A stretch of DNA of 64,000 nucleotides from Verrucomicrobiia bacterium. GTDB lineage: Bacteria > Verrucomicrobiota > Verrucomicrobiia > Limisphaerales > UBA11358. The stretch spans positions 2,111 to 66,110 of the forward strand of contig JASHPN010000162.1 in the NCBI GenBank assembly GCA_030038175.1. The letters run 5' to 3'. The position numbers and the translations under genes were made by a program. The notes below the pieces were generated by a model. That model was not told where the DNA came from and made no database searches. It saw nothing but the letters and a program-made list of their open reading frames with translations. This document shows, piece by piece, positions 1 through 64,000 of the stretch. The stretch's first letter is position 1, and each line of letters opens with the position of its first letter.

Positions 1-664
1 CCCCCACGGTCACGCGGCCCGAACCCGTATCGTAACTTCCATAGACGCCCGACGCTTCAACGCCATTGATCTGCTTTCCCTGCCGCGTGATGACGTTGAT
101 GACCGCAAAGAACGCGTTGTTGCCATAAACGACCGAACCCGGACCTCGAATAATTTCCACGTGATCAATCAAATCCAGGTCCAGAATGAACGATGTGTCA
201 ATCGCCGCGCTGTCATCCCAGTCGTTGTTAATCCGATGGCCGTTGACCAGAAGCAAAACACGGTTGTTGGCATCGCCCAAATTGACGCCGCTGACGCCCA
301 GGTATTGATAGTCGCGGTCGTAAGAAATATAAAAACCCGGGACGCTTTCCAGGAGATCTCCAAGTGTCCGCCAGCCATATTTTTTGATTTCATCTGATGT
401 GATGACCGTGGCATTAGCCGGCGCTTCAGTGACTTTTTCCGGCACGAGCGTGGCCGTTGACTCGACCTGGACATTCATCAACTGATCCAGCGACATATTG
501 GACAGGTTCGTGTCATTTTCAGAAGTGGCAACTGCGGCAGTCTGATTTGTGCCATTATCGGCGCGGGCGACGGGGATCATCGAAAGAAGCAAGAGGCACA
601 AAAACCGCCTCAGGAACCGGACAAAAACAGGCTGGATTGGCTCAAGAATATTTCTCTTATTCAT
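1..664 (-). CDS. TonB-dependent receptor, N-terminal signal peptide and plug domain (3' part lies outside the window)
   Basis: Own reverse-strand translation from the ATG at 664-662: MNKRNILEPIQPVFVRFLRRFLCLLLLSMIPVARA..., then LSLDQLMNVQVES, APANATVITSDEIKKYGWRTLGDLLESVPGF and VEIIRGPGSVVYGNNAFFAVINVITR. These are typical TonB-dependent receptor plug motifs. The ORF track misses it because the frame runs off the window edge. Confidence 0.8.
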   Translation of the reverse strand, partial: MNKRNILEPIQPVFVRFLRRFLCLLLLSMIPVARADNGTNQTAAVATSENDTNLSNMSLDQLMNVQVESTATLVPEKVTEAPANATVITSDEIKKYGWRTLGDLLESVPGFYISYDRDYQYLGVSGVNLGDANNRVLLLVNGHRINNDWDDSAAIDTSFILDLDLIDHVEIIRGPGSVVYGNNAFFAVINVITRQGKQINGVEASGVYGSYDTGSGRVTVG

Positions 665-866
665 GGCCAAGCGCGGATGTTTTTTGAGTTGTCGTTGACA
701 AAATTCATCTGATGCCTCTCAAATGACGCCAAGCAGCTTCCAAGCCTGCGCCATGCCATGTCCTGAAACGAAATTGTGACTGTCCGGCTAAAGGCTGCAA
801 GCACGAATTAAACTGAACTGAAAATTTAGCAATACCGAAGCAAAACCACCGCGACGAAGGGCAAAC

Positions 867-1601
867 TTGTTTGACGAACAAACAACAAAGATCAATGCTT
901 TTACCTATGCCTTGAACCAATCGCTGCGCGCTCTCCGGGCGGCGGTTTTTGCGGCGGTGGACGGCATTTGCCCATTTCTAAAATGCCGTTTTTTTGGCGC
1001 GCGACATCCGCCGCCCCGACCGCTCTCAAAATGCTCCGGCACAGCTTCCGACGCATTTTTCAGGCCATCTCTCAAGATTATCGCTTTGTTTTTCGCGCTG
1101 ATCGTTGCCGGGACGCTGCAATGCGGCGCCCAAAACGCGCCCACGGAATATCAGGTCAAGGCGGCTTTCATCTATAACTTTGCCCGGTTTGTCGAATGGC
1201 CAACCCAGGTCTTTGCCAATGCCTCATCACCCATGATTATTGGGTTGCTCGGTGATAACGAATTTGGCAACGACATGGACGAAATCATTGCCGGAAAGGA
1301 GATCAACGGCCATCCGGTGCAGTTTAAACAATTGGCGTCACCCGCCGACGCCGCAACCTGCCAGATCCTCTTTATCAGCAAATCCGAAAAGAGCCGGCTT
1401 TCGAAAATTCTCGACGGCCTGCATAATACCAGTGTTTTGACCGTGAGCGACCTGGATAATTTCGTGGACAACGGCGGGATGATTTACCTGTTCCTGGATG
1501 ATCAACGCCACGTGCGTTTTCAGATTGACAATGATGCTGCTAAAAAAGCAGGTTTGACCATCAGTTCAAAGCTGTTGGAACTGGCGGTCAATCCGCCCTA
1601 G
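867..1601 (+). CDS. YfiR/DUF4154-family periplasmic protein (start codon unresolved)
   Basis: Hydrophobic signal-like segment LKIIALFFALIVAGTLQCGAQ followed by YQVKAAFIYNFARFVEWP, the hallmark N-terminal motif of DUF4154/YfiR. The only upstream in-frame start in the track is a TTG at 867. A TTG at 1086 is an alternative. Confidence 0.7.
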   Translation: MFDEQTTKINAFTYALNQSLRALRAAVFAAVDGICPFLKCRFFGARHPPPRPLSKCSGTASDAFFRPSLKIIALFFALIVAGTLQCGAQNAPTEYQVKAAFIYNFARFVEWPTQVFANASSPMIIGLLGDNEFGNDMDEIIAGKEINGHPVQFKQLASPADAATCQILFISKSEKSRLSKILDGLHNTSVLTVSDLDNFVDNGGMIYLFLDDQRHVRFQIDNDAAKKAGLTISSKLLELAVNPP

Positions 1602-1755
1602 CCGGCCACGCCACCATCCATTTTTTCGAGGTCTTCGGCGGAACAAAAAATGCTGCTGCCAGCGGAAGGATTGCAATGTTGTTCTGAAACCGTGGCAGTA
1701 ACCGTCACGGCGGTGTCCAGTATTTGGACAGCAGTCCCGTAAACAGGACGAAACC

Positions 1756-4314
1756 GTGCCCGTATTGCAGGACATTCCCATCAAGCGAAAGCTGACGGCA
1801 ATTATCATGATTGCCAGTACGGTCGCGCTCTTGCTCGTCTCGGCCGGCTTCGTGGCTTACGAATTGGCCACCTTCCGGCAAACGATGAAAAACGACCTTT
1901 TGACTTTGGGTCAATTCATTGGCGACCGAAGCACGGCCGCGCTGTCGTATAAAGTCCAGGACGACGCTGAACAAGAGTTACACGCCCTCATTTACCGAAA
2001 ACACATTCGGACCGCCGCTTTCTATGACGACAAGGGCAATCTTTTTGCGGTCTATCCGCCGCAGGCATCGAAAAAAGTGCCGCCGCATCCCTATGTGACC
2101 GGAACGGGAGCGGATATCGAGCGGTTCGAATCGGACCGGTTGATCCTTTTTCATACGATCACCGACGACAAGGACCATTCATTCCTCGGAACCGTTTATT
2201 TAGAATCGGATCTCCAGGAATTGCATGACCGCTTTTTCTGCCTCGCGGGGATCGTTCTGCTTTTCATGGTTGCGTCCTGGGCGGTGACGCTGTTACTGGC
2301 TTCATTCCTTCAACGGGTGATCACCCGGCCGATTTTTGACCTGGCCCAAACGGCAAAGGCGGTGACGGCGGAAAAAAATTATTCCCTGCGTGTGGCCAAA
2401 TATGGCCGCGATGAATTGGGGCAGCTCGTGGATGGTTTCAACGAAATGCTCGGCCAGATTCAGGACCGCGATTCCAGGTTGCAACACGCCCATGACGAAT
2501 TGGAAGTGCGCGTGGACGAACGAACCCGAAAACTGCGCGAGGAGATCGTTGAACGCGGACGCACCGAGGCGGCGTTGCAGCAACAGTTCGTCCGCATCAG
2601 CCTGCTCAACCAAATCACCCAGGCAATCTCTGACCGCCAGGACACCGATAGCATTCTCCACGTTGTGCTGCGCCAGCTCGAAGAACATCTGGGCATAGAC
2701 CTGGGAATCCTGGCCTTGTTTGACGCCGGGCCGCGGACCCTGAATGTGTCCGCGCTCTGCGTCAAAAATTCGTTGTTGGCAAAAAAATTCGATCTGCGGG
2801 AGGGCGGCGTCCTGCCGCTGGCTGAAACGGACTTTGAACGTTGCGAAAAAGGCCAGACGGTTTATATCTCCGACACGCTCAAGTGGAAAACCTCATTCAT
2901 CGAGAAAATCGCGGTCATCGGCTGGCGTTCTGTCGTGGCCGTGCCGTTGATGGTTGAGGAAAAACTTTTTGGGATGTTGATCGCGGGACGGTTGCAGCCC
3001 CAGGGGTTCAACAGCGGCGATTCGGAGTTTCTGCGAATGTTGAGCGAGCACGTGGCGCTGGCGGCGCATCAGGCCCGGTTGCACGCAGACCTGGAAAAGG
3101 CCTACAACGAATTGCGGCTGACCCAGGCGGCCGTCCTGCAGCAGGAACGCCTCAAGGCGCTGGGCCAGATGGCCAGCGGCATCGCCCACGACGTCAACAA
3201 TGCGCTCTCGCCGGTCATTGGGTTTACCGATCTGATCCTCAGAGGAAAATATGCCTTGACCGACGATCTCAAAAAGTATCTGGGCCATATCCGCACCGCA
3301 GGCGAGGATATTGCCCATATTGTCGCGCGTCTTCGCGAATTTTACCGCACCCGCGAAGTCAACGAAGCGCTCCAGTATCTTAATCTCAATACGCTGGTGG
3401 AACAAGTCGTGGATATGACGCGCCCCCGGTGGCGGGACATCCCGCAATCCAACGGCGTCACGATTGAAGTCCAGGCGGCGCTGGCGCCGGACGTGCCCCG
3501 GCTGGCCGGCATCGAAAGCGAAATCCGCGAGGCCATCACCAATCTGGTCCTCAATGCCGTGGACGCCATGCCCAAGGGTGGTAAAATCACAATTGTGACC
3601 CGGGTCATTCGCCATGACGGGAGTCAAAATGGCAACAAATATCCGGTACAGGTCGCGGTGGATATTAGCGATACCGGAACGGGAATGAGCGAGGAAACGC
3701 GCCGGCGCTGCCTGGAACCGTTTTTCTCGACCAAGGGCAAACGCGGAACCGGCCTGGGACTGGCGATGGTGTATGGCGTGATGGGGCGCCACGAAGGGAA
3801 TATCGAAATTGACAGTGAATTGGGCAAAGGCACCACCTTTCGCCTGTTCTTCCCGGTGCGCGCCGCCACTCGTGAAGCCGAACCGGAAAACGAAACCAAC
3901 GGCAAAGTCGCGCCCATGCAAATCCTTTGCATTGACGATGAATCATTGCTGCGCGAACTTTTGAAGGAAATTCTGGAGCGCGACGGCCACGAGGTCGTGC
4001 TCACCGATAACGGCCAGGCAGGCCTGGCGGAGTTCCGCGCCGCGCGCCAGCTCCGGCGCCCCTTCGATCTGGTGATCACGGATCTGGGCATGCCCCACCT
4101 GGACGGGCGGCAAGTCGCCAAAACCATCAAAACCGAATCTCCCGGAACACCCGTGGTCATGCTGACCGGCTGGGGCGCCTTTATCAAAGAGGACGGCAGC
4201 GGGCCCGAGGAAGTGGATGGAATCCTCAGCAAACCGCCTCGCTCGCGCGAACTCAGGGAAATGATCCGCCGCTTTAACCCGGCTCAAAACGGGCATACCA
4301 ACGGAAAACATTAA
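1756..4314 (+). CDS. Hybrid sensor histidine kinase (2-TM periplasmic sensor, HAMP, GAF, HisKA, HATPase_c, receiver)
   Basis: GTG start. TM1 is LTAIIMIASTVALLLVSAGFVAY and TM2 is LAGIVLLFMVASWAVTLLLASFL. HAMP-like segment RDELGQLVDGFNEMLGQI. H-box GIAHDVNNALSPVIG. G-boxes DTGTGMSEE and GTGLGLAMVYG. C-terminal receiver with ILCIDDE and VITDLGMPHLDG. Confidence 0.9.
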   Translation: MPVLQDIPIKRKLTAIIMIASTVALLLVSAGFVAYELATFRQTMKNDLLTLGQFIGDRSTAALSYKVQDDAEQELHALIYRKHIRTAAFYDDKGNLFAVYPPQASKKVPPHPYVTGTGADIERFESDRLILFHTITDDKDHSFLGTVYLESDLQELHDRFFCLAGIVLLFMVASWAVTLLLASFLQRVITRPIFDLAQTAKAVTAEKNYSLRVAKYGRDELGQLVDGFNEMLGQIQDRDSRLQHAHDELEVRVDERTRKLREEIVERGRTEAALQQQFVRISLLNQITQAISDRQDTDSILHVVLRQLEEHLGIDLGILALFDAGPRTLNVSALCVKNSLLAKKFDLREGGVLPLAETDFERCEKGQTVYISDTLKWKTSFIEKIAVIGWRSVVAVPLMVEEKLFGMLIAGRLQPQGFNSGDSEFLRMLSEHVALAAHQARLHADLEKAYNELRLTQAAVLQQERLKALGQMASGIAHDVNNALSPVIGFTDLILRGKYALTDDLKKYLGHIRTAGEDIAHIVARLREFYRTREVNEALQYLNLNTLVEQVVDMTRPRWRDIPQSNGVTIEVQAALAPDVPRLAGIESEIREAITNLVLNAVDAMPKGGKITIVTRVIRHDGSQNGNKYPVQVAVDISDTGTGMSEETRRRCLEPFFSTKGKRGTGLGLAMVYGVMGRHEGNIEIDSELGKGTTFRLFFPVRAATREAEPENETNGKVAPMQILCIDDESLLRELLKEILERDGHEVVLTDNGQAGLAEFRAARQLRRPFDLVITDLGMPHLDGRQVAKTIKTESPGTPVVMLTGWGAFIKEDGSGPEEVDGILSKPPRSRELREMIRRFNPAQNGHTNGKH

Positions 4315-4461
4315 AGCGTTTGAAGAAAAATCGTGGCTGTTCGGCCGGTTTCTCGAAACGGCGTTTTTCCGATTGGATTTCCGTGAGGCAAAATATAACA
4401 ACGTTGCATCGTTTGTCGTTCGACCTCCAATATTTGATGCTGTATAATCCCTATACCTACT

Positions 4462-7176
4462 ATGACAGGCGTCCGTTTTTTACTCGTTCTGGCGGCATTG
4501 TGCCTCTGGCCCATCGCTCCGAACGCATTTGCTGCAAATTCGATTCTCAAGACCTTGCCGGGGCATGTGCCCGCCGTGGTTGGCCGTTTGTCGCCAAAAG
4601 AAACACTGCCGTTGACCAACCGCCTCACCCTGGCCATCGGCCTGCCCCTTCGCAACCCGCGCGGCCTTCACGATTTTCTCGCGCAGCTTTACGACCCGGC
4701 CAGCCCCAACTACCGCCATTATCTGACGCCGGACCAATTCACCGAACAGTTCGGTCCCACCAAAGCGGACTACGAAGCCGTCAAAGCCTTCGCCCGGCAA
4801 AATCATTTCAGGATCACTTCCACCTTTTCCAACCGGCTTCTGGTTGACGTGAATGGATCTGTTGCGGACATTGACCGCGCTTTCCATTTGACGCTGCGGC
4901 TTTACCATCATCCAACCGAAGCGCGCGATTTCTATGCCCCGGATGTCGAGCCCTCCGTCGCCACCAACCTGCCCATCGCCGATATCAGCGGACTGAACAA
5001 TTACGCTTTGCCTCACCCGAGAAATCTCACTCCAGAGCCGGCCGGCCAAAATGCAACGCCGCGGTCCGGTTCAGGACCCGGTTTAACCTACGTGGGGGGC
5101 GATTTTCGGGCAGCGTACCTTCCTGGAGTCACTTTGACCGGCGCCGGACAGACGGTCGGGCTGCTCGAATTTGACGGCTATTATTCGAATGACATTGCCG
5201 GTTACGAAGCAGCCTACAATTTGCCCGATGTCCCCTTGCAAAACGTTTTGATTGACGGCTTCAATGGCGTGCCCACCGCAGTCGGTCCTGATAGCGGCGA
5301 TACTGAGGCCTCTCTCGATATCGAAATGGCCGCTTCCATGGCGCCCGGACTTGCACAAATCGTCGTCTTTGAAACCATCCCGGGCGGATACCAAAATGAT
5401 CTCCTGGAAGCCATGGTGCTTCACAACCAAATCAGCCAGTTCAGCTCTTCCTGGGGCTGGCCCTTAGGCCCCAGCACAACGACGGACAACCTCTTCCTGG
5501 AAATGGATGCCCAGGGCCAATCCTTTTTCCAGGCCTCCGGCGACAGTGACGCTTTTACCACCGGGGCCAACACGGTCAATGGCGTGGATAATCCCTATCT
5601 CAGTGACGCTCCTTCAAGTGACCCTTACATCACGCTCGTTGGCGGGACCACCCTCACCACCGGCACCAACGGTTCCTGGTCTTCTGAAACAGTTTGGAAT
5701 TGGGGGTTGCACAATGGCGTGTACACCGGCAGCAGCGGCGGGATCAGCAGCTACTACGAAATTCCTGACTGGCAAACGAACGTCAGCATGGCGTCCAATG
5801 GCGGATCAACGGCCTGGCGCAATATCCCCGACGTCGCACTGACTGCGGACAACATTTTCGTGGCCTATGGCAATGGAAATGGCGAGGACGTTGGCGGCAC
5901 AAGCTGCGCCGCCCCATTATGGGCGGGCCTGACTGCGTTGATGAACCAGCAATCTCTCGAAGGCGGCCGCAACCCGCTCGGATTCCTCAACCCCGCGATC
6001 TATGCCCTCGCAGAAGGCACCAATTACAACGCCGATTTTCATGACATCATTACCGGCAATAACACGTCCACCAACAGCCCAAATGCCTTTTATGCCACTA
6101 ACGGCTACGACCTGTGCACTGGCTGGGGCACGCCCGCCGGACAAAGCCTGATTAATGATCTGGCCGGCCTGCCCGATACTCTGGGAATTTCGCCGCCCCT
6201 GGGCTTTAATGTCACCGAACTGGCAGGCGCGCCGTTTACGCCCGCCTCCACTTCCTTCCAACTGACCAATTCCGGCGCCGCTTCGTTGATCTGGTCGCTC
6301 ATCATCACTTCGTCCTGGCTCGAGGCCTCTTCGACCGGCGGCACGCTGGGCGCCGGGGATTCAACCAGCCTGACCGTCGCCCTCAGCGCCACCGCGACCA
6401 ATCTCCCGCCGGCAACTTATTCCGCCGACCTGCTCTTCTCGAATGCCGATACCGAGGTCGTACAGCGCATTCCCGTTACGCTCCAGCTCAGCCAATCGTT
6501 CGTTCAAAATGGGGGCTTTGAAACCGGCGATTTTAGCGACTGGACCTTCGTTGGCACGCCGACCTCATTGGTGGATGGCGAAATCTACTACTATAACGCG
6601 GTGGTCAACAGCAATTCTTATCCCCTGGTCGTTCATTCGGGCAACTACGGCGCGTTTCTGGGCGACACCAGCGTGGCCACCCTTTCCCAAACGCTGCCGA
6701 CAATTTCGGGAGAAGACTATGTGCTTTCGTTCTGGCTGGACAATCCGATCAGCGGGCCGGGCCAGATATTTGAAGCAAATTGGAACGGCAACAACGTTTA
6801 CTACATCACCAATCCACCTCCCTTCTCATGGACCAATCTTCAGTTCGTCGTCGCGGCATCCGGCAACGACACCATCCAATTCGGCGCGGCCAATCCTCCG
6901 AACTATTTTGGTTTCGATGACGTCAGCGTCGTCCAAATCGCCTCTCCGATGTTGGCCCCTCCGGTATTCGCCGCCCTCACTCAAACCAGCGGCGTTTTCA
7001 ACCTCACCTGGAATACCACGTCCAACCTCGTCTATCAGGTCCAATACACTGCCAATCTTTTGCAGCCGGAGTGGATCAATCTCACCCCGCCCATCACCGC
7101 CGCCGGCAACACCTTGTCCGTTACCGACACCCTCTCGACATCTCAGCGCTTCTATCGTCTCATCATCTCGCCATAA
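4462..7176 (+). CDS. Secreted sedolisin (peptidase S53) with pro-kumamolisin activation domain and C-terminal beta-rich extensions
   Basis: Signal peptide MTGVRFLLVLAALCLWPIAPNAFA. Propeptide motif HYLTPDQFTEQFGPTKADYEAVKAF. Catalytic motifs DTEASLDIEMA, ASGDSD and GGTSCAAPLWAG. C-terminus ends ...SQRFYRLIISP. Confidence 0.85.
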   Translation: MTGVRFLLVLAALCLWPIAPNAFAANSILKTLPGHVPAVVGRLSPKETLPLTNRLTLAIGLPLRNPRGLHDFLAQLYDPASPNYRHYLTPDQFTEQFGPTKADYEAVKAFARQNHFRITSTFSNRLLVDVNGSVADIDRAFHLTLRLYHHPTEARDFYAPDVEPSVATNLPIADISGLNNYALPHPRNLTPEPAGQNATPRSGSGPGLTYVGGDFRAAYLPGVTLTGAGQTVGLLEFDGYYSNDIAGYEAAYNLPDVPLQNVLIDGFNGVPTAVGPDSGDTEASLDIEMAASMAPGLAQIVVFETIPGGYQNDLLEAMVLHNQISQFSSSWGWPLGPSTTTDNLFLEMDAQGQSFFQASGDSDAFTTGANTVNGVDNPYLSDAPSSDPYITLVGGTTLTTGTNGSWSSETVWNWGLHNGVYTGSSGGISSYYEIPDWQTNVSMASNGGSTAWRNIPDVALTADNIFVAYGNGNGEDVGGTSCAAPLWAGLTALMNQQSLEGGRNPLGFLNPAIYALAEGTNYNADFHDIITGNNTSTNSPNAFYATNGYDLCTGWGTPAGQSLINDLAGLPDTLGISPPLGFNVTELAGAPFTPASTSFQLTNSGAASLIWSLIITSSWLEASSTGGTLGAGDSTSLTVALSATATNLPPATYSADLLFSNADTEVVQRIPVTLQLSQSFVQNGGFETGDFSDWTFVGTPTSLVDGEIYYYNAVVNSNSYPLVVHSGNYGAFLGDTSVATLSQTLPTISGEDYVLSFWLDNPISGPGQIFEANWNGNNVYYITNPPPFSWTNLQFVVAASGNDTIQFGAANPPNYFGFDDVSVVQIASPMLAPPVFAALTQTSGVFNLTWNTTSNLVYQVQYTANLLQPEWINLTPPITAAGNTLSVTDTLSTSQRFYRLIISP

Positions 7177-7200
7177 AAAGCGTGCCGAACAAATTTCTTC

Positions 7201-7282
7201 GGAGCGCGGCTGTGTGTGTATAGCACCAGCCGCAGCACTGGCGAACCCCGGCCGTTGGTCGGGACGATACAGCCACGCTTCC
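7201..7282. repeat. Palindromic intergenic repeat, family A (short copy)
   Basis: Left arm ggagcgcggctgtgt (7201-7215) and imperfect complementary right arm acagccacgcttcc (7269-7282). The same arms recur at 21222-21316, about 25825-26003 and about 50734-50962. Confidence 0.6.
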
Positions 7283-7379
7283 TAAACTCGTTTTGCGCCT
7301 GAAAAACACTTCCCTTTTTGGCATTTGCCAGGCTTGCCGAATTAAGAGATAATGGTTGTCCGTTTCTACGGGCAAATTT

Positions 7380-8939
7380 ATGAAACCCCAGGTTGAAATA
7401 TACGATACAACCCTGCGCGACGGTTCGCAGGGCGAAGGCATCAACTTTTCGGTGGCCGACAAGCTTCGCATCGCCGAAAAACTCGACGCTTTTGGGGTCC
7501 ATTACATTGAAGGCGGCTGGCCCGGATCCAATCCCAGGGACATTGAATTTTTTACCCAGGCCAGGCGAAAGAAATTCAAAAACGCGCGCCTGGCCGCCTT
7601 TGGCTCGACCCGACGGAAAGGGATTCCCGTCGAACAGGACGACCAAGTGCGCCTGCTGATCGAGGCCGAAACGCCAGTGGTGACCATTTACGGCAAAACG
7701 TCCATGCTCCACGTCACGGAAGTGCTGCGCTGCACGCCTGATGAGAATTTGGGCATGATCGGCGACACTGTGCGCTACCTCAAAGACAATGGCAAATTTG
7801 TCGTCTATGACGCCGAGCATTGCTTTGACGGTTACAAGCTGAATCCCGAATACGCCATCGCGACCTGGCAGGCCGCCGAAAAGGCGGGCGCAGATTTTGT
7901 GGTGCTCTGCGATACCAACGGCGGTTGTTTGCCTGAGGATGTTGCCGCCATCACCCGTGTGGCGGCCGCGAAGCTGAATTGCCGGATCGGCATTCACACC
8001 CACGATGACATCGGCCTGGGCGTGGCCAATGCGCTCGCCGCCCTGGGCGCCGGAGCCGTCCATGTGCAAGGCACCGTCAACGGTTACGGCGAACGCACCG
8101 GCAATTGCAATTTGATCAGTGTCATTCCTTGCGTGGCCTTGAAATTGAAAAAGAGCGGCGTGCCGGAAAAATCATTGCGGAAATTGAAAGAACTTTCGCA
8201 GTTCGTGGATGAGATGGCCAACGTGCGCCATAATCCCCGCCTGCCCTGGGTTGGCTCGGCGGCCTTCTCGCACAAGGGCGGCACGCACGTAAACGCGGTC
8301 CAAAAATTGGCCTCAAGTTACGAGCACATTGACCCGGCGCTGGTGGGCAATTCGCGCACCGTCCTCATCAGCGATCTCGCAGGCCGCAGCAACATCGTGA
8401 TGAAAGCACAGGAAATGGGTTTCAAGCTTTCCAACGATACGCCGGAATTGAAGACGATTCTCAATCGCGTCAAAGAACTGGAGAATGCCGGCTACGAATA
8501 CGAAGCCGCCGAAGGTTCGTTTGCCTTGCTCATCGGCAAGACGTTGAAACACCGGGAACCGCCGTTCACGGTCGAAACCTATCACGTCTCCATGCGGCAC
8601 GACTCCAAAGAATCCATTTGCGAAGCCACCGTGCGCGTGCGCGTGGGAAAAAAGTTCCATCATGAAGTCGCCGAAGGCGATGGCCCGGTCAACGCCCTCG
8701 ACGGCGCGTTGCGCGCCGCGTTGACGAAATCGTTTCCGCGGCTGAAAAAGGTCACGCTCACGGATTATAAAGTCCGCATCCTGGATTCCGCCACCGGCAC
8801 GGCGGCCAAGACCCGCGTGCTGATCCAAACCTCCGACGGCAAACGCGAATGGGGCACCGTGGGCGTAAACGAAAACATCATAGACGCCAGCCTGCAGGCC
8901 CTGGCGGATTCGATGGAATATGCGCTCCTGCGGAAGTGA
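7380..8939 (+). CDS. cimA: Citramalate synthase (LeuA/CimA family, long form)
   Basis: MKPQVEIYDTTLRDGSQGEGINFSVADKLRIAEKLDAFGVHYIEGGWPGSNPRDIEFF, HTHDDIGLGVANALAAL, and a C-terminal LeuA-dimer-like region. I prefer the ATG at 7380 to the TTG at 7356. Confidence 0.8.
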   Translation: MKPQVEIYDTTLRDGSQGEGINFSVADKLRIAEKLDAFGVHYIEGGWPGSNPRDIEFFTQARRKKFKNARLAAFGSTRRKGIPVEQDDQVRLLIEAETPVVTIYGKTSMLHVTEVLRCTPDENLGMIGDTVRYLKDNGKFVVYDAEHCFDGYKLNPEYAIATWQAAEKAGADFVVLCDTNGGCLPEDVAAITRVAAAKLNCRIGIHTHDDIGLGVANALAALGAGAVHVQGTVNGYGERTGNCNLISVIPCVALKLKKSGVPEKSLRKLKELSQFVDEMANVRHNPRLPWVGSAAFSHKGGTHVNAVQKLASSYEHIDPALVGNSRTVLISDLAGRSNIVMKAQEMGFKLSNDTPELKTILNRVKELENAGYEYEAAEGSFALLIGKTLKHREPPFTVETYHVSMRHDSKESICEATVRVRVGKKFHHEVAEGDGPVNALDGALRAALTKSFPRLKKVTLTDYKVRILDSATGTAAKTRVLIQTSDGKREWGTVGVNENIIDASLQALADSMEYALLRK

Positions 8940-8979
8940 ATAATTTGCCAATGGCCGCCATTTCGGGCAATTTTGACTC

Positions 8980-9252
8980 ATGACAATCGTGTTGAAAAAA
9001 CGAGCCGATGAATTGGCAAGCCGACTTTCTCTAAAGCAACGGATTGAATTTGCTGAGCGACTGATGACCGGTATCGGCAAGTTCGCGAATCCCGAGATCG
9101 AAAAGGTTTGGAACGCCGAGATCAAAAGCCGTCTTGATGAATATCGCGCGGGTAAAGTGAAAACCATCCCGTCGGCGCAGGTTCACGCGGAAATTAAACA
9201 AAGGCTCAATGAAATCCAAACCCGTCGAATATCACCCCGGCGCGCGGCTTGA
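8980..9252 (+). CDS. Addiction-module antitoxin (TIGR02574-like 'addiction module component')
   Basis: 90 aa with SLKQRIEFAERLM...EIEKVWNAEIKSRLDEYRAGKVKTIPSAQV. This matches the E...W..EI.RR..E...G pattern of that small antitoxin family. Confidence 0.65.
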   Translation: MTIVLKKRADELASRLSLKQRIEFAERLMTGIGKFANPEIEKVWNAEIKSRLDEYRAGKVKTIPSAQVHAEIKQRLNEIQTRRISPRRAA

Positions 9253-9274
9253 TGTTATTGAGGGAGCTAGTTAA
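9209..9274 (+). pseudogene. N-terminal stub (21 codons) of a RelE/ParE-family toxin
   Basis: The ATG at 9209 overlaps the antitoxin 3' end and reads MKSKPVEYHPGARLDVIEGAS*. This resembles the conserved start of ParE/RelE toxins (..V.FHPEA..EL.EA..) but stops after 21 codons, 11 nt before valS. Confidence 0.4.
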
Positions 9275-9285
9275 TTCCGCTTGTC

Positions 9286-12219
9286 ATGTCTGAAATCCCC
9301 AAAGCCTACGAACCGCGGTCCGTTGAGGACAAATGGTATCAATTCTGGCTGGACGAAAAATTTTTCGTCGCCAATCCGAAATCGCCCAAGCCGGCATATT
9401 CCATCGTGATTCCGCCGCCCAACGTCACCGGCGTGTTGACAATGGGCCACGTGCTCAATAATACCATCCAGGACATCCTGAGTCGCAAAGCGCGCATGGA
9501 TGGAAAGGAGGTCCTTTGGCTGCCCGGCACCGACCACGCGGGGATTGCGACCCAGACGGTCGTGGAGCGGACGCTGAAAAAATCCGGCGAAATCAAGCAT
9601 CGCGACGATCTGGGCCGCGAGAAATTTCTCGAACGCGTCTGGCAATGGAAGGAAAAGCACGGCGGCATTATCATCCAGCAATTGAAAAAACTCGGCGCCT
9701 CGTGCGATTGGTCGCGGGAACGGTTCACGATGGACCCGGAGTACTCCAGGTGCGTCCAAAAAGTCTTCGTGGAGCTTTACGGGAAAGGGCTCATCTATCG
9801 CGACAAACGCATGGTGAACTGGTGCCCCGTCTCACTCACGGCGTTGTCCGATGAAGAAGTCATTATGAAAGAGCAGAAGGGAGCGCTCTATTACTTCAAG
9901 GTGGAAGTTGAAATGGGGAGCGCACCCGCCCCGGGTGCGGTCGAACGCGCCTTGCGTTCAATGTCCTCCGATGAAAAGGTTTTCCTCACCATCGCTACGA
10001 CCCGTCCTGAGACCATTCCGGGCGATACCGCCGTGGCCGTGAATCCCAAAGACCCGCGCTACGCGAAATACATTGGCAAACATGTCGTCCGGCCTTTGCC
10101 GGCGGAATTGCCGCGGGAACAAAAGCTCATTCCCATTATCGGTGACGAGCGCGTGGATTTTGAATTTGGCACCGGCGTTCTCAAAGTCACGCCCGCGCAT
10201 GACAAGGCCGACTTTGAAATTGGCTTGCGCCACAAACTGCCACAGATAGACATCATGCGTCCCAACGGCCACATGAACGAGTTGGCCGGAAAGGATTTGA
10301 ACGGCCTGGATCGGTTCAAGGCGCGCAAGGTCGCCGCCGAAAAACTGGCTGAACTGGGTTTGCTCGAAAAAGAAGAGTCTTATACGAACAACGTCGGTTT
10401 CAGCGAACGCGCGGACGTCCCCATCGAACCGCGATTGAGCGAGCAATGGTTCCTCAAATATCCGAGCGCGGAAAAAGCTCGCAACTGTGTCGAGCAGGGG
10501 AGCGCAGCCGCCTTAGCTGCGTCGGTCGGCGCCTCGCCGACCGAAAAAGTCGAAGCCGGGGCGGCTTCGACCGCACGCGAGACGCGTGCGCTCCCCAAAA
10601 TGAAATTCCATCCCGGTCGCTGGGCAAAAGTGTATGACCATTGGATGGGCGGTTTGCTGGATTGGTGCATCAGCCGCCAGCTTTGGTGGGGACATCGGAT
10701 TCCGGTGTGGTATCGGGCAAGTGAAGTCTATTGCGGTCTGGAAGCACCGGCTGGTCAAGGCTGGCAGCAGGACCCCGACGTTTTGGACACCTGGTTCAGT
10801 TCCTGGCTCTGGCCGTTTGCGACGATGGGGTGGCCGGAACAGACCGAGACATTGAAGAAATTTTATCCGACCACCGACCTCGTCACCGGGCCGGACATTA
10901 TCTTCTTCTGGGTCGCGCGCATGATCATGGCCGGTTACGAGTTCATGCACGAGATGCCGTTCAAGAACGTCTATTTCACCGGCATCATTCGGGACAAGCA
11001 AGGGCGCAAGATGTCCAAGAGCCTGGGCAATTCGCCCGATCCGCTTGAATTGATATCGAAGTACGGCGCGGATGCCTTGCGTTTCGGCGTGATGCGCGCC
11101 GCGCCGCTCGGGCAGGATATTTTGTTCGATGAACAATACGTCGAACTGGGCCGAAATTTCTGCAATAAGCTTTGGAACGCCTGCCGTTTCCGGCAGGTAG
11201 TGGGACAGGCTTCCAGCCTGTCCGGCCCTTCCGGCGCAGAGGCAGGCAGGATGCCTGCCCCACTATACGAGGTTCAGGGCGAAATAGATCCAAAACTGTT
11301 AACGGCGGATGACAAATGGATTTTGCTCAAGCTGGATGCCGCTCTGCGTGAAATCGCCGCGGCCTTCGCCGAATACAAATTCAGCGACGCCACAACCACG
11401 CTCTACCGCTTCTTCTGGAGCGAGTATTGCGATTGGTATGTCGAAGCCAGCAAAGCCGTGTTGCAGGGGAGCGCAGCCGCCCCGGCTGATCCGGTCGGCG
11501 CCTCGCCGACCGAGAAAATCGAAGTCAAGGCGGCTTCGACCGCACGCAAGGCTAATACGATTGCCGTCATTGATTTTGTCTTGTCCCACACGCTGCGCCT
11601 ATTCCATCCGTTCCTGCCATTTATCACTGAAGAACTTTGGCATGGCATGGGTTACAGCGAGGATATGCCGGAAAATCAGGGCGGCAAAACCATCATGTTC
11701 GCCCCCTGTCCCAAACCGTTGGATGATGATTTCAAGTCCTTCTACGGTCTCAGCGAACGGGACGAAAAACTCATCGAAGCGCGCAATGAATTGATTGTTC
11801 AGGGCCGCGACCTGCGCCGCCAGGCCAACCTTCCGGCCAATAAAAAGGTCAAATTCATTTTCAAACCCGCCGGACACGCCGGCGACGCGGAAGTTTTGAA
11901 ACTGCTGCTCAACGCGGAATCAGTTGAGATCAATCCGAATTATCAACCGGCCAAAAGTGTCCTGGCCGTGCACCATGAACTGGGTGATCTATTTTTGCCG
12001 CTGGAAGGCCTGGTGGACGTGGAGGCCGAAAAGAGCCGACTCAAAAAAGAATTGGAAAAGATCGAGAGCGAAATTGCCAAGGTCGAACAAAAGCTGGCGA
12101 ACCCCAATTTTACCCAAAAAGTCCCTCCGGCCGTACTGGACGAGCACAAAAAACGCCTTGCCGACTGGCAATCGAAACGCGAGCATGTCCTGGCCGCGCT
12201 CGCCGCGCTCGGCTTATAG
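9286..12219 (+). CDS. valS: Valine--tRNA ligase
   Basis: PPPNVTGVLTMGHVLNNTIQD (HIGH-type motif), TTRPETIPGDTAVAVNP, DWCISRQLWWGHRIP, KMSKSLGNSPDP, and a C-terminal coiled coil. It carries extra repeat-derived segments (see findings). Confidence 0.95.
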   Translation: MSEIPKAYEPRSVEDKWYQFWLDEKFFVANPKSPKPAYSIVIPPPNVTGVLTMGHVLNNTIQDILSRKARMDGKEVLWLPGTDHAGIATQTVVERTLKKSGEIKHRDDLGREKFLERVWQWKEKHGGIIIQQLKKLGASCDWSRERFTMDPEYSRCVQKVFVELYGKGLIYRDKRMVNWCPVSLTALSDEEVIMKEQKGALYYFKVEVEMGSAPAPGAVERALRSMSSDEKVFLTIATTRPETIPGDTAVAVNPKDPRYAKYIGKHVVRPLPAELPREQKLIPIIGDERVDFEFGTGVLKVTPAHDKADFEIGLRHKLPQIDIMRPNGHMNELAGKDLNGLDRFKARKVAAEKLAELGLLEKEESYTNNVGFSERADVPIEPRLSEQWFLKYPSAEKARNCVEQGSAAALAASVGASPTEKVEAGAASTARETRALPKMKFHPGRWAKVYDHWMGGLLDWCISRQLWWGHRIPVWYRASEVYCGLEAPAGQGWQQDPDVLDTWFSSWLWPFATMGWPEQTETLKKFYPTTDLVTGPDIIFFWVARMIMAGYEFMHEMPFKNVYFTGIIRDKQGRKMSKSLGNSPDPLELISKYGADALRFGVMRAAPLGQDILFDEQYVELGRNFCNKLWNACRFRQVVGQASSLSGPSGAEAGRMPAPLYEVQGEIDPKLLTADDKWILLKLDAALREIAAAFAEYKFSDATTTLYRFFWSEYCDWYVEASKAVLQGSAAAPADPVGASPTEKIEVKAASTARKANTIAVIDFVLSHTLRLFHPFLPFITEELWHGMGYSEDMPENQGGKTIMFAPCPKPLDDDFKSFYGLSERDEKLIEARNELIVQGRDLRRQANLPANKKVKFIFKPAGHAGDAEVLKLLLNAESVEINPNYQPAKSVLAVHHELGDLFLPLEGLVDVEAEKSRLKKELEKIESEIAKVEQKLANPNFTQKVPPAVLDEHKKRLADWQSKREHVLAALAALGL
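9915..9939. repeat. Short palindromic repeat inside valS (family B head)
   Basis: Begins with ggggagcgca, the same 10-mer that heads the elements at 10497 and 11466. It is followed by the hairpin cgcacccg-ccc-cgggtgcg. Confidence 0.5.
10497..10596. repeat. 100-bp palindromic MITE/REP-like element inside valS (family B)
   Basis: Perfect 10-bp terminal inverted repeats: ggggagcgca (10497-10506) and tgcgctcccc (10587-10596). Internal hairpins tcggtcggcg/cgccgaccga and gtcgaagcc/ggcttcgac. Translated in frame as GSAAALAASVGASPTEKVEAGAASTARETRALP. Confidence 0.75.
11197..11268. repeat. 72-bp palindromic element inside valS (related to the 130-bp family C)
   Basis: gtagtggg...cccactat termini. 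Hairpins ggacaggct-tcc-agcctgtcc and ggcagg-at-gcctgcc. Core ggcgcagag is shared with the elements at 12222 and 62462. The element is 24 codons long and in frame (VVGQASSLSGPSGAEAGRMPAPLY). Confidence 0.65.
11466..11547. repeat. Second family B element inside valS (right end degenerate)
   Basis: ggggagcgcagccgcc...ggtcggcgcctcgccgaccga.aaaatcgaag...ggcggcttcgaccgcacgc aligns by eye almost base for base with 10497-10580. Translated as GSAAAPADPVGASPTEKIEVKAASTARK. Confidence 0.7.
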
Positions 12220-12221
12220 AT

Positions 12222-12351
12222 GGCAGGGACATCGCGCTACGATGTCCCCGCCGGCGCAGAGCGGGCGGAACAAACCCGGCGCCGGCACACTGTTCGGGCG
12301 GACGTTGCGCCGCTGAACGCGGCGCGGACGGCGTAGCGCGCCGTCCCTACC
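12222..12351. repeat. 130-bp palindromic intergenic element (family C) just after the valS stop
   Basis: ggcagggacatcgcgctacgatgtcccc ... gccggcgcagagcgg ... ggacggcgtagcgcgccgtccctacc. It has two terminal hairpins and g[ct]agggac/gtccctac termini. A same-length paralogue lies at 62462-62591. Confidence 0.75.
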
Positions 12352-12362
12352 TGGAAAAATGC

Positions 12363-13880
12363 ATGGACGTTACTCATAACATGATACTTTCAATCAGAAA
12401 ACTATATCTGGCAGCACTGGCCCTCATCGCTATTTGTGCCCTGCCATCCGTTCTTTCCGCACAAACACCGGAAAGCTCCCTTAATCTGGCCGCCCACATG
12501 GAGCTTTCCGGAAAATTCGTCGAAGCGTCCAACGTTCTGAACGGCGCCCTGGCTGAAAACTCTTCCGCGGACCAGCGCAAGCAAATCGAATTTGAACTGG
12601 ATCGCCTGAACCGCATCCGGCTGGATTATACATTCACGCGGGAAAAGTTGTTTGACGCCCTCAAACAATCCGTCCGTGGACTGACGATGACTGAATTTGA
12701 GCAATGGGTCAACGAAGGGCGTTTCGATTCCCGAACCATAGACGGCCGGCAATACTTCATGAATTCCAGCGTGTCGAATCTCTACTTTCGCTATCCGGAA
12801 TTAAATCCTCGCCGGATCGGTGGTCCGGATTACACGACCTTGGACAACGCCATTTTGGCGTCCTGCCGCGCCATCCGGCAAGCCGCCCGGCAGCAAGGCA
12901 CGCCCTATGTTTTACCGAAACGATTTAATATGACCATGACGGTCACGGCCGATGCCGATGCGGCGCCGGCCGGCCAAACCATTCGGGCCTGGCTGCCGAT
13001 TCCCCGCGCGTACCCATATCAAAAAGATTTCGAATTGATCAAAAGCACGCCGCCGGTGAAGGAAATTGCCCCGGCCGACAGTTCAATCCGTTCCGCCTAC
13101 TTTGAGGCGGCGGCCCAGGCCGGCCGACCGACGGTGTTTACGTTGAACTATCTTTATACGCGCTACGGCGTGTCGTTCACGATTGATCCCAGGCGGGTCA
13201 CGCCGTTTGACGGCAAAGACCCGGCCATCGCCAGGTTTACCCGCGAAGAGCCGAACGTGGTTTTCACGCCGCAAATGCGGGCTTTATCGAAGGAAATCGG
13301 CGGGGGCGAACGCAACCCGGCGCTGCTGGCGAGAAAGTTTTACGACTGGATTGGCGCTCACGTCCATTACAGTTTCGCGATCGAATATTCCACCATCCGG
13401 AACGTCGGCGACTACTGCCGCTCGCACGGCTACGGCGATTGCGGCCAGGAAGCGATGTTTTTCATTACGCTCTGCCGGCTGAATGGCATTCCCGCCCGAT
13501 GGCAATCCGGCTGGCACACGTTCCCCGGCATCATGGATATTCACGATTGGTCCGAAATTTATTTGGCGCCCTATGGCTGGGTGCCCGTGGACCCCTATAT
13601 GTGCGTGATGGCCACGCAGTACGCCCCAGTCCTCTCGCCCCAGGAACGCGACGAAGTCCGTGATTTCTATTTTGGCGGATTGGACCAATACCGCATGGCG
13701 GCCAACGATGATCATTCTCAGCTATTATCCCCTCGGAAGAACAGCTTTCGTTCCGACAACGTGGATTTTCAGCGCGCCGAACTGGAATGGGACGATCACA
13801 ACATCTATTTCAACCACTTTAGTTATCACATGGACGTGAAAGCATTGCCCGCCCGCGTCCTCGCAGCCGGGCAGCCATAG
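12363..13880 (+). CDS. Secreted transglutaminase-like cysteine protease superfamily protein
   Basis: Signal peptide LAALALIAICALPSVLSAQ. Cys-His-Asp core YGDCGQEAMFFITLCRLNGIPAR, DIHDWSEIY and GWVPVDP. Confidence 0.75.
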   Translation: MDVTHNMILSIRKLYLAALALIAICALPSVLSAQTPESSLNLAAHMELSGKFVEASNVLNGALAENSSADQRKQIEFELDRLNRIRLDYTFTREKLFDALKQSVRGLTMTEFEQWVNEGRFDSRTIDGRQYFMNSSVSNLYFRYPELNPRRIGGPDYTTLDNAILASCRAIRQAARQQGTPYVLPKRFNMTMTVTADADAAPAGQTIRAWLPIPRAYPYQKDFELIKSTPPVKEIAPADSSIRSAYFEAAAQAGRPTVFTLNYLYTRYGVSFTIDPRRVTPFDGKDPAIARFTREEPNVVFTPQMRALSKEIGGGERNPALLARKFYDWIGAHVHYSFAIEYSTIRNVGDYCRSHGYGDCGQEAMFFITLCRLNGIPARWQSGWHTFPGIMDIHDWSEIYLAPYGWVPVDPYMCVMATQYAPVLSPQERDEVRDFYFGGLDQYRMAANDDHSQLLSPRKNSFRSDNVDFQRAELEWDDHNIYFNHFSYHMDVKALPARVLAAGQP

Positions 13881-14378
13881 GCGCACACATTTGTTGTGCG
13901 TGGGTTTGGAAACAGGGAAACGAAACTTGAATCCGTTAAATCGTTGAAAAGTTAAATCGTCAAATGGGGCTCTGACATGTGCCCCTCAACTCTCACCTCT
14001 CAGCTACCCATATGCACATTTCTATTGGGTATAGGGTGTGAATGAAGTAAACGAAGATCTTTTTACGCGCTTTGAGTATTTTAAGTCACTTGCTTATAGG
14101 CAGTTGTGAGGTGCGGACGATCGGCGAAGGGGCGTGAACGAACTGTGGCTACTTTCTCGTGCGCAGCGGGGGCGCGAGCTTTGGGGCATGGGGCGGCATA
14201 CATTCTTTTGCCTGGTGCTCCACTTCAAAAATACGTGCGCGGATTTTTGAAATAGAGCACCCGGAAAATCGCCCCGCACGAATTAGAGGGTTGATTTGCG
14301 CCGCGAATTGTTGGTGACCGGCGAATAATTTGTTTATAGAGTCAATCGGCTGTGCTAAACCAAACGGGAACTCGACTC

Positions 14379-15773
14379 ATGGGATTGCCTCTCAAAGCAT
14401 GGGGCCTAATATTCCTCACTGTCGGATTAGCCGTGACCGGCTGCGCCAGAAAGCACGTTTCGCTCTGGCAATCCCTTTCGAATCCGGATGATATCCGGCA
14501 ATTGAAATCATTTGTCGCGGAAAAAACGGCGCAGGCGGATTCCGCCACGAACGAGCCATTTCCGGAATATGCTTCATTTTTTGCCGCGGCAAGCAATGGC
14601 GACTGGGCAGCCCTCAATTATATCTACCAGCAGCTAAGCAGCCAGGGCAGCGCTCATCCCTGGAGACACGGCACCCGATGGGAAATAATGAATGAAGCTT
14701 CAGGCGGCCTGGAGGCCTTTGGCAGGGGCGATGAAAAATATGTGCACCAGTTTGGAAACCAAATCATTGAGTCCATACCGCCCGGCAGCATTTATTTTGG
14801 CGGGACCGATCCGGGACGATTCATCGTTACCGCGATGCAAGAGTCGCAGGTCGAGGGCAAACCGTTTTTTACGCTCACGCAAAACCAGCTCGTGGATACG
14901 GGTTATCTTCAATATCTCACGCAAATGTATGGCGATCGTCTGTACATTCCGACCGACGAAGATTTACAAGACTGTTTCAATGGTTATTACGCCGATGTGC
15001 AGCGGCGGGAGCAAAACAATGAACTCAAGCCGGGTGAAGACATATCAGTGGACTCGAGCGGGCGCATGAGGGTCAGCGGCGCGGTTGCCGTCATGGGAGT
15101 AAACGCCCTGCTCGTCAAAGTCATTTGTGACCATAATACCAACCGAGACTGTTTCATCGAAGAGAGTTTTCCGCTGGACTGGATGTATCCGTACCTGGAG
15201 CCTCACGGCCTGATTTTCAAACTCAACCATGCGCCACTGGACAAATTGTCGGACGAAACGCTCCTGAAAGATCACAATTACTGGACGAAAACCATCACGC
15301 CCATGATCGGCGATTGGATGAAAAATGACACCTCCGTCGCGGACGTGGCCGCATTCGGCAAAAAGGTCTATCTGTACCATGACTTTAGCGGCTTTACCGG
15401 CGACACCAATTTTGTATTGAGCAGCTATTCGAACCAAAGCTTTTCCAAGTTGCGTGATGCCATCGCCATGCTTTATGCGTGGCGCGCAAAGAATTCCGAT
15501 GACACCGCGGAAAAAGACCGCATGAACAGGGAAGCGGACCTGGCTTTCCGACAGTCCCTGGCGATGTGTCCGGATTCACCCGAGACGGTCTTCAACTACG
15601 CGCAATTTCTTGCCGATCAGGACAATAGGGCAGATGCGCTCATCGTCGCGGAAACGGCGACAGCCTTTAATTCCAATCCGCAATTTGAAAGCCTGGTCAC
15701 CTCGTTGAAAGACTACGGCCCTACATGGAACCGACGAAACGAAAGCCAAAATCCCCTATTCATTGGCAAATAA
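14379..15773 (+). CDS. Hypothetical lipoprotein (C-terminal TPR-like helices)
   Basis: MGLPLKAWGLIFLTVGLAVTGC is a lipobox-type signal. I prefer the ATG at 14379 to the GTG at 14352. I recognise no catalytic motif. Confidence 0.55.
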   Translation: MGLPLKAWGLIFLTVGLAVTGCARKHVSLWQSLSNPDDIRQLKSFVAEKTAQADSATNEPFPEYASFFAAASNGDWAALNYIYQQLSSQGSAHPWRHGTRWEIMNEASGGLEAFGRGDEKYVHQFGNQIIESIPPGSIYFGGTDPGRFIVTAMQESQVEGKPFFTLTQNQLVDTGYLQYLTQMYGDRLYIPTDEDLQDCFNGYYADVQRREQNNELKPGEDISVDSSGRMRVSGAVAVMGVNALLVKVICDHNTNRDCFIEESFPLDWMYPYLEPHGLIFKLNHAPLDKLSDETLLKDHNYWTKTITPMIGDWMKNDTSVADVAAFGKKVYLYHDFSGFTGDTNFVLSSYSNQSFSKLRDAIAMLYAWRAKNSDDTAEKDRMNREADLAFRQSLAMCPDSPETVFNYAQFLADQDNRADALIVAETATAFNSNPQFESLVTSLKDYGPTWNRRNESQNPLFIGK

Positions 15774-16012
15774 AACAAAGTCGTCCCCGTCGGTGCCGTA
15801 GCTTTGCCTGCCCGACCACCCGCCGCGCCGAAGCTTCTGAGCGACGGCGGGCCTGCCTTCGCTCGGAAGCTACGGCCAAGCAGGCGCGCGCGGCTCGGTT
15901 GCATTACGCGTTCCTCTCACGCCGATACTTGACGCGACACGCAAAACGCAACACGAAAGAGGTCGTTACTCAGAACCGTTTCGATTACGACCACGGGGAC
16001 GAGGAGAACTTT

Positions 16013-16684
16013 TTACCAAAAACGCCAGGCATCGCCGCCGTGCCAGACAATATAGACGCCCAAAATAAAATTCGTGATCGCATGGGCGGTCATGGCATCG
16101 CCGAGACGATTTTTGCGGATGACCAGCCATTGATAGGCGGCGCCGCAGATAATGCCGGCGAGCCATTCGGCGTGCGAGCAGCCGAAGAGCGCAATCGTTA
16201 CAAAGAATGGCAGCGGCAAAAAGCGGTTAAAGGGCACGGCCAGGAAATTCTGGCTGGCGATGTAACGGTATAAAAACGACCGATAAAAAACTTCTTCAAG
16301 CGGCGGCACAACCAGCGTCATGCCCAAGATGTGAACGATATTGAAAAAATACGCGAGCGGGGAATGCGCCCCGAAGGTTTCCGCGGGATTTCCGGTTGAG
16401 CCCTGCTTGACGAATTTGTGGTAATACGGATCGATTCCCACCCAGATCGCAAAAATCGCGATACCGACGATTACCGCTTCCCAGGAAAAGGCCCAGCGCA
16501 TTTCTTCGACGCAGGGTCGCATTTCAAAAATGAGCCACGCGCCCACGATGGTTTTGGCGAAGTAAAACCAATAGGCGGAAGCGGGGCCAAGTTTGCCCTG
16601 GCCGTAAGTGAGGGCTACAAAAATAATGAAGGGCGCCACGCGGGCATACACCGGATTCTTGAAGAGTTTTGTCAGGGAACGCAT
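16013..16684 (-). CDS. CPBP-family (CAAX/Abi) intramembrane glutamic protease
   Basis: Polytopic protein with EEVFYRSFLYRY (EExxxR motif) and a C-terminal HAITNFILG (HxxxN/D) motif. The ATG at 16684 avoids overlap with the upstream gene. Confidence 0.75.
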   Translation of the reverse strand: MRSLTKLFKNPVYARVAPFIIFVALTYGQGKLGPASAYWFYFAKTIVGAWLIFEMRPCVEEMRWAFSWEAVIVGIAIFAIWVGIDPYYHKFVKQGSTGNPAETFGAHSPLAYFFNIVHILGMTLVVPPLEEVFYRSFLYRYIASQNFLAVPFNRFLPLPFFVTIALFGCSHAEWLAGIICGAAYQWLVIRKNRLGDAMTAHAITNFILGVYIVWHGGDAWRFW

Positions 16685-16688
16685 GGGA

Positions 16689-17210
16689 TTATTCGCCGAG
16701 GGCCAGGGTTTTCTCCGAGCCATCCGGCGCGATGAACGAGACTTTGTCTTGCGAAATCAACTTGACCTGAAAACCGCTCACGTTGTCGCCGATATAAACC
16801 GTTCGGCCGTTGACGATGGCCTGCGGCCTGTCCGAATTGTAAAAGATTCCCTGCACTTTAAGCGCGGGCGGAGGTGGCGCAACCACCGCGACGCTTTGAG
16901 TCGGAGCAAGCGCAGTCGCCGGAGCCGGTGGTTTGACGGCCACGGAAGCGGGAACCGGGATTTGAGCGGATGGCGCCGGGACGGCGGATGGGGTTGTTTG
17001 GGGCATCGGCTTGCGCGGAAGAAACGCCAGGCCAAGGAGAACAGACGCGCCGATGATGAGCGCGACGAGCAGGACTGAAAAGAGCCAATTCGCGCCGCCC
17101 TGCCCGTCAGATTGAGCGGACACGGGTGGTACGAGAGGCGGCGTCGGGGCCTGTTGCTGCGGTTGCTGGGATTGTTTGGCGCGTTTGAGCGCGTCATTGA
17201 TCAGGCTCAT
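16689..17210 (-). CDS. GspB/ExeB-like single-pass protein
   Basis: Starts MSLINDALKRAKQ, the characteristic GspB-type N-terminus. This is followed by a Pro/Gln-rich linker, the TM segment WLFSVLLVALIIGASVLLGLAFL and a small C-terminal domain. It lies immediately downstream of an ExeA-like ATPase. Confidence 0.6.
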   Translation of the reverse strand: MSLINDALKRAKQSQQPQQQAPTPPLVPPVSAQSDGQGGANWLFSVLLVALIIGASVLLGLAFLPRKPMPQTTPSAVPAPSAQIPVPASVAVKPPAPATALAPTQSVAVVAPPPPALKVQGIFYNSDRPQAIVNGRTVYIGDNVSGFQVKLISQDKVSFIAPDGSEKTLALGE

Positions 17211-17216
17211 GGGTGG

Positions 17217-18032
17217 TCAGGAATGAATGTCGCCCTCGAGTTCCCGGATTGCCCGCCCAACCATGCGGAAGCTGATGCGGGGAGATTGTTTCACAAATCC
17301 AGCCAGCAACGCTTTGTCGCAGACCGCGTTGATGAGGCGCGGCACGCCGTGGCTGTAACGGAAAATCCGCCAGACCGCCGCGGGAGTGAATTGGGGCTTG
17401 CCGTTGGCGCCCGCCAGTTCCAGGCGATGCCGGATATAGAGGCGCGTCTCAAGCCGGCTCAAGGCTTTGAGATGATAACGCACCGTGATGCGCTGCCGAA
17501 GCTGGCGCAGGCGAGGATTGTTGAGGCGCTCCCGCAATTCGGGCTGGCCGATCAGGACAATTTGAAGAAGCTTGCGGTCGTCGGTCTCGACATTTGAAAG
17601 CTGGCGGACTTGTTCCAGGAGGTCGTCCGAAAAATTTTGCGCCTCGTCAATGATGAGGACGGTGTCTTTGCCCTTTTCAACCTGGTGGATCAAGAAATCG
17701 TTGATTGAAGCCAGCGTCTCGAGCCGGTCCAGCCCTTTGACGCTGAGGCCAAACTCGGCGGCGATGGATTTGATCAGTTCATTCGCGTCCAGGACCGGCG
17801 TCAGGAGGAGGGCGGTGGAAAAATGCCCGTCGAGCTGTTCGAGCAGCGCGCGGCAGAGCGTGGTTTTGCCCGCGCCGACTTCGCCGGTGAGCTGGACAAA
17901 TCCTTTGCGCTCGCGAATGCCATAGAGGAGATGATTGATGGCCTCGCGATGCTTAACGCTGTGAAAGAGAAAACGCGGATTCGGCGTCAGATCAAACGGC
18001 GGCAGCGTCAATTCGTAGTACTTGAGGTACAC
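17217..18032 (-). CDS. ExeA/GspA-family AAA ATPase
   Basis: YYELTLPPFDLTPNPRFLF, Walker A GEVGAGKTTLCRALL, Walker B VLIIDEAQN. Confidence 0.8.
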   Translation of the reverse strand: MYLKYYELTLPPFDLTPNPRFLFHSVKHREAINHLLYGIRERKGFVQLTGEVGAGKTTLCRALLEQLDGHFSTALLLTPVLDANELIKSIAAEFGLSVKGLDRLETLASINDFLIHQVEKGKDTVLIIDEAQNFSDDLLEQVRQLSNVETDDRKLLQIVLIGQPELRERLNNPRLRQLRQRITVRYHLKALSRLETRLYIRHRLELAGANGKPQFTPAAVWRIFRYSHGVPRLINAVCDKALLAGFVKQSPRISFRMVGRAIRELEGDIHS

Positions 18033-18102
18033 GTGGCATTTATACGCAATTTAAATGCCAAGTTGCAAGGGGTTATCGAGGCGGCGAGAATGGAGAAGAG
18101 AC

Positions 18103-18230
18103 CTGCCTCCGCACGAGGCTACGGCAAGGCAGGCCTGCCTCCGCACGAGGCTACGGCAAGGCAAGCCTGCCTCCGCGCAAGGCTACGGCAAGGCACGCCT
18201 GCCTCCGCACAAGGCTACGGCAAGGCAGGG
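18103..18230. repeat. Tandem repeat of 4 x 32 bp; each unit can form a hairpin
   Basis: The unit ctgcctccgcacgaggctacggcaaggcaggc is repeated head to tail, with units starting at 18103, 18135, 18167 and 18199 and a few substitutions. cctgcct/aggcagg form a 7-bp stem in each unit. There are no spacers. Confidence 0.85.
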
Positions 18231-18444
18231 CCGCCTTCGTCTGACTTCAGCGCGGCAAGAGATGGAAGATGGCAAACGCGGAGTGTCGAAAGAACGGAAG
18301 GCGTGTTGCGTGGTGCGTGCTGCGTCAAGTAATGGGACGGAGAGGATAGGCGGAGGTTAGAATCCGCGAGTTTGTTAATTAACGCCAAGGCCCAAAGAAA
18401 CGGAAGGCGCGAAAACCCGGAATTTCTCCTTTTGCAGCTTTGTG

Positions 18445-19575
18445 TCAATTCTCACCGTGCCTGAGTATTTTTGAAACGGTGCGAACGAGGGTTTCCATTT
18501 CCGCCCGCGTCCCAATCGTAATCCGCAAATAACGGCTCACCTCCGGCGATGAAAACCAACGGACGAGAATTTTTTGATCGCGCAGTTTTTGCAGCCAATC
18601 TTTGGCGGTGAAGCGCGGCGGCTGGGCGAGGATGAAATTGGTTTGGCTGGGAAAGACGCGAAAGCCCAGAAGGCTCAGTTCGCGCGAAAGCCATTCGCGG
18701 GTCTCAATGATGCGTTTGAAGTTGGCGCGATAGAATGCCAGATCGTCCAGCGTGGCTTCGGCGGCGATTTGGCCCAGGCCGTTGACGTTGTAACTGTCGC
18801 GGATTTTGTGCAGGGCGGCGATGAGGCCGGCATTTCCAACAAAATAACCGACGCGCTGGAAGCAAAGGGAATAGGCCTTTGAGAACGTGCGAGCGACGAG
18901 AACATGCGGGAATTTTAGCCCCAACTTCAGCGCGTTTTCATTGGCGAAATCCACGTAGGCTTCGTCGAGAACGACGACCCCGCGTTGCGCGCGGCAGAGT
19001 TTTTCCAGATCAGAAGCCCGGTAACCGCAACCACTGGGCGCATTGGGCGTGGTGAGGAAGGTGAGCGCGGCGTTGAAGTTCCAGGTTTTGGCCCGTTTCA
19101 AATCGGCAAGCGCCGGCAAGCGAAAATCCGGCCTGAGCGGCACGGGATTTTTCGCGGCGCCATGGATATCGGCCAGGACGGGATAGAGCGAATAACTCGG
19201 GACAAAATATTGGACGGTGGCCTTCCCGAGTTTTGAGTTTTGAGTTTTGAGTTTTGAATTTGGTTGGGGCTCCACGAAGCAGCGGACGGCGAGCGCGAGC
19301 AATTCGTCCGAGCCGTTGCCGATGATAATGTTGTCCGGTTCGCAGCGGTGCAGCTTTGCGAGTTTTTCCCGCAGTAGTTGCGCCGTGGGATTGGGATAGA
19401 GGCGAAGCCGGCCGTCCATGGCGGATTGGACTGCGCGCAACACTTTGGGTGACGGCGGAAAGGGGTTCTCATTCGTGTTGAGTTTGACCAGCCCTTTGAT
19501 CTTTGGCTGTTCGCCATAGACGTAAGGGTGCAACTCGCGGACGAGCGGGCGGATGAGAGATGAAGGGCGTTTCAT
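18445..19575 (-). CDS. hisC: Histidinol-phosphate aminotransferase
   Basis: LNTNENPFPPSP, GNGSDELL, and the PLP-lysine motif ARTFSKAYSLCFQRVGY. It lies directly downstream of hisD. Confidence 0.9.
   Translation of the reverse strand: MKRPSSLIRPLVRELHPYVYGEQPKIKGLVKLNTNENPFPPSPKVLRAVQSAMDGRLRLYPNPTAQLLREKLAKLHRCEPDNIIIGNGSDELLALAVRCFVEPQPNSKLKTQNSKLGKATVQYFVPSYSLYPVLADIHGAAKNPVPLRPDFRLPALADLKRAKTWNFNAALTFLTTPNAPSGCGYRASDLEKLCRAQRGVVVLDEAYVDFANENALKLGLKFPHVLVARTFSKAYSLCFQRVGYFVGNAGLIAALHKIRDSYNVNGLGQIAAEATLDDLAFYRANFKRIIETREWLSRELSLLGFRVFPSQTNFILAQPPRFTAKDWLQKLRDQKILVRWFSSPEVSRYLRITIGTRAEMETLVRTVSKILRHGEN
19228..19262. repeat. Heptanucleotide microsatellite (gagtttt x4 plus one degenerate unit) inside hisC
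   Basis: gagttttgagttttgagttttgagttttgaatttg. On the coding strand it is read as ...PNSKLKTQNSKLG.... Confidence 0.85.
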
Positions 19576-19815
19576 GGATAGTGGAAAGATTCAGGCCAAA
19601 GGCCCGACCCATAGGAAATGGAGCAAAAAATTTCCTCGCCCAGAAAGGGCAGGCCAAACCAAGAAGAATTTCCACCTATCCTTTTGGCGCGCCCTTACAG
19701 GGCGCATGTTCTCGACACGGCGAGTCCGAGGGCGTTGCCCTCGGCTACTATGGCATTGCGCTTTCAGCGCGGTTGCATTCCTATCTTCGGTGGTTGTCAC
19801 AAAATCCAGGAAATT

Positions 19816-21108
19816 CTATTTCTTTCTGATGGCAGCGCTTTGTCCATGCGCATCCAGACCTTCCAGTTCGGCGAATTTCTTCACGGCGGGCAGCGCTCTT
19901 TTGAGCGCGGCGCGGTCGTACTCGACGACGCTGGTGCGGCGCTGGAATTGGTCCACGGTCAGGCCGGCAAAGGACGCGCCGGCGCCGCCGGTGGGCAGCG
20001 TGTGACTGGGACCGGCCACGTAATCGCCCAGGACGGTCGGAGAATATGGACCCAGAAAGATCGCGCCGGCGGTCAGGATTTTTTCGGATACTTTTCGCGC
20101 GTTGCGCGTCATGATTTCGCAATGTTCAGGCGCGAGGTCATTGGCGAGCGCAACAGCGTCGTCCAGCGTTTTGGTTTGGATGAGCCAGCCAGATCGGTCG
20201 AGGCTATTCTGAGCCATGTCGCGGCGGCCGAGTTTGGGCAATTGTTTGGCAATCTCGCTCTCAACGGCCCGGAGAAGTTTTGCCGAGGTGGTCACGAGCC
20301 ACACATGATGTGATTCAAAACTGTGTTCCGCCTGGGCCAGCAGGTCGGCGGCAACAAATTTCGGATTGGCGGTTTCATCGGCGACGATGAGCACTTCGCT
20401 GGGGCCGGGCAGGGAGTCAATGGCCACGCGGCCAAAAAGCAATCGCTTGGCAGTCACGACATAGGCGTTGCCCGGGCCAAAAATCTTCTGCACGCGGCGG
20501 ATGGTTTTTGTCCCGTAGGCCATCGCGGCAATCGCTTGCGCGCCGCCAACTCGATAGATCTCCGTGGTGCCGGCGGCGCGGACGGCGAACAGCAGGGCGG
20601 GATTGATGCCGCCATCTTTTCCGCAGGGCGTGCAAACGACAATGTCCCGGCAACCGGCTGCCCTGGCCAGTGTCACCGTCATCAGCGCCGTGGACACGAG
20701 CGGCGCGGTGCCGCCGGGAATGTAAACGCCCACGCGCTGAAAGGGATCAAATTTTTCGCCGACGCGCGCGCCATGGGAATTTTTGGACTGCCAATTGTGG
20801 CGGAGGGATCTTTTGGCAAACGCGGCAATATTGTGTTCCGCTTCCGCAACGGCGGCGCGGAGACCATCATCCGCTTTGAGCGATGCAGTCACTAATTCAG
20901 CCTGGGTGACCGCAAGCTGGCCGGCGGCAAGCCTGGCTCCGTCGAATTTTTCCGTAAATTCCAAAAGCGCGTCATCGCCGCGAATAAAGACTTCGTGCAG
21001 GATTTGGCGCGTGCGATGTTCGATCTCTTCATCAAACAAACTCGAAGCCGCCGAGGCTTCGCGAACTTTTTCCGAAAAGTTCCGGTCAGTATAGCGGATA
21101 ATGCGCAT
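19816..21108 (-). CDS. hisD: Histidinol dehydrogenase
   Basis: GPGNAYVVTAKRLLFGRVAIDSLPGPSEVLIVADE, DLLAQAEH, YVAGPSHTLPTGG. I prefer the ATG at 21108 (MRIIRY...) to the upstream start at 21144. Confidence 0.9.
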   Translation of the reverse strand: MRIIRYTDRNFSEKVREASAASSLFDEEIEHRTRQILHEVFIRGDDALLEFTEKFDGARLAAGQLAVTQAELVTASLKADDGLRAAVAEAEHNIAAFAKRSLRHNWQSKNSHGARVGEKFDPFQRVGVYIPGGTAPLVSTALMTVTLARAAGCRDIVVCTPCGKDGGINPALLFAVRAAGTTEIYRVGGAQAIAAMAYGTKTIRRVQKIFGPGNAYVVTAKRLLFGRVAIDSLPGPSEVLIVADETANPKFVAADLLAQAEHSFESHHVWLVTTSAKLLRAVESEIAKQLPKLGRRDMAQNSLDRSGWLIQTKTLDDAVALANDLAPEHCEIMTRNARKVSEKILTAGAIFLGPYSPTVLGDYVAGPSHTLPTGGAGASFAGLTVDQFQRRTSVVEYDRAALKRALPAVKKFAELEGLDAHGQSAAIRKK

Positions 21109-21221
21109 TGGCCACAGGGTAGGAAATACGGCAGGCGAAGTCAAAAACGGGCGGGTGGCTTAACGCAAGGGCGCAAAGACAGAATTCATGTCCGGACGAT
21201 CTTTCCTCTCTATGAACCGGG

Positions 21222-21316
21222 CGGAGCGCGGCTGTGTCGGAGACCCGCCGCTGCACACCCGACTTTTCAACACGCTGCGGCTGGCGCCCCCTTTACCCCC
21301 ACACAGCCGCGCTCCG
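21222..21316. repeat. Palindromic intergenic repeat, family A (best-preserved copy)
   Basis: Perfect 16-bp inverted repeat cggagcgcggctgtgt (21222-21237) / acacagccgcgctccg (21301-21316), 63 bp apart, with core ctgcggctgg. Flanked by ttcatg...tctatgaaccgg direct repeats at 21185-21220 and 21327-21368. Confidence 0.8.
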
Positions 21317-21463
21317 GGCGCCCAAGTTCATGGCCCAAAGAATCGGAAGAGGACTTTCTATGAACCGGCGGCGTTTTCGTTTGAACGGCTCTCCCTCATC
21401 CGCCGTCGCCTAGCTATGGCGGGACAGGCCCCTGCCCTCTCCCACTGCAATGCGATGAAAGAT

Positions 21464-22906
21464 CTAATTCGCTGAAATCTTTACAATGGCGGCGGAGGCG
21501 GGCGGGACAGCCAGGACGAATTGGCCGTTTTTATTTGGATGCACAGATGTCCACGTGCCGTTCCATGAGCCGTTATTGCCAATCTCAGCGCCGCCGAGAG
21601 TGACGCCAGTTTTGCTGTCGAGTGTTCCGGTGAGAGACATGACTTCGGCGCTTTTCGCCGGCACATCCGGTACAATTGTCACAGTCGCGGCGCGGGCGGC
21701 CTGGTTGTATTCCTTGTTGATTATCGTCACGAGACATTTATCCGCGTTGCGGACTGCATAGGCGGTCAGATTGAGATTATCGGGATTGGAGATTGTTAGC
21801 GGCGCCACGTTGCCGTGGCTGCCCAAATCGAATGCCTTGATGCCGTAGGCCTTTGGGTTGATGTGACATATTCCGTCGCTGTCCAAATAAACAGTATCGG
21901 TGCGCAACCATTCGTTATTGTGAAAATTGACGCCGGCGCAGCCGTGTTCGGCCCACCAATGCATATAGTCCAAAGCCCAAAGCGCGGACGCAAAGGCGTT
22001 GCTCGCGCCATTTACGCCGCTCAGGTAATCGTTGCACTCGGTCAATCGGTAAGGCAACCCATCGGCAAGGACAGGCGCCAAAGCGTGACCGTATAACGCC
22101 GGATATTCCACGGAAACCCAGCGCGGCGAGAGCATCGCGTTGATGGCGTCCGACATGGAAACATTTTTTGCCTGCCCGCCTGGGTAATCATGTTGACAGA
22201 CGGCACCGATGAGACCGGAAGTTTTTTCATCATCGGCGAAAAGTTGTGTCCAAGATTTGCCCTGGTAATCGGTCTCGCCGGCGCCCTGGACGGGGTAATC
22301 AGAGCCGGTGTCCGGCCCGGCGAATTTCGCCTCGGGCGCCGCCGCGCGGATGACGGTGGCGAAATTTCTCCAGTCAGCGAGGTAGGTGGGATAATTGGTG
22401 ATTCTGGGATCCATGCGATGATACGAACGCCAGTCGGGTTCATTGCCGATGGCAAAACAGTCCAGTTGCGAACGATGTTGCTGCCAGATGTATTTTGCCA
22501 AAGAAGCGTCCACCTGGGGATCGCCGCGAAGCAATCGGAAGGAAAAGATGACCTTCACATTGGCGTCTTTGGCGAAAGCAAAAAGCTGGTCCATGTCGGC
22601 CGGGCCGGGAAGGGGCCGCTTGCTCTTATCCACCGTGCCGCCGCCCACGCGCAGGTTCCTGATTCCCAAGGTCTTAAAAAAACTGATGAGCGGCCGGTTT
22701 GTGGGGCTGAAAAAGTAAAAGGGTTCGTGGCGCGGAATTTTATTTGGATTGGCCAAAATGACGGACGTTTCGAAACTGAGTCCAATAAAATCGTCCGGAA
22801 TGGCGTAACCAGACGCGTTTGAAATAGTCACTGTTACCGGGGAAGCGGCATACAAGGTGGTTGAGACGAGAAAGACGGCGCAAGCAATAAGAAGAAAACG
22901 TTTCAG
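21464..22906 (-). CDS. Secreted glycoside hydrolase, GH79-like (clan GH-A); 5' end uncertain
   Basis: Signal-like KRFLLIACAVFLVSTTLYAASP, FIGLSFETS, LRVGGGTVD, FAIGNEPDW (candidate acid/base Glu), YRLTECNDY (candidate nucleophile Glu). The 632-aa track ORF extends upstream across a repeat and into pyrF, which I consider spurious. The nearest in-frame codon before the signal peptide is a CTG at 22906. Confidence 0.6.
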   Translation of the reverse strand: MKRFLLIACAVFLVSTTLYAASPVTVTISNASGYAIPDDFIGLSFETSVILANPNKIPRHEPFYFFSPTNRPLISFFKTLGIRNLRVGGGTVDKSKRPLPGPADMDQLFAFAKDANVKVIFSFRLLRGDPQVDASLAKYIWQQHRSQLDCFAIGNEPDWRSYHRMDPRITNYPTYLADWRNFATVIRAAAPEAKFAGPDTGSDYPVQGAGETDYQGKSWTQLFADDEKTSGLIGAVCQHDYPGGQAKNVSMSDAINAMLSPRWVSVEYPALYGHALAPVLADGLPYRLTECNDYLSGVNGASNAFASALWALDYMHWWAEHGCAGVNFHNNEWLRTDTVYLDSDGICHINPKAYGIKAFDLGSHGNVAPLTISNPDNLNLTAYAVRNADKCLVTIINKEYNQAARAATVTIVPDVPAKSAEVMSLTGTLDSKTGVTLGGAEIGNNGSWNGTWTSVHPNKNGQFVLAVPPASAAIVKISAN

Positions 22907-22956
22907 GAGAAAGAGGGTCCTGAAGCGCGGTAAACAAGAGACGTCGCTTGCGTCAT

Positions 22957-23073
22957 GGAGTGCGGCGGCTGAGACGCCGCTTTCGGACGCGATTGTTGTT
23001 CCGAAGACACATTGAATCTCGAAGGCTAACCCGCCTCGAAAGCGGCGTCGCGCTGTGCTTGCCGCCGCACTCC
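22957..23073. repeat. 117-bp inverted-repeat element between the GH79-like gene and pyrF
   Basis: Perfect 13-bp arms: ggagtgcggcggc (22957-22969) and gccgccgcactcc (23061-23073). Confidence 0.7.
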
Positions 23074-23173
23074 AAGACCGTGCGGCGGTTTGTACGGTTC
23101 GGATCGTTTTTGGCGCACTCCCAAATGTCAGACTGACTTGTCGCAAGACGGCATTTTGGCGTAGATTGTTTTC

Positions 23174-23878
23174 ATGCGCAATCCAATCATTGTTGCCCTC
23201 GACGCGCCAACCGCGGACGCCGCCCTGGAAATGGCGGCGCAATTGGCTCCGGTCTGCGGCGGGTTCAAGATCGGCAGCGAGCTGTTTACTGCCGCCGGGC
23301 CGGACATCGTCAAAAGAATCCGCGCGCGCGGTTCCTTCGTCTTTCTCGATTTGAAATATCACGACATTCCCAACACGGTGGCCAAGGCGGTGTCAGTGGC
23401 CGTGGGCCTGGATGTGCAGATGCTCACCGTCCACGCGGGCGGCGGCACGGAAATGCTCCGGGCCGCCGAAAAGGCCGCCGAAGAAACCGCCTACAAAATG
23501 GGCCGGGTGCCTCCGCTGGTGCTGGGCGTAACGATATTGACGAGCCTGGACGCCGGCGCATTGCGCGAGGTGGGCCTGGACGTGAATGTCGAATACCAGG
23601 TGCGCCGCCTGGCGAACGTGGCCGTGAAAGCCGGCCTGCGCGGATTGGTTTGTTCGCCGCTGGAAATCGCGGCTTTGCGCAAAACGGTTCCGGCGCAGGT
23701 GCAACTGGTGGTTCCCGGCATCCGCACCGGCGCCGAGAAAGCCGACGACCAAAAACGCACGATGACGCCGCGCGAGGCCATCGCCGCCGGGGCCAACTGG
23801 CTGGTGATCGGCCGGCCAATTTGCGCCGCGGAAAATCCGCGCGCTGCGGCGGAGAAAATTCTGGAAACGCTGAACTAA
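23174..23878 (+). CDS. pyrF: Orotidine-5'-phosphate decarboxylase
   Basis: IIVALDAPT, FKIGSELF, FLDLKYHDIPNTV, LVIGRPI. Confidence 0.9.
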   Translation: MRNPIIVALDAPTADAALEMAAQLAPVCGGFKIGSELFTAAGPDIVKRIRARGSFVFLDLKYHDIPNTVAKAVSVAVGLDVQMLTVHAGGGTEMLRAAEKAAEETAYKMGRVPPLVLGVTILTSLDAGALREVGLDVNVEYQVRRLANVAVKAGLRGLVCSPLEIAALRKTVPAQVQLVVPGIRTGAEKADDQKRTMTPREAIAAGANWLVIGRPICAAENPRAAAEKILETLN

Positions 23879-23933
23879 ACGCAAAGACGCGAAGCGGCAA
23901 AGGGCGCAAAGAGCTGGAAATGCTGGTATCTCA

Positions 23934-25055
23934 TCACGGTTTGGGAAAAAAGTTCCGTGGCGGTCTTACTTCCTGCCCAGGATCTTTTTGGCTGAGAACG
24001 ACCTCGTTCGTCGTTTTGTAAGCGACTTCAATGCCGGCCTGGTCATGAAAGGCCTTTTCCAGCAGGTGAATAGCTTCCAAATTCGTCAGGTTCGTCGCAT
24101 GAATTTTTAACGGGGCCCGAACGGATCTAACGGACTTGGCGGCGTCCACCTTGATGCGTGCCGCAATACACAACTGGTCGTAAATATCCAAGGCCTGATT
24201 AAAGGCAACCCCGTTAAAATCGATTGTCCCGCCACGAACTGCGCTATTTGATTGCGAAGGAGAAATGACATGGCGCTCCAGCAGCATTTGATGAGTAACA
24301 ACGAGAGAGGCGGCTACTCCCGCAATCGCCAGAACTCCGAGGCCGATTTTCAATTGGGTTGCGGACATGATTTTTGCCAGTGAGAAGATTGTTCCTGTCT
24401 TTGCGGCGGCCAGTGAACCATGCGCCAGGGTCGCGGCGAGATCGGCGGGCACGGCTTGCACGGCGTTCGCAGGAATTACGGTTGAAAGCGCCGCGGCGGT
24501 TGTCGTGACTCCGCGGCGTTGCAGGATGGCGCGGAGTTTTTCCAATCCGCGCGCGATTCGCTTTCGCGCCGCGTCTTCCGTGCTGCCGAAAGCTGCCCCA
24601 ATTTGGGCGAGGCTTTGTTGTTCGAAGAAACGCAGCAGCAGAATGTCGCGATCGGTTTTATTCAAATGATCGAGCGCTTCGTCCAGCAGTGGTCGAATCT
24701 CCCGCCATTCGCCATATTCAGGTTCCGGTGTGATTATATTCATGGAAACGGCCTGTTGTTCGCGCATTTTCCGGCGTTGCTCGCCCCGCAGGACCTGCCG
24801 GGCGGCAAAAATCGTTGCTCGATGGAGCCAACCCGGAAGGACCACATTTTCTGACAGAGCGGGCGCCTTGCGGGCGAGATCAGTGAAAACCAATTGAGCC
24901 ACGTCCTGTGACAGGTGAGTGTCGCCCGCGGTTTGCCGGAGGGCCGCGGAATACACGAGCGGCAAATAACGCGAGACAATTTCGGCGAACGCCGACTCGG
25001 AGCCGTCAGTCGCAAAACGTCGCATAAGCTGGTAATCTTCAGACATCGTTTTCAT
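23934..25055 (-). CDS. ECF-type RNA polymerase sigma factor fused to a TM segment and C-terminal extracytoplasmic domain
   Basis: Region 2 is FAEIVSRYLPLVYSAALR...DVAQLVFTDLARKA. Region 4 is DRDILLLRFFEQQSLAQIGAAFGSTEDAARKRIARGLEKLR. The TM segment LKIGLGVLAIAGVAASLVV follows, then about 120 more residues. Confidence 0.8.
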   Translation of the reverse strand: MKTMSEDYQLMRRFATDGSESAFAEIVSRYLPLVYSAALRQTAGDTHLSQDVAQLVFTDLARKAPALSENVVLPGWLHRATIFAARQVLRGEQRRKMREQQAVSMNIITPEPEYGEWREIRPLLDEALDHLNKTDRDILLLRFFEQQSLAQIGAAFGSTEDAARKRIARGLEKLRAILQRRGVTTTAAALSTVIPANAVQAVPADLAATLAHGSLAAAKTGTIFSLAKIMSATQLKIGLGVLAIAGVAASLVVTHQMLLERHVISPSQSNSAVRGGTIDFNGVAFNQALDIYDQLCIAARIKVDAAKSVRSVRAPLKIHATNLTNLEAIHLLEKAFHDQAGIEVAYKTTNEVVLSQKDPGQEVRPPRNFFPKP

Positions 25056-25171
25056 CTATACAGCCAGCGAACCCAAATTACGGACAAAAAAATAAAATTT
25101 TTATAATTAATACATCTTTCCCATTGATCCCTGGTATTGACTCTGGGGTATTTTAGTAGGATAATCCCACT

Positions 25172-25399
25172 ATGACGGTGATCGCTGACAACAAAAAACG
25201 GGTGACTTTGCCAACCAGACCCGGCGAACGTTTCGACCTGCAGGTTCACGGAGAAGACAAATTCATTCTGACGCGGCTGGTTCCGGTTGAATCCAAAGAA
25301 ACGGTTCGGCTCGTGAGGAAAAATGGCTACACGGTCGCTGTCGGGCGCCGTCCAATCTCACAGGGCGAAGTCAGGAAATATTTGGACGAGTTTCCGTGA
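25172..25399 (+). CDS. AbrB/SpoVT-type antitoxin (VapB-like)
   Basis: 75 aa beginning MTVIADNKKRVTLPTRPGERFDL (looped-hinge-helix-type N-terminus). Its stop overlaps the next gene's start by 4 nt (GTGA). Confidence 0.7.
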   Translation: MTVIADNKKRVTLPTRPGERFDLQVHGEDKFILTRLVPVESKETVRLVRKNGYTVAVGRRPISQGEVRKYLDEFP

Positions 25400-25785
25400 G
25401 CGCACAGTATCTTTTGGATGTTTCCACATTAATAGCGCTGCTTTGGGATTTGCATGAGCATAACCAACGCGCCACGCGATGGCAGGATACGGCGGGGACA
25501 CTGGCTGTTTGCCCGATCACTGAAATTGGCTTTTTACGCATTTCAACCCAACCTGCATTCGGCGCGACCGTCAAGCAGGCGCGGAAAGTATTGGAAGACT
25601 GGAAGGCAGTGAAAAATCCCGTTTTCATTCCGTGTGATCTTGAAATTCTCAAGACGCCTGCGCCGCCGGCCGGGACAAAAACAACCGATTTTTATCTCGC
25701 CAGCCTTGCCGAACACTATGGAATGAAGCTGGCGACCCTTGATAATAGCATGGGACATCCTGCCGCATTCGTCATACCTGTTTGA
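25396..25785 (+). CDS. PIN-domain toxin (VapC-like)
   Basis: 129 aa. YLLDVSTLIALLW carries the first acidic PIN residue. CPITEIGFLR and LATLD provide further acidic positions. It is translationally coupled to the upstream antitoxin. Confidence 0.75.
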   Translation: MSAQYLLDVSTLIALLWDLHEHNQRATRWQDTAGTLAVCPITEIGFLRISTQPAFGATVKQARKVLEDWKAVKNPVFIPCDLEILKTPAPPAGTKTTDFYLASLAEHYGMKLATLDNSMGHPAAFVIPV

Positions 25786-25824
25786 TCCGGAAGATACCTA
25801 CGGGGAGAGCATGAGACAAAATTC

Positions 25825-26003
25825 GGAGGTACGGCGTGTCGGAGACCAGCAGCACCTTACCAGCCCAAAGACTTGCCCAGGGCTGCGGCTCATTGCGTAG
25901 GGGATGTTGCTGCGGCTGGCGTCAGCACCCTCCTTCGCCAAAGGCTATCCCGATAATATGCATCGGGAGTTGCAGCGGCGGGGCAGACAGCCGCGCTGCT
26001 TCC
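25825..26003. repeat. Palindromic intergenic repeat, family A (long, diverged copy)
   Basis: Left arm ggaggtacggcgtgtcggagacc, core gctgcggctggcg, right arm acagccgcgctgcttcc. It forms the spurious N-terminal extension of the pgk ORF in the track. Confidence 0.6.
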
Positions 26004-26069
26004 AGAAATCAGCTCTCAAAAAAGCTGGCGCAGCATGGTGAAAGCAGGTTAGACTTCCTTTCTTTGATT

Positions 26070-27323
26070 ATGGCAAAATTAACGGTTCGAGATTTGGATG
26101 TCCGGGGCAAGCGCGTGTTTATGCGCGTGGATTATAATGTTCCGATGGAGGAAAAAGACGGGCAGATGGCGATTACCGATACCACCCGCATTGTGGAAAC
26201 GCTGCCGACCCTTAAACTATTGATCGAGAAGGGGGCACGCATCATTTTGGCGGCGCACCTGGGCCGCCCCAAGGGCAAGCGCGAGGCGACGATGTCACTG
26301 CGCCCGGTCGGTTTCAAATTGCACGAGCTTCTCGGGGTGCCGGTCGAATTTGCCGATGATTGCATTGGTGCGCATGCTGAAAAAATCAAATCATCGTTGA
26401 AGGACGGGCAGGTTGCGCTTCTCGAAAATGTTCGTTATTACAACGAAGAAGAGGCCAATGATCCGGCATTTGCGGAAAAGCTGGCGCAAAACGTGGACCT
26501 CTACGTGAACGACGCTTTTGGCGCGGCGCACCGTGCGCACGCTTCGACCGAAGGCGTGGCGCGTGTCATCGCCAAACGCGGCGGCAAATGCGCAGCCGGT
26601 TTGTTAATGGAACGCGAACTGAAATTCCTGGGAGACGAATTGGAAAATCCGGCCCGGCCGTTTGTGGTCATCCTGGGCGGCGCGAAAGTTTCGGATAAAA
26701 TCAAAGTCATTGACCGGTTGCTCGAAAAGGCCAATACGATATTGATCGGCGGCGCGATGGCTTACACTTTCAAGCTGGCGCACGGCGAAAAGGTGGGCAA
26801 ATCGCTCGTGGAACCGGATCACAAGCAAACGGCACTGAATGCGGAAGCCAAAGCCAAAAAGCTGGGCGTGAATTTTCAACTGCCGACGGACGTTATAGTC
26901 GCCACAGCGGTCAACACCGGCAAACTGAACAAAAAGGGCAAGCCGGTGATGGATTTTACCAATATTCATACGGTAAAAGGCAGCATTCCCGACGATGCGG
27001 AGGGTTTCAGCATCGGCGAGGAGACGGCGCGTCATTACGCCAATATTATTGCCGGGGCGAAGACGATTTTATGGAATGGGCCGATGGGCATGTTTGAAGA
27101 CGCGCGCTTTGCGGCCGGCACCAACACCGTGGCCCAGGCGGTTGCCGAGGCGACGCAAAAGCACGGCGCCAAAAGCATTATTGGCGGCGGCGACAGCGTG
27201 AAGGCGTTGAACAAGGCCAAACTGGGCGATAAAGTAACCTTCATGAGCACCGGCGGCGGCGCCAGCCTGGAATTTTTGGAAGGCGCAGTCCTGCCCGGCG
27301 TGGCGGCGTTATCCGACAAATAA
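26070..27323 (+). CDS. pgk: Phosphoglycerate kinase
   Basis: MAKLTVRDLDVRGKRVFMRVDYNVPM, ILAAHLGRPKG, LLENVRYYNEEE, WNGPMGMFE, STGGGASLEFLEG. ATG at 26070. Confidence 0.95.
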   Translation: MAKLTVRDLDVRGKRVFMRVDYNVPMEEKDGQMAITDTTRIVETLPTLKLLIEKGARIILAAHLGRPKGKREATMSLRPVGFKLHELLGVPVEFADDCIGAHAEKIKSSLKDGQVALLENVRYYNEEEANDPAFAEKLAQNVDLYVNDAFGAAHRAHASTEGVARVIAKRGGKCAAGLLMERELKFLGDELENPARPFVVILGGAKVSDKIKVIDRLLEKANTILIGGAMAYTFKLAHGEKVGKSLVEPDHKQTALNAEAKAKKLGVNFQLPTDVIVATAVNTGKLNKKGKPVMDFTNIHTVKGSIPDDAEGFSIGEETARHYANIIAGAKTILWNGPMGMFEDARFAAGTNTVAQAVAEATQKHGAKSIIGGGDSVKALNKAKLGDKVTFMSTGGGASLEFLEGAVLPGVAALSDK

Positions 27324-27416
27324 TTTGACCTGAAATATTTAGCGCAAGGGCGCAACTTTACCGTCTCTCTAACCGAGGATCGAAAAATCAAGAACGAGAA
27401 CGAGGATGATTGGAAA

Positions 27417-28184
27417 ATGAATAAAGAACGAAAACTGATTATTGCGGGCAACTGGAAGATGAACAAAACCGTTGCCGAAGCGCTGGCGCTGATCAACGAC
27501 CTGAAATTGGAGTTAAAAAAGGTGAAAGAAGTGGACGTGGTGGTTTGTCCGCCATTCACGGCGCTGGAGTCCGTCTCGAAGGCCATTTTGGAGGACAAAA
27601 ACATCCGCCTGGGCGCCCAAAACATGAGCGAAAATAACTTTGGCGCCTTTACCGGCGAGATCTGCGCCGGAATGCTCAAGGAATTTTTTGTTCGTTACAT
27701 CATTTTGGGGCATAGCGAACGGCGGCAATATCAAAAGGAAACCGACGCGCTGATTGCCAAAAAAGCGGCGGCCGCGCACGCGGCGAATTTGAAGCCGATT
27801 GTTTGCGTGGGCGAGACCCTCGCGGAACGCGAAGCGGGCGCCACCGAAAAGGTATTGGAAACGCAGGTCCGCGGCAGTCTGGCCGGCCTGACTCGCGAAC
27901 AGATGATTGAAACCATTATCGCCTACGAGCCGGTGTGGGCGATCGGCACGGGCAAAACGGCCACGACCCAACAGGCCCAGGAAGCGCACGCGTTCATTCG
28001 CAACCTGGTGGGGCGCATTTTTGACGAAGCCACCGCCCGCAAAGTCCGCATTCAATATGGCGGCAGCGTCAAACCGGCCAATGCGCGGGAGCTGATGAGC
28101 CAGCCGGACGTGGACGGAGCGCTGGTGGGGGGCGCCAGCCTGGAAGCGCGAAGTTTTGCTGACATAATCAAAAATTCAATATAA
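27417..28184 (+). CDS. tpiA: Triose-phosphate isomerase
   Basis: IIAGNWKMNKT, ILGHSERR, IAYEPVWAIGTGKTAT, YGGSVKP. Confidence 0.95.
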   Translation: MNKERKLIIAGNWKMNKTVAEALALINDLKLELKKVKEVDVVVCPPFTALESVSKAILEDKNIRLGAQNMSENNFGAFTGEICAGMLKEFFVRYIILGHSERRQYQKETDALIAKKAAAAHAANLKPIVCVGETLAEREAGATEKVLETQVRGSLAGLTREQMIETIIAYEPVWAIGTGKTATTQQAQEAHAFIRNLVGRIFDEATARKVRIQYGGSVKPANARELMSQPDVDGALVGGASLEARSFADIIKNSI

Positions 28185-28196
28185 TATTAATCTGAT

Positions 28197-28631
28197 ATGA
28201 GTTTTTTCGTTGGAATTCTGACATTTTTGCTCGTCGTCAATTGCGGCGTGTTGATTCTGCTCATCCTGGTGCAATTGCCCAAAAAAGACGCAGGCGCGGG
28301 CCTGGCTTTCGGAGGCGGCACCGCTGATGCCTTGTTTGGCGCCGGGTCGGGTAATGCGCTGACCAAGATCACCAAGTGGGCGACCGTCGTGTTTGTGGCG
28401 CTGGCGATTATTCTGGGCGAGCTGGAAATTAAAATTGCCCACGGCAATTCGTCCGAGTTTGGACAGAATGTCGAGCAGCAGCAGCAGCAACTGCAAGCGC
28501 CGACTGTGCAGCCGCCGGCCTCCTCGTCGCAATCGCAATCCGCGGCCCCGGTGGCGCCGTCTTCCACTCCCGCGTTGCCGCTGTTATCCGCGACGAACCA
28601 GCCGGCCCCGGCTAAAACAAGCGGCAAATAA
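28197..28631 (+). CDS. secG: Preprotein translocase subunit SecG with a long Q/P/S/A-rich C-terminal tail
   Basis: ILTFLLVVNCGVLILLILVQLPKKDAGAGLAFGGGTADALFGAGSG...TKWATVVFVALAIILG. Conserved pgk-tpiA-secG order. Confidence 0.85.
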   Translation: MSFFVGILTFLLVVNCGVLILLILVQLPKKDAGAGLAFGGGTADALFGAGSGNALTKITKWATVVFVALAIILGELEIKIAHGNSSEFGQNVEQQQQQLQAPTVQPPASSSQSQSAAPVAPSSTPALPLLSATNQPAPAKTSGK

Positions 28632-28635
28632 TTCG

Positions 28636-30285
28636 ATGGCTCTTTTCGCGATGCGCGCCCCGAAGATGTTTTCGCGGGCGCGTTTTCGCTTTCCGGCCTT
28701 TCTTTTGTTCCCCGCGCTTTGCCTGTTGGCCACGGGCTGTTTCCGGCGCGAACCGGCCGCTGACATTACCATCATCAACTACGCCGAGCCCGATTCATTG
28801 GATCCCGCCGTCATGATGAGCCAGCCGGACATGCGCATTGCGCGCGGGATGTTCGAGGGCCTGGCACGGCTCGATCCCAAAACCAGCCTCGCGATTCCCG
28901 GTTTGGCCCAGAGCTGGGACATTTCCCCGGACGGAAAAACTTACACCTTCCATTTGCGGACAAATCTGGCCTGGTCCACCGGCGAACCGATTACCGCGCA
29001 GGACGTGGTTTATTCGTGGGACCGGGCATTGAACCCGATGACCGCTTCGGACTACGCCAGCTCGCTCTTTTATTTAAAAAACGCCGAGGCGTATAACGCC
29101 GGAACCATCAAGGACCCGTCGCTGGTGGGCATTCACGCGCTGAATCCCCGGACCGTGCGCGTGGATTTGAACGGGCCCACGCCATTTTTTATTGATATCT
29201 GCACTTTTCCGGCGGCCTTTGTCGTGCCGCGATGGACGATTGAAAAATACGGCGATCGCTGGATCATGGCCCGGCCATTGCCGAGCAGCGGACCGTATGA
29301 ACTGGACTTTTGGCGGCTCAGCGACAGGGTCCGCCTGCGGAAGAACCCGCGCTATTGGAACGCGGCGCACACGCAATCGGACGTCATTGATTTCCTGCCG
29401 ATCAGTTCGCCAAACACGGCGTTGAACCTCTATGAAAGCGGCGACGTGGACATCGTGTGGGACAAGGATTCCGTGCCCCATCAATTGCTGGACATTCTGC
29501 TCAAGCGGCCTGACTTTCATTCATTTCATTTTCTGGGCACCTATTTTATCCGCATTAATGTGACGCAAAAACCCTTTAACGATCCGCGCGTGCGGCGCGC
29601 GCTTGCGCTGGCGGTGGACAAGGATCTCATTGTCAAAAAAATCATGCGCGGCGGCGAAGAACCGGCCACGCATTTTGTGCCCGACGGCACCGCGGATTAC
29701 AGCTCGCCGCCCGGTCTTGAGTACAATCCGGCCCTGGCGCGACAACTGCTGGCCCAGGCCGGCTATCCCGGCGGCAAAGGCTTTCCCAGGTTTGAATACG
29801 CCTTCGACGCCTCCAACAGCGGCGCGGCCCAAACTCATGAAAATATTGCCGTGGAACTGCAGCGCATGTGGCACGATAACCTGGGCATTCAAATGGATTT
29901 GCGCGAAGTTGAAACCACGGTCTTTTGGAGGATGCAGTCCCAACTGGAATACCAGGTGGCGCGCGCGAGCTGGGTTGGCGACTACGACGATGCCAACACG
30001 TTTCTGGAAATGTTCACAAGCAACGACGGCAACAACCGCACCGGCTGGAAGAACCCGGCTTACGACGCGCTGATTACGGATGCCAATGAACAACGGGACA
30101 TGAAAGCACGCGAAAAGATTTTTCAGAAAGCTGAGACCCTGCTCGTCAGCAATGACGTTCCCATCATTCCACTCTTTTTCTACGCGGGCGTCATGTACTA
30201 TGACACCAACAAAATCCAGGGCCTTTATCCCAATCTGCTGGACGACCATCCGCTGGAGTACATCAGGAAAGTTAAACAGCCTTAG
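28636..30285 (+). CDS. ABC-transporter substrate-binding lipoprotein, family 5 (Opp/Dpp/Nik-like)
   Basis: Signal/lipobox FLLFPALCLLATGC. TFHLRTNLAWSTGEPITAQDVVYSWDRALNP and FLGTYFIRINV...FNDPRVRRALALAVD. Candidate ATGs at 28636, 28651 and 28666. The track start at 28393 overlaps secG and is rejected. Confidence 0.8.
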   Translation: MALFAMRAPKMFSRARFRFPAFLLFPALCLLATGCFRREPAADITIINYAEPDSLDPAVMMSQPDMRIARGMFEGLARLDPKTSLAIPGLAQSWDISPDGKTYTFHLRTNLAWSTGEPITAQDVVYSWDRALNPMTASDYASSLFYLKNAEAYNAGTIKDPSLVGIHALNPRTVRVDLNGPTPFFIDICTFPAAFVVPRWTIEKYGDRWIMARPLPSSGPYELDFWRLSDRVRLRKNPRYWNAAHTQSDVIDFLPISSPNTALNLYESGDVDIVWDKDSVPHQLLDILLKRPDFHSFHFLGTYFIRINVTQKPFNDPRVRRALALAVDKDLIVKKIMRGGEEPATHFVPDGTADYSSPPGLEYNPALARQLLAQAGYPGGKGFPRFEYAFDASNSGAAQTHENIAVELQRMWHDNLGIQMDLREVETTVFWRMQSQLEYQVARASWVGDYDDANTFLEMFTSNDGNNRTGWKNPAYDALITDANEQRDMKAREKIFQKAETLLVSNDVPIIPLFFYAGVMYYDTNKIQGLYPNLLDDHPLEYIRKVKQP

Positions 30286-31022
30286 CGACTCCACACGCGC
30301 AGTCCAATCAATTGTTCCGTCGCTTTGGCCGCCCAACCCCGGTTCGCCGCCGGGCTGGCCGGGCTGGGATGCAGAATCTGGCCGGTCCGAAGGTTTTTTC
30401 CGGTTTCCTGGACAATCGCCTGGCCCCGTTTTGCGGCAAAATCACCGACGCCGATGAGCCATTCCGGTTCCAGGATTTCCAAAACGCGGCGTAAGTGGGC
30501 ATCGCAGATTTTCAACAACGATTTTTTCTCCGCGGGGCGGAGTTTATCCGGTGTGCGGTTGCAACCGCTATTTTCGCAAAACGCCAGCGGACAATAGTTC
30601 ACGACAAAATGGCCCTCAAAGAATCTCCCGGGCGTGCCGAAGCGTTCTGCAAAAAGCCCCCAAAGCCTCCGTCCGCTGACCTCCGAACGCGGGCAATCGA
30701 ATCCCCGAATAAGCCGTTTGGCGTGTTCCCCGGCCGGCTTCCCAATTTTGGCGCTGATTTTCAGCCAATCCCGGACCGCCGCGATTTCGCCAAAGGGGAT
30801 TCCCGTCTGCGCCATCCCGAAGGGTCCCGGGTTCATGCCCAGGAAAACCACGCGTTTTTTTCCGCCGCCGAATCGTCGCAGATACAATTCATGAGCCGGC
30901 CATGCGTGGTCAAGCGGGTTATAGACATGCGTGACGGGTGGGCGGAACTTCAAAGCATCCACGCAGACGGCCAGATCTCGCGCCGCCGCGATGAGGTCCC
31001 GGCTTGTGGTTGTCCCAGCCAC
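30282..31022 (-). CDS. Uracil-DNA glycosylase, SMUG1-like family
   Basis: VVFLGMNPGPFGMAQTGIPFGE and the C-terminal HPSPASPAANRGW match the SMUG1-type motifs GMNPGP.GM.QTG.PFG and HPSP. Confidence 0.75.
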   Translation of the reverse strand: MAGTTTSRDLIAAARDLAVCVDALKFRPPVTHVYNPLDHAWPAHELYLRRFGGGKKRVVFLGMNPGPFGMAQTGIPFGEIAAVRDWLKISAKIGKPAGEHAKRLIRGFDCPRSEVSGRRLWGLFAERFGTPGRFFEGHFVVNYCPLAFCENSGCNRTPDKLRPAEKKSLLKICDAHLRRVLEILEPEWLIGVGDFAAKRGQAIVQETGKNLRTGQILHPSPASPAANRGWAAKATEQLIGLRVWSR

Positions 31023-31034
31023 GGATTGCGGAAT

Positions 31035-31274
31035 TTAGGCCAGCCGCGAATGCGAACCGTCGCAAAAGGGCTTGTTTTGAGAATGTTTACACCCGCACCA
31101 GGCCACGGTTTTGGCCGCATCAATTTGGGTCCGGAGCGGGGCCAGGCCCGTGCCTTTGTGCGACCCGTCACAGAAAGGCTGTGACTTTGACCGGCCGCAG
31201 GCGCACCACCAATATTCCGCAGGCTCGGCTTTTTGGACAAACGGGAACTTTTGGGCAATAATCGGATCACTCAT
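31035..31274 (-). CDS. CDGSH-type iron-sulfur domain protein (two CDGSH motifs)
   Basis: CACGRSKSQPFCDGSH and CGCKHSQNKPFCDGSH. Confidence 0.85.
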   Translation of the reverse strand: MSDPIIAQKFPFVQKAEPAEYWWCACGRSKSQPFCDGSHKGTGLAPLRTQIDAAKTVAWCGCKHSQNKPFCDGSHSRLA

Positions 31275-31748
31275 GCGCTCTTTCTAACGGCGTTTACCGG
31301 TCGCCGCAACGAAAATTTATCGCGCGGAAACCATTTGGCCTTCCTGGACAACTAAAATCCAGGATGGCCCTAATGGGGGACCGTGGCGCGCCGCGGAATA
31401 GTCCAAATGGGCCATTGTTGGGCCGTAGTAACTGCGCGCCCTTTCTTTGAGGCGTTAACGGGCCGCCCTATTCAAAATTTGACGCGCCTGGGCGCATTGG
31501 CACACAAATGGTTCAACCGCAATCACTTTTGTAATCCATCAAGAGGGAGGGATAAAGAAGTCGCAACGGACAAATGGCGGCGCTGCGTAGAAACCAATCA
31601 CATTTAATCAGAATCAATCAATTTTTCTTTAAAAAAAAGGCTTGACCGAGACCTGGAATTGCGCGAAGCTTGTCAACAGAAATCCAATCCCAAAACAATG
31701 TGAGTTTCGTCGAGACCTGACGATTGCTTCGGCCATAACAATTATCCC

Positions 31749-34700
31749 ATGAAAACAACGCATTCTTCCCACACCGTCTGCCGTGTCTCAGCGGCAGTCG
31801 CATTAACCATTGCTGTGTTTAGCGGCGTTCTCCTGGGCGGCCTTTCCGTCCAGGCGCAGACGACGAACTATTATTGGAATATCACCTCCGCCGGGGAATA
31901 CACCAACGACGCCGATTGGGCAGGGGGGGTGGCGCCAATGGGTTTGGCAAATATTGCGCCATCGGGCTCGACCAATTATACCGCCTGGGTCACCAACAGC
32001 GGCACGATACTTTACGGGGACGGCGGCAATGGATCATCCACCGGATACACATGGACCAATATGCTCGGCGAACTTGAAGTCGGCAGCAATGGCACGGTGA
32101 ACATGAACAGCGGGAGTTTGACGCTGACCAACGAAGCAGGAACGGCATTGAATTTGGGATTTGGAGGCGCGGGCACATTCATCATGAGCGGCGGCTCGCT
32201 GACGGTGGCCAGAAATAACGGCGGCTCTGACTATCAGGATGGATTTCTTTTCGCGACCAGCGCCGCGCCGCTTTCCAGCGGCACCTTTTCTCTCAGCGGC
32301 GGCATCGCCACCGCTCTATGCGGAGTGGAGATTGGCAGCGGGGGGCTTGGCACCCTCGACGTCAGTGGCGGTGTCCTGATAGATAATGGCTGGTTTGGTC
32401 TGGGGCATGGCGGCACGTCCACCAAGCCTTTCACGGGTTCAGGCGCATTTAACCAGTCCGGCGGCACAGTCTATATTTTGAGAAATTCGGGCACCGAAGG
32501 CGCAACCGATGGCATCGAAATGAACCAAAACGGCACCAATGCGGTCCTGAACATCAGCGGTGGCACGCTTTATACCGTGAGAATTGGCCTTGGCCCAAAT
32601 ACCGCCGGTCAAACCAATTGTCCGTCAGCGATCAATATCAGTGGCGGAAACATCTACATCGGCGCCTCGGGAATTGTCAGCAATACCGTTACTACCAATG
32701 ATCCTGAGTCGGCCAACATCTCCGGCGGGACTTTCCACACGGCGGATATGCTGATCATTTCCACCGCCGCAAACGTGGGCAGCACGAATACTGTTTTATC
32801 GGATGGCACGAATTGGACATGGGCGGCCAATCCTTCGGTCAATCTCACCAACAGTTCGCTCCTGGTGAACGGATCCGCCGGGCCGGGCTACGTGACCTTC
32901 GCGCCAGAGGTCGGCCGCACGATCACGTTGAACAATACCTGGTCGGGAGTCGGCGGTTTTCAGGTGAACGGCCTGGGAACAGTCGTCGCGGGCACGGGAC
33001 TGCAAGGCGTTGGCGGCGGCATTACCGTCACGAACGGGACCCTGGTGATGTCGGGAACGATTGCCAACAGCAGCTCAATCGTCGTAGGAACCAATGGGAC
33101 GCTTCAACCCGGTCCCAATACTACTACGGTGGGAGTGCTGACGGCAAACAACGTGACGTTTCAGGGCGCCGGCTCGACGATGAATATGATGATCAATGCC
33201 ACGACCAATTCTGTGCTGAATGCGAACAACCTCACAATTGATCCCAACAATAGTGTTCTGGTAGTCAATCCTTTGGCCATACCGACGGCCGGCACAACTT
33301 ACGTGATTGCCCAGTACGGCACACTGACGGGCACCTTTGCGCTGATCACCAATTCGCTCGATATTTCATTTTCCGTGAGTTACGCCAACAACGAGATTAC
33401 GTTGACGGTTTTGAGCGTAGGCAGCTATTACAACTGGATTGCTCCTTCCCCCGCCGATTGGTCAACGGCCGGCGACTGGGACCTCGGACTGGTTCCCAAC
33501 AGTTTCAATGACGTGGTGCTCTTCACCAACGGGGTTGAATGTGACTACGCGACGCCGGATACGAATTGGGTCGGCCAGATTTCCATTGGGCCATGGGACA
33601 GCAGCAGCGGTTCGTTGGTCATCAATAGCGGCTCGCTTTTGGTCAGTAATCTCTTCAATTTCTATGATGTGACGATTGGTGGCAGGGCCGGCGGCGGGTC
33701 AGGCGGCAATGGTGAAACTCCGTTATCGCCCAACGAGGGCGGAAGCGCCACGGCCAGTCTAACCATGAACGGCGGAACTTTGACGGCGTCGAGATTTGGC
33801 AGCGGCTTTTATCATCAGGACGCCTTCTGGGTGGGATTGGGTTCAAATACCACGGGCACAGTTACCATCAATGGCGGAACGCTCAATACCTTGTGCGGCG
33901 TTGAAATTGGCGGTTATGGGTACGGGATCTTCAACATTAATGGCGGCGCGGTGGTGGACAACGGCTGGTTCGGCGTTGGGCGCGGCAATGGCGTCGCCTC
34001 CGGGACTGGTGCGTTCAATATTACTGCGGGCACTCTTTATCAACTGGAAAATGGCGGCGGCGGCACGGTAGGCGGCAGTGGCGGGATCTGCCTCGATCAA
34101 GGGTGCACCAATTCCATGGTGAACATCAGCGGGGGCTCGGTTTATTCGGGCGATATCGCGTTTTCGGGTTCGAACCTCAACCCAACGCCGGTGGATGCCC
34201 TGAACATTTGCGGCGGCACCATTTATATCGGGTATGCCGGCATTTACAGCAACAGCTCCACGACCGTCTCGAGTTGCAATATTTCAGGGGGAACTTTCCA
34301 CACCGTGGATATGCTGCAAAGCGGTGGCAAGGGCGGAGCCAATGGCGCCATTACCAACATTTTGGCCGATGGAACCAACTGGATCTGGAGTTTTCCGGCA
34401 GTGAACCTCACGAACAGCTCATTTACGGTAAACAGCCAAACCGGACCGGGTAACGTGACGTTCGCTCCCGAAGCCAATCGCACCATCACGTTGAACAATC
34501 CGTTTTTTGGCGTCGGCGGTCTGGTTTTGAATGGTCCAGGCACGGTGGCATTGGGCGCGGTAAATACTTACACCGGCGGCACGACCATCAGCCAGGGTAA
34601 CCTGCAGATCAATGACGGCGGCTCGGTGATTGACCCATCCCTGGCTTTCCCATTGGGCAGCTCACTGATTTTCGATAACAGCGGCGTACTGTCGCTCACC

Positions 34701-37700
34701 AACATTATTACCGGCGCCGGAAATGTGCTGGTGAACGGTTCCGGCACGGTGAATGTGGGCAGCAATCTCCAAAATGCCGGCGCCATCGTCCAAACCAACG
34801 GCACACTGGTGGTCAATGGCACGATTCTAAACGCCAGCGGCATCACCAATAGTGCGCCGGCTTCAGATGCACTGGCTGCGCAAGGAACCATCATTGCCCC
34901 CATCGGGATTGGCCCAACTTCCTCGTTTGAAGCTGGAAATACTGTGTTTCCGGGCACTTTGAATGCCAGCAATGTCACCGTGAACGGCACCTTCATCGCA
35001 AAGATTAACACGGCCACTACCATGGGCGGCGGGATCAACGACCTGCTCATTTGCTCGAACCTGACTCTCGGCACGGGCAGCATATTGTTAATCGCACCGA
35101 TCACACCGCCATCCGTGGGAAGCTATGTGATTGCGGAATACAGCGGGAGCCTCACTGGAACGTTTGGCACGGTTTCCAATGCCACGCGTGACGTCATGAG
35201 TGTCAGCTACAGCGGCGGGCAAATTACCCTCAACGTGACCAGCGTCGGCACGGCAAATCTGAGCTGGGCTGGAAAGATCGGTTCCGCCAATATTAATTGG
35301 GACACCAGCACGACCAACTGGACCAACTCGGCGACGCTGGCCCTGGATAAGTTCCAGCAACAGGATACGGTGACGTTTAATGCCGTGGCTCCCACAACCA
35401 TCACCAATCGTGTGAGCGTGACCGGCCAGGTCATTCCGCAATCCGTGACCATCAGCGGCGGCCTGGGTTATCTTTTGAGCGGCACGGGAAAAATCAGCGG
35501 CAGCACGGGCATTACTTATAATGACACGAATGTCAGCGGCATTTACACCAGCGGCAACAATTTTACCGGCCCGGTTAACATTGAGGCCGGCGTCCTGCAG
35601 TTGGGCAGCGGCGGTTCGAGCTGGCTCGGCACCACCAACGGCCCGACCATCGTCAACGGCGGGACTTTGGATCTCAATGGCCAGTCGGTTGGAGCGGAAC
35701 CGTTGGAAATCCAGGGCGCCGGCAGCACGACCACCGGAACAAATACCGGCGCGATTAACAACTCTTCGAGTACGTCTCCGAGCCTTAGCGGTGGCCCCCT
35801 GAATATCACGCTGGAGGGCAATACGACGCTCAATGCCAACGGCAATCGCTGGGACATTGGCGTTGACTCCCTCGGTGCAGGCGGCGGGTCGTTCACCGGC
35901 AACGGTTTCAATCTGACCAAGATTGGCAATCAGCAAATCTGGATGCATGAAGTGGGGAACATCGGCGTGGGCAATATTGACATCCAACAGGGATTGCTCG
36001 GATTCCAATATACGATTGCGATGGGCGTTGCATCGGACACAGTAACGGTCGAATCCAACGCCACGCTCGGTTTTTATCAGTTGTCGAGCAATTCGATTCT
36101 TAATAAAGAGATGGTCTTGAATGGCAGCGCAACGTTGCAAAGCGGCGGTGGCACGGGTTCCAGCAATAATTTCATCGGCCCCGTTACCCTGAATGGCACC
36201 AACAGCATTCAAACCAGCCTTTATCCGCTGTATTTGGGCGGAACAATCAGCGGAACAGGTGGATTCGTATTGACTGGAACCGGTCCTCTCTATTTAGGCG
36301 GCACCAACACCTACACCGGTTCGACAATTATCGGCGCCAACGCGCATTTAACTTTGGCGACCGGCGGTTCGATCAGCAATACGCCGCTGATCTACCTGAC
36401 GGCGGGTTCAAATACGGTGTTGGACGCCGGGGCGAACAATCTGACGTTAAATAGCGGCCAAACGCTGGAGGGTTCCGGCTCGGTGAATTCGCCCAACTTT
36501 ATCGCGCCTTCAGGCTCGACCCTGTCGCTGGGAACCAATGTCACTTATGGCACGATCCTGTTTAGCAATAACCTGACTCTCAGTGGCGGCACGAATATTC
36601 TCAAGATCTCCGATAACAACAATATCGGCGTTGACAATGACCTGATTGTGGTCAATGGGACACTTGACCTGACCGGAGTGTCAACTCTCAGCCTTATTCC
36701 CTTTGGCGCCCTTAATTCGGCCGGCCCTTATACGCTGATACAGGCTTATGGCGGCGTCAGCGGTTCGGCGGGTAATCTCAGGGTGCTCAGTCCCAATCCG
36801 CGTTTCACGCTCACGCCGGTCATTGGCTCAACATATCTGGGAGGCCAGGCGGTTCAGATTAATGCGGTAGGCAGTCCTGCGAACTTACTCTGGCAGGGAT
36901 TTTTGACCGCCAATTGGGACATTGGAACCAGCAACTGGCTCAATCTCGGCTCGGGCCTGCATGATACTTTCTACGACGGTGATATTCCGATATTTGACGA
37001 CAGCGCGACAGTCAATAACGTAACGGTGACCAATAATGTGATTGCTTCGGGGATATTCATGTCCAATGTGGTCAAAACCTATACGTTTAGCGGCGGCGGC
37101 ACGGTGGCCGGCGCGTTGAATGTGGAAGGCAACGGTTCGGGCACAGGTGGAACGACGATTCTGGGCATGTCGAATGCGCCGGCCTATTCGGCCATAGACA
37201 GCAGTGCCGGCACGTTGATCTTTAATTTGAATGGAATGACCAATTATATAGTGGCAGCAAAGATTACTGATAATCTTGGAGGCGGCCATGGCACGGTCGT
37301 CTTCGGCGGCACCAATACCGCCGTCTTGCAAGGCAACAATGCGAACGTCCCATTTGGCGGCTCGCCCGGCTTTGACGGCACATTGGAGGTGACGAACGGC
37401 ATATTGCAGTACACCAACGTGTTTTGCCTGGGCATTGACTCGTCATCGAGTGGATTCCCGACTTATCCGCCAAGCTATTCTCCGCTGATTATTACGAATA
37501 GCGGCACATTGGACTTCAACGGAGTTGCCGCCGGTCCTTCCGATGGCGCTTCGCCCGGAGGCGAAAAATGGATCCACATTTCCGGAACGGGCTTTAATGG
37601 CCGAGGCGCCTTGATTGACAGCCTGTCTGCCGCTGAGCCAAACGGAGCGTGGACATTATTGTATCTGGATGGCAGTGCCACGATTGGTTCGGTGACCAAC

Positions 37701-39044
37701 ATCCGTTGTGACCAGCACGTTATCTCCGGCAACTATCAGCAAGTCGAAGGTAATACGAACAACCTGACCTATACCGGGGCGGGCTCCTTCTTTTTCTATC
37801 CGCAATCCGATGGCGATACTCATTTCGGCAATATTGACGTCGCCTCGACCATTCCCGGACGGCTGGCGTTCCAGGGTGGGCCGCTGGCACTGGGCCCAAA
37901 CACCAATTATCTCATGGTGGAACCCAACGCCGAAGTAACTTTCTACGCCGTTTCAAACCAGTTTGACACGGTTCATTATGGCATAGATAAAATCATGTGG
38001 CTTAAGGGCGGCGGCGCGTCGGTTGATTCAGCCGGATCAAGTAACAATTACATCGGCGCCATATTCCTCACGGGAACAAATCTGATTGGAACGCGTGCAG
38101 ATTTCCACGCGTGGAACAGCATCATGGACACCAACGGACCGGGCGGCTTCGTCCTGGGCAATGACTCGGTGGGTGTCAGCGGCGGTGACCTGTGGCTGGA
38201 CGGCGCCAACACTTACAGCGGAGCAACCATCATCAGCAACCGGACGCTTCACGTTGGCAGTGGTTCGTCTCTGGGCCTCTCCCGGTTTGTGGAAGTAAAT
38301 ACCAACTGCACCCTCGATCTCTCGGCGATGCCGGTGTTTAACTTTGGAACGGTCGCCACCAATCAGATGTTGGTCGGCGGCGGCGCCATCGAAAGCCCGG
38401 CGGGCGGCATCAACATCAACGCCGGCGGCACGCTCGCGCCTGGATTGCCCGGACCCAACAATGGCCTGAACACGAACACATTGACGCTCACCATTGATAA
38501 CAGCCTCGTCTTTAACGCCGGCAGCATCTATTACGTGGGTGTCAATAAGACCACTCCGGCTCCAGCCACCCAACCCAGCGACCACGTGACCGGCCTGACG
38601 TCCGTGACGATGGGCGGCACACTGGTGGTGACCAATTACGGGACGAATTTTGTCGCCGGCGACGCCATCCCGCTCTTTAGCGCGACGACGTATGTGACCA
38701 ACGGATTCACGACCAACAATATCGTGCCAACGGCCCCGGGCCCAAATTTGGTATGGAACACCAGCACCCTGGGCGCAGACGGCACCTTGCGCGTCGCCAG
38801 CGTCATCACGGTGAACACGAATTCGACCAATATTGTGTTTTCGATTACCAGCGGGCAGTTGTCAATGAGCTGGCCCGCCGATCACATCGGATGGGAATTG
38901 CAGGTTCAGACCAACCTTCTCTCGGTGGGTATTAGCACCAATTGGGTGCCTGTAGCCGGTTCGACAAACGAGGACTCGGTTGTCATTCCCATCAACCTGA
39001 CCAACGGCAGTGTGTTTTATCGGCTGGTCTATCCGCCGCAGTAG
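31749..39044 (+). CDS. Giant secreted protein (2431 aa) with autotransporter-associated beta-strand repeats and a C-terminal 'FYRL' module
   Basis: Signal peptide AVALTIAVFSGVLLGGLSVQAQ. Many G/T/N-rich beta-helix-type repeats, including GPGTVALGAVNTYTGGTTISQGNLQIN, GTGPLYLGGTNTYTGSTIIGANAHL and LWLDGANTYSGATIISNRTLHVG. Ends ...GSVFYRLVYPPQ. Confidence 0.85.
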   Translation: MKTTHSSHTVCRVSAAVALTIAVFSGVLLGGLSVQAQTTNYYWNITSAGEYTNDADWAGGVAPMGLANIAPSGSTNYTAWVTNSGTILYGDGGNGSSTGYTWTNMLGELEVGSNGTVNMNSGSLTLTNEAGTALNLGFGGAGTFIMSGGSLTVARNNGGSDYQDGFLFATSAAPLSSGTFSLSGGIATALCGVEIGSGGLGTLDVSGGVLIDNGWFGLGHGGTSTKPFTGSGAFNQSGGTVYILRNSGTEGATDGIEMNQNGTNAVLNISGGTLYTVRIGLGPNTAGQTNCPSAINISGGNIYIGASGIVSNTVTTNDPESANISGGTFHTADMLIISTAANVGSTNTVLSDGTNWTWAANPSVNLTNSSLLVNGSAGPGYVTFAPEVGRTITLNNTWSGVGGFQVNGLGTVVAGTGLQGVGGGITVTNGTLVMSGTIANSSSIVVGTNGTLQPGPNTTTVGVLTANNVTFQGAGSTMNMMINATTNSVLNANNLTIDPNNSVLVVNPLAIPTAGTTYVIAQYGTLTGTFALITNSLDISFSVSYANNEITLTVLSVGSYYNWIAPSPADWSTAGDWDLGLVPNSFNDVVLFTNGVECDYATPDTNWVGQISIGPWDSSSGSLVINSGSLLVSNLFNFYDVTIGGRAGGGSGGNGETPLSPNEGGSATASLTMNGGTLTASRFGSGFYHQDAFWVGLGSNTTGTVTINGGTLNTLCGVEIGGYGYGIFNINGGAVVDNGWFGVGRGNGVASGTGAFNITAGTLYQLENGGGGTVGGSGGICLDQGCTNSMVNISGGSVYSGDIAFSGSNLNPTPVDALNICGGTIYIGYAGIYSNSSTTVSSCNISGGTFHTVDMLQSGGKGGANGAITNILADGTNWIWSFPAVNLTNSSFTVNSQTGPGNVTFAPEANRTITLNNPFFGVGGLVLNGPGTVALGAVNTYTGGTTISQGNLQINDGGSVIDPSLAFPLGSSLIFDNSGVLSLTNIITGAGNVLVNGSGTVNVGSNLQNAGAIVQTNGTLVVNGTILNASGITNSAPASDALAAQGTIIAPIGIGPTSSFEAGNTVFPGTLNASNVTVNGTFIAKINTATTMGGGINDLLICSNLTLGTGSILLIAPITPPSVGSYVIAEYSGSLTGTFGTVSNATRDVMSVSYSGGQITLNVTSVGTANLSWAGKIGSANINWDTSTTNWTNSATLALDKFQQQDTVTFNAVAPTTITNRVSVTGQVIPQSVTISGGLGYLLSGTGKISGSTGITYNDTNVSGIYTSGNNFTGPVNIEAGVLQLGSGGSSWLGTTNGPTIVNGGTLDLNGQSVGAEPLEIQGAGSTTTGTNTGAINNSSSTSPSLSGGPLNITLEGNTTLNANGNRWDIGVDSLGAGGGSFTGNGFNLTKIGNQQIWMHEVGNIGVGNIDIQQGLLGFQYTIAMGVASDTVTVESNATLGFYQLSSNSILNKEMVLNGSATLQSGGGTGSSNNFIGPVTLNGTNSIQTSLYPLYLGGTISGTGGFVLTGTGPLYLGGTNTYTGSTIIGANAHLTLATGGSISNTPLIYLTAGSNTVLDAGANNLTLNSGQTLEGSGSVNSPNFIAPSGSTLSLGTNVTYGTILFSNNLTLSGGTNILKISDNNNIGVDNDLIVVNGTLDLTGVSTLSLIPFGALNSAGPYTLIQAYGGVSGSAGNLRVLSPNPRFTLTPVIGSTYLGGQAVQINAVGSPANLLWQGFLTANWDIGTSNWLNLGSGLHDTFYDGDIPIFDDSATVNNVTVTNNVIASGIFMSNVVKTYTFSGGGTVAGALNVEGNGSGTGGTTILGMSNAPAYSAIDSSAGTLIFNLNGMTNYIVAAKITDNLGGGHGTVVFGGTNTAVLQGNNANVPFGGSPGFDGTLEVTNGILQYTNVFCLGIDSSSSGFPTYPPSYSPLIITNSGTLDFNGVAAGPSDGASPGGEKWIHISGTGFNGRGALIDSLSAAEPNGAWTLLYLDGSATIGSVTNIRCDQHVISGNYQQVEGNTNNLTYTGAGSFFFYPQSDGDTHFGNIDVASTIPGRLAFQGGPLALGPNTNYLMVEPNAEVTFYAVSNQFDTVHYGIDKIMWLKGGGASVDSAGSSNNYIGAIFLTGTNLIGTRADFHAWNSIMDTNGPGGFVLGNDSVGVSGGDLWLDGANTYSGATIISNRTLHVGSGSSLGLSRFVEVNTNCTLDLSAMPVFNFGTVATNQMLVGGGAIESPAGGININAGGTLAPGLPGPNNGLNTNTLTLTIDNSLVFNAGSIYYVGVNKTTPAPATQPSDHVTGLTSVTMGGTLVVTNYGTNFVAGDAIPLFSATTYVTNGFTTNNIVPTAPGPNLVWNTSTLGADGTLRVASVITVNTNSTNIVFSITSGQLSMSWPADHIGWELQVQTNLLSVGISTNWVPVAGSTNEDSVVIPINLTNGSVFYRLVYPPQ

Positions 39045-39067
39045 GACGTTGACAAACTCGAATATAG

Positions 39068-40057
39068 ATGAATTTTAAAGAGAATACGAAAACAACGGTT
39101 TCAGATTTGAAGTCTGAAAGAAATGAAAGGCGTCAATGGAAGGCGCGAGGCGATGGGTTTACCCTCATTGAGTTACTCGTGGTCATCGCCATCATCGCGA
39201 TCCTGGCAGCGGTGCTGCTGCCGGTCCTGAACCAGGCCAAATTGAGAGCGCAACAGTCCACGTGCATCAACAATCTTCACGAACTGGGGCTGTCCATTCC
39301 GATGTATTCATCCGACAACAGCGATGAAATGATTTATCCCAATTGGGGAACCGTCAATCATTGGACTGGCTGGCTGTTTACGTCGGTGGGAGGAAGTTTG
39401 TCAACCATAAATCAATATGTGACCATTACCGGAACGCCGGGAGCTCCGGTGCTTGATCCTGTCTCCAATTTAGGAAGTCCCTACGTCCAAAAGAATATCT
39501 ATCAAAAAGGGGGATTATACGACTATATCAAAGGACAAGCGGGCATTTTTTGGTGCCCGGCACAAAATGCCAATAATCCGAGCAGCCCATGGTATAAAAA
39601 CGTGTTTCAAAATAATGGCGCCGGCCAGCCCAGCAGTTGCGACATTTATTCCACTTACATCATGAATGGCGCGGTCTGTGATTTCCCCGACCCCAGCACT
39701 CAGAACCCGACCCAATTGCGACAGTACAAATTGAGCAATATCCATTTCAAGGGCCAGTATGTTCTTTTATGGGAGCCGACCGACACTGCCGCCGCCTATA
39801 ATGATGGCTCGAGCCGGCCGGCTGAAAGCGATGGCGGCGAACCGGGTTTGCGGCATCCGAGCGGCTGCGTCGTTCTAAGGTTCGACGGGGGCACGGAGAT
39901 GCAGACTTTGCTTTACATGACCTCACAAATGCAGGGTTTTGCAAATTCTCCGTCTGGTATTACCGCGTCAACGCCGTTTGAAAATGAATTTTTTTACGCG
40001 CCCGGCTTTATAGACGGCGGCTTCGCCGACGCCAACGGCGCGCCGGCGACCCGCTAA
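39068..40057 (+). CDS. Prepilin-type N-terminal cleavage/methylation protein of the H-X9-DG class
   Basis: [25 protein letters not shown] (G|F cleavage/methylation motif). [12 protein letters not shown] near the C-terminus fits H-X9-DG exactly. Confidence 0.85.
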
Positions 40058-40091
40058 AGCCCTCAAAGGCCGCGAAGCCGAGACCTCTTTA

Positions 40092-40955
40092 TCATTGTGC
40101 CGCCAGAGTTTTGCTGAGCATTGCAAATTGGTCCAGGCTCAGTTTTTCCGCCCGTTCCGCGCGCGAGATTTGCAATTCTGCAAATGCCGTTTCCAATTTT
40201 TGTTCGGGCCAATCCTGTTTCAATAGCTTGAAAAGCATTTTGCGGCGCTGCGAAAAGGCGCGCTTCACGATCCTGACAAACGCCCCCCGCAACGATTCCG
40301 GCAGGAGCGGTTCGCCGCGCCGCTCCAGGACGATGCATCCGGAATCCACGTCCGGCTCGGGAAAAAAACAGCCGGCCGGTATTTTAAAAAATTCGCGCGG
40401 CTCGTAATCCAGTTGCGTCAGGAGGGTCAGGACGCCGTAATCGCCGCCGCCCGGTTTGGCGGCGATCCTGCGTACTACTTCCAACTGGAGCGTCCCCGCG
40501 ATGCGGTCCGGCGCCCGTTCGCCGCAAGCCAGTTCGGCGAGGATCGGCGATGCCACCGAATACGGAAAGTTTGAAACCACCTTCCATCCCTTCCAATCGC
40601 GCCGTTCGGATTTTAAATAATCCAACGCATCGGCACGAAGCAGCTCCAGGCACGGAGTTTGAAAGCGTTCGCTCAAAAAATCCGCCAGGCGCCCGTCTTT
40701 TTCAATCGCCAGCACATGTCGCGCGCTTTCCAGCAACAATTCCGTGAGCGGACCAAGCCCTGGCCCGATCTCCAGGACCTTGTCCCCCGGCGAAAGTCCT
40801 GCCGCCCGGACAATCCGCCGCAATTGGTTTTGGTCGTGCAAAAAGTTCTGGCCTAACGACTTTGTCAGCCGTATTCCCCGCGCCGCCAGCGCCTCCCGCA
40901 TTTCATGGAGTTTCATAAACGCATATTCCGGCCAATCGGCAGCCTCGCAAATCAA
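40092..40955 (-). CDS. rsmA: 16S rRNA (adenine1518/1519-N6)-dimethyltransferase
   Basis: KSLGQNFLHDQN, VLEIGPGLGPLTELL, VVSNFPYSVASPIL. An alternative ATG at 40916 (MKLHEM...) is possible. Confidence 0.9.
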   Translation of the reverse strand: MICEAADWPEYAFMKLHEMREALAARGIRLTKSLGQNFLHDQNQLRRIVRAAGLSPGDKVLEIGPGLGPLTELLLESARHVLAIEKDGRLADFLSERFQTPCLELLRADALDYLKSERRDWKGWKVVSNFPYSVASPILAELACGERAPDRIAGTLQLEVVRRIAAKPGGGDYGVLTLLTQLDYEPREFFKIPAGCFFPEPDVDSGCIVLERRGEPLLPESLRGAFVRIVKRAFSQRRKMLFKLLKQDWPEQKLETAFAELQISRAERAEKLSLDQFAMLSKTLAAQ

Positions 40956-41232
40956 TGTCGATAAGCATACAAACGCCTGGGGACCTCATTCAAGTTTCCA
41001 GGAGAGGGGGTGATACCGCCTATCCCAACTCAATGCCCGCGCGGTAATCCCAAACAATATGGAGAACCGGAATCCGAGATGGCGCCATAGCCTCAGCCAC
41101 AACGAGTTGCAGTTGTTCCGATTTAGATTAGAGCTTGCTTCCGAATTGAGTCGCGGCAAAATTGCGATTGTGTCAACGGGTATTTCCGAAGTTTATGACG
41201 CGGCCTCTCGAAGAGATTTCCGGAGACTGCGA

Positions 41233-42183
41233 ATGAAAGATGTTGTTCCAGTCGTTCTTGTGTTTTGGATGGCCGCGGTTGTCGGAGTGGCGGGGGCGCC
41301 GCTGAAGTGCGCGGATGTTGGGGCGGAGCCGGCACGGTTGCTGCACATCGATTTTGATGCGATGCGAGAATCGTACGTCGGCGAATATTTCCTCTATCAA
41401 CTGGACAAGCCGGAGATGCATAGCAATATGGTCATGTTCCAGTCCATTTTTGGCTTCGATCTGCGCAGACAGCTCCATGGCATAACGATTTACACCGCGA
41501 GTTCCACACCCAATGACAACGTGGTGATCACCTATGCGGATTTTGACCCGGCGCACCTGGTGAAGTTGATGAGAGGCGGCGCGAAGGCACTGACCATCAC
41601 GAACAATCACCACGTCATATACAGTTGGATTGACAAAAATGAGAATTCAGGCCATCCGAACGGCGTCAGGAATTACGCGGCAATTCTGGATGGCCGCGTC
41701 ATCGCGGGCAGTGGGCGGCAAAGCCTCATTGACGCGCTGGCGGTGGTGGACGGGAGCGCGCCCAGTTTTTCTCCCCGGAAAGCGGCGGAGGAATTTTACA
41801 CCCCGGGCGCCACGAACTTTGTTTTGGCGAGCGCGCGGAATCTGGAATTTCTGGGATCGGACTCGGCGGCGGCGCTGCTGAAATTGTCCAGGCAAGTGCA
41901 ACTCAAAGTCAGCGAATCGGAGGACGTGCTGAAAGCCACATTGACCGTGGATGCCGGGGATCGGCAGATGGCGCGGCAGATGTCGCTGGTGGCTCAAGGT
42001 TTGATCGCGGGATTGGGTCTGCAAAAGGAAAATCCCTGGGCGGCAAAGCTGGCCGGCGGAATGACGGTGCAGTTGGACGCGACCAGATTTCGGGTGGACG
42101 TCTCAGTTTCCGCGGAGGAGGCACTAGCGGCGCTAAAAGCGTACAACCAGAAGACGGTTCCACCAAAACGGGGCGGGCAGTAG
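41233..42183 (+). CDS. Hypothetical secreted protein
   Basis: The ATG at 41233 gives MKDVVPVVLVFWMAAVVGVAGAP (signal peptide). I recognise no family motif. Confidence 0.5.
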   Translation: MKDVVPVVLVFWMAAVVGVAGAPLKCADVGAEPARLLHIDFDAMRESYVGEYFLYQLDKPEMHSNMVMFQSIFGFDLRRQLHGITIYTASSTPNDNVVITYADFDPAHLVKLMRGGAKALTITNNHHVIYSWIDKNENSGHPNGVRNYAAILDGRVIAGSGRQSLIDALAVVDGSAPSFSPRKAAEEFYTPGATNFVLASARNLEFLGSDSAAALLKLSRQVQLKVSESEDVLKATLTVDAGDRQMARQMSLVAQGLIAGLGLQKENPWAAKLAGGMTVQLDATRFRVDVSVSAEEALAALKAYNQKTVPPKRGGQ

Positions 42184-42229
42184 CGGTGCGCGGCATGGAC
42201 GTTTCGTTCATGAAAGGAAACAAATATCC

Positions 42230-43543
42230 TCATAAACAGCGTAGAACTTCAGTTAACTCCCTTACCGTCGCCTCCAAATGACTCTTCCCAATGGTCAACG
42301 GCGGTGTGAAACTGATGACATTGCCATACTCGCCTTCCGGCAGCAAAATGTACCCCCGGCGCAACATCTCCTTAATGATCTGAAACGCCGCGGCGCCGGC
42401 TGGTTTGCCATCAGCCAGTTTCAGTTCCAGGCCAGCGATTAAACCCAAACCGCGCGCGGAAAGGTGCGGTGTGGATTTTGGATTCTGAATTTGTTTCAGG
42501 TCGGCCAAAAGAAATCCTCCCAGCCGCGCACTCCGCTCGCACAGGCCAAGGCGCTGGATTTCCTTGATCTGGGCGAGCGCCATCGCGCAGCCGACGGGAT
42601 GACCGAGAAAGGTGCTGGTATGGACCGCTTCGCCCTGTGAGGCCGGCCATGCGGCGTCCATCAGTTCCGCCCGGCCAACACAGGCGGAGAGCGGAAAGCC
42701 CCCGGTCAGCGCCTTGCCCAGGCAGATCAAATCCGGAACTGTGCCGCTATGCTCGCACGCAAACCATTTTCCCGTGCGCCCGAAACCTGTATAGATTTCG
42801 TCAACGATCAGAAAAGCGTTAAATTGGTCGCACATTTTCCGCAACCGCGGCAAAAATTCCGGTGGCGGAACAACCACGCCGCCACGCGCCTGAATGGGTT
42901 CAACAAGGATCGCGCCGGTTTTATTTTGCCGAAGAATTTTTTCTATTTTAGCCGCAAGGTTGGGAAAGCTGGCACCCTGTTTGTCTCTCGGAAATGGAAC
43001 AAATTCGCCAAATTCGCGCAATTGTGGATGGAATGGCCGCCGAAAAAAATCGCGGTGCGTAACGTTGAGCGTGCCATAACCCAGACCGTGGTACGCTCCA
43101 GTAAAGGCGATGATTCCGCGCCTGCCGGTGCCCAAAATGGCGGTTTTCAGCGCGGCTTCGACGGCTTCAAATCCCGAATTGCAAAAAATGGTTTTGGCGC
43201 TTGTTGTTCCGTGCTTGGAGCGGTTGGTCCATCGTTCAAAGGTGAGGCGGCTCAATTCGCGCGCCAGCTTTGCCTTGAGTGCGTGGGGGTGCACGTCGCC
43301 CATGGCATGCAGGAGCCGCGCCATTTGTCTTTGCCCGGCGTTGACCACGTTAGGATTCGCATGGCCCGCGGCGGCCACGCCGAACGCGCCGGTTAAATCC
43401 AGATATTTTTTTTCCCGGGCATCCCAAACATAGACACCCTTTGCGCGCTCCCAAACAATCGGCCACGAGCCGTCCGGTTCGGTAAAAAGCACATTCCGCG
43501 ATTCATATTCGCGGAGCCATTTTATGGTTTTAGTGGTAGTCAC
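42230..43543 (-). CDS. Class-III PLP-dependent aminotransferase (acetylornithine/GABA aminotransferase family)
   Basis: FCNSGFEAVEAALK, LIVDEIYTGFGRTGKWFACEH, PDLICLGKALTGGFPLSA (PLP lysine). The specific substrate cannot be assigned from sequence alone. Confidence 0.8.
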   Translation of the reverse strand: MTTTKTIKWLREYESRNVLFTEPDGSWPIVWERAKGVYVWDAREKKYLDLTGAFGVAAAGHANPNVVNAGQRQMARLLHAMGDVHPHALKAKLARELSRLTFERWTNRSKHGTTSAKTIFCNSGFEAVEAALKTAILGTGRRGIIAFTGAYHGLGYGTLNVTHRDFFRRPFHPQLREFGEFVPFPRDKQGASFPNLAAKIEKILRQNKTGAILVEPIQARGGVVVPPPEFLPRLRKMCDQFNAFLIVDEIYTGFGRTGKWFACEHSGTVPDLICLGKALTGGFPLSACVGRAELMDAAWPASQGEAVHTSTFLGHPVGCAMALAQIKEIQRLGLCERSARLGGFLLADLKQIQNPKSTPHLSARGLGLIAGLELKLADGKPAGAAAFQIIKEMLRRGYILLPEGEYGNVISFTPPLTIGKSHLEATVRELTEVLRCL

Positions 43544-43625
43544 GGGCTGTTAACGCAAAGCCACAAGAATCGCAAAGAGAATTCAGTTTGTTAATTTTCG
43601 TGCCTTTGTTTCTTTGCGTTAAATC

Positions 43626-44348
43626 TTAAACGCCTCGTTGTTCCGGCGGCCAGATGATTTTGTGCAATTGCGCCTGAAAACGCACCGGCAACGCATCGGC
43701 GATGATTTTTTCCGCCAATTCCCGCCGTGAAATCAGCGTTTGGCTCTCCGGTGCCTTTTTAAGCGATGGATTTTGCTGTTCCGGTCTTAAGGGGTGAACC
43801 CACGAGAACAGCACCGGGCAAATGGCCGGCAGGCGCCAGGTCGAGATTTGTTCTTTCGCCCATTCGTAATCCTCGCGCGTTCCGATGACGAATTTGATTT
43901 CGTCCGACGCCTTCAAATGGGGGATGTTTTCGAAGCGGTTGCGTTTTGCTTCGCCGGACGACGGGCATTTCAGATCCATGATGCGATGAACGCGGGCATC
44001 CACCTTTGATATGTCATGGGCGCCGCTGGTTTCCAGCAGGACGGTAAAACCGTCGTCGCAGAGCAGTTTCATCAGGGGCAGGGAATTTTTTTGCAATAGC
44101 GGTTCACCGCCCGTCAGTTCAACCAGTGGCAACGGCGGTCCGTTGAAGGGGCCGGTCAGGAGTTTTACGCGGGACAAAATATCCGGCAGCGGCATTCTTT
44201 TGCCTTCCGTAAAGGCGTAGGCGGTGTCGCAGTAGGAGCAGCGCAAGTCGCACGCCGTTAGACGGATAAAGACGCACGGGAGCCCCGCATACGTGCTTTC
44301 ACCCTGCAAGCTTACATAAATTTCGTTGATAACCAGCGAATCAGACAC
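43626..44348 (-). CDS. queE: 7-carboxy-7-deazaguanine synthase (radical SAM)
   Basis: GTG start. INEIYVSLQGESTYAGLPCVFIRLTACDLRCSYCDT and LTGGEPLLQ. Confidence 0.85.
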   Translation of the reverse strand: MSDSLVINEIYVSLQGESTYAGLPCVFIRLTACDLRCSYCDTAYAFTEGKRMPLPDILSRVKLLTGPFNGPPLPLVELTGGEPLLQKNSLPLMKLLCDDGFTVLLETSGAHDISKVDARVHRIMDLKCPSSGEAKRNRFENIPHLKASDEIKFVIGTREDYEWAKEQISTWRLPAICPVLFSWVHPLRPEQQNPSLKKAPESQTLISRRELAEKIIADALPVRFQAQLHKIIWPPEQRGV

Positions 44349-44556
44349 GCCACCAATCTAGCTGGTTATGGGCGCATCGTGAATCAAAGAAATTTAAGAT
44401 TTCGGCCCGCGTATTGAAAATTCTGGAAAAAATGGTATCTTACTGAAAAAAGGAAGGCTAATGACAAATTTCCCGGGTCATTCAAAGAACCTGGATCGCT
44501 GCCAGGGGCGCGGTTGGAAGAGGGGGCGGTCGCGAATATTTTTCTTATTTTCCGGC

Positions 44557-46152
44557 ATGGTTTGCCGGCGGGCGGCGTTTGGGATCATCATTTTGGCCGT
44601 TATCGGATTCGATTGCGCTCGAGTGCGCGGACAGCAATTGGACGCGGCGGGAGTTACGCTATTGCGCGAAGTGACCAACCTGGACGGAGCCGGCATCCGG
44701 GTCGCGCAGCCGGAGGCGCTCATTGATACGAATAACGACTGGGAGGTGGGGCCGGCCAGTGTCTCCGAGCCGACGAATTTATTTACGTGGTTCACTAATG
44801 GCGCCTCCAGCGGAATGTTTCCCAATCCCCTGGGCGGCGAATCATGGCACGCTGATGACGTGGGCCAGGTCTTTTACGACCCTGTTACCGGAATGGCGAC
44901 CAACGTCGCGCACGTGGACAATTATGAGGCGGACGATTTTTACAACGACATCATCGCCGCTCGTTCCCCGCAAAACATCAATGATGCCATCGTCAACCAA
45001 AGTTACACTTTTGGCCAGGTAAGCGCCAGCGAACAGGAAGAAATTGATACGAATTATGACAATTACTCGATGCGCTACCAAACCTTATTCATTTCCGCGG
45101 CGAATAATGGCGGCGCGGTCAGCCCGCCTGGGACGTCCTATGATTGCATCAGCGTTGGCTGTTATCAGGGTGCTTCCAGTTACGGTCCGACCGTTGACAA
45201 TGGCCGTTGCAAGCCCGATATCACGGTCCTCCCGCCATCGTGGGGGACTGAGACCAGTTTTTCGACGCCCGTGGCGTCCGGTGCGGCAGCGCTCCTGATG
45301 CAGGCGGGATTGCGCGGTGACGGCGGCGCCAACAGCAGCGCCGCTTCGAACATGATCACTATTAAAGCGCTCCTGCTCAACGGCGCGGTCAAGCCCGCGA
45401 ACTGGCAAAACCATCCACCCGAGCCATTGGATACGAATTATGGCGCGGGCGTATTGAATGTCTTTAACTCTTATGAACAATTGCGAGGCGGCAAAAACGG
45501 GTACATCTCCTCGATTGCTGCTCTCATTGGTTCGGCGCACCCGCCCGTCGTGACCAGCGCGACCGAGCCGGTTTTGAACGGCTGGGATTTCAACACCAAC
45601 ACGAGCAGCGCCCTGGACGACAGCGTGAACCATTACCTTTTCAACGTCACCAATGGATCCAGCGCCGCGGCGTTCACGCTTACGGCCACCCTGGCGTGGA
45701 ACCGGCACGAGAGCACAACCGGCATCAATAATCTCTGGTTGTTCCTCTACAATGCCGCCAACAGCAATCTCGTCGCCTGCAGCACCAGCGTCGTTGACAA
45801 TGTCCAGCATCTCTTTGTCCCTCAACTTGCTCAAGGCCGTTACGACCTGCAGGTTTGGAAAACGGGAGGAGTCGTGGGAGAGCCGGGCATCGTTAGCGAC
45901 AGTGAAACCTACGCGCTGGCGTGGGAAATGTTCTCACAATTTCTAACTGTGACCAATGCTGGAACAAACGTCTTTTTGAGCTGGCCGATTTATCCCGAGG
46001 GCTTTGAGGTCGCCGGCACGGCGAATCTCCTCTCACCCGCCTGGAGCACAAACAATATTCCGCCGCCGACTTTCACCAACGGCATGAATGTGATTTATTT
46101 GAATCCAACCAATATCGTGCAATTTTTCAGGTTGCAGGAGCCGGATTTATAA
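44557..46152 (+). CDS. Secreted subtilase-like (S8) peptidase with a C-terminal 'FFRL' module
   Basis: Signal MVCRRAAFGIIILAVIGFDCARVRG (ATG 44557; the track start at 44461 is also possible). SWHADDVGQ (His region), FISAANNGG (oxyanion Asn), GTETSFSTPVASGAAALLMQ (Ser motif). Ends ...IVQFFRLQEPDL. Confidence 0.7.
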   Translation: MVCRRAAFGIIILAVIGFDCARVRGQQLDAAGVTLLREVTNLDGAGIRVAQPEALIDTNNDWEVGPASVSEPTNLFTWFTNGASSGMFPNPLGGESWHADDVGQVFYDPVTGMATNVAHVDNYEADDFYNDIIAARSPQNINDAIVNQSYTFGQVSASEQEEIDTNYDNYSMRYQTLFISAANNGGAVSPPGTSYDCISVGCYQGASSYGPTVDNGRCKPDITVLPPSWGTETSFSTPVASGAAALLMQAGLRGDGGANSSAASNMITIKALLLNGAVKPANWQNHPPEPLDTNYGAGVLNVFNSYEQLRGGKNGYISSIAALIGSAHPPVVTSATEPVLNGWDFNTNTSSALDDSVNHYLFNVTNGSSAAAFTLTATLAWNRHESTTGINNLWLFLYNAANSNLVACSTSVVDNVQHLFVPQLAQGRYDLQVWKTGGVVGEPGIVSDSETYALAWEMFSQFLTVTNAGTNVFLSWPIYPEGFEVAGTANLLSPAWSTNNIPPPTFTNGMNVIYLNPTNIVQFFRLQEPDL

Positions 46153-46238
46153 GGGCCTCAATCGTCCTCGGCGTCGTCCTCGTGCTTGTAATGGAAAATG
46201 GGTGAATCGAGGACGAGGACGAGCAGGGAAGACGGGGT

Positions 46239-47123
46239 TTATGGTTGCGATACGTTCCGAACCACCGCGGTCCAGCAATTGGGGCCAAATCTCGATTTAA
46301 ACTTTTCGATGAGCGCTTCCGCTGCCGGAACACTATCGCAAATCGCAAAGGTTGCCGAACCGCTTCCGGACATCAGAGCGGCCCGGGCGCCGTTGGACGC
46401 GAGAAAATCTTTGAATAATTTCAGGACCGGAAATTTTTCAAAGGCGGGCGCTTCGAGGGAATTGTAAAACTCCGGGGCGGCCGCGTTTAAATCATCCGAT
46501 TGCAGGAGAGCAGCCAGTTTTTTTCCCCGGCCCTTCGGCCCGTTCAGCGCGGCGGGAAAACGGGCGAGATTCTTGTAGGCCCATGGCGTTGAAATGCCAA
46601 AACCGGGATGGATCAGCATGAAAGCCTTGTTCCTGAGCGCGGGAAAGAAATCCAGCGGTTGCACTTGTTCTCCCCGTCCAACCGCCAGCGCCGGCTTGTC
46701 CTGTAAAAAAAACGGGATGTCCGATCCCAGGCCGGCCGCGATGTGGATCAATTTTTCCGATGGCAGCGCGCCGCCGAAAAGCTCGTTGAGCGCCAGCAGG
46801 GTGGTCGCGGCGTTTCCACTGCCGCCCCCCAGGCCCGCGGCCACGGGTATTTTCTTTTCCAAATGAATTTTAACGCCCTCCGAAATCCCCGTAGCCGCCC
46901 GGAAGGATTCAGCCGCCCGAAAGACCAGATTGCCTGAATCGGTCGGGAGGCTATGGTCGTTGCACGAAAGCTCAATGCCGTTCCGGGTGCGCTCAAAGGC
47001 AAGCTCGTCGCACACGTTGACCGGCTGCATCAGAGTTTCCAGTTCATGAAAACCGTCCGCGCGCTTCCCCAGAATATTCAACAGCAAATTAACTTTGCAG
47101 GGCGATTGCTTCAGCAAGAACAT
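46239..47123 (-). CDS. ispE: 4-(cytidine 5'-diphospho)-2-C-methyl-D-erythritol kinase
   Basis: PCKVNLLLNILGKRADGFHELETLMQ and KKIPVAAGLGGGSGNAATTLLALN (GHMP kinase motif). Confidence 0.9.
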   Translation of the reverse strand: MFLLKQSPCKVNLLLNILGKRADGFHELETLMQPVNVCDELAFERTRNGIELSCNDHSLPTDSGNLVFRAAESFRAATGISEGVKIHLEKKIPVAAGLGGGSGNAATTLLALNELFGGALPSEKLIHIAAGLGSDIPFFLQDKPALAVGRGEQVQPLDFFPALRNKAFMLIHPGFGISTPWAYKNLARFPAALNGPKGRGKKLAALLQSDDLNAAAPEFYNSLEAPAFEKFPVLKLFKDFLASNGARAALMSGSGSATFAICDSVPAAEALIEKFKSRFGPNCWTAVVRNVSQP

Positions 47124-47171
47124 GCAAAAGGTTAGTCAACGCCTTTTGCAAGTTGAAGTGGAAAAGCACCC

Positions 47172-48203
47172 TTAAAACTGCCTTTCCCCATGCTCAATGG
47201 ATTCCAGCAGTTGGCAATCGGAGTTCCAATACCATGCGCGAAACAGCAGGATATCGCCGCGATGCCGCGACGCCGCAACGGTATCGGGCGAAGCATCGGC
47301 AATGTCCAGGACTGAAAACGACGAAGGGAATAGTTTCCGCGCCAGGCGGGCCGTCAAATCCGCGTCACCACGGCGCAAGGAAACATAGGGCGCGGAAAAC
47401 GCCCAATAGGGCAAATCATGATGTTCGGGAATGAGGAGAACGCCGGGCCGCTGGCTCTGCAAGAGGCGCAGTTGTAATACTTCATCAGGGCGCCAGAATC
47501 CGTCGTTGGAATCTATATAAAAGATCGTTGCGCCCCAATGCGTTCTCGCAAAATCTATTTTATCAAGCAGGACCTTATGGATGTCCAGAGCCGCCGCCTG
47601 GCGAGGCAGGCCGTGGTCGAAAACCAGTTCCTGCGGCCGTATGGTTACGCCCACCCGCAATCCCGCGTTTGTGAACCGTTTGAAAAATTCATCCACGGCC
47701 GCGGCCATTTCCGGCGCCAAACCGGTCAGCAAACGCGGGTCGCCGATGTAACTGGTCTTGTGCGGAAACTCTTCGCCCTCCAGGTCCCAAACAATTACTC
47801 CCTGGGCATTCAGGCGTTTTAGATTGGCAATGCTGATATCGGCACAGTTCAGAAGCTCTTTTCTAAAGCGTTCCTTCCCGCCTGGACCCATAAAATCCGC
47901 GCTTTTGTCATTAAACCATCCGCGGGGATTCGTCGCCGAGGAATGATACGTTGAGGCAAGCATCAACACACCGATGGGACGGCGATCGGGCCAGCGCGCG
48001 CTCAGCGGCCAGACTACCCAGGCCATTGTCGAAATGGCTATTACCGCCAAACCGAGAAGGCAAAACAGAAGTTTGCGTCTTTTCCTCAACGGCACGGGCG
48101 TCGCATGGCGGCAAATGGGGCAGGAAATCTGACTGCCCTGATACCGAGTCGAGAGCTCGAACGGATGCCGGCACTTTGGGCAGATGATTTTTACTCTAGC
48201 CAT
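47172..48203 (-). CDS. Hypothetical membrane-anchored protein: N-terminal zinc ribbon, one TM, about 250-aa extracytoplasmic alpha/beta domain
   Basis: The ATG at 48203 gives MARVKIICPKCRHPFELSTRYQGSQISCPICRHATPVP (CxxC...CxxC), then the TM segment LLFCLLGLAVIAISTMAWVVW. That start lies 4 nt after the stop of the upstream gene. Confidence 0.6.
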   Translation of the reverse strand: MARVKIICPKCRHPFELSTRYQGSQISCPICRHATPVPLRKRRKLLFCLLGLAVIAISTMAWVVWPLSARWPDRRPIGVLMLASTYHSSATNPRGWFNDKSADFMGPGGKERFRKELLNCADISIANLKRLNAQGVIVWDLEGEEFPHKTSYIGDPRLLTGLAPEMAAAVDEFFKRFTNAGLRVGVTIRPQELVFDHGLPRQAAALDIHKVLLDKIDFARTHWGATIFYIDSNDGFWRPDEVLQLRLLQSQRPGVLLIPEHHDLPYWAFSAPYVSLRRGDADLTARLARKLFPSSFSVLDIADASPDTVAASRHRGDILLFRAWYWNSDCQLLESIEHGERQF

Positions 48204-48207
48204 GCAA

Positions 48208-50685
48208 TTATCTCGATGGTTGATCCGGTTCAAATTGGCGGCAGGCCTTGCCAGCGCTGTAAAGAGCTAACCGCTCTTGATTGCGTCTAATCAGCGTGAT
48301 ATCACCCAGCTTTTGTGCGAGCGCAATGGCCTCCTGTTCTGCGATGACGGCATCGCCAAATCGGCCCGTTTCCGCGTCCGCGGCTGCCAGGGCATTGAGG
48401 GCCGAGGGATCCACATGCCGTGTCAATTGGCTCGCCGTCTCAGCCAAAGCTACGGCGTTCGTTCCATTGCGAATGGCCGGCTGGGGCCAGGCTGCAAGGA
48501 TCCATGCCAGGTTGACGTAAGGCGGGACGAATCCGGGTTGAACATTAATGGCTTTCCGATACGAGGCAATGGCTTCAACCGGCATTCTTTTCTGACGAAA
48601 GGCATTGCCCAGGTTGTTATACGCCTGGCCAAATCCCGGCTGGCATTCAATGGCTTTTTGGAACTGGACGATGGCTTCATTGAACCGCGATTGTTTTAGA
48701 AAACAATAGCCAAGGTTATTGCAGGCGTAGGCAAAGTCCGGTTTGATTTCCAGGGCTTTTTGATACTGGGCAATGGCTTCATCCAACGACCCCATTCGGA
48801 AAAACGCGTCGCCCAGCCGCTCCCGGATGTCGGCGGATTCGGGTTGAAACTCCAGGGCCTGCTGATAATGGGCGATGGCCTGGTTCAATATCCCCTTTTG
48901 AAAGTAAGCGTCGCCCAGCCCGCTTTCACAATTCACGGAATCGAAATGAAATTCAATGGCCTTTTGATATTGGATAATCGCTTCGTCAGGTTTCCCTTGC
49001 TGGAGAAAACAATAGCCAAGGTTGTTGTAGGCGTCTGCGAAGTCTGGTTTTATTTCCAGGGCTTTTTGATATTGGGCAATGGCGTCGTCCAACCGCCCTT
49101 TTTGGGAAAAGACATTGCCGAGGCCGCCATGGGCTTCCGCGAACTTCGGTTCGAAGGCCAAAGCCCTTTTGAACCAGGCCGCCGCGTCATCGGGCCGGCC
49201 CTGGTTGAGCAAAGAGTTGCCCAGAAAATAGCTCGCTGTCCCGTATGCCTCAACGCCCGATAAGATGTTAAATGCAAGGGAATAGCACAGCAAAAGACAC
49301 CAGCCCGCGCGCGCAACACGCTTCCCGCTCGGATGGTCTTTCAATGTCTGTTCCAGGCTTAAGATGCCAATGGCGGCCAGGAGTATCAAAGGCGGAACAA
49401 AATCGAGTTCGTAACCGGCGCCGGCTGCGAAAAATAAACACAGGGTCGTCGCGCAGGCGGCAAAGAGCACAAATACCGCCGAGACAAACCATCGCAAATC
49501 GGAGTCTTGCGGGATTTGTTTCCATCCTGGCCATACCGCCAGCGCCAGCCAAACGAAGGGCGAATTCATCAGGATTCCAGGGCACCGTGAGAGGATACCG
49601 TGATACCCGGGCGGCACATGCCCGGGCGTCCCGGTTTGAGCTTGAATAAACGGAAAATGGCTGCCCCACCGGGTGGGTTCCAAAAAGTAATAACCAAAAT
49701 TTGTGAAAAAATAATCCAGACTGAATTGCCGGGCATGGTCGTTATTTTGATTTGTTAACTGGTAATGAAGTCCGAATTCGAAAGGATTGTCGAAACGCAG
49801 ATCATTATACACCATCAAACCTGCCCCTGCGAGTATGAGCGGGCCGGTTGCCGCTGCCAATGACAAGACCGGATGCCAGCGTGAAGTTTTCCGGCCTCTG
49901 ACTCGCCATTCCTGGAGGACTGGAACCAACAGAACGATCGCTCCAAATAACAATGATGGCCGCGATCCGATCGCCAACCCATACGCCACGCTCGCCAGCG
50001 TGAGCCATTGGAGCCGCCGTTCTGAATAGTGCATTGCGCGCCAGATGGCTGCCAGTGCCGCCATCACAAAAGCAAAGGCACAGCTCTTGGCCACTTCATA
50101 GACATCGCAGGATGCCAATATCTCAAAGGCGCCGCTGGCCAAACCTAATGCCAGGAGGCCGGCGGCGAGGGCCCAAATACTTGCATCCGGAAAATAACGC
50201 CTCCGGATCGCGCATAACAGAACCGTCCCTATCAAAAAACCAACGGTCAAAAAGGCGACCACACCGTCCCTGTGCGACAAATAGCTGCCCGTCAGAGCTT
50301 CACAGGGCCAAAAAAACACCAAAGCCGGAACCACGCCGAAATACAGGTACAATTTCCCTTTGTAATAACTCATCTCGTAGGCCAGATGGTGTTCGTCCCA
50401 CACGTATGGATGATTAAGCGACGGATTGTACGGGTCAGCAAGGCCGGCCAATTCCGGAGCCGGGTCCCGCATGACATAAAGGTGCCCGGAACGAAAACCT
50501 TGAACGAGCAGGTTGTAGTAGGAGTCGCTGACGCGCGAATCAGTCGCTTCGAGGGCGCCGGGTTCGGCGCCCCAGACAAATATCCCGATGATCAGGGCGC
50601 AAACAGCGGCAATGACAGCATGCTCCGTCCATTTACCGCCGGGTGTGCGCGTTGCCATTGCTTCGGGATTTGATATCTCGGCCAT
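48208..50685 (-). CDS. Polytopic membrane protein (GT-C-like N-terminal half) with C-terminal TPR repeats
   Basis: About 12 hydrophobic segments in the first ~480 aa, then at least 7 TPR units, e.g. AHGGLGNVFSQKGRLDDAIAQYQKALEIKPDFADAYNNLGYCFLQQGKPDEAI. Confidence 0.7.
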   Translation of the reverse strand: MAEISNPEAMATRTPGGKWTEHAVIAAVCALIIGIFVWGAEPGALEATDSRVSDSYYNLLVQGFRSGHLYVMRDPAPELAGLADPYNPSLNHPYVWDEHHLAYEMSYYKGKLYLYFGVVPALVFFWPCEALTGSYLSHRDGVVAFLTVGFLIGTVLLCAIRRRYFPDASIWALAAGLLALGLASGAFEILASCDVYEVAKSCAFAFVMAALAAIWRAMHYSERRLQWLTLASVAYGLAIGSRPSLLFGAIVLLVPVLQEWRVRGRKTSRWHPVLSLAAATGPLILAGAGLMVYNDLRFDNPFEFGLHYQLTNQNNDHARQFSLDYFFTNFGYYFLEPTRWGSHFPFIQAQTGTPGHVPPGYHGILSRCPGILMNSPFVWLALAVWPGWKQIPQDSDLRWFVSAVFVLFAACATTLCLFFAAGAGYELDFVPPLILLAAIGILSLEQTLKDHPSGKRVARAGWCLLLCYSLAFNILSGVEAYGTASYFLGNSLLNQGRPDDAAAWFKRALAFEPKFAEAHGGLGNVFSQKGRLDDAIAQYQKALEIKPDFADAYNNLGYCFLQQGKPDEAIIQYQKAIEFHFDSVNCESGLGDAYFQKGILNQAIAHYQQALEFQPESADIRERLGDAFFRMGSLDEAIAQYQKALEIKPDFAYACNNLGYCFLKQSRFNEAIVQFQKAIECQPGFGQAYNNLGNAFRQKRMPVEAIASYRKAINVQPGFVPPYVNLAWILAAWPQPAIRNGTNAVALAETASQLTRHVDPSALNALAAADAETGRFGDAVIAEQEAIALAQKLGDITLIRRNQERLALYSAGKACRQFEPDQPSR

Positions 50686-50733
50686 TCAATCCACTCAAAG
50701 AATGCCTGCAAAAATGCGGGATGACAAGATGGC

Positions 50734-50962
50734 GGAGGTACGGCTGTGTCCCGCTCTGAGCGGGACCAGCCGCAGACTCCAACGAAATTAAGATTTCGTT
50801 TTGGTTGCCAAGGAACCTAAAAATTCGGATATCATATTGAATCCAAGGCAGTTGCATGAACGGTTCCTTGGCAGCAGTTTGAAATGCAATGACCCGTGGC
50901 CATACGGAAGGGCTTTGGCTGGCTATGCGTTGCGGCTGGTCTTCGACACAACCGCGCCCCGC
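50734..50962. repeat. Palindromic intergenic repeat, family A (long, diverged copy)
   Basis: Left arm ggaggtacggctgtgtc, core gttgcggctgg, right arm acacaaccgcgccccgc. It accounts for the spurious N-terminal extension of the next ORF. Confidence 0.5.
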
Positions 50963-51002
50963 TTCAGTCCTTTTTCTTGCATTGAACCCCTTCTTTCCTA
51001 CG

Positions 51003-52883
51003 ATGATTTCAATGTTCAACCATTTCTCCGGTCTTAGGAAACGCCTCTTGATTTTGCTCGCCGTTGGATCGGTTGCGGTATTGGCGCGGGCGGCTTTGCC
51101 CGTGCAGGCAGCCTTCACCGGAACAAATCAGGAAACGCGATGGCCGCTGGCCGAACTCAATCCCGGATTGCCGGCGGATTGGTCGGGTTACAAGTTCGTC
51201 GTTATCGAATTTGAAGCCTCGTCCTCTCAGAGATTCAATCTGGGGCTGGAAACGCCCGCCGGGTGTTATAAGAAGTTGATCGGGCCTTTTCCCGGCGTTT
51301 GGACTCGCGCCGTGATTCCACTGCGGTTTTACCGAAGCCCGGCGGGCAATGGCGTAGATCTGGCGGCCACCTTCAATCAACCGCACGATTCCTATTGGAT
51401 CAATATCCACCATGGCGGTTATGGCCCTCTTACGAATGTTACGGGCCTGGTTGTTTCCATACGTAACCCCATCGGTACTCCAACGATCGAGATTCGATCG
51501 GTTGCCCTGGCAACGAACAATCTCCGGGACGCGATCCTGAATGGAAAGCCGTTGATAGACGAGTTTGGGCAATACACTCATGCCGAATGGCCCGGCAAAG
51601 CGCACACCCTTGGCGAATTGAAAGGCACCTGGGCTGCGGAAGAGCGCGACCTGCAAACGGTTCAGGTCACCAATCGCGATGGGTACGGGGGCTTTTTGAA
51701 CGCCCGCGCGAGGGCGACGGGGTTTTTCCGGGTGGAACGAATTCACGGGCGGTGGTGGTTTGTAGATCCGGACGGTCACCTGTTTTTTTCCGACGGCATG
51801 AACGGCGTAGGCATCACCGCCGTCACACGCATTCAGGGCCGCAGGGATTTGTTTGCCGCGCTTCCTCCGGCTGGTCTCCTGCCCCTGGCTCCGGGCGTGG
51901 CGTCGTTTTATGCCTGGAATCTAGAGCGCCGTTTCGGGGAGGATTGGCCGGCGCGATGGGCCGACATGGCCACGCGGCGCCTCACCGCCTGGGGCTTCAA
52001 CACGATGCAAAACTGGGGCCGCGGCAATCCCGTGGAGCCGCGTGTGCCGTACGCGTTTATGATGGAGGATTGGCAGACCGGCAATTCCATCATGGGCCTG
52101 CCCGACGTCTATGCGAATGATTTTGCACGCCGCGTTGACCAGCTTGCCGCCGGCCAACTCGACTCGCGCCGCAACGACCCGTATATGCTCGGTTATTTTA
52201 TCGGCAATGAACCGCCCTGGCCCGGGCGTGAAAGCCAGTTATGCGACGCCATCCTTGCCGGGCCGCAAAGTGCCATTCAAGCGCGGCTAAAAACATTCCT
52301 GGCGCGGGCCGATACGCTCAAACGGCGCAAGCAGTTCGTCCTGGCAGCTTTCAAAGTCTATGTGGATACCATCAACGCCGCCACCCGCCGTCATGACCCT
52401 CATCACCTGAACCTGGGCATCCGTTTTGGCGAGGGAGCCGGCGATGACGTCCTGAAAGTGACGCGCGGGTTCGATGTTTTCAGCCTGAACGATTACAGCG
52501 ATGCGCCGGCGCGCACGATGCTGGATCGTATTTATTCAAAGGTCCGGCGCCCGATCCTGATTGGCGAATTTCATTTTGGAACACCCGAGCGGGGCATGTC
52601 CGGCGGCCTGGTGCCCACGAGCAGCCAGGCGGAGCGCGCCGCGGGCTATCGCTATTACGTCGAGCAAAGCGCCGCGGACCCGGCGGTGATTGGCGCCCAT
52701 TGGTTTCAATGGCTGGATGAGCCGGTGACCGGACGGCGCGACGGCGAGAATTACAACATCGGATTCATTGACGTGACCGACCAGCCGTATCCTGAAATGG
52801 TCGCGGCGGCCGTGGTGACGCACAATCGCCTTTTCGAAATTCACTGCGGACAGATTGCGCCGACGGATCGAAAGCCGCGGTAA
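51003..52883 (+). CDS. Secreted putative glycoside hydrolase (TIM-barrel, clan GH-A-like) with an N-terminal beta-rich domain
   Basis: The ATG at 51003 gives MISMFNHFSGLRKRLLILLAVGSVAVLARAALPVQA. YFIGNEPPWPG (candidate acid/base Glu), ILIGEFHFG (candidate nucleophile Glu), AHWFQWLDEP. The family assignment is tentative. Confidence 0.55.
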   Translation: MISMFNHFSGLRKRLLILLAVGSVAVLARAALPVQAAFTGTNQETRWPLAELNPGLPADWSGYKFVVIEFEASSSQRFNLGLETPAGCYKKLIGPFPGVWTRAVIPLRFYRSPAGNGVDLAATFNQPHDSYWINIHHGGYGPLTNVTGLVVSIRNPIGTPTIEIRSVALATNNLRDAILNGKPLIDEFGQYTHAEWPGKAHTLGELKGTWAAEERDLQTVQVTNRDGYGGFLNARARATGFFRVERIHGRWWFVDPDGHLFFSDGMNGVGITAVTRIQGRRDLFAALPPAGLLPLAPGVASFYAWNLERRFGEDWPARWADMATRRLTAWGFNTMQNWGRGNPVEPRVPYAFMMEDWQTGNSIMGLPDVYANDFARRVDQLAAGQLDSRRNDPYMLGYFIGNEPPWPGRESQLCDAILAGPQSAIQARLKTFLARADTLKRRKQFVLAAFKVYVDTINAATRRHDPHHLNLGIRFGEGAGDDVLKVTRGFDVFSLNDYSDAPARTMLDRIYSKVRRPILIGEFHFGTPERGMSGGLVPTSSQAERAAGYRYYVEQSAADPAVIGAHWFQWLDEPVTGRRDGENYNIGFIDVTDQPYPEMVAAAVVTHNRLFEIHCGQIAPTDRKPR

Positions 52884-53055
52884 CATGAACCGGATATTCC
52901 TGTCGTCCCTGCCGGGATAAATTCTCTCTTTTGCCAGTTTCCATACACTCCGTGTCTGGCTACTTTCCGGTTGTGCCTTCGGCACGACACAGTCCTGACG
53001 CGCCTGCGCTCTTGTCATTTTTCAGAACCGGGTCATCATATTGGTGAAACCGGAT

Positions 53056-54495
53056 ATGGATTTTAGTTTTTTCTGCCCGGCCTGCGGCCAAAAGCTGAAA
53101 ACGGACGTGGAAGCGGCCGGGATGAAATTCAATTGCCCGGATTGCGGCGCCGAAGTAACTGTCCCGCGTCCGGATGGTTCGCCCGCTCCGCAACCGACGG
53201 TCCTGGTTCCACAGCCCGGCAAGCCCGGCGCCCCGCAGCAATTGGTTCCGGCCACCCCATCCGGGCCGCCGCCGGTGCCCAATGCCAAACCATCAAAACC
53301 GAATCCGGAAGGCGAATTTACGTGCCCGGTCTGCTGGCTCCGCTTTGATGCCGGGGACATCATGCATATCGCCGTCCATGATTCGTTGCGCGGCGATCCG
53401 CTCCTGGGCGAGGACGCCCAACAACGATTTCTGGCCACCCGCTTCAACAATGCCGGCCAGGCGCTGGATGCCAGGGACGTGCCCAGTTCCGAAATCGCCT
53501 GTCCACATTGCCGGCGGAAATTGCCGCCGAGCTTTTTGGGAATGCCGCACCACATTATTTCTCTCGTTGGCGACCAAAGCGCCGGCAAGTCGTATTACTT
53601 GAGCGTGCTGACGAAAGTATTTCCGACGACGTTATACCGGGAATTCGGCGTTGTGTTCCAGGATGGCGATCCGACGGGCAATGCTCCGATCAATGATATG
53701 CGCAAGGCGTTATTCGGCGCCCAATCTCCGGCGCAGGCCAAACTGGCCAAAACGGTCTTTGAAGGCGCGATGTATGAACGGCTGCCGCGCCAGGGCAGAA
53801 TTGCGGCTCTTCCCCGTCCTTTTGTTTTTACCGTTTCCGCGGAGGGCGCACGAGAGCAGTGCGCACTGATATTTTATGATAATGCGGGCGAGCATTTTCA
53901 GCCCGGCGTCAACATCGTGGAACAGCCCGGGGCGCAACACGTTGCCAGCGCGGCGGGCATCCTCTATTTGTTCGACCCGTTTAACAGCCCGGAATTCCGG
54001 CGGCATTTGCTGGACACCAAAGATCCGCAACTGGAACGGCCCATCGTGGACCAGCAGGACATCATTCTGTCCGAAATGCGAACTCGCATTCAGACCATCC
54101 GCAATCTCCGCCCGGGCGAAGCGATTCAAACGCCGGTCGCTTTCATCGTCGGGAAATACGACGCGTGGCCGCAACTGCTGAACGGCAAAACCCTTCGCGA
54201 ACCGGTCCATGACGGCCGCCTGGACCTGGCGGCAGTGGAAGAAAATTCGGGCGTGATTCGCGAACTGTTATGCCGGCTCTGTCCGCCGGTCGTGGCCAAC
54301 GCGGAAGCCTTGAGCGGCAAGGTCATGTTTTTCGCCGCGAGTTCCTTTGGCCATACACCGATTAAAATCGGCCCGGGCGAATACGTCCCCGATCCAGCGC
54401 AACTGAATCCGGCGCAGGTTGAGATTCCGTTGCTGTGGATATTGACGCGGATTTGTCCCAGCCTGTTTGAGGCAAACACACTTCACATTTCATGA
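53056..54495 (+). CDS. Zinc-ribbon-containing P-loop GTPase-like protein (TRAFAC-type motifs)
   Basis: FFCPACGQKL...FNCPDCGAEVTVP (zinc ribbon 1), a Pro-rich linker, FTCPVCWLRF...IACPHCRRKLP (split zinc ribbon 2). Then ISLVGDQSAGKSYYLSVL (Walker A/G1), LIFYDNAGE (G3 DxxG) and AFIVGKYDAW (G4-like xKxD). I prefer the ATG at 53056 to the TTG at 53041. Confidence 0.7.
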   Translation: MDFSFFCPACGQKLKTDVEAAGMKFNCPDCGAEVTVPRPDGSPAPQPTVLVPQPGKPGAPQQLVPATPSGPPPVPNAKPSKPNPEGEFTCPVCWLRFDAGDIMHIAVHDSLRGDPLLGEDAQQRFLATRFNNAGQALDARDVPSSEIACPHCRRKLPPSFLGMPHHIISLVGDQSAGKSYYLSVLTKVFPTTLYREFGVVFQDGDPTGNAPINDMRKALFGAQSPAQAKLAKTVFEGAMYERLPRQGRIAALPRPFVFTVSAEGAREQCALIFYDNAGEHFQPGVNIVEQPGAQHVASAAGILYLFDPFNSPEFRRHLLDTKDPQLERPIVDQQDIILSEMRTRIQTIRNLRPGEAIQTPVAFIVGKYDAWPQLLNGKTLREPVHDGRLDLAAVEENSGVIRELLCRLCPPVVANAEALSGKVMFFAASSFGHTPIKIGPGEYVPDPAQLNPAQVEIPLLWILTRICPSLFEANTLHIS

Positions 54496-55008
54496 ACCGC
54501 GCGGGCATTTTGTACGAACGAATCTCCCTCACGCCCCTCTCCCGCTGGGAGAGGGAGAATTATTGGCCGATGGTTTGGCACAACGGACGACAATCCAATA
54601 ATCCACTAATCCAGCTATCCAACAATCCAACTTACGAATATCCGTGTCCATCTGTGGCGGGTTTGATAAACCCCTTGATAAATCAGAGGTTGCTCGCAGG
54701 GTGGACGGGCACTGTCAGCGAAACTGTCAGTAACGCGGAAAGTCGCAGGACTATTTTGCCACTACTGCCCAAAACTCGCTGAAACTTTGCCACTACTTGC
54801 GTTCACTCACGCAGTAGAAACGGGACTGGTTACTCGATTCGAGCAGACCAGTTATGTTGTTCAAGCTGCTGTGGATGCCGCAGTGGATTATTTAACGCGT
54901 GAATGCGGGGGGCAATGGGTAGGCGCAAAAGTTTTATCCGCAGGTGCCGTACTTCTCCCCATTTGCCAACGGCAATTTACAATTTACGCAGCTTCACCTC
55001 TCATCGCG

Positions 55009-55206
55009 TCAATCCTTGTCAGGAACGAAAATGTCCTCGATAGCTACCTTGAATACCTTAGCCAACTTGAAGGCGAGAGGAAGGCTTGGGTCATACCGCC
55101 CCGTTTCAATCGCGTTGACTGTCTGCCGCGATACTTCCAGCTTTTCAGCCAGATCAGACTGCGACCATTCTTTCGCCGCTCGCATTTCACGCAGCTTGTT
55201 TTTCAT
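55009..55206 (-). CDS. XRE-family helix-turn-helix transcriptional regulator (small, YozG-like)
   Basis: MKNKLREMRAAKEWSQSDLAEKLEVSRQTVNAIETGRYDPSLPLAFKLAKVFKVAIEDIF is a textbook Cro/C1 HTH. The ATG at 55206 overlaps the upstream gene's stop by 4 nt. Confidence 0.85.
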   Translation of the reverse strand: MKNKLREMRAAKEWSQSDLAEKLEVSRQTVNAIETGRYDPSLPLAFKLAKVFKVAIEDIFVPDKD

Positions 55207-55658
55207 TTGTAGCGGCGATTGATTCCAATGGCGCCGACGAAAACCAGGAAGGCCATCAAGATAAGCGTGATCTGATAGTCCAGGCCGTGACTCAACCATT
55301 CTGGGAGATGAAGCCCAATCGACTGCACTTGCCACAAGGTTATCATCACGAACATTGTTCCGATACCCGCAAAGCACCATGCTTTATAGTAAATGAGCCG
55401 CTGCATTTCATCGAGTAGACGTATGCGTTGTCCGAAAGATAACACCTGCATAATCCAAGCAGGAATTGGAGCGAGTGCGACAACTGCTCGCAGAGCAACG
55501 TCTGCATCGACATGGTGATGCAACCACCAACGCGAGACGATCGTGGCGATGAATGCCACGGTGCCCCATTTGGATATCAGGCGGGGAACGTTTGGGGTAG
55601 TTTGAGTGGTTTCAATAGATTTATTCATAGCGGCACCACTGTAAAGCATACTTTCCAC
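55203..55658 (-). CDS. Small polytopic membrane protein co-transcribed with the XRE regulator
   Basis: Four hydrophobic segments, e.g. WGTVAFIATIVSRWW and AWCFAGIGTMFVMITLW. Candidate starts at 55658 (GTG), 55649 and 55628 (ATG). Confidence 0.6.
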   Translation of the reverse strand: MESMLYSGAAMNKSIETTQTTPNVPRLISKWGTVAFIATIVSRWWLHHHVDADVALRAVVALAPIPAWIMQVLSFGQRIRLLDEMQRLIYYKAWCFAGIGTMFVMITLWQVQSIGLHLPEWLSHGLDYQITLILMAFLVFVGAIGINRRYK

Positions 55659-56181
55659 GTGTCAAGCATCTTTTACATAATTTTTTTGCTCAGGCGATTC
55701 CAATGAGGCCGGAAACGCCTAACACAGCGCTGGAGCCAACGCCGATTACGCCGGTCAGTTTTCGCTGCGGGTTTTTGGTTGGCGGGAGTCACCGACGGCG
55801 TAATTCATCTTTTGGTCGTTAGGCGACTTTACGATATGGACAATTTTTACAAATCAGTGTCAGTTATCATGTGCTTTTAGGTGTAAATAAACGAAGCGCG
55901 AAACGCGCCGAGAAAAGTTAGACTGTGCTTCTGTCGCTCTGGCCGCCGCGACGGGCTGCAATTATTTCCGCGATGCTGCGGCAAGTGGCCTGCCGTGGGT
56001 GTCAGTAAATTTGCAAGTTAACGTCCTGAAAAGTAGTGAAAAGTTTTGGTGAGTAATGACGAATTTACCTTGATTTTATGGGGGTTTAATCTATTTTTCT
56101 GGTGTTCTGAATGGGGTTTACAGACCGTGTCCATCTGTGTGCATCCGTTGGATGCAATCCGGCGGATAAAGTATTTTCTCC

Positions 56182-57696
56182 ATGCCTCAGCAACTCATCT
56201 ATACCAGCGCGCCGCGCGGCATTGTCGCCGGGCGGTCGGGCTATTGCACCGTGGCCCGCAGCGCGGCGATGCGGGAGGCGCTCATGATGCAATTGGAAAG
56301 ATTTTCCTATTACCAGCACCTTTCGCTGAGCGGCGGACAGGAACGGCCCATTTTTGCCTGCCGCGTCGTGGACCTTCGCGGCGTCCGTTATCACGTATTG
56401 AGCCGGATTGCGGATGCGGGATTGGACTTTACCGGCCGCACCAACTTCATTGCGCATCACCTCGTATTCGCGCCGGAGGAAATCGCAAAGAATGCGTCGC
56501 CGCCGGCCATTCTGAGCGGCTGGCCGGGCTGGGTCAAATCCTGGACGCGTGAACCGGGTTTGCTCGAAAGTGAGGACTGGGCCGGACTGGCCGCGCTGGC
56601 AGGCAGGCCCAATACAGCGGCGCAAACCTGGCAACGCGTGACCGGTGACGCTCAAAACGGCTACGGTCTGGTGGAAGCGCGGCCCGGGGTAGTGATTAGC
56701 GTTGATCATTTAGCCGATGAAGACGTGCTGAGACTTTTTGCGGAAAGCCTCGAACTTTTGGAAGTTCGCGGACCGCACCGGGACCTGCACGCCGCCCGGT
56801 GGAATTACACTTTCACCACTTCTATGCAGGAACAGGATAATCCGGCGGACTTTCGCTGGCGGTGCATTCATTCGGACAATCCCGCGGCGGCCCGTTTTGC
56901 AACGCCTGATTGCCCCGAACTTTCGTCCATCCGCGCCGGTTATTGCACGAACGAGGAAAGCGCGTTTGCCCGGACGGGACGGCAACCACCTTATTTTGTT
57001 CTCGAACCAAATGACTTGCGCATCGGCGAAGGTGAAAATGCCCGGTTCGTCGCCCGCGCTGAAGGTATTCCCAATCCCGCCTATCAATGGTTTTCCGTGG
57101 ACCGCAATCAGAACGCAAAAATGTTGCCCGGTGAAACGAACCCGGAGTTGGTGGTTTCACGTCCAGTCCTGGGCATATCACGTTACCAGGTCAGCGCTGT
57201 CAACGGTTCCGGCACGGCGCAAAGCAAGGTGGCCGTGTTATCCGTTGAAGCTGCCAAGGGATCTTCCGGGACCAAGGCGACTGGGACTTCTCCGGTTCCG
57301 GCCAAACCGGGCGTCTATAGTGTTCGGCGCGATGAAAGTGGTGAAAGCGGGCGGCAGCGGGAAAGCAAAGCGTCAATGGTGACGGGGACCGGTGTTGGCC
57401 GCTTGCTCACGCGCGCGGCTCTGATTACAGCCGTGCTACTCATAATCGCGGCGCTTGTCGTGCGGCACCATTTGTTGTCATCCCGAATGTCCGCACCGGC
57501 AACATCAAAAAGCACGGCGGCGAACAATGCCAAAACAAATGCCGCCGCACTCCCAGGCGCCATGCCGCAGAAAACCGCAAATCTGAAACCGCCTCCGCCC
57601 ACTCTTTTCAATACGGCTAATATCGCATCCACCAACAATATCCGCACCAAAATCTATGCCGGCGGGCCAATGACGAATCCGGAGTCGCAAAAATGA
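56182..57696 (+). CDS. GAP1-N2-like N-terminal domain protein with Ig-like domain and a single C-terminal TM
   Basis: The N-terminus MPQQLIYTSAPRGIVAGRSGYCTVARS resembles the QL.YTS....G..G.SG[FY] start I associate with GTPase-associated protein 1 N-terminal domain type 2. PPYFVLEPNDLRIGEGENARFVARAEGIPNPAYQWF...YQVSAVNGSGTAQSKVAVLSV looks I-set Ig-like. The TM segment is LLTRAALITAVLLIIAALVV. ATGA overlap with the next gene. Confidence 0.6.
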   Translation: MPQQLIYTSAPRGIVAGRSGYCTVARSAAMREALMMQLERFSYYQHLSLSGGQERPIFACRVVDLRGVRYHVLSRIADAGLDFTGRTNFIAHHLVFAPEEIAKNASPPAILSGWPGWVKSWTREPGLLESEDWAGLAALAGRPNTAAQTWQRVTGDAQNGYGLVEARPGVVISVDHLADEDVLRLFAESLELLEVRGPHRDLHAARWNYTFTTSMQEQDNPADFRWRCIHSDNPAAARFATPDCPELSSIRAGYCTNEESAFARTGRQPPYFVLEPNDLRIGEGENARFVARAEGIPNPAYQWFSVDRNQNAKMLPGETNPELVVSRPVLGISRYQVSAVNGSGTAQSKVAVLSVEAAKGSSGTKATGTSPVPAKPGVYSVRRDESGESGRQRESKASMVTGTGVGRLLTRAALITAVLLIIAALVVRHHLLSSRMSAPATSKSTAANNAKTNAAALPGAMPQKTANLKPPPPTLFNTANIASTNNIRTKIYAGGPMTNPESQK

Positions 57697-60356
57697 GCGA
57701 GCCAGCCGAATCCCTTTACGCCACGTATCGCCGAGCCGTATTGAACCGCAACGACGAGGAGGCGCTCGGGATATTGCGCTCGATCGTTCGCGCAAATCCA
57801 TCGGACGCCAATGCGGCGGCCGAATTGGAGCGGCTCGACGCAAAAGTTTTGGCCGCGCGCCTGCGACATTTGGACGGTTCGGTGGAGGGAGGCGATGCGC
57901 GGCTCGTGGTGGCGGAAGTGGAGGCCATAGAAACTTTCGGGTTCAAAGCCCGGCCTGAAGGCGACGGCTGGCGCAAAGCCCAAACGATCCGCTGCGAGGT
58001 CCTGGTTGCGGATATCGCCGGACTGAAAACACAATCCCGCTGGTCGGACGCGCTGGTAAAAATAGATTTAATCCATCGGCTGCAAAAGAAATTTAAGCTC
58101 GAATTACCGGCCGGCAAGCAATTGGAAGGGCTTGAGGCCTGGGCGCGGGGTGAAAAAGAAAAGGACGCGCAGGAACGCGCGTTCCAGGCCCTCCTTTCGG
58201 AATTGCAGGTCCGCATCCAAAAGAGCGAAGAGAAGGACACGTCGGCGCGTTACGTGGAACTGCCGGAATTGCGGGATGATTACGAAGGGTTGCACAAGGT
58301 TTGGCGTTCGCTGACGGATTTTTCCCGTCCGATCCCGCCCGAGGCCATGGCCGCCTTTAAAAAGCGGTCGGCGCTGCTGGAAGCGGAAATCTACCGGCGC
58401 AATGCCATCCAAAGGCGGATCATCGTTGCGGCCGGGGTGACCGTCCTGATTGTGGTAGCGGCCATTGCCTGGGCGGGAGCCAGGGCAATGAGGGCGCATA
58501 ATTTTGCCCGTGAACTCCGAGCGGCGATCGCACAAAGGCAGGTTCACACAGCGGAAAATCTAATCGCCGACGGGCACAATAAGAATATCGGCAGCGCAGA
58601 TCTGCTCGCCGACGCCGGGACTTTTGTCGAAAGAGAAAATCTTCTGCTCACAAATTTTGAGTCGGCGCTTGCGGAATTGCCGCGGGAATTTCCCGACCAT
58701 CCGAACGCAGCCGGTTTGGATGCCGTCGCCGACGAATTCTCTTTGGCGCGCAATGCTTTGAACGCGCTTGCGCCGGACCTGAAAATAGAAAATGAACCGC
58801 GTGTTGCGGCATTTGAGCAGAATTGGCAAAACTACCTGGCCCAAAGCAGCGGAGCGGTGAACGACCTGTTGGCACAATGGATAGCCTCCGCCGAAAAGGA
58901 ATGCGATGCCCTCGATTACAATGCCCCGCTGGCCAAAACGCGAAACCAACTCGCCGCCCTTTCCGATTTGGTCCAAAAAATCAGCGATAACGCGGCGGGA
59001 TTCGGAAAAAACCTCCAGTTAAGGAGCGATTTGCTGGCTCGCCTGGCAACCGTGCGTGATAAGGCCGCCGGCTATCAGGCCGAACTGGACAAAGTGGATG
59101 GCGGACTGGCGGCAATCCAGCGAGCCAGGACCATCGGCGAATTTTCCCAGGGGATTAACCTGATCGCTTCCTCGGAGTTTTTGTCAGCGTCCGCGGTCGC
59201 CGGCGCAGCGGCTATTCAATCCCTGGACGTTAACGAAGAAACCACCCTGCGGTATCTGCTCAACGCCACCAATGCGAGCACCTGGGCCTATATCCAAAAA
59301 CAGCAGGCGGCGGATTTTATTCCGGAGGCGGTCATGCCTGCCGAACGGCAAATCCTGCGGAACCTGGCCAAAGATCCCACGGTGAGCGCAAACCATCTGC
59401 ATTACCACTTTTGGCTGGACAGCCAGGGTGAGAATTTTATCGAGTGGATCACCGCCGGGCCATTGGATACGAGCACCGGGTGGAAGACCATTTCCGCCTG
59501 GACGGTCTCGCCGGCCGCCGGCAGCGCGGTTTTCTCGGACCACGAGTACGGCTATTTCGACGGCCAATATAAACTCACCCCAACGGAACCAATCCTCCAC
59601 GTGAACCAATCCGGTTCATCAGACGAAACTGCGGCGTTTCATTCCATCGGCCTGGAAAAGGTTTTAGCGGGCGACAATGCGTATTCGAAACCCCTGCTGG
59701 AAGTCCTCGATTCGCTGAAAAACTCAGAGGATGGCTCGCCGCTTTTTCGAGCCTATCTTTTTTGGCACCTAACGGATCTAATGAACCTCCAACCGGACGC
59801 CTGGGGCGTCAGTTTCTGTCCGGCGCTCGTGGCCGATGAGGGCCGGCTTGGGACAATTGTGAACGGGGATTTGAACGACGGCGATTGGTTTGTGCCATCA
59901 AAAGTCTCTGCTTATGGCAAGCCGTTGGAACAATTTTTTGCCGGGGCCAGGGCGGTCATATATCAAAAACAGGCGAATGGGCTGTTGGCATTGGCGCAGG
60001 CGGTCTCAAAGAATGGGCTCCGCTATGCGGGTTATTGGGGGATGGACGGCCAGCCTCATTTGATTGGGGCAACCGTTCCGCAGGAGTTTTGGGCTTATAG
60101 CGTTGCCTTAAAAGAGCCGATATTGTTAACAACCTTGGAACTGGAACACGGCGTTTATGCGGATTCCGCGTCAACTTTGCAAGCGACGGTGAAGCGGTCC
60201 CGCCCCCTGCGGGACCGCGCTCCCGTGATGCCGCTCTCCCCGCTTTTCACCACGGCGCTATCACGCAAAGAATATATGGCAAACGCGGGAGTCAATCCGG
60301 ACGATCCTTCTTTCAAAAATGCTTTGCCGCCGTTCTTTCAAAATCCAACCCGCTAA
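57693..60356 (+). CDS. 887-aa single-pass membrane protein (helical N-terminal ~235 aa, TM, ~620-aa C-terminal region)
   Basis: Translationally coupled to both neighbours. TM segment RRIIVAAGVTVLIVVAAIAWAGA. I recognise no family motif. Confidence 0.6.
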   Translation: MSEPAESLYATYRRAVLNRNDEEALGILRSIVRANPSDANAAAELERLDAKVLAARLRHLDGSVEGGDARLVVAEVEAIETFGFKARPEGDGWRKAQTIRCEVLVADIAGLKTQSRWSDALVKIDLIHRLQKKFKLELPAGKQLEGLEAWARGEKEKDAQERAFQALLSELQVRIQKSEEKDTSARYVELPELRDDYEGLHKVWRSLTDFSRPIPPEAMAAFKKRSALLEAEIYRRNAIQRRIIVAAGVTVLIVVAAIAWAGARAMRAHNFARELRAAIAQRQVHTAENLIADGHNKNIGSADLLADAGTFVERENLLLTNFESALAELPREFPDHPNAAGLDAVADEFSLARNALNALAPDLKIENEPRVAAFEQNWQNYLAQSSGAVNDLLAQWIASAEKECDALDYNAPLAKTRNQLAALSDLVQKISDNAAGFGKNLQLRSDLLARLATVRDKAAGYQAELDKVDGGLAAIQRARTIGEFSQGINLIASSEFLSASAVAGAAAIQSLDVNEETTLRYLLNATNASTWAYIQKQQAADFIPEAVMPAERQILRNLAKDPTVSANHLHYHFWLDSQGENFIEWITAGPLDTSTGWKTISAWTVSPAAGSAVFSDHEYGYFDGQYKLTPTEPILHVNQSGSSDETAAFHSIGLEKVLAGDNAYSKPLLEVLDSLKNSEDGSPLFRAYLFWHLTDLMNLQPDAWGVSFCPALVADEGRLGTIVNGDLNDGDWFVPSKVSAYGKPLEQFFAGARAVIYQKQANGLLALAQAVSKNGLRYAGYWGMDGQPHLIGATVPQEFWAYSVALKEPILLTTLELEHGVYADSASTLQATVKRSRPLRDRAPVMPLSPLFTTALSRKEYMANAGVNPDDPSFKNALPPFFQNPTR

Positions 60357-60368
60357 GTTTTTAACGAT

Positions 60369-61334
60369 ATGGCACAATTCCCAGTCAAACCCAAATCCAA
60401 CAGCGCCGATGACAACCCGGAATTCCTCGCGTGGTCGAAGGACGACGTCGAGAACCGGTTCGGTTTCAAAGGCGGCCGTTACACCAACGTAAATCATGCT
60501 TTTGCGTTTCTCATCGGCGCGCTGCTGACGGCGATTCTTTACTGTCTGATGTTGTTTGTTTTCCGGCATATACCCGGCATCTCCAGAATTGCCGTCATTT
60601 ACATGCGGCCCACGAACCAATTCGCGGTTATCCCGGCCACGTTCTTCTTTTTTGGCGGGCTGACCGTTATTTTTTTAAAAGGGAAAAAAATTCAATTGCA
60701 GCAACGCGCGCTGAAATTGTCCGCGGTGCCTGCCGAACCGGAATTTGTGCTGACTGAAATGAACGCGGCCACCGTTTTGTCCCGAATTCACGCGCTGGTG
60801 GACCATCCCCGGCATTTCGTTTTGCTCAATCGCATTGACCGCGCTTTGTCCAATTTCAGGAACATCGGCCAGGTCAACGACGTCTCGGCGATTCTTCGAA
60901 CCCAGGCCGAGAATGACGAAGACCAGGTGGCATCAAGTTACACGGTGGTGAACGGCCTGGTTTGGGCCATTCCGGTGCTGGGCTTTATCGGAACGGTTTT
61001 GGGATTGAGCCTGGGCATCGGCAGGTTCACCGGAACGCTGCAATCAGCGGGTGACCTGGAGCAAATCCGCACTTCGCTTCAGGGAGTGACCAGCGGATTG
61101 GCCACCGCGTTCGAATCCACGCTCGTGGCCTTGACCTTCACGCTTATCCTCCAATTGGCCATTACCTTTCGGCAGAAGCAGGAAATGGCGTTCCTGGACG
61201 AATGCAACGACTATTGCCATTTGCACATCGTTTCTAAATTACGCCTGGACAGAGCCGTCCCGCAAAACGGGATGAGGGAGCGGCCCTTGACCACGCCACC
61301 GCCGACCCCAGCCGTCTCCGAAACCAAACCATGA
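60369..61334 (+). CDS. MotA/TolQ/ExbB-family ion-channel subunit
   Basis: Three TMs: FLIGALLTAILYCLMLFVF; then WAIPVLGFIGTVLGLSLGI and GLATAFESTLVALTFTLILQLAI. These reproduce the G.[LI]GT..G ... A[LF].[TS]T..G... signature of the last two helices of MotA_ExbB proteins. Confidence 0.75.
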   Translation: MAQFPVKPKSNSADDNPEFLAWSKDDVENRFGFKGGRYTNVNHAFAFLIGALLTAILYCLMLFVFRHIPGISRIAVIYMRPTNQFAVIPATFFFFGGLTVIFLKGKKIQLQQRALKLSAVPAEPEFVLTEMNAATVLSRIHALVDHPRHFVLLNRIDRALSNFRNIGQVNDVSAILRTQAENDEDQVASSYTVVNGLVWAIPVLGFIGTVLGLSLGIGRFTGTLQSAGDLEQIRTSLQGVTSGLATAFESTLVALTFTLILQLAITFRQKQEMAFLDECNDYCHLHIVSKLRLDRAVPQNGMRERPLTTPPPTPAVSETKP

Positions 61335-62425
61335 GAGAACGGTTCCGGACATTTGACTCGAAGATCAGTTTTTTTGCTTTCGCGGACATCATCACCGCTG
61401 TGAGCGGGATGTTAGTTTTTATCACATTGCTGCTCGCCACGGATCTTGGCCGCCCGGTCATTGGCGCCGCCCGACGCGCCACTTCCGAAATTCAACAGCA
61501 GCTTCAACAGTCCTTCGAGCAACAGGCGGACGCAGACGCTCAAATCGCCCGCTTGCAGGCACTGCTCGCGTCCGCGGAACGCGCGCCGGATTCGGCGACG
61601 CTGCAATCCGAGATTGCCAATTTGCGCGCACAACTTGCGGTTGAAGAAAATAAAGAGGCCGCCCTTGGAGTGCAAATCTCCGCCAACCAGGCTAACGTCG
61701 CGGCCCGGGATCAGGCGCTGGGCCTGACCGATTTGAAGGAAACGATCGCCCGCACATTTCAGGATGTGGAATCCCTCGCTGACGCGGAAAAGCAGGCCCG
61801 GGACAAGGCCCATGACCTGGACCAACAGGCCGCGCGCGTCGAGTCGCAACTCGTCAAGCTTCGCCAGCGTGAGGGGCAGATTTGGCTTATTCCAGACCGA
61901 ACCCTCACAACCAAAGAACCCATTCTTGTGACCGTAACCGGCGCCGGGATCAGCATCGAACGATTTAACCGTCCGAACCTCCGCGAGGATGCCAATGCCA
62001 GCGGAGCCAGCGACGCCTTTGCCACGTATCTGAGCAAGGCCCACAGCACCAACCAATACGTAGTATTTCTCATCAAACCCTCGGGCATCGCAACCTTTCG
62101 CAGCCTCGTCCTTTCGGCCCGCGATATGGGATTTGACGTCGGCTACGACGCGTTGGCGGAAAATCAACAGGTCCATTTTTCGACGCCGCCGCCCATTGAC
62201 GAAGCCATGCCGACCGAACACGAGACGGTTACGACTGCTCCAGGCTTTCCAAATCATGCGTCAGGCGCCGCGGCGGCGGGCGGGCCAGGGCATTCACCAG
62301 GCGCTGGGGCAGCATCACCGAAGCCAGGGGGGGCGCAATCGGCATCGCCCGCCCAAGCGCCTCCACCCCAGCCCAAACCCAAGAGCTGGTGGGAACGATT
62401 ATTGGAATGGCTCGGCCTGGAGTAA
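61331..62425 (+). CDS. ExbD/TolR-like subunit with TM aspartate, ~150-aa coiled coil, alpha/beta domain and Pro/Ala-rich tail
   Basis: The N-terminus ...ISFFAFADIITAVSGMLVFITLLL has Asp19 in the TM, as in ExbD/TolR/MotB. A Q/A/E/L-rich heptad region follows. PILVTVTGAGISIE...YVVFLIKPSGIATFRSLVLSARDMGFDVGYDAL resembles the ExbD periplasmic fold pattern. ATGA overlap with the upstream gene. Confidence 0.6.
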   Translation: MRERFRTFDSKISFFAFADIITAVSGMLVFITLLLATDLGRPVIGAARRATSEIQQQLQQSFEQQADADAQIARLQALLASAERAPDSATLQSEIANLRAQLAVEENKEAALGVQISANQANVAARDQALGLTDLKETIARTFQDVESLADAEKQARDKAHDLDQQAARVESQLVKLRQREGQIWLIPDRTLTTKEPILVTVTGAGISIERFNRPNLREDANASGASDAFATYLSKAHSTNQYVVFLIKPSGIATFRSLVLSARDMGFDVGYDALAENQQVHFSTPPPIDEAMPTEHETVTTAPGFPNHASGAAAAGGPGHSPGAGAASPKPGGAQSASPAQAPPPQPKPKSWWERLLEWLGLE

Positions 62426-62461
62426 TTTGAAATGAACCTGCCACAACCATATGTCGATTTT

Positions 62462-62591
62462 GGTAGGAACGACGCGCTGCGTCGTCCGCGCCGCGCAGAG
62501 CGGCGCAACCGATTACCAAACATTCTTCCGATCAATGACAATCTTTCCACCCGCTTTACGGGCGGGGACATCGCAGCGCGATGTCCCTACC
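62462..62591. repeat. 130-bp palindromic element (family C) inserted between two operon genes
   Basis: ggtaggaacgacgcgctgcgtcgtcc ... gcgcagagcgg ... ggggacatcgcagcgcgatgtccctacc. Same length, termini and core as 12222-12351. The wider insert 62442-62610 is flanked by a 10-bp direct repeat atgaacctgc. Confidence 0.8.
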
Positions 62592-62610
62592 AAATTGACT
62601 ACGATATCCG

Positions 62611-63531
62611 ATGAACCTGCGCCGTAAAAAACCCGCCGACAGCCTCTACATGCTGCTGGACACCATGTGCAACGCATTTGGCGGCATCATCCTGCTGGCG
62701 GTCCTGGTGGTATTGCTGACCAATAAAGAAAAGAGCCAGGCTGCGACGACAACGGGTTCGCAGGCGCTTTTAAATCGGCAGCTGGCGCTGGCGCAAACAA
62801 ACCTCGCAGAGTCGCTGCGCCTGGAATCGTCGTTGCAGGCCCGAGCCGCCGACCCGCGTTGGAAGGAACAAATGGCACTTTTGACCAGCCGCCAGGACTT
62901 GCAGGACCAGATCCGGCAAATGCGCGAGGCGGTCGCCGAAAACATGAAAGACGTCGAAACGGCCGCTGCCGCCGACCCGGCGGCGCGCCTGAAATTTCTG
63001 AACACAGAACTTGCGGACGCGCAGGCCAAAAAGCTTGCGGCGCAAAACAGTTTGGCGGCACAAGAGGAGGACATTAGCCGCCGGAAGGAACACCTGGCGG
63101 GTCTGCAACAGGAAGTGATTGCCAAATTGCGGGACATGCAACGTCCGTTGCGTTTGCCTCTGGAACACACGTCGGACAAACCGGTGATCTATGTGATCGT
63201 CGAACATGGGCGCCTTTATCCGTGCGAAAATCCCGACCTAAGCCAGGATACAACCGACATTCATTGGAAACCGCTCGGCTTTATGGCGCAGGAAGCGGAT
63301 CCGATCCCCGGCAGAGGGCTGGCGCCGAACGCGAGCGGCGAGTATTTCCGCCGGCTGTCCGGCAATTCCGTTTATGTGGCCTTTGTAGTTTATGAAGACT
63401 CGTTCGAGGCATTTATCATTGCCAAACAAATCGCCGTGGCCAGCGGCCTGTCCTACGGATGGGAACCGCGCACCGAAGCGGACGGGCCCGCGGCCTTTGG
63501 GCCGGGCGGGCATACGCCGGGGGCACAATGA
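62611..63531 (+). CDS. Second ExbD/TolR-like subunit with TM aspartate and coiled coil (paralogue of 61331-62425)
   Basis: ...SLYMLLDTMCNAFGGIILLAVLVVLL has Asp17 in the TM. A ~140-aa coiled coil follows. PVIYVIVEHGRLY...VYVAFVVYEDSFEAFIIAKQIAVASGLSYGWEP parallels the C-terminal domain of the preceding protein. Confidence 0.6.
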   Translation: MNLRRKKPADSLYMLLDTMCNAFGGIILLAVLVVLLTNKEKSQAATTTGSQALLNRQLALAQTNLAESLRLESSLQARAADPRWKEQMALLTSRQDLQDQIRQMREAVAENMKDVETAAAADPAARLKFLNTELADAQAKKLAAQNSLAAQEEDISRRKEHLAGLQQEVIAKLRDMQRPLRLPLEHTSDKPVIYVIVEHGRLYPCENPDLSQDTTDIHWKPLGFMAQEADPIPGRGLAPNASGEYFRRLSGNSVYVAFVVYEDSFEAFIIAKQIAVASGLSYGWEPRTEADGPAAFGPGGHTPGAQ

Positions 63532-63669
63532 CCCACGAAGATGGATGATAGAGGATGGAAGATGGCCAGGACGATCGTTGAGCGTTATGGTGCAGTTAAT
63601 TAGGGCCTCCTCACGTCGGCTGCTACGCAAGGAAGAACGCAAGCGCGAATCGAATGGTTCAATGCTCGT

Positions 63670-64000
63670 TCAATTTTGGATTCTCCATGTTTTACCGCCG
63701 TTTGATGTTTTATAAATCGCGAAGGAATAATCGTCGTCAGCGCCGGCCCGAGTGACCGAACGCACGACGGCCCAACCGTGCATTGCGTCCTGAAAGTTCA
63801 TTTGCACCACTTTTTCAAAATCAATGTTGGGTCGAATGGTTTGCCAGTGGCCTCCGGCATCGTGCGTCGAATACAAAACAGCGGCGGCATGGATAAAAAC
63901 GTCCCTCGGCGAAACATAATCAACAAAATGATCATAAAATTCGTTGCTAATCGGAAGCGCTCCGCCCTCCGTCCGCCACGTATTGCCGCCATCCTTTGTA
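63670..64000 (-). CDS. BNR/Asp-box repeat protein (C-terminal part; 5' end outside the window)
   Basis: Own translation extends the track ORF to the window edge: TKDGGNTWRTEGG...LYSTHDAGGHWQTI...YKTSNGGKTWRIQN. That gives three S/T-x-D-x-G-x-T/H-W Asp-box motifs. Confidence 0.7.
   Translation of the reverse strand, partial: TKDGGNTWRTEGGALPISNEFYDHFVDYVSPRDVFIHAAAVLYSTHDAGGHWQTIRPNIDFEKVVQMNFQDAMHGWAVVRSVTRAGADDDYSFAIYKTSNGGKTWRIQN

Follow-up and report, generated by a model that had tools for sequence, protein, structure and literature searches.

The window analysed here, a 64-kb stretch of DNA from a Limisphaerales (Verrucomicrobiota) bacterium, carries a valS gene whose product of 977 amino acids matches the valyl-tRNA synthetase (ValRS) of Thermus thermophilus (1GAX; E 3.6e-192), displays the full ValRS Pfam architecture (tRNA-synt_1, Anticodon_1 and Val_tRNA-synt_C) and contains both the TMGH and the KMSKS signature motifs. 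Even though valS makes up only 4.6% of the window, it holds seven of the approximately 19 distinct hairpins whose stems pair perfectly over 8 bp or more, with perfect 8–10 bp stems at positions 9921, 10522, 10549, 10572, 11203, 11241 and 11492. Likewise, the 10-mer GGGGAGCGCA occurs four times in the 64 kb, compared to 0.32 expected occurrences, and all four lie within valS. The features relevant to this analysis are the following:

9286–12219, plus strand: valS coding sequence, the host gene, 977 amino acids in a single open frame
9915–9978, plus strand: S1, a degenerate, truncated GGGGAGCGC-family element with the head and two hairpins, without the right terminus
10497–10596, plus strand: S2, a complete 100-nt element with 10-nt perfect terminal inverted repeats and a cloverleaf of four hairpins
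11197–11268, plus strand: S3, REPIN-like and 72 nt long, two GTAG-headed hairpins in inverted orientation with the termini TAGTGGG/CCCACTA
11466–11547, plus strand: S4, a second S2-family copy, with the right-hand hairpin and terminus missing
12222–12351, no strand assigned: intergenic REPIN-like element directly 3' of valS, made up of two hairpins of the GTAGGGAC type in inverted orientation, with arms 66 nt apart
62459–62594, no strand assigned: another intergenic, REPIN-like element, likewise of the GTAGG(G/A)AC type, with arms 68 nt apart

The first-pass annotation had described four repeat-like stretches within valS that leave the reading frame uninterrupted, and indeed the single ORF at 9286–12219 covers all four of them. 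When folded as DNA, the segments gave z-scores between −3.2 and −7.4, while control pieces of valS scored around 0. S2 is a complete element: its terminal inverted repeats GGGGAGCGCA and TGCGCTCCCC match at 10 out of 10 positions and close a fold of −46.8 kcal/mol (z −7.4). Its reported length of 100 bp and perfect 10-bp termini were correct, but folding yields four hairpins instead of the two that had been claimed. S4, described as a near-duplicate of this element, does share 80% identity with it over 107 nt (fold z −3.2), although it lacks the right terminus. For S1 (fold z −3.7) the head GGGGAGCGCA at 9915–9924 and the perfect 8-bp hairpin at 9921–9939 are both present as noted, yet the extra segment does not end at 9939 but reaches approximately 9978 and includes a second, 6-bp hairpin at 9943–9959. 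We call S1 degenerate judging solely by its head and hairpins; its alignment to the S1 element of orthologue L004 is ambiguous.

S3 is of a different make, with two perfect hairpins at 11203–11223 and 11241–11259 (fold z −5.7) embedded in arms that span 11197–11223 and 11241–11268, the first of which starts with GTAG (11197–11200) while the other carries GTATAG. The predicted size and both hairpins of S3 stood up to scrutiny, in contrast to the proposed 'family C' core GGCGCAGAG, which is common to S3 and to the intergenic element at 12253: at least two matches were obtained in 14 out of 100 shuffles, so that the sequence match is not significant alone. The tie between S3 and family C rests instead on a common architecture, namely a GTAG-headed hairpin followed by GCGCAGAG. 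The GTAG tetranucleotide at the palindrome end is found in S3 and in the intergenic elements, but not in S1, S2 and S4, which have the head GGGGAGCGC. Two families are thus present in valS, a GGGGAGCGC-headed multi-hairpin family (S2 complete, S4 without its right end and S1 decayed) and a GTAG-headed inverted-hairpin family (S3). The intergenic element at 12222–12351 (fold z −3.6) can be grouped broadly with S3, and GTAGGGAC itself lies on the minus strand at 12343–12350 and again at 62583–62590. No transposase ORF was recognised on inspection of the stretch 20800–23400, nor did any ORF around the elements at 21222–23078 look like a RAYT.

All four segments correspond to gaps in the alignment to T. 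thermophilus ValRS, with S1 accounting for a gap of 20 residues. To place them among closer relatives we used 120 ValS orthologues drawn from protein predictions, a source from which insertion-disrupted genes escape sampling. The sites S1, S2, S3 and S4 were occupied in 50, 85, 76 and 87 of these orthologues, respectively, and the short form EAPGTF was seen at S1 in the other 70. In orthologue L003/P0022 all four sites are insert-free, which for L003 could also be read at the DNA level, and the S3 site is insert-free in L004 as well. Alignment thus bears out that the four segments are lineage-specific, as they are missing from many close orthologues, and identifies them as insertions that recur at the same four sites. 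The inserts of this valS measure 64–100 nt, equivalent to 21–33 residues, and code for GSAPAPGAVERALRSMSSDEK (S1, amino acids 211–231), GSAAALAASVGASPTEKVEAGAASTARETRALP (S2), VVGQASSLSGPSGAEAGRMPAPLY (S3) and GSAAAPADPVGASPTEKIEVKAASTAR (S4).

Aminoacyl-tRNA synthetases tend to gather idiosyncratic insertions, and the peptides encoded here are of low complexity, with an abundance of Ala, Gly and Ser. One could therefore argue for ordinary lineage-specific loop expansion, in which GC-rich self-complementarity would have arisen by chance and no mobile DNA would be involved, all the more so as the GGGGAGCGC family has no copy outside valS anywhere in the 64-kb window. The latter finding also corrects the view of this family ('family B') as an intergenic repeat, which does not apply to this window and holds only for other genomes and metagenomes. 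There, the exact 23-nt head of the S2/S4 family occurs in at least 120 metagenome contigs, in roughly half of which the element looks intergenic, given the lack of a long ORF running across it; among these metagenome copies, a form of 146 nt is frequent. The remaining copies lie within ORFs, and at least ten unrelated genes carry the family in frame, including those for HrpB, IleRS, Hsp70, a Ser/Thr kinase, an Eco57I-type methylase, GcpE, PriA, HemB, an AMP-binding enzyme and HisRS, while the S3 family also resides within ileS of L045. The terminal inverted repeats of the S2 family are kept in the copies at other loci. A search of representative genomes with a 22-nt core returned 17 matches, six of which were in Verrucomicrobia with one per genome; the other 11 were isolated matches in GC-rich genomes and are probably due to chance, with the six that we inspected lacking the element head.

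Further evidence comes from the way in which the copies have diverged. Seven 100-nt copies share the four-hairpin fold, with 96% of the cells paired, and in 14 out of 40 pairs both partners have changed in a compensatory manner. When the pairings were slid, only 27–46% of the cells were paired, and none of 500 shuffles attained the observed score. Since the stems co-vary, the peptide is not conserved; comparison of the copies hence indicates that the nucleic-acid fold has been maintained and the encoded sequence has not. Nine orthologue inserts from these sites, which belong to various families, are similarly structured (fold z −2.4 to −9.7). Loop expansion would have to account for a DNA element that recurs with 80–95% identity at other ValS sites, in ten or more unrelated genes and on contigs lacking a long ORF across it, for pairing that is kept by two-sided changes which alter the peptide, and for the perfect 10-nt termini of S2. 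We consider it extremely improbable and, given the metagenome copies, the covariation and the copies in unrelated genes, largely refuted. The same observations support the proposal that the segments derive from repeat elements, and from sequence comparison they are members of repeat families.

Our preferred reading, to which we assign a probability of about 85%, is that the four segments are small non-autonomous palindromic repeats of the REP/REPIN or MITE type that inserted in frame into valS. Such elements would spread at the DNA level, presumably in the form of single-strand hairpins on which a transposase from another locus acts in trans. Insertion into an essential gene would be survived only if the added length is a multiple of three, if the frame is free of stops and codes for small hydrophilic residues, and if the insert falls into a loop position that leaves the fold undisturbed. 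Surviving inserts would be translated as flexible loops with a high content of Ala, Gly, Ser, Thr and Pro and could later decay, gain or lose internal hairpins, or be swapped for relatives with the same termini.

How often the sites of valS have been hit can be judged from the orthologues. Elements of the GGGGAGCGC family were found at S2 of L001 and L005, at S4 of L002 and L010 (full copies with both termini in each of the latter two) and at S1 of L004 (a full element of 106 nt), and the GTAG-headed family of S3 also occupies S1 and S3 of L002. At the S2 position, L002 carries a different element and L004 a protein domain. Full-length S2/S4-family copies in ValS genes are 74–95% identical to each other, irrespective of the site: L001 S2 and L010 S4 share 95% identity, whereas S2 of this valS and L001 S2, which occupy the same site, share 91%. 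These comparisons were made at the DNA level, as single-linkage clustering of the insert peptides collapsed to one large cluster owing to their low complexity and the included flanks.

The number of independent insertions might nevertheless be smaller than the number of segments, if a single transposition was followed by ectopic recombination or gene conversion that created S4, and perhaps S1, from S2, aided by head-like native valS sequence. Every GGGGAGCGC-family copy in the window sits in valS, and the insert-free S4 site of L003, GGGGAGTGACGCCGCC, is identical to the element head GGGGAGCGCAGCCGCC at 13 out of 16 positions. Moreover, S4 lacks its right terminus, and its right junction lies in GCACGC, beside native-like sequence. 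Such a history is difficult to reconcile with the full copies at S4 and S1 of other orthologues and with the different occupants of S2 described above. In addition, S4 of this valS is closer to the S4 copy of L002 (86% identity) than to its own S2 (80%). We therefore regard a single transposition as unlikely.

The targets themselves gave limited clues. No flanking direct repeat indicative of a target-site duplication was found at the genic or intergenic copies examined. For S2, the only site concerned, insert-free GGCC is replaced by GG-GGAGC...GCTCC-CC in the occupied state, with a net gain of 96 nt, which, for this one site, is compatible with a GGAGCGC...GCGCTCC unit placed within a GG|CC target. 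A more speculative extension of our reading is that the four ValS loops are sites of continuing targeted exchange, where REP-type elements would home to terminus-like coding sequence and then swap with relatives by recombination at their shared GGAGCGC...GCGCTCC ends. This idea, which draws on the insert-free S4 sequence GGGGAGTGACGCCGCC and on the GG|CC site of S2, is possible but doubtful. If true, it would mean that essential enzymes carry hypervariable surface cassettes order-wide, which could affect valS mRNA or the enzyme.

The repeated use of the same sites in 50–87 of the 120 orthologues could also mean that the inserts are useful, either as mRNA hairpins tuning valS translation or decay, or as loops that alter binding of tRNA or of a partner. 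In support of such a role, no insert-free S2 site was seen among the orthologues examined from the clade with the S2 flank CVEQ/CVEL, and compensatory change maintains the hairpins even within the gene. On the other hand, ValS proteins with a core identity of 95% or more differ in the presence or absence of an insert and carry unrelated elements at the same site, S1 and S4 of this valS are decayed or truncated, the peptide sequence has not been conserved, and many unrelated proteins harbour these elements. The conservation of the hairpins may instead reflect recent descent from a copy pool that was selected for transposition. A benefit to the host appears very unlikely, and the inserts are presumably neutral.

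Insertion of mobile repeats in frame raises the question of what happens to them during expression. Nine of ten Pfam-verified genic copies are read in the frame that encodes Gly-Ser-Ala...Ala-Leu-Pro, in either orientation, and none of the copies in verified genes breaks the frame or introduces a stop. Frame use among the genic copies is hence biased in the sequences compared, even though the S2 element contains no stop codon in four of its six frames. Ala, Gly, Ser, Thr and Pro together make up 58.6% of the insert residues, compared to 28.2% in the ValS core, and aromatic and large hydrophobic residues are depleted. Frame use and composition suggest that the inserts are translated as flexible loops, in which case a tryptic peptide spanning an insert junction, for example the predicted ...CVEQGSAAALAASVGASPTEK, would exist.

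Alternatively, the elements might be absent from the mature enzyme, through intron-like removal at the RNA level, ribosome bypass or intein-like protein excision, and very stable hairpins could indeed stall or redirect ribosomes. The frame preference counts against removal before translation, because such removal would impose none. Furthermore, judging by their composition, the inserts seem to have been selected for residues that do no harm, 21–33 residues are far below the size of an intein, and a search of Rfam returned no match above threshold, be it to an intron or another RNA, but sub-threshold matches only (sroE and mir-2996). In size, Rfam matches and strong frame preference, the segments thus resemble neither an intein nor a self-splicing intron, and we give removal hardly any credence.

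Returning to the preferred reading of in-frame repeats that are retained in the protein, the inserts fall between conserved ValS blocks, as the first-pass annotation had proposed for the two family B copies, and between predicted helices or strands. In an AlphaFold model built from 50 close orthologues, which was poor (mean pLDDT 56, pTM 0.39) and was used for secondary-structure context only, the inserts appear as coil. The sites tolerate inserts of a few to approximately 60 residues, the largest being one of 182 residues that comprises a whole LPD3 domain at S2. Length tolerance, linker-like composition and the coil in this model make it plausible that the four sites are tolerated surface loops. 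Limisphaerales ValS proteins vary between 888 and 1195 amino acids in length, which is due partly to repeats at the four sites and partly to inserted domains and a further variable region, the fifth. Peptides of the Gly-Ser-Ala...Ala-Leu-Pro type, as found in many verrucomicrobial proteins, stem from the same elements.

If our reading is correct, this locus shows how selfish DNA can lengthen an essential and ancient enzyme without breaking its function. With two families and four elements in one gene, and with insert-free, occupied and decayed states among more than 100 orthologues, it would serve as a natural experiment showing where a class I aminoacyl-tRNA synthetase has loops that tolerate insertion, and would bear on which palindrome frames are harmless and on the rate at which inserts turn over.

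Several known systems resemble what we describe. REPs are imperfect palindromes of 20–40 nt that fold into stem-loops, occur in many copies per genome and usually flank the gene for their cognate RAYT, a Y1 HUH transposase. The elements share with REPs the short palindromes that form stem-loops (8–10 bp stems, z −3.2 to −7.4). REPINs are mobile units of two inverted REP hairpins with a short spacer that are mobilised by RAYTs and have been described as extragenic (Bertels and Rainey 2011, PMC3116915). The same layout of paired inverted arms is seen in S3, although this lies within a gene, and in the elements at 12222–12351 and 62459–62594. Bacterial MITEs, such as Correia, ERIC, Nezha and others, occasionally form in-frame fusions with host ORFs (reviewed in PMC10969869). 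Our elements are similarly small, have no transposase gene of their own, are fused in frame to their hosts and, in S2, possess terminal inverted repeats (10/10); in contrast to MITEs, their internal hairpin modules vary while the termini stay constant, and no target-site duplication was seen at the copies examined.

Closest in kind are two groups of intragenic repeats. Rickettsia palindromic elements (RPEs), as summarised in PMC10969869 from Ogata et al. (2000, Science 290:347; 2002, Genome Res 12:808), are in-frame elements of approximately 100–150 bp in genes of AT-rich genomes, with a conserved peptide per family. According to that summary, they are short palindromes that lie in frame in unrelated, often essential genes, are absent from orthologues and also occur in non-coding DNA, and their peptides are thought to be placed where the fold stays undisturbed. 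For the guanylate kinase of Rickettsia conorii, the enzyme has been compared biochemically with and without its RPE. The elements studied here likewise lie in frame in several unrelated ORFs and are missing from orthologues at both the protein and the DNA level. The phyla differ and no sequence kinship is expected, and in contrast to the RPEs of that account, the present elements are rich in GC, consist of several hairpins with co-varying stems and do not conserve their peptide, with four elements in one gene and the same four loops re-hit across more than 100 orthologues. GTAG/CGTC-tagged REPs, for their part, occur within ORFs as monomers and inverted dimers coding for 7–30 residues, are most numerous within genes in the verrucomicrobium Opitutus terrae and have also been noted in genes for tRNA synthetases in other species (Di Nocera et al. 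2013, PMC3733652). Inverted pairs of GTAG-headed hairpins of this sort make up S3 and the elements at 12222 and 62459, whereas S1, S2 and S4 have the head GGGGAG and a plan of four hairpins closed by 10-nt terminal repeats. The gene list in Additional file 3 of that study does not include valS, and recurrent use of the same sites with turnover across orthologues is not described there. What we report is hence no new kind of system but a kind of event already known from Rickettsia and Opitutus, which recurs often in this lineage.

The valS product aligned with the T. thermophilus ValRS (1GAX; E 3.6e-192) and carried the Pfam domains tRNA-synt_1, Anticodon_1 and Val_tRNA-synt_C. This alignment was broken at four query stretches (residues ~211-231, 407-438, ~639-662 and 729-749), which correspond to the four DNA stretches (S1-S4) that the first-pass annotation had read as palindromic repeat elements inside the gene.

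Features of valS and its four extra segments (z, DNA fold energy relative to shuffles)
9286-12219, + strand: valS (ValRS), single long open frame, 977 aa
9915, 10497, 10587 (reverse strand) and 11466: copies of GGGGAGCGCA, all within valS
to ~9978: S1, head and first hairpin, weaker second hairpin, right end absent
10497-10596: S2, 100 nt, perfect 10-nt terminal inverted repeats
11197-11268: S3, starts GTAG, inverted hairpin pair, termini TAGTGGG/CCCACTA, z -5.7
11466-11547: S4, 80% identity to S2, without right-hand hairpin and terminus

The repeat-like character of these segments within an open frame was borne out. With 0.32 copies of GGGGAGCGCA expected in the window, four were counted, all of them inside valS; of the ~19 distinct perfect hairpins (8 bp or longer) in the 64 kb, seven belong to this gene. 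Folded as single-stranded DNA, S2 forms four hairpins closed by its termini (-46.8 kcal/mol, z -7.4), while three control pieces of valS fold comparably to shuffles (z -0.2 to +0.6). Some details of the first description had to be revised: S1 has the head and hairpin placed at 9915-9939 but extends to ~9978; the 100-bp length and perfect terminal repeats of S2 stood, but not the count of two internal hairpins; and S4 is a near-duplicate of S2 except for its missing right-hand end. The GGCGCAGAG motif that had linked S3 to an intergenic family was not significant alone, but S3 has a layout in common with 12222-12351 and 62459-62594, namely a GTAG-type hairpin with GCGCAGAG a few bases beyond it.

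That the segments are insertions was confirmed by a MAFFT alignment with the best 120 ValS relatives from Limisphaerales and other Verrucomicrobiota assemblies, which show 70-80% overall identity and lengths from 888 to 1195 aa. S1-S4 account for much of this length variation, and most of the remainder falls in a fifth region at query residues ~476-495. Many relatives have insert-free short forms, such as EAPGTF at S1 or ADGK at S2, and the DNA of one relative (L003) is insert-free at all four sites. Counting a site as occupied when it holds at least 7 extra residues, 50 of the 120 relatives were occupied at S1, 85 at S2, 76 at S3 and 87 at S4. In the nearest relatives of the query (~90% core identity), S1 is empty and S2 and S4 are mostly empty. 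Across the 120 orthologues, the fifth hypervariable region (window ~10711-10770, residues 476-495) has a length of 20-202 residues and is shortest in the query; its aligned stretch contains one Cys in the query versus four in T. thermophilus ValRS.

The proposed derivation from repeat elements was likewise upheld by copies elsewhere. In orthologue DNA, the S2/S4 family lies at S2 of L001 and L005, at S4 of L002 and L010 and at S1 of L004, and the S3 family occupies both S1 and S3 of L002. Full-length S2/S4-family copies show 74-95% mutual identity independent of site (95% between L001 S2 and L010 S4, 91% between window S2 and L001 S2), which fits draws from a shared mobile pool better than vertical inheritance site by site. 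A scan of representative genomes with a 22-nt core returned six verrucomicrobial copies: one in valS, two each in hisS and in genes for a large haem-binding protein, and a sixth either upstream of a gene or right at its start. Scanning metagenomes with a 23-nt head gave matches in at least 120 contigs; among the matches listed, a crude ORF test found a long ORF across 53 of 121 copies and none across 54. Host genes confirmed by Pfam encode HrpB, IleRS, Hsp70, a Ser/Thr kinase, an Eco57I-type methylase, GcpE, PriA, HemB, an AMP-binding enzyme and HisRS.

The ileS of L045 (1631-4633) carries both valS element families in one gene, with the GGGGAGCGC head and, at 2871-2884, GTRGTGGGRCAGGC. Many of the copies without a spanning ORF, again among the matches listed, are a 146-nt form nested in a further inverted repeat; around such GGGGAGCGC copies (e.g. 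metagenome loci L133, L105, L037 and L025) this outer repeat reads AACGATGCAGTTG...CAACTGCATCGTT, which suggests a larger composite element or a nested insertion.

ValS pairs at least 95% identical in the core often disagree at a site, either because only one of them has an insert or because their inserts are unrelated; the two kinds together make up 105 cases. In the one pair compared as DNA, P0012 and P0033 (protein core 98.5% identical, nucleotides 93%), S2 has common termini GGAGCGCC...GGCGCTCC around different internal hairpins, and the differences at S1 and S4 are duplications and short repeat expansions. The insert-free S4 site (L003 12011-12026, compared with window 11466-11481) reads GGGGAGTGACGCCGCC and matches the head GGGGAGCGCAGCCGCC at 13 of 16 positions; as a lead only, this native sequence may contribute to the site choice, or to the right-end loss of window S4. 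At S2, the insert-free GGCC contrasts with GG-GGAGC...GCTCC-CC at occupied sites, and both sites may reflect target mimicry or microhomology-aided insertion.

The conserved feature of the elements is their nucleic-acid fold. Seven copies of 100 nt, taken from different genes and samples, gave a gap-free alignment in which the S2 fold pairs 96% of cells; 14 of 40 pairs show both-sided changes, which also change the peptide. Sliding the partner by 1-3 columns as a control lowered pairing to 27-46% of cells, and the covariation score was reached by 0 of 500 shuffles. Strong self-complementarity was also seen in nine orthologue inserts that belong to several other families and occupy the same ValS sites (z -2.4 to -9.7). 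An Rfam search of the elements gave no match above threshold.

Frame use and residue composition suggest that the inserts are translated. The S2 element is stop-free in four of six frames, and the Gly-Ser-Ala...Ala-Leu-Pro frame is used in 9 of 10 Pfam-verified genic copies, in either orientation. Ala, Gly, Ser, Thr and Pro make up 58.6% of the inserts of the 120 ValS versus 28.2% of the core, and the inserts are poor in Trp, Tyr, Met, Ile and Phe. Removal of the elements before translation would not yield such bias in frame and composition.

All four inserts are likely surface-exposed. In a poor AlphaFold model of ValS (pLDDT 56) they form coil, S1 between strands 197-209 and 232-238, S2 between helices 395-402 and 443-455, S3 between helices 616-645 and 674-695, and S4 between helices 699-727 and 741-776. 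For 1WKA and 1WK9, structures of the isolated editing domain, the match starts at query residue 232 (chain residue 17), so that S1 would fall within the first few residues of this editing-domain construct. A ~180-aa domain matching Pfam LPD3 (PF18798) is present in the orthologues P0099 (L004 11240-11815), P0023, P0059, P0063, P0071 and P0102; it sits at S2 in P0099, and a similar segment lies in the fifth variable region of P0059. The same loops thus accept folded domains besides repeat elements.

Further repeats were seen in the window. A 32-nt unit, CCTGCCTCCGCACGAGGCTACGGCAAGGCAGG, is repeated four times head-to-tail at 18102-18229, with complementary ends CCTGCC/GGCAGG, apparently in an intergenic region. 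Close to the C terminus encoded by ORF 57693-60356 (887 aa), a perfect 10-bp hairpin GCGGTCCCGC...GCGGGACCGC at 60194-60218 precedes GCTCCC; on the reverse strand it reads as one GGGAGCGC-headed unit. It encodes ...KRSRPLRDRAP... and is a candidate for a fifth in-frame element of the window, in a different frame. Two palindromic elements of other families have terminal inverted repeats of 19 nt (21222-21316, intergenic; 95% complementary) and 18 nt (22952-23078, upstream of the probable start of gene 21464-23362; 94%). The gap between a leuA-like gene and valS is also variable (window 8981-9252; L002 1948-2801; L004 9129-9988), holding a PIN-domain toxin pair in relatives and, in the window, a small ORF that is antitoxin-like by eye (MTIVLKKRADELASRLSLKQRIEFAERL...), without an obvious partner.

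Rickettsia palindromic elements are typified by their in-frame position inside unrelated genes (Ogata 2000, 2002, as recounted in PMC10969869). REPs inside genes were catalogued by Di Nocera et al. 2013, who found GTAG cases to be most numerous in the verrucomicrobium Opitutus terrae and also listed tRNA synthetase genes of other species (PMC3733652). Our literature search found no paper on such elements in Limisphaerales. For the valS inserts we infer a transposition mechanism and neutrality. They are of the same kind as the Rickettsia palindromic elements and Di Nocera's intragenic REPs; compared with the GTAG/CGTC REP scheme, however, the valS case adds a GGGGAG-headed four-hairpin family outside it, and it further adds four elements within one essential gene and evidence for the repeated use of the same four loops across an order of bacteria.

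Follow-up and report, generated by a model that had tools for sequence, protein, structure and literature searches.

The E. coli intercistronic REP/BIME hairpins, of the malE-malF type, are mRNA stabilisers and translation modulators. To our knowledge, the insertion of REP/REPIN elements is poorly documented, and cases in which the filled and the empty site are both available are very few. For IS608 and the IS200/IS605 elements, the work of Barabas and Ton-Hoang is said to have established that a Y1 HUH transposase recognises subterminal hairpins and that the ends lie outside these hairpins and carry no terminal inverted repeats. Elements of the IS200/IS605 type, in the same work, reportedly carry their own transposase gene and insert 3' of a specific tetranucleotide, without making a duplication.

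GTAG-tagged REP head-to-head dimers were defined, and reported in the verrucomicrobium Opitutus terrae, by Di Nocera et al. (2013, PMC3733652), and REP dimers inside outer palindromic arms, never found empty, are described for other GTAG and CGTC families in the same paper. REPINs were defined by Bertels & Rainey (2011, PMC3116915), with excision footprints that are asymmetric and do not coincide with the conserved element. RAYTs are IS200/IS605-type Y1 transposases, which make no target duplications (Nunvar et al. 2010, PMC2817692). Bacterial MITEs with target-site duplications have been reviewed (PMC3184786), and MITEAba12 is one example (PMC6382973). The intercistronic REP hairpins of E. 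coli are cited in 10.1101/2024.07.17.603846.

In the window, by which we mean the whole 64-kb stretch of DNA that was analysed, a palindromic element lies at the start of the last gene of a four-gene operon, whose gene order is kept in the orthologous loci of relatives. The operon encodes an 887-aa protein, a MotA/ExbB-family protein (Pfam PF01618, E 1.8e-7), and two proteins that each have an N-terminal membrane anchor and a coiled coil. Similarity between these last two proteins was not detectable, and neither matched a Pfam, NCBIfam or PADLOC family above threshold. The 'ExbD-like' label that a preliminary description had given to the last gene received no support from these searches, nor from a PDB sequence search with the 306-aa product. 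This 306-aa protein has 398 homologues, its nearest relative is 76% identical, and its own cluster in the protein collection has one member. Since most of the best 120 homologues are ~305–309 aa long and cover 100% of the query, position 62611 is the conserved start. The features of the locus, and the second copy of the repeat family in the window, are as follows.

61331–62425, plus strand: upstream operon gene, 364 aa, membrane anchor and coiled coil (open reading frame list; synteny in orthologous loci)
62419–62422, plus strand: Shine-Dalgarno (SD)-like GGAG, 9 nt before the first ATG copy
62423–62425: TAA stop codon of the upstream gene, 6 nt before the first 10-mer copy
62432–62441, plus strand: upstream copy of ATGAACCTGC, where the ancestral start codon lay, measured from the upstream stop (empty orthologous sites)
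62432–62614, plus strand: 60-codon open reading frame (ORF) made by the insertion, stop-free through the whole palindrome
62442–62461, plus strand: left non-family 20 nt of the insert; the inner 9 nt, GTCGATTTT (62453–62461), pair with 62592–62599
62462–62487, plus strand: left REP arm GGTAGGAACGACGCGCTGCGTCGTCC, with an unpaired GTAG tag and a 9-bp stem with a 3-nt loop
62488–62506, plus strand: inner hairpin H2, GCGCCGC-GCAGA-GCGGCGC, shared with the 12-kb copy and with copies from other genomes
62507–62546, plus strand: variable spacer, AT-richer; related sequence not found elsewhere in the window or the related loci
62547–62565, plus strand: inner hairpin H3, CCACCCGC-TTTA-CGGGCGG; in other copies CCGCCCGC...GCGGGCGG
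62566–62591, minus strand: right REP arm GGTAGGGACATCGCGCTGCGATGTCC (minus-strand reading), an exact match to the search pattern
62592–62610, plus strand: right non-family 19 nt of the insert, with no SD-like sequence before the restored ATG
62611–62620, plus strand: downstream copy of ATGAACCTGC, functional start of the 306-aa gene (homologue coverage; orthologous empty sites)
62611–63531, plus strand: last operon gene, 306 aa, conserved in Verrucomicrobiota, matching no family
62612–62614, plus strand: TGA stop of the 60-codon ORF, overlapping the restored ATG as ATGA
12222–12351, minus strand: second family copy, in the interval from the valS stop (12219) to the start of the next gene (12363), with no flanking duplication

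The empty-site set consisted of ten orthologous loci from seven lineages, with 55–76% protein identity. In all ten, the two genes abut, with arrangements from a 4-nt overlap (ATGA) to a 7-nt gap, and the downstream gene has a single ATGAAYCTB start followed by CGCCG/GGCGC-AAAAA. Removal of 179 bp from the window gives GAGTAAtttgaaATGAACCTGCgccgtaaaaaaccc, which is colinear with TGAggatgaaATGAATCTGCgccgcaaaaagccc of locus L001 and TAAATGAACCTGAggcgcaaaaaaccc of locus L005; the shortened sequence aligns base for base with the orthologous loci, and the reconstructed empty junction reads TTTGAAATGAACCTGCGCCGT. Because 10/10 loci lack the spacer and are colinear with the window once 179 bp are taken out, the spacer is a derived, lineage-specific insertion. 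The insertion-free arrangement was thus found, and none of the ten loci has the spacer without the repeat. An intergenic gap in L131 and L132, considered as another insertion, was a gene-call artefact. These results indicate that the insertion and its 10-bp target duplication are real and lineage-specific, as the preliminary description had proposed in reading the locus as an insertion at the start codon with a 10-bp duplication that restores the ATG.

The duplicated ATGAACCTGC consists of the native ATG plus the seven bases that follow. When both strands were scanned, it was found only twice in the 64-kb window, with 0.14 occurrences expected by chance, and 2/100 window shuffles gave two copies. 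The bases beside the two copies differ on either side, and therefore the repeat is exactly 10 bp long; the DNA between the copies amounts to 169 bp (62442–62610). The coordinates reported earlier for both 10-mers, for the 6-nt distance from the preceding stop, for the 169-bp interval and for the palindromic element were all reproduced exactly. Measured from the upstream stop, the upstream copy is where the ancestral start was, and the downstream copy keeps the ancestral place with respect to the coding sequence, which indicates that the pair is a true target duplication of the native gene start.

The family-defined element within the insert spans 62462–62591 (130 bp). Its left and right REP arms form a head-to-head doublet whose GTAG tags lie outermost; the sequence of both arms is G-GTAG-G(G/A)AC NN CGCGCTGCG NN GTCC, and each folds alone. 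The inverted repeat has 34-nt arms (62459–62492 and 62561–62594) that are 82% complementary, and the region is predicted to fold as one long hairpin (MFE -74.3 kcal/mol, z = -5.0 versus dinucleotide shuffles). An Rfam search with the element gave zero matches, and no promoter-like or terminator-like sites were found in 62200–62800.

Outside the doublet, the cassette has the flank sequences CACAACCATATGTCGATTTT and AAATTGACTACGATATCCG, and the insert ends are CACAACCATATG... on the left and ...CGATATCCG on the right. The 10-mers sit 20 nt (left) and 19 nt (right) outside GGTAGG and CCTACC, which are the sharp ends of the family, and the orthologous empty sites show that these 39 extra nt came in with the insert. 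The inner 8–9 nt of the tails lengthen the hairpin (GTCGATTTT/AAATTGAC). Terminal inverted repeats were not detected at the insert tips, where the complementarity of the outer 11 nt per end was not significant (p = 0.15); for the full 20/19-nt flanks the complementarity had p = 0.06, due only to GTCGATTT/AAATTGAC beside the REP arms. With the 10-mers at this distance, the duplication does not directly adjoin the family termini.

The 62-kb and 12-kb copies have four hairpins in common, and their central spacers differ. The four common parts are the outer arm (GGTAGGGAC-NN-CGCGCTGCG-NN-GTCC), GCGCCGCG...GCGGCGC, CCGCCCGC...GCGGGCGG, and the inverted outer arm. A family scan with the arm pattern GGYAGGRACNNCGCGCTRCGNNGTCC, using one genome per species, matched at least 119 loci. 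Among the matches listed, nearly all were from Verrucomicrobiota, the host groups were Verrucomicrobiae, Chthoniobacterales, Udaeobacter and 'Spartobacteria', and several contigs of single MAGs carried family copies. In the related loci, the arms mostly occur in pairs of opposite orientation, GGTAGG ends outermost, separated by 0–91 nt; doublets with GTAG outside number 47 in the related loci and the window, two of them in the 64 kb of the source genome. The variable stem positions NN are complementary in 194/207 arms, with six pair types, 164/207 arms begin with GGTAGGG, and the information content is zero directly outside the first G of GGTAGG.

These elements resemble the described GTAG-REPs and REPINs in being GC-rich stem-loops with an unpaired GTAG at one end, in having complementary stem variants, in forming an inverted pair with GTAG outside and a spacer of 0–100 nt that can fold as one long hairpin, and in their extragenic position between co-directional genes. 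This likeness identifies the 130-bp core as a known type of element, a REPIN-type doublet whose hairpins are GTAG-tagged REPs. The peptides encoded by the O. terrae REP families (PMC3733652) are unlike those of the Verrucomicrobiota family under study, and, judged from the REP-encoded peptides, the latter appears to be a further family beside the O. terrae ones.

A motif search of the related loci revealed a 151-aa ORF at 5515–5970 of locus L059. The ORF matched the NCBIfam model NF047646, REP-associated tyrosine transposase (E 4e-30, 104.6 bits, cut-off 80), and PDB 4ER8, the E. coli TnpA_REP (E 2.7e-11); its match to Pfam Y1_Tnp was weak and below threshold. Zero-spacer family doublets at 5443–5495 and 5966–6017 bracket this RAYT gene, and in locus L020 the right flank of a family doublet (7711–7799) aligns with the start of the same gene. 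These results indicate that family doublets flank a RAYT in at least two related genomes, which agrees with the RAYT genes flanked by their cognate REPs in described systems (PMC3733652; PMC3116915; PMC2817692). The 'MITE-like' element type assigned in the preliminary description is thus replaced by that of a REPIN-type GTAG-REP doublet, of which relatives carry the RAYT. In the 64-kb window no RAYT gene was found, and the clustering of 305 neighbouring ORFs gave no protein family that recurs beside the repeats across genomes.

For the comparison of the duplication with the rest of the family, the longest common direct repeat in the 45-nt flanks of 45 doublets was set against the pairing of unrelated flanks. 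The other 44 doublets, the 12222–12351 copy included, had direct repeats at the null level, and the sole value of 10 was that of the 62-kb copy. None of the 1756 null pairings, in which the 45-nt flanks of unrelated family copies were cross-paired, had a direct repeat of ≥10 nt, so that the 10-bp duplication lies beyond chance. The expectation that other copies would also show flanking 10-bp duplications was not borne out, since neither the 12-kb copy nor the doublets elsewhere rose above background. The 12-kb copy cannot carry the extra tails, because only 2 and 11 nt separate it from the neighbouring genes.

When the tails and the spacer were compared by short-word BLAST with the window and with 870 kb of related loci, only chance-level matches appeared. 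The left junction CCATATGTCGATTTTGGTAGG had zero hits in the JGI metagenomes, and the 60-aa leader peptide, searched as a protein, had a single marginal match, over 20% of its length. Family copies that share the insert ends with different duplications were found neither in the window nor in the 870 kb of related loci, nor, for the left junction only, in JGI. Filled/empty pairs for other copies were limited to L082 versus L020 and L059, with flanks too diverged for a duplication call; in L082, a REP singlet lies directly after a stop codon (TAG followed by GTAGGG). The sequence ATGAACCTG was considered as part of a composite repeat or as a preferred target and was rejected: it is rare in the window, and the orthologues show it as the native gene start. 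It, or a close variant, adjoins REP doublets in L030, L107 and L110, and the copies in L030 and L107 are part of a different local repeat (CCATGAACC/GGTTCATGG).

The 62-kb insert resembles MITEs in that it is shorter than 200 bp, non-coding, and folded as a long stem-loop with a direct target duplication, and in its insertion next to or within transcription units, whereas it has no inverted repeats at its very ends, its core is of a REP/RAYT family, and another copy with the same ends was not found in the sets searched. Compared with IS608, it has likewise subterminal hairpins, ends distant from them, and no terminal inverted repeats, but IS608-type elements insert without duplication and carry a transposase gene. 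It departs from GTAG-REPs and REPINs in having a perfect 10-bp duplication at its borders, a product not made by the RAYT/IS200 mechanism, and 20 + 19 nt of non-family sequence inside that duplication. Outer palindromic arms around a REP dimer are also known, and, since such arm-embedded dimers have been described (PMC3733652), composite mobile units around REP dimers are not unprecedented. The duplication, tip and hairpin data thus describe an insert with a duplication like that of a transposon, without the terminal inverted repeats of a MITE, and with Y1-like subterminal hairpins, without the duplication-free insertion of Y1 elements.

We know of no well-established route to a perfect 10-bp flanking duplication other than a staggered 10-bp cut with fill-in. 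For this reason we favour the reading in which a putative transposase with a 10-bp staggered cut acted in trans to mobilise all 169 bp, and we regard this as quite possible, though tentative. Duplications of about 10 bp are made by the IS4-like, ISAs1-like and IS481-like families of insertion sequences. The palindromic cassette entered this lineage alone, where two tightly coupled genes of the operon meet, and the break that received it would have been staggered by 10 bp across ATGAACCTGC. Fill-in repair would then have duplicated the 10 bp, placing one copy beside the upstream stop, while the other keeps the downstream gene intact. The reading to which we commit is that such mobilisation would be a MITE-like event on a REP-cored cassette and not the canonical single-strand RAYT pathway, which gives no duplication. 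Several observations weigh against this reading. The tips have no inverted repeats, contrary to a standard DDE-mobilised MITE, a single event is visible and no family of 169-bp units is demonstrated, and the extra 20/19 nt match nothing in the window or the 870 kb of related loci, as does the left junction in JGI. In addition, RAYT-type Y1 transposases make no target duplications (PMC2817692), and the other 44 doublets likewise have none.

The same tips and hairpins would suit a RAYT-dependent origin, in which the cognate RAYT excised a single-stranded segment ending ~20 nt outside the REP hairpins and the duplication arose secondarily, from replication or repair of the integration intermediate. 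The IS608 TnpA, again from the Barabas and Ton-Hoang work, reportedly cleaves 19 nt and 10 nt from the subterminal hairpins. The core belongs to a genuine REP family, copies of which flank RAYT genes in related genomes, and the subterminal hairpins, the non-palindromic tips and the lack of terminal inverted repeats correspond to a Y1/HUH geometry, not to that of a DDE element. The asymmetric excision footprints of REPINs, off the conserved element (PMC3116915), point in the same direction. However, a target duplication from Y1/HUH transposition is not known (PMC2817692), the other family copies have no duplication, and no RAYT gene lies in the 64-kb window; overall, we consider this origin unlikely, though it keeps some weight.

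A one-off capture during break repair would involve no element-specific enzyme, the REP doublet and ~20 nt of its native flanks being ligated or copied into a staggered double-strand break. The 20/19 extra nt are non-family sequence and resemble donor-site flanks, only one event has been seen, and the insert tips carry no inverted repeats, all of which would fit such a capture. It is nonetheless very unlikely, given that perfect duplication of 10 bp requires a break staggered by 10 nt, typical of transposases and not of spontaneous breaks, and that the donor locus was not found in the window and the 870 kb of related loci. Finally, that the 10-mer recurs by coincidence, as the two shuffles with two copies would allow, or that the relatives have lost an ancestral spacer, is scarcely credible and, on the empty-site comparison, effectively refuted, since both copies lie exactly at the expected place of the single ancestral copy, the null flank pairs never reach 10 nt, and the seven lineages without the spacer would need seven independent precise losses.

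Whatever the agent, the insertion-with-duplication reading is right, and the atypical feature is the duplication alone, from a single event. Apart from this one unusual detail, the start-codon insertion illustrates a known process cleanly.

For the expression of the last gene, the gene positions in the relatives suit translational coupling. The ancestral ATG (62432) retains the SD-like GGAG, whereas the 19 nt before the restored ATG have no SD. The 60-codon ORF that the preliminary description placed at the upstream ATG copy (62432–62614) is present in the ORF list, and its stop overlaps the restored start. An ATGA stop-start overlap is a classical geometry for termination-reinitiation. Ribosomes on the leader ORF would melt the -74 kcal/mol structure, terminate on the start of the last gene and re-initiate there, so that the leader ORF and the ATGA overlap could preserve translational coupling. 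On untranslated mRNA, the hairpin may serve as a stability or processing element. Stop-free frames across family doublets amount to 46–59%, and an ATGA overlap results from 1/3 of insertion lengths; the leader-ORF geometry is therefore expected by chance in ~15–20% of insertions and is not statistically unusual.

By analogy with the enterobacterial intercistronic REPs, a role of the hairpin in mRNA attenuation, stability or processing is plausible. As in the E. coli REP/BIME case, a stable REP hairpin lies between cistrons of one transcript, placed to alter their relative expression; the 62-kb hairpin differs in that it lies inside a new ORF that ends on the next start. Taken as a whole, an explanation that combines a REP-cored cassette, integration at a staggered break and coupling through the leader ORF would be the best one, and we consider it probably correct.

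For the family as a whole, Verrucomicrobiota GTAG-REP doublets might be able to move as longer cassettes with 10-bp duplications, either because a DDE transposase hijacks REP-cored palindromes or by an undescribed RAYT-linked mode, with start-codon copies surviving through the duplication and an ATGA leader ORF; we regard this generalisation as decidedly unlikely. The present comparison documents a phylum-wide REP family of Verrucomicrobiota together with RAYT genes flanked by it. It also sets a filled site against empty sites with base precision, and the duplication, which the accepted RAYT mechanism does not predict, provides a data point on how REPs and REP-cored cassettes integrate. Insertion at the junction of two coupled genes would be tolerable, in that the duplicated start and the read-through leader ORF may keep the downstream gene expressed.

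The insertion of 169 bp with a 10-bp duplication, at the start of the last gene (62611-63531), lies in a four-gene cluster (57693-63531) that is kept across Verrucomicrobiota. Its products comprise one large protein and a channel protein of MotA/ExbB-like type, for which PADLOC gave weak ZorA-like matches; the remaining two are coiled-coil proteins with a membrane anchor, and neither was assigned to any family.

Another palindromic repeat family was observed in frame within the valyl-tRNA synthetase gene (valS, 9286-12219), at the following positions of the window:
9914-9951, intragenic palindromic repeat
10475-10597, intragenic palindromic repeat
11444-11550, intragenic palindromic repeat

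These copies follow the pattern GGGGAGCGCAGCCGCC...GGTCGGCGCCTCGCCGACC...GTCGAAGCCGGGGCGGCTTCGAC...TGCGCTCCCC, and two of them, each 107 nt in length, are 80% identical and both encode the peptide GSAAA..VGASPTEK..AASTAR. They look like intragenic REP-type insertions, for which there is a precedent within tRNA synthetase genes (PMC3733652). In addition, approximately five 32-nt units (CCTGCCTCCGCACGAGGCTACGGCAAGGCAGG) are arranged in tandem at 18070-18261, each forming a small hairpin with CTAC, the reverse complement of GTAG; units of another GTAG-type REP family may be clustered here. The repeats with a 102-nt period at 48550-49165 (60-84% identity) are probably motifs repeated within a coding region.

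In other Verrucomicrobia, doublets of the studied REP family lie among clustered copies of a further short repeat, whose basic motif is CCATGAACC/GGTTCATGG(G/A)AAGC and which in places forms an outer inverted repeat around the doublet. These clusters were seen at three related loci, each numbered in its own coordinates:
L030, 1-420
L107, 5470-6050
L110, 4650-5100

A REP singlet could be compared between filled and empty sites. In the related locus L082 (5900-6010), the REP directly follows a stop codon, with TAG adjoining GTAG (TTAGGTAGGGAC), whereas L020 (1150-1200) and L059 (2590-2660) carry a short unrelated spacer and no REP at this position. No clear duplication was visible at the L082 singlet relative to these two loci, though the flanking sequences have diverged.

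In L059 (5443-6017), from a Verrucomicrobia MAG, zero-spacer doublets of the studied family lie on either side of a gene for a REP-associated tyrosine transposase (RAYT), the product of which (151 aa) matched the NCBIfam RAYT model NF047646 (E 4e-30). In L020 (7711-8000), from a Chthoniobacterales MAG, the sequence immediately right of a family doublet aligns to the start of the L059 RAYT gene. Both regions look like 'REPtrons' of the studied REP family.
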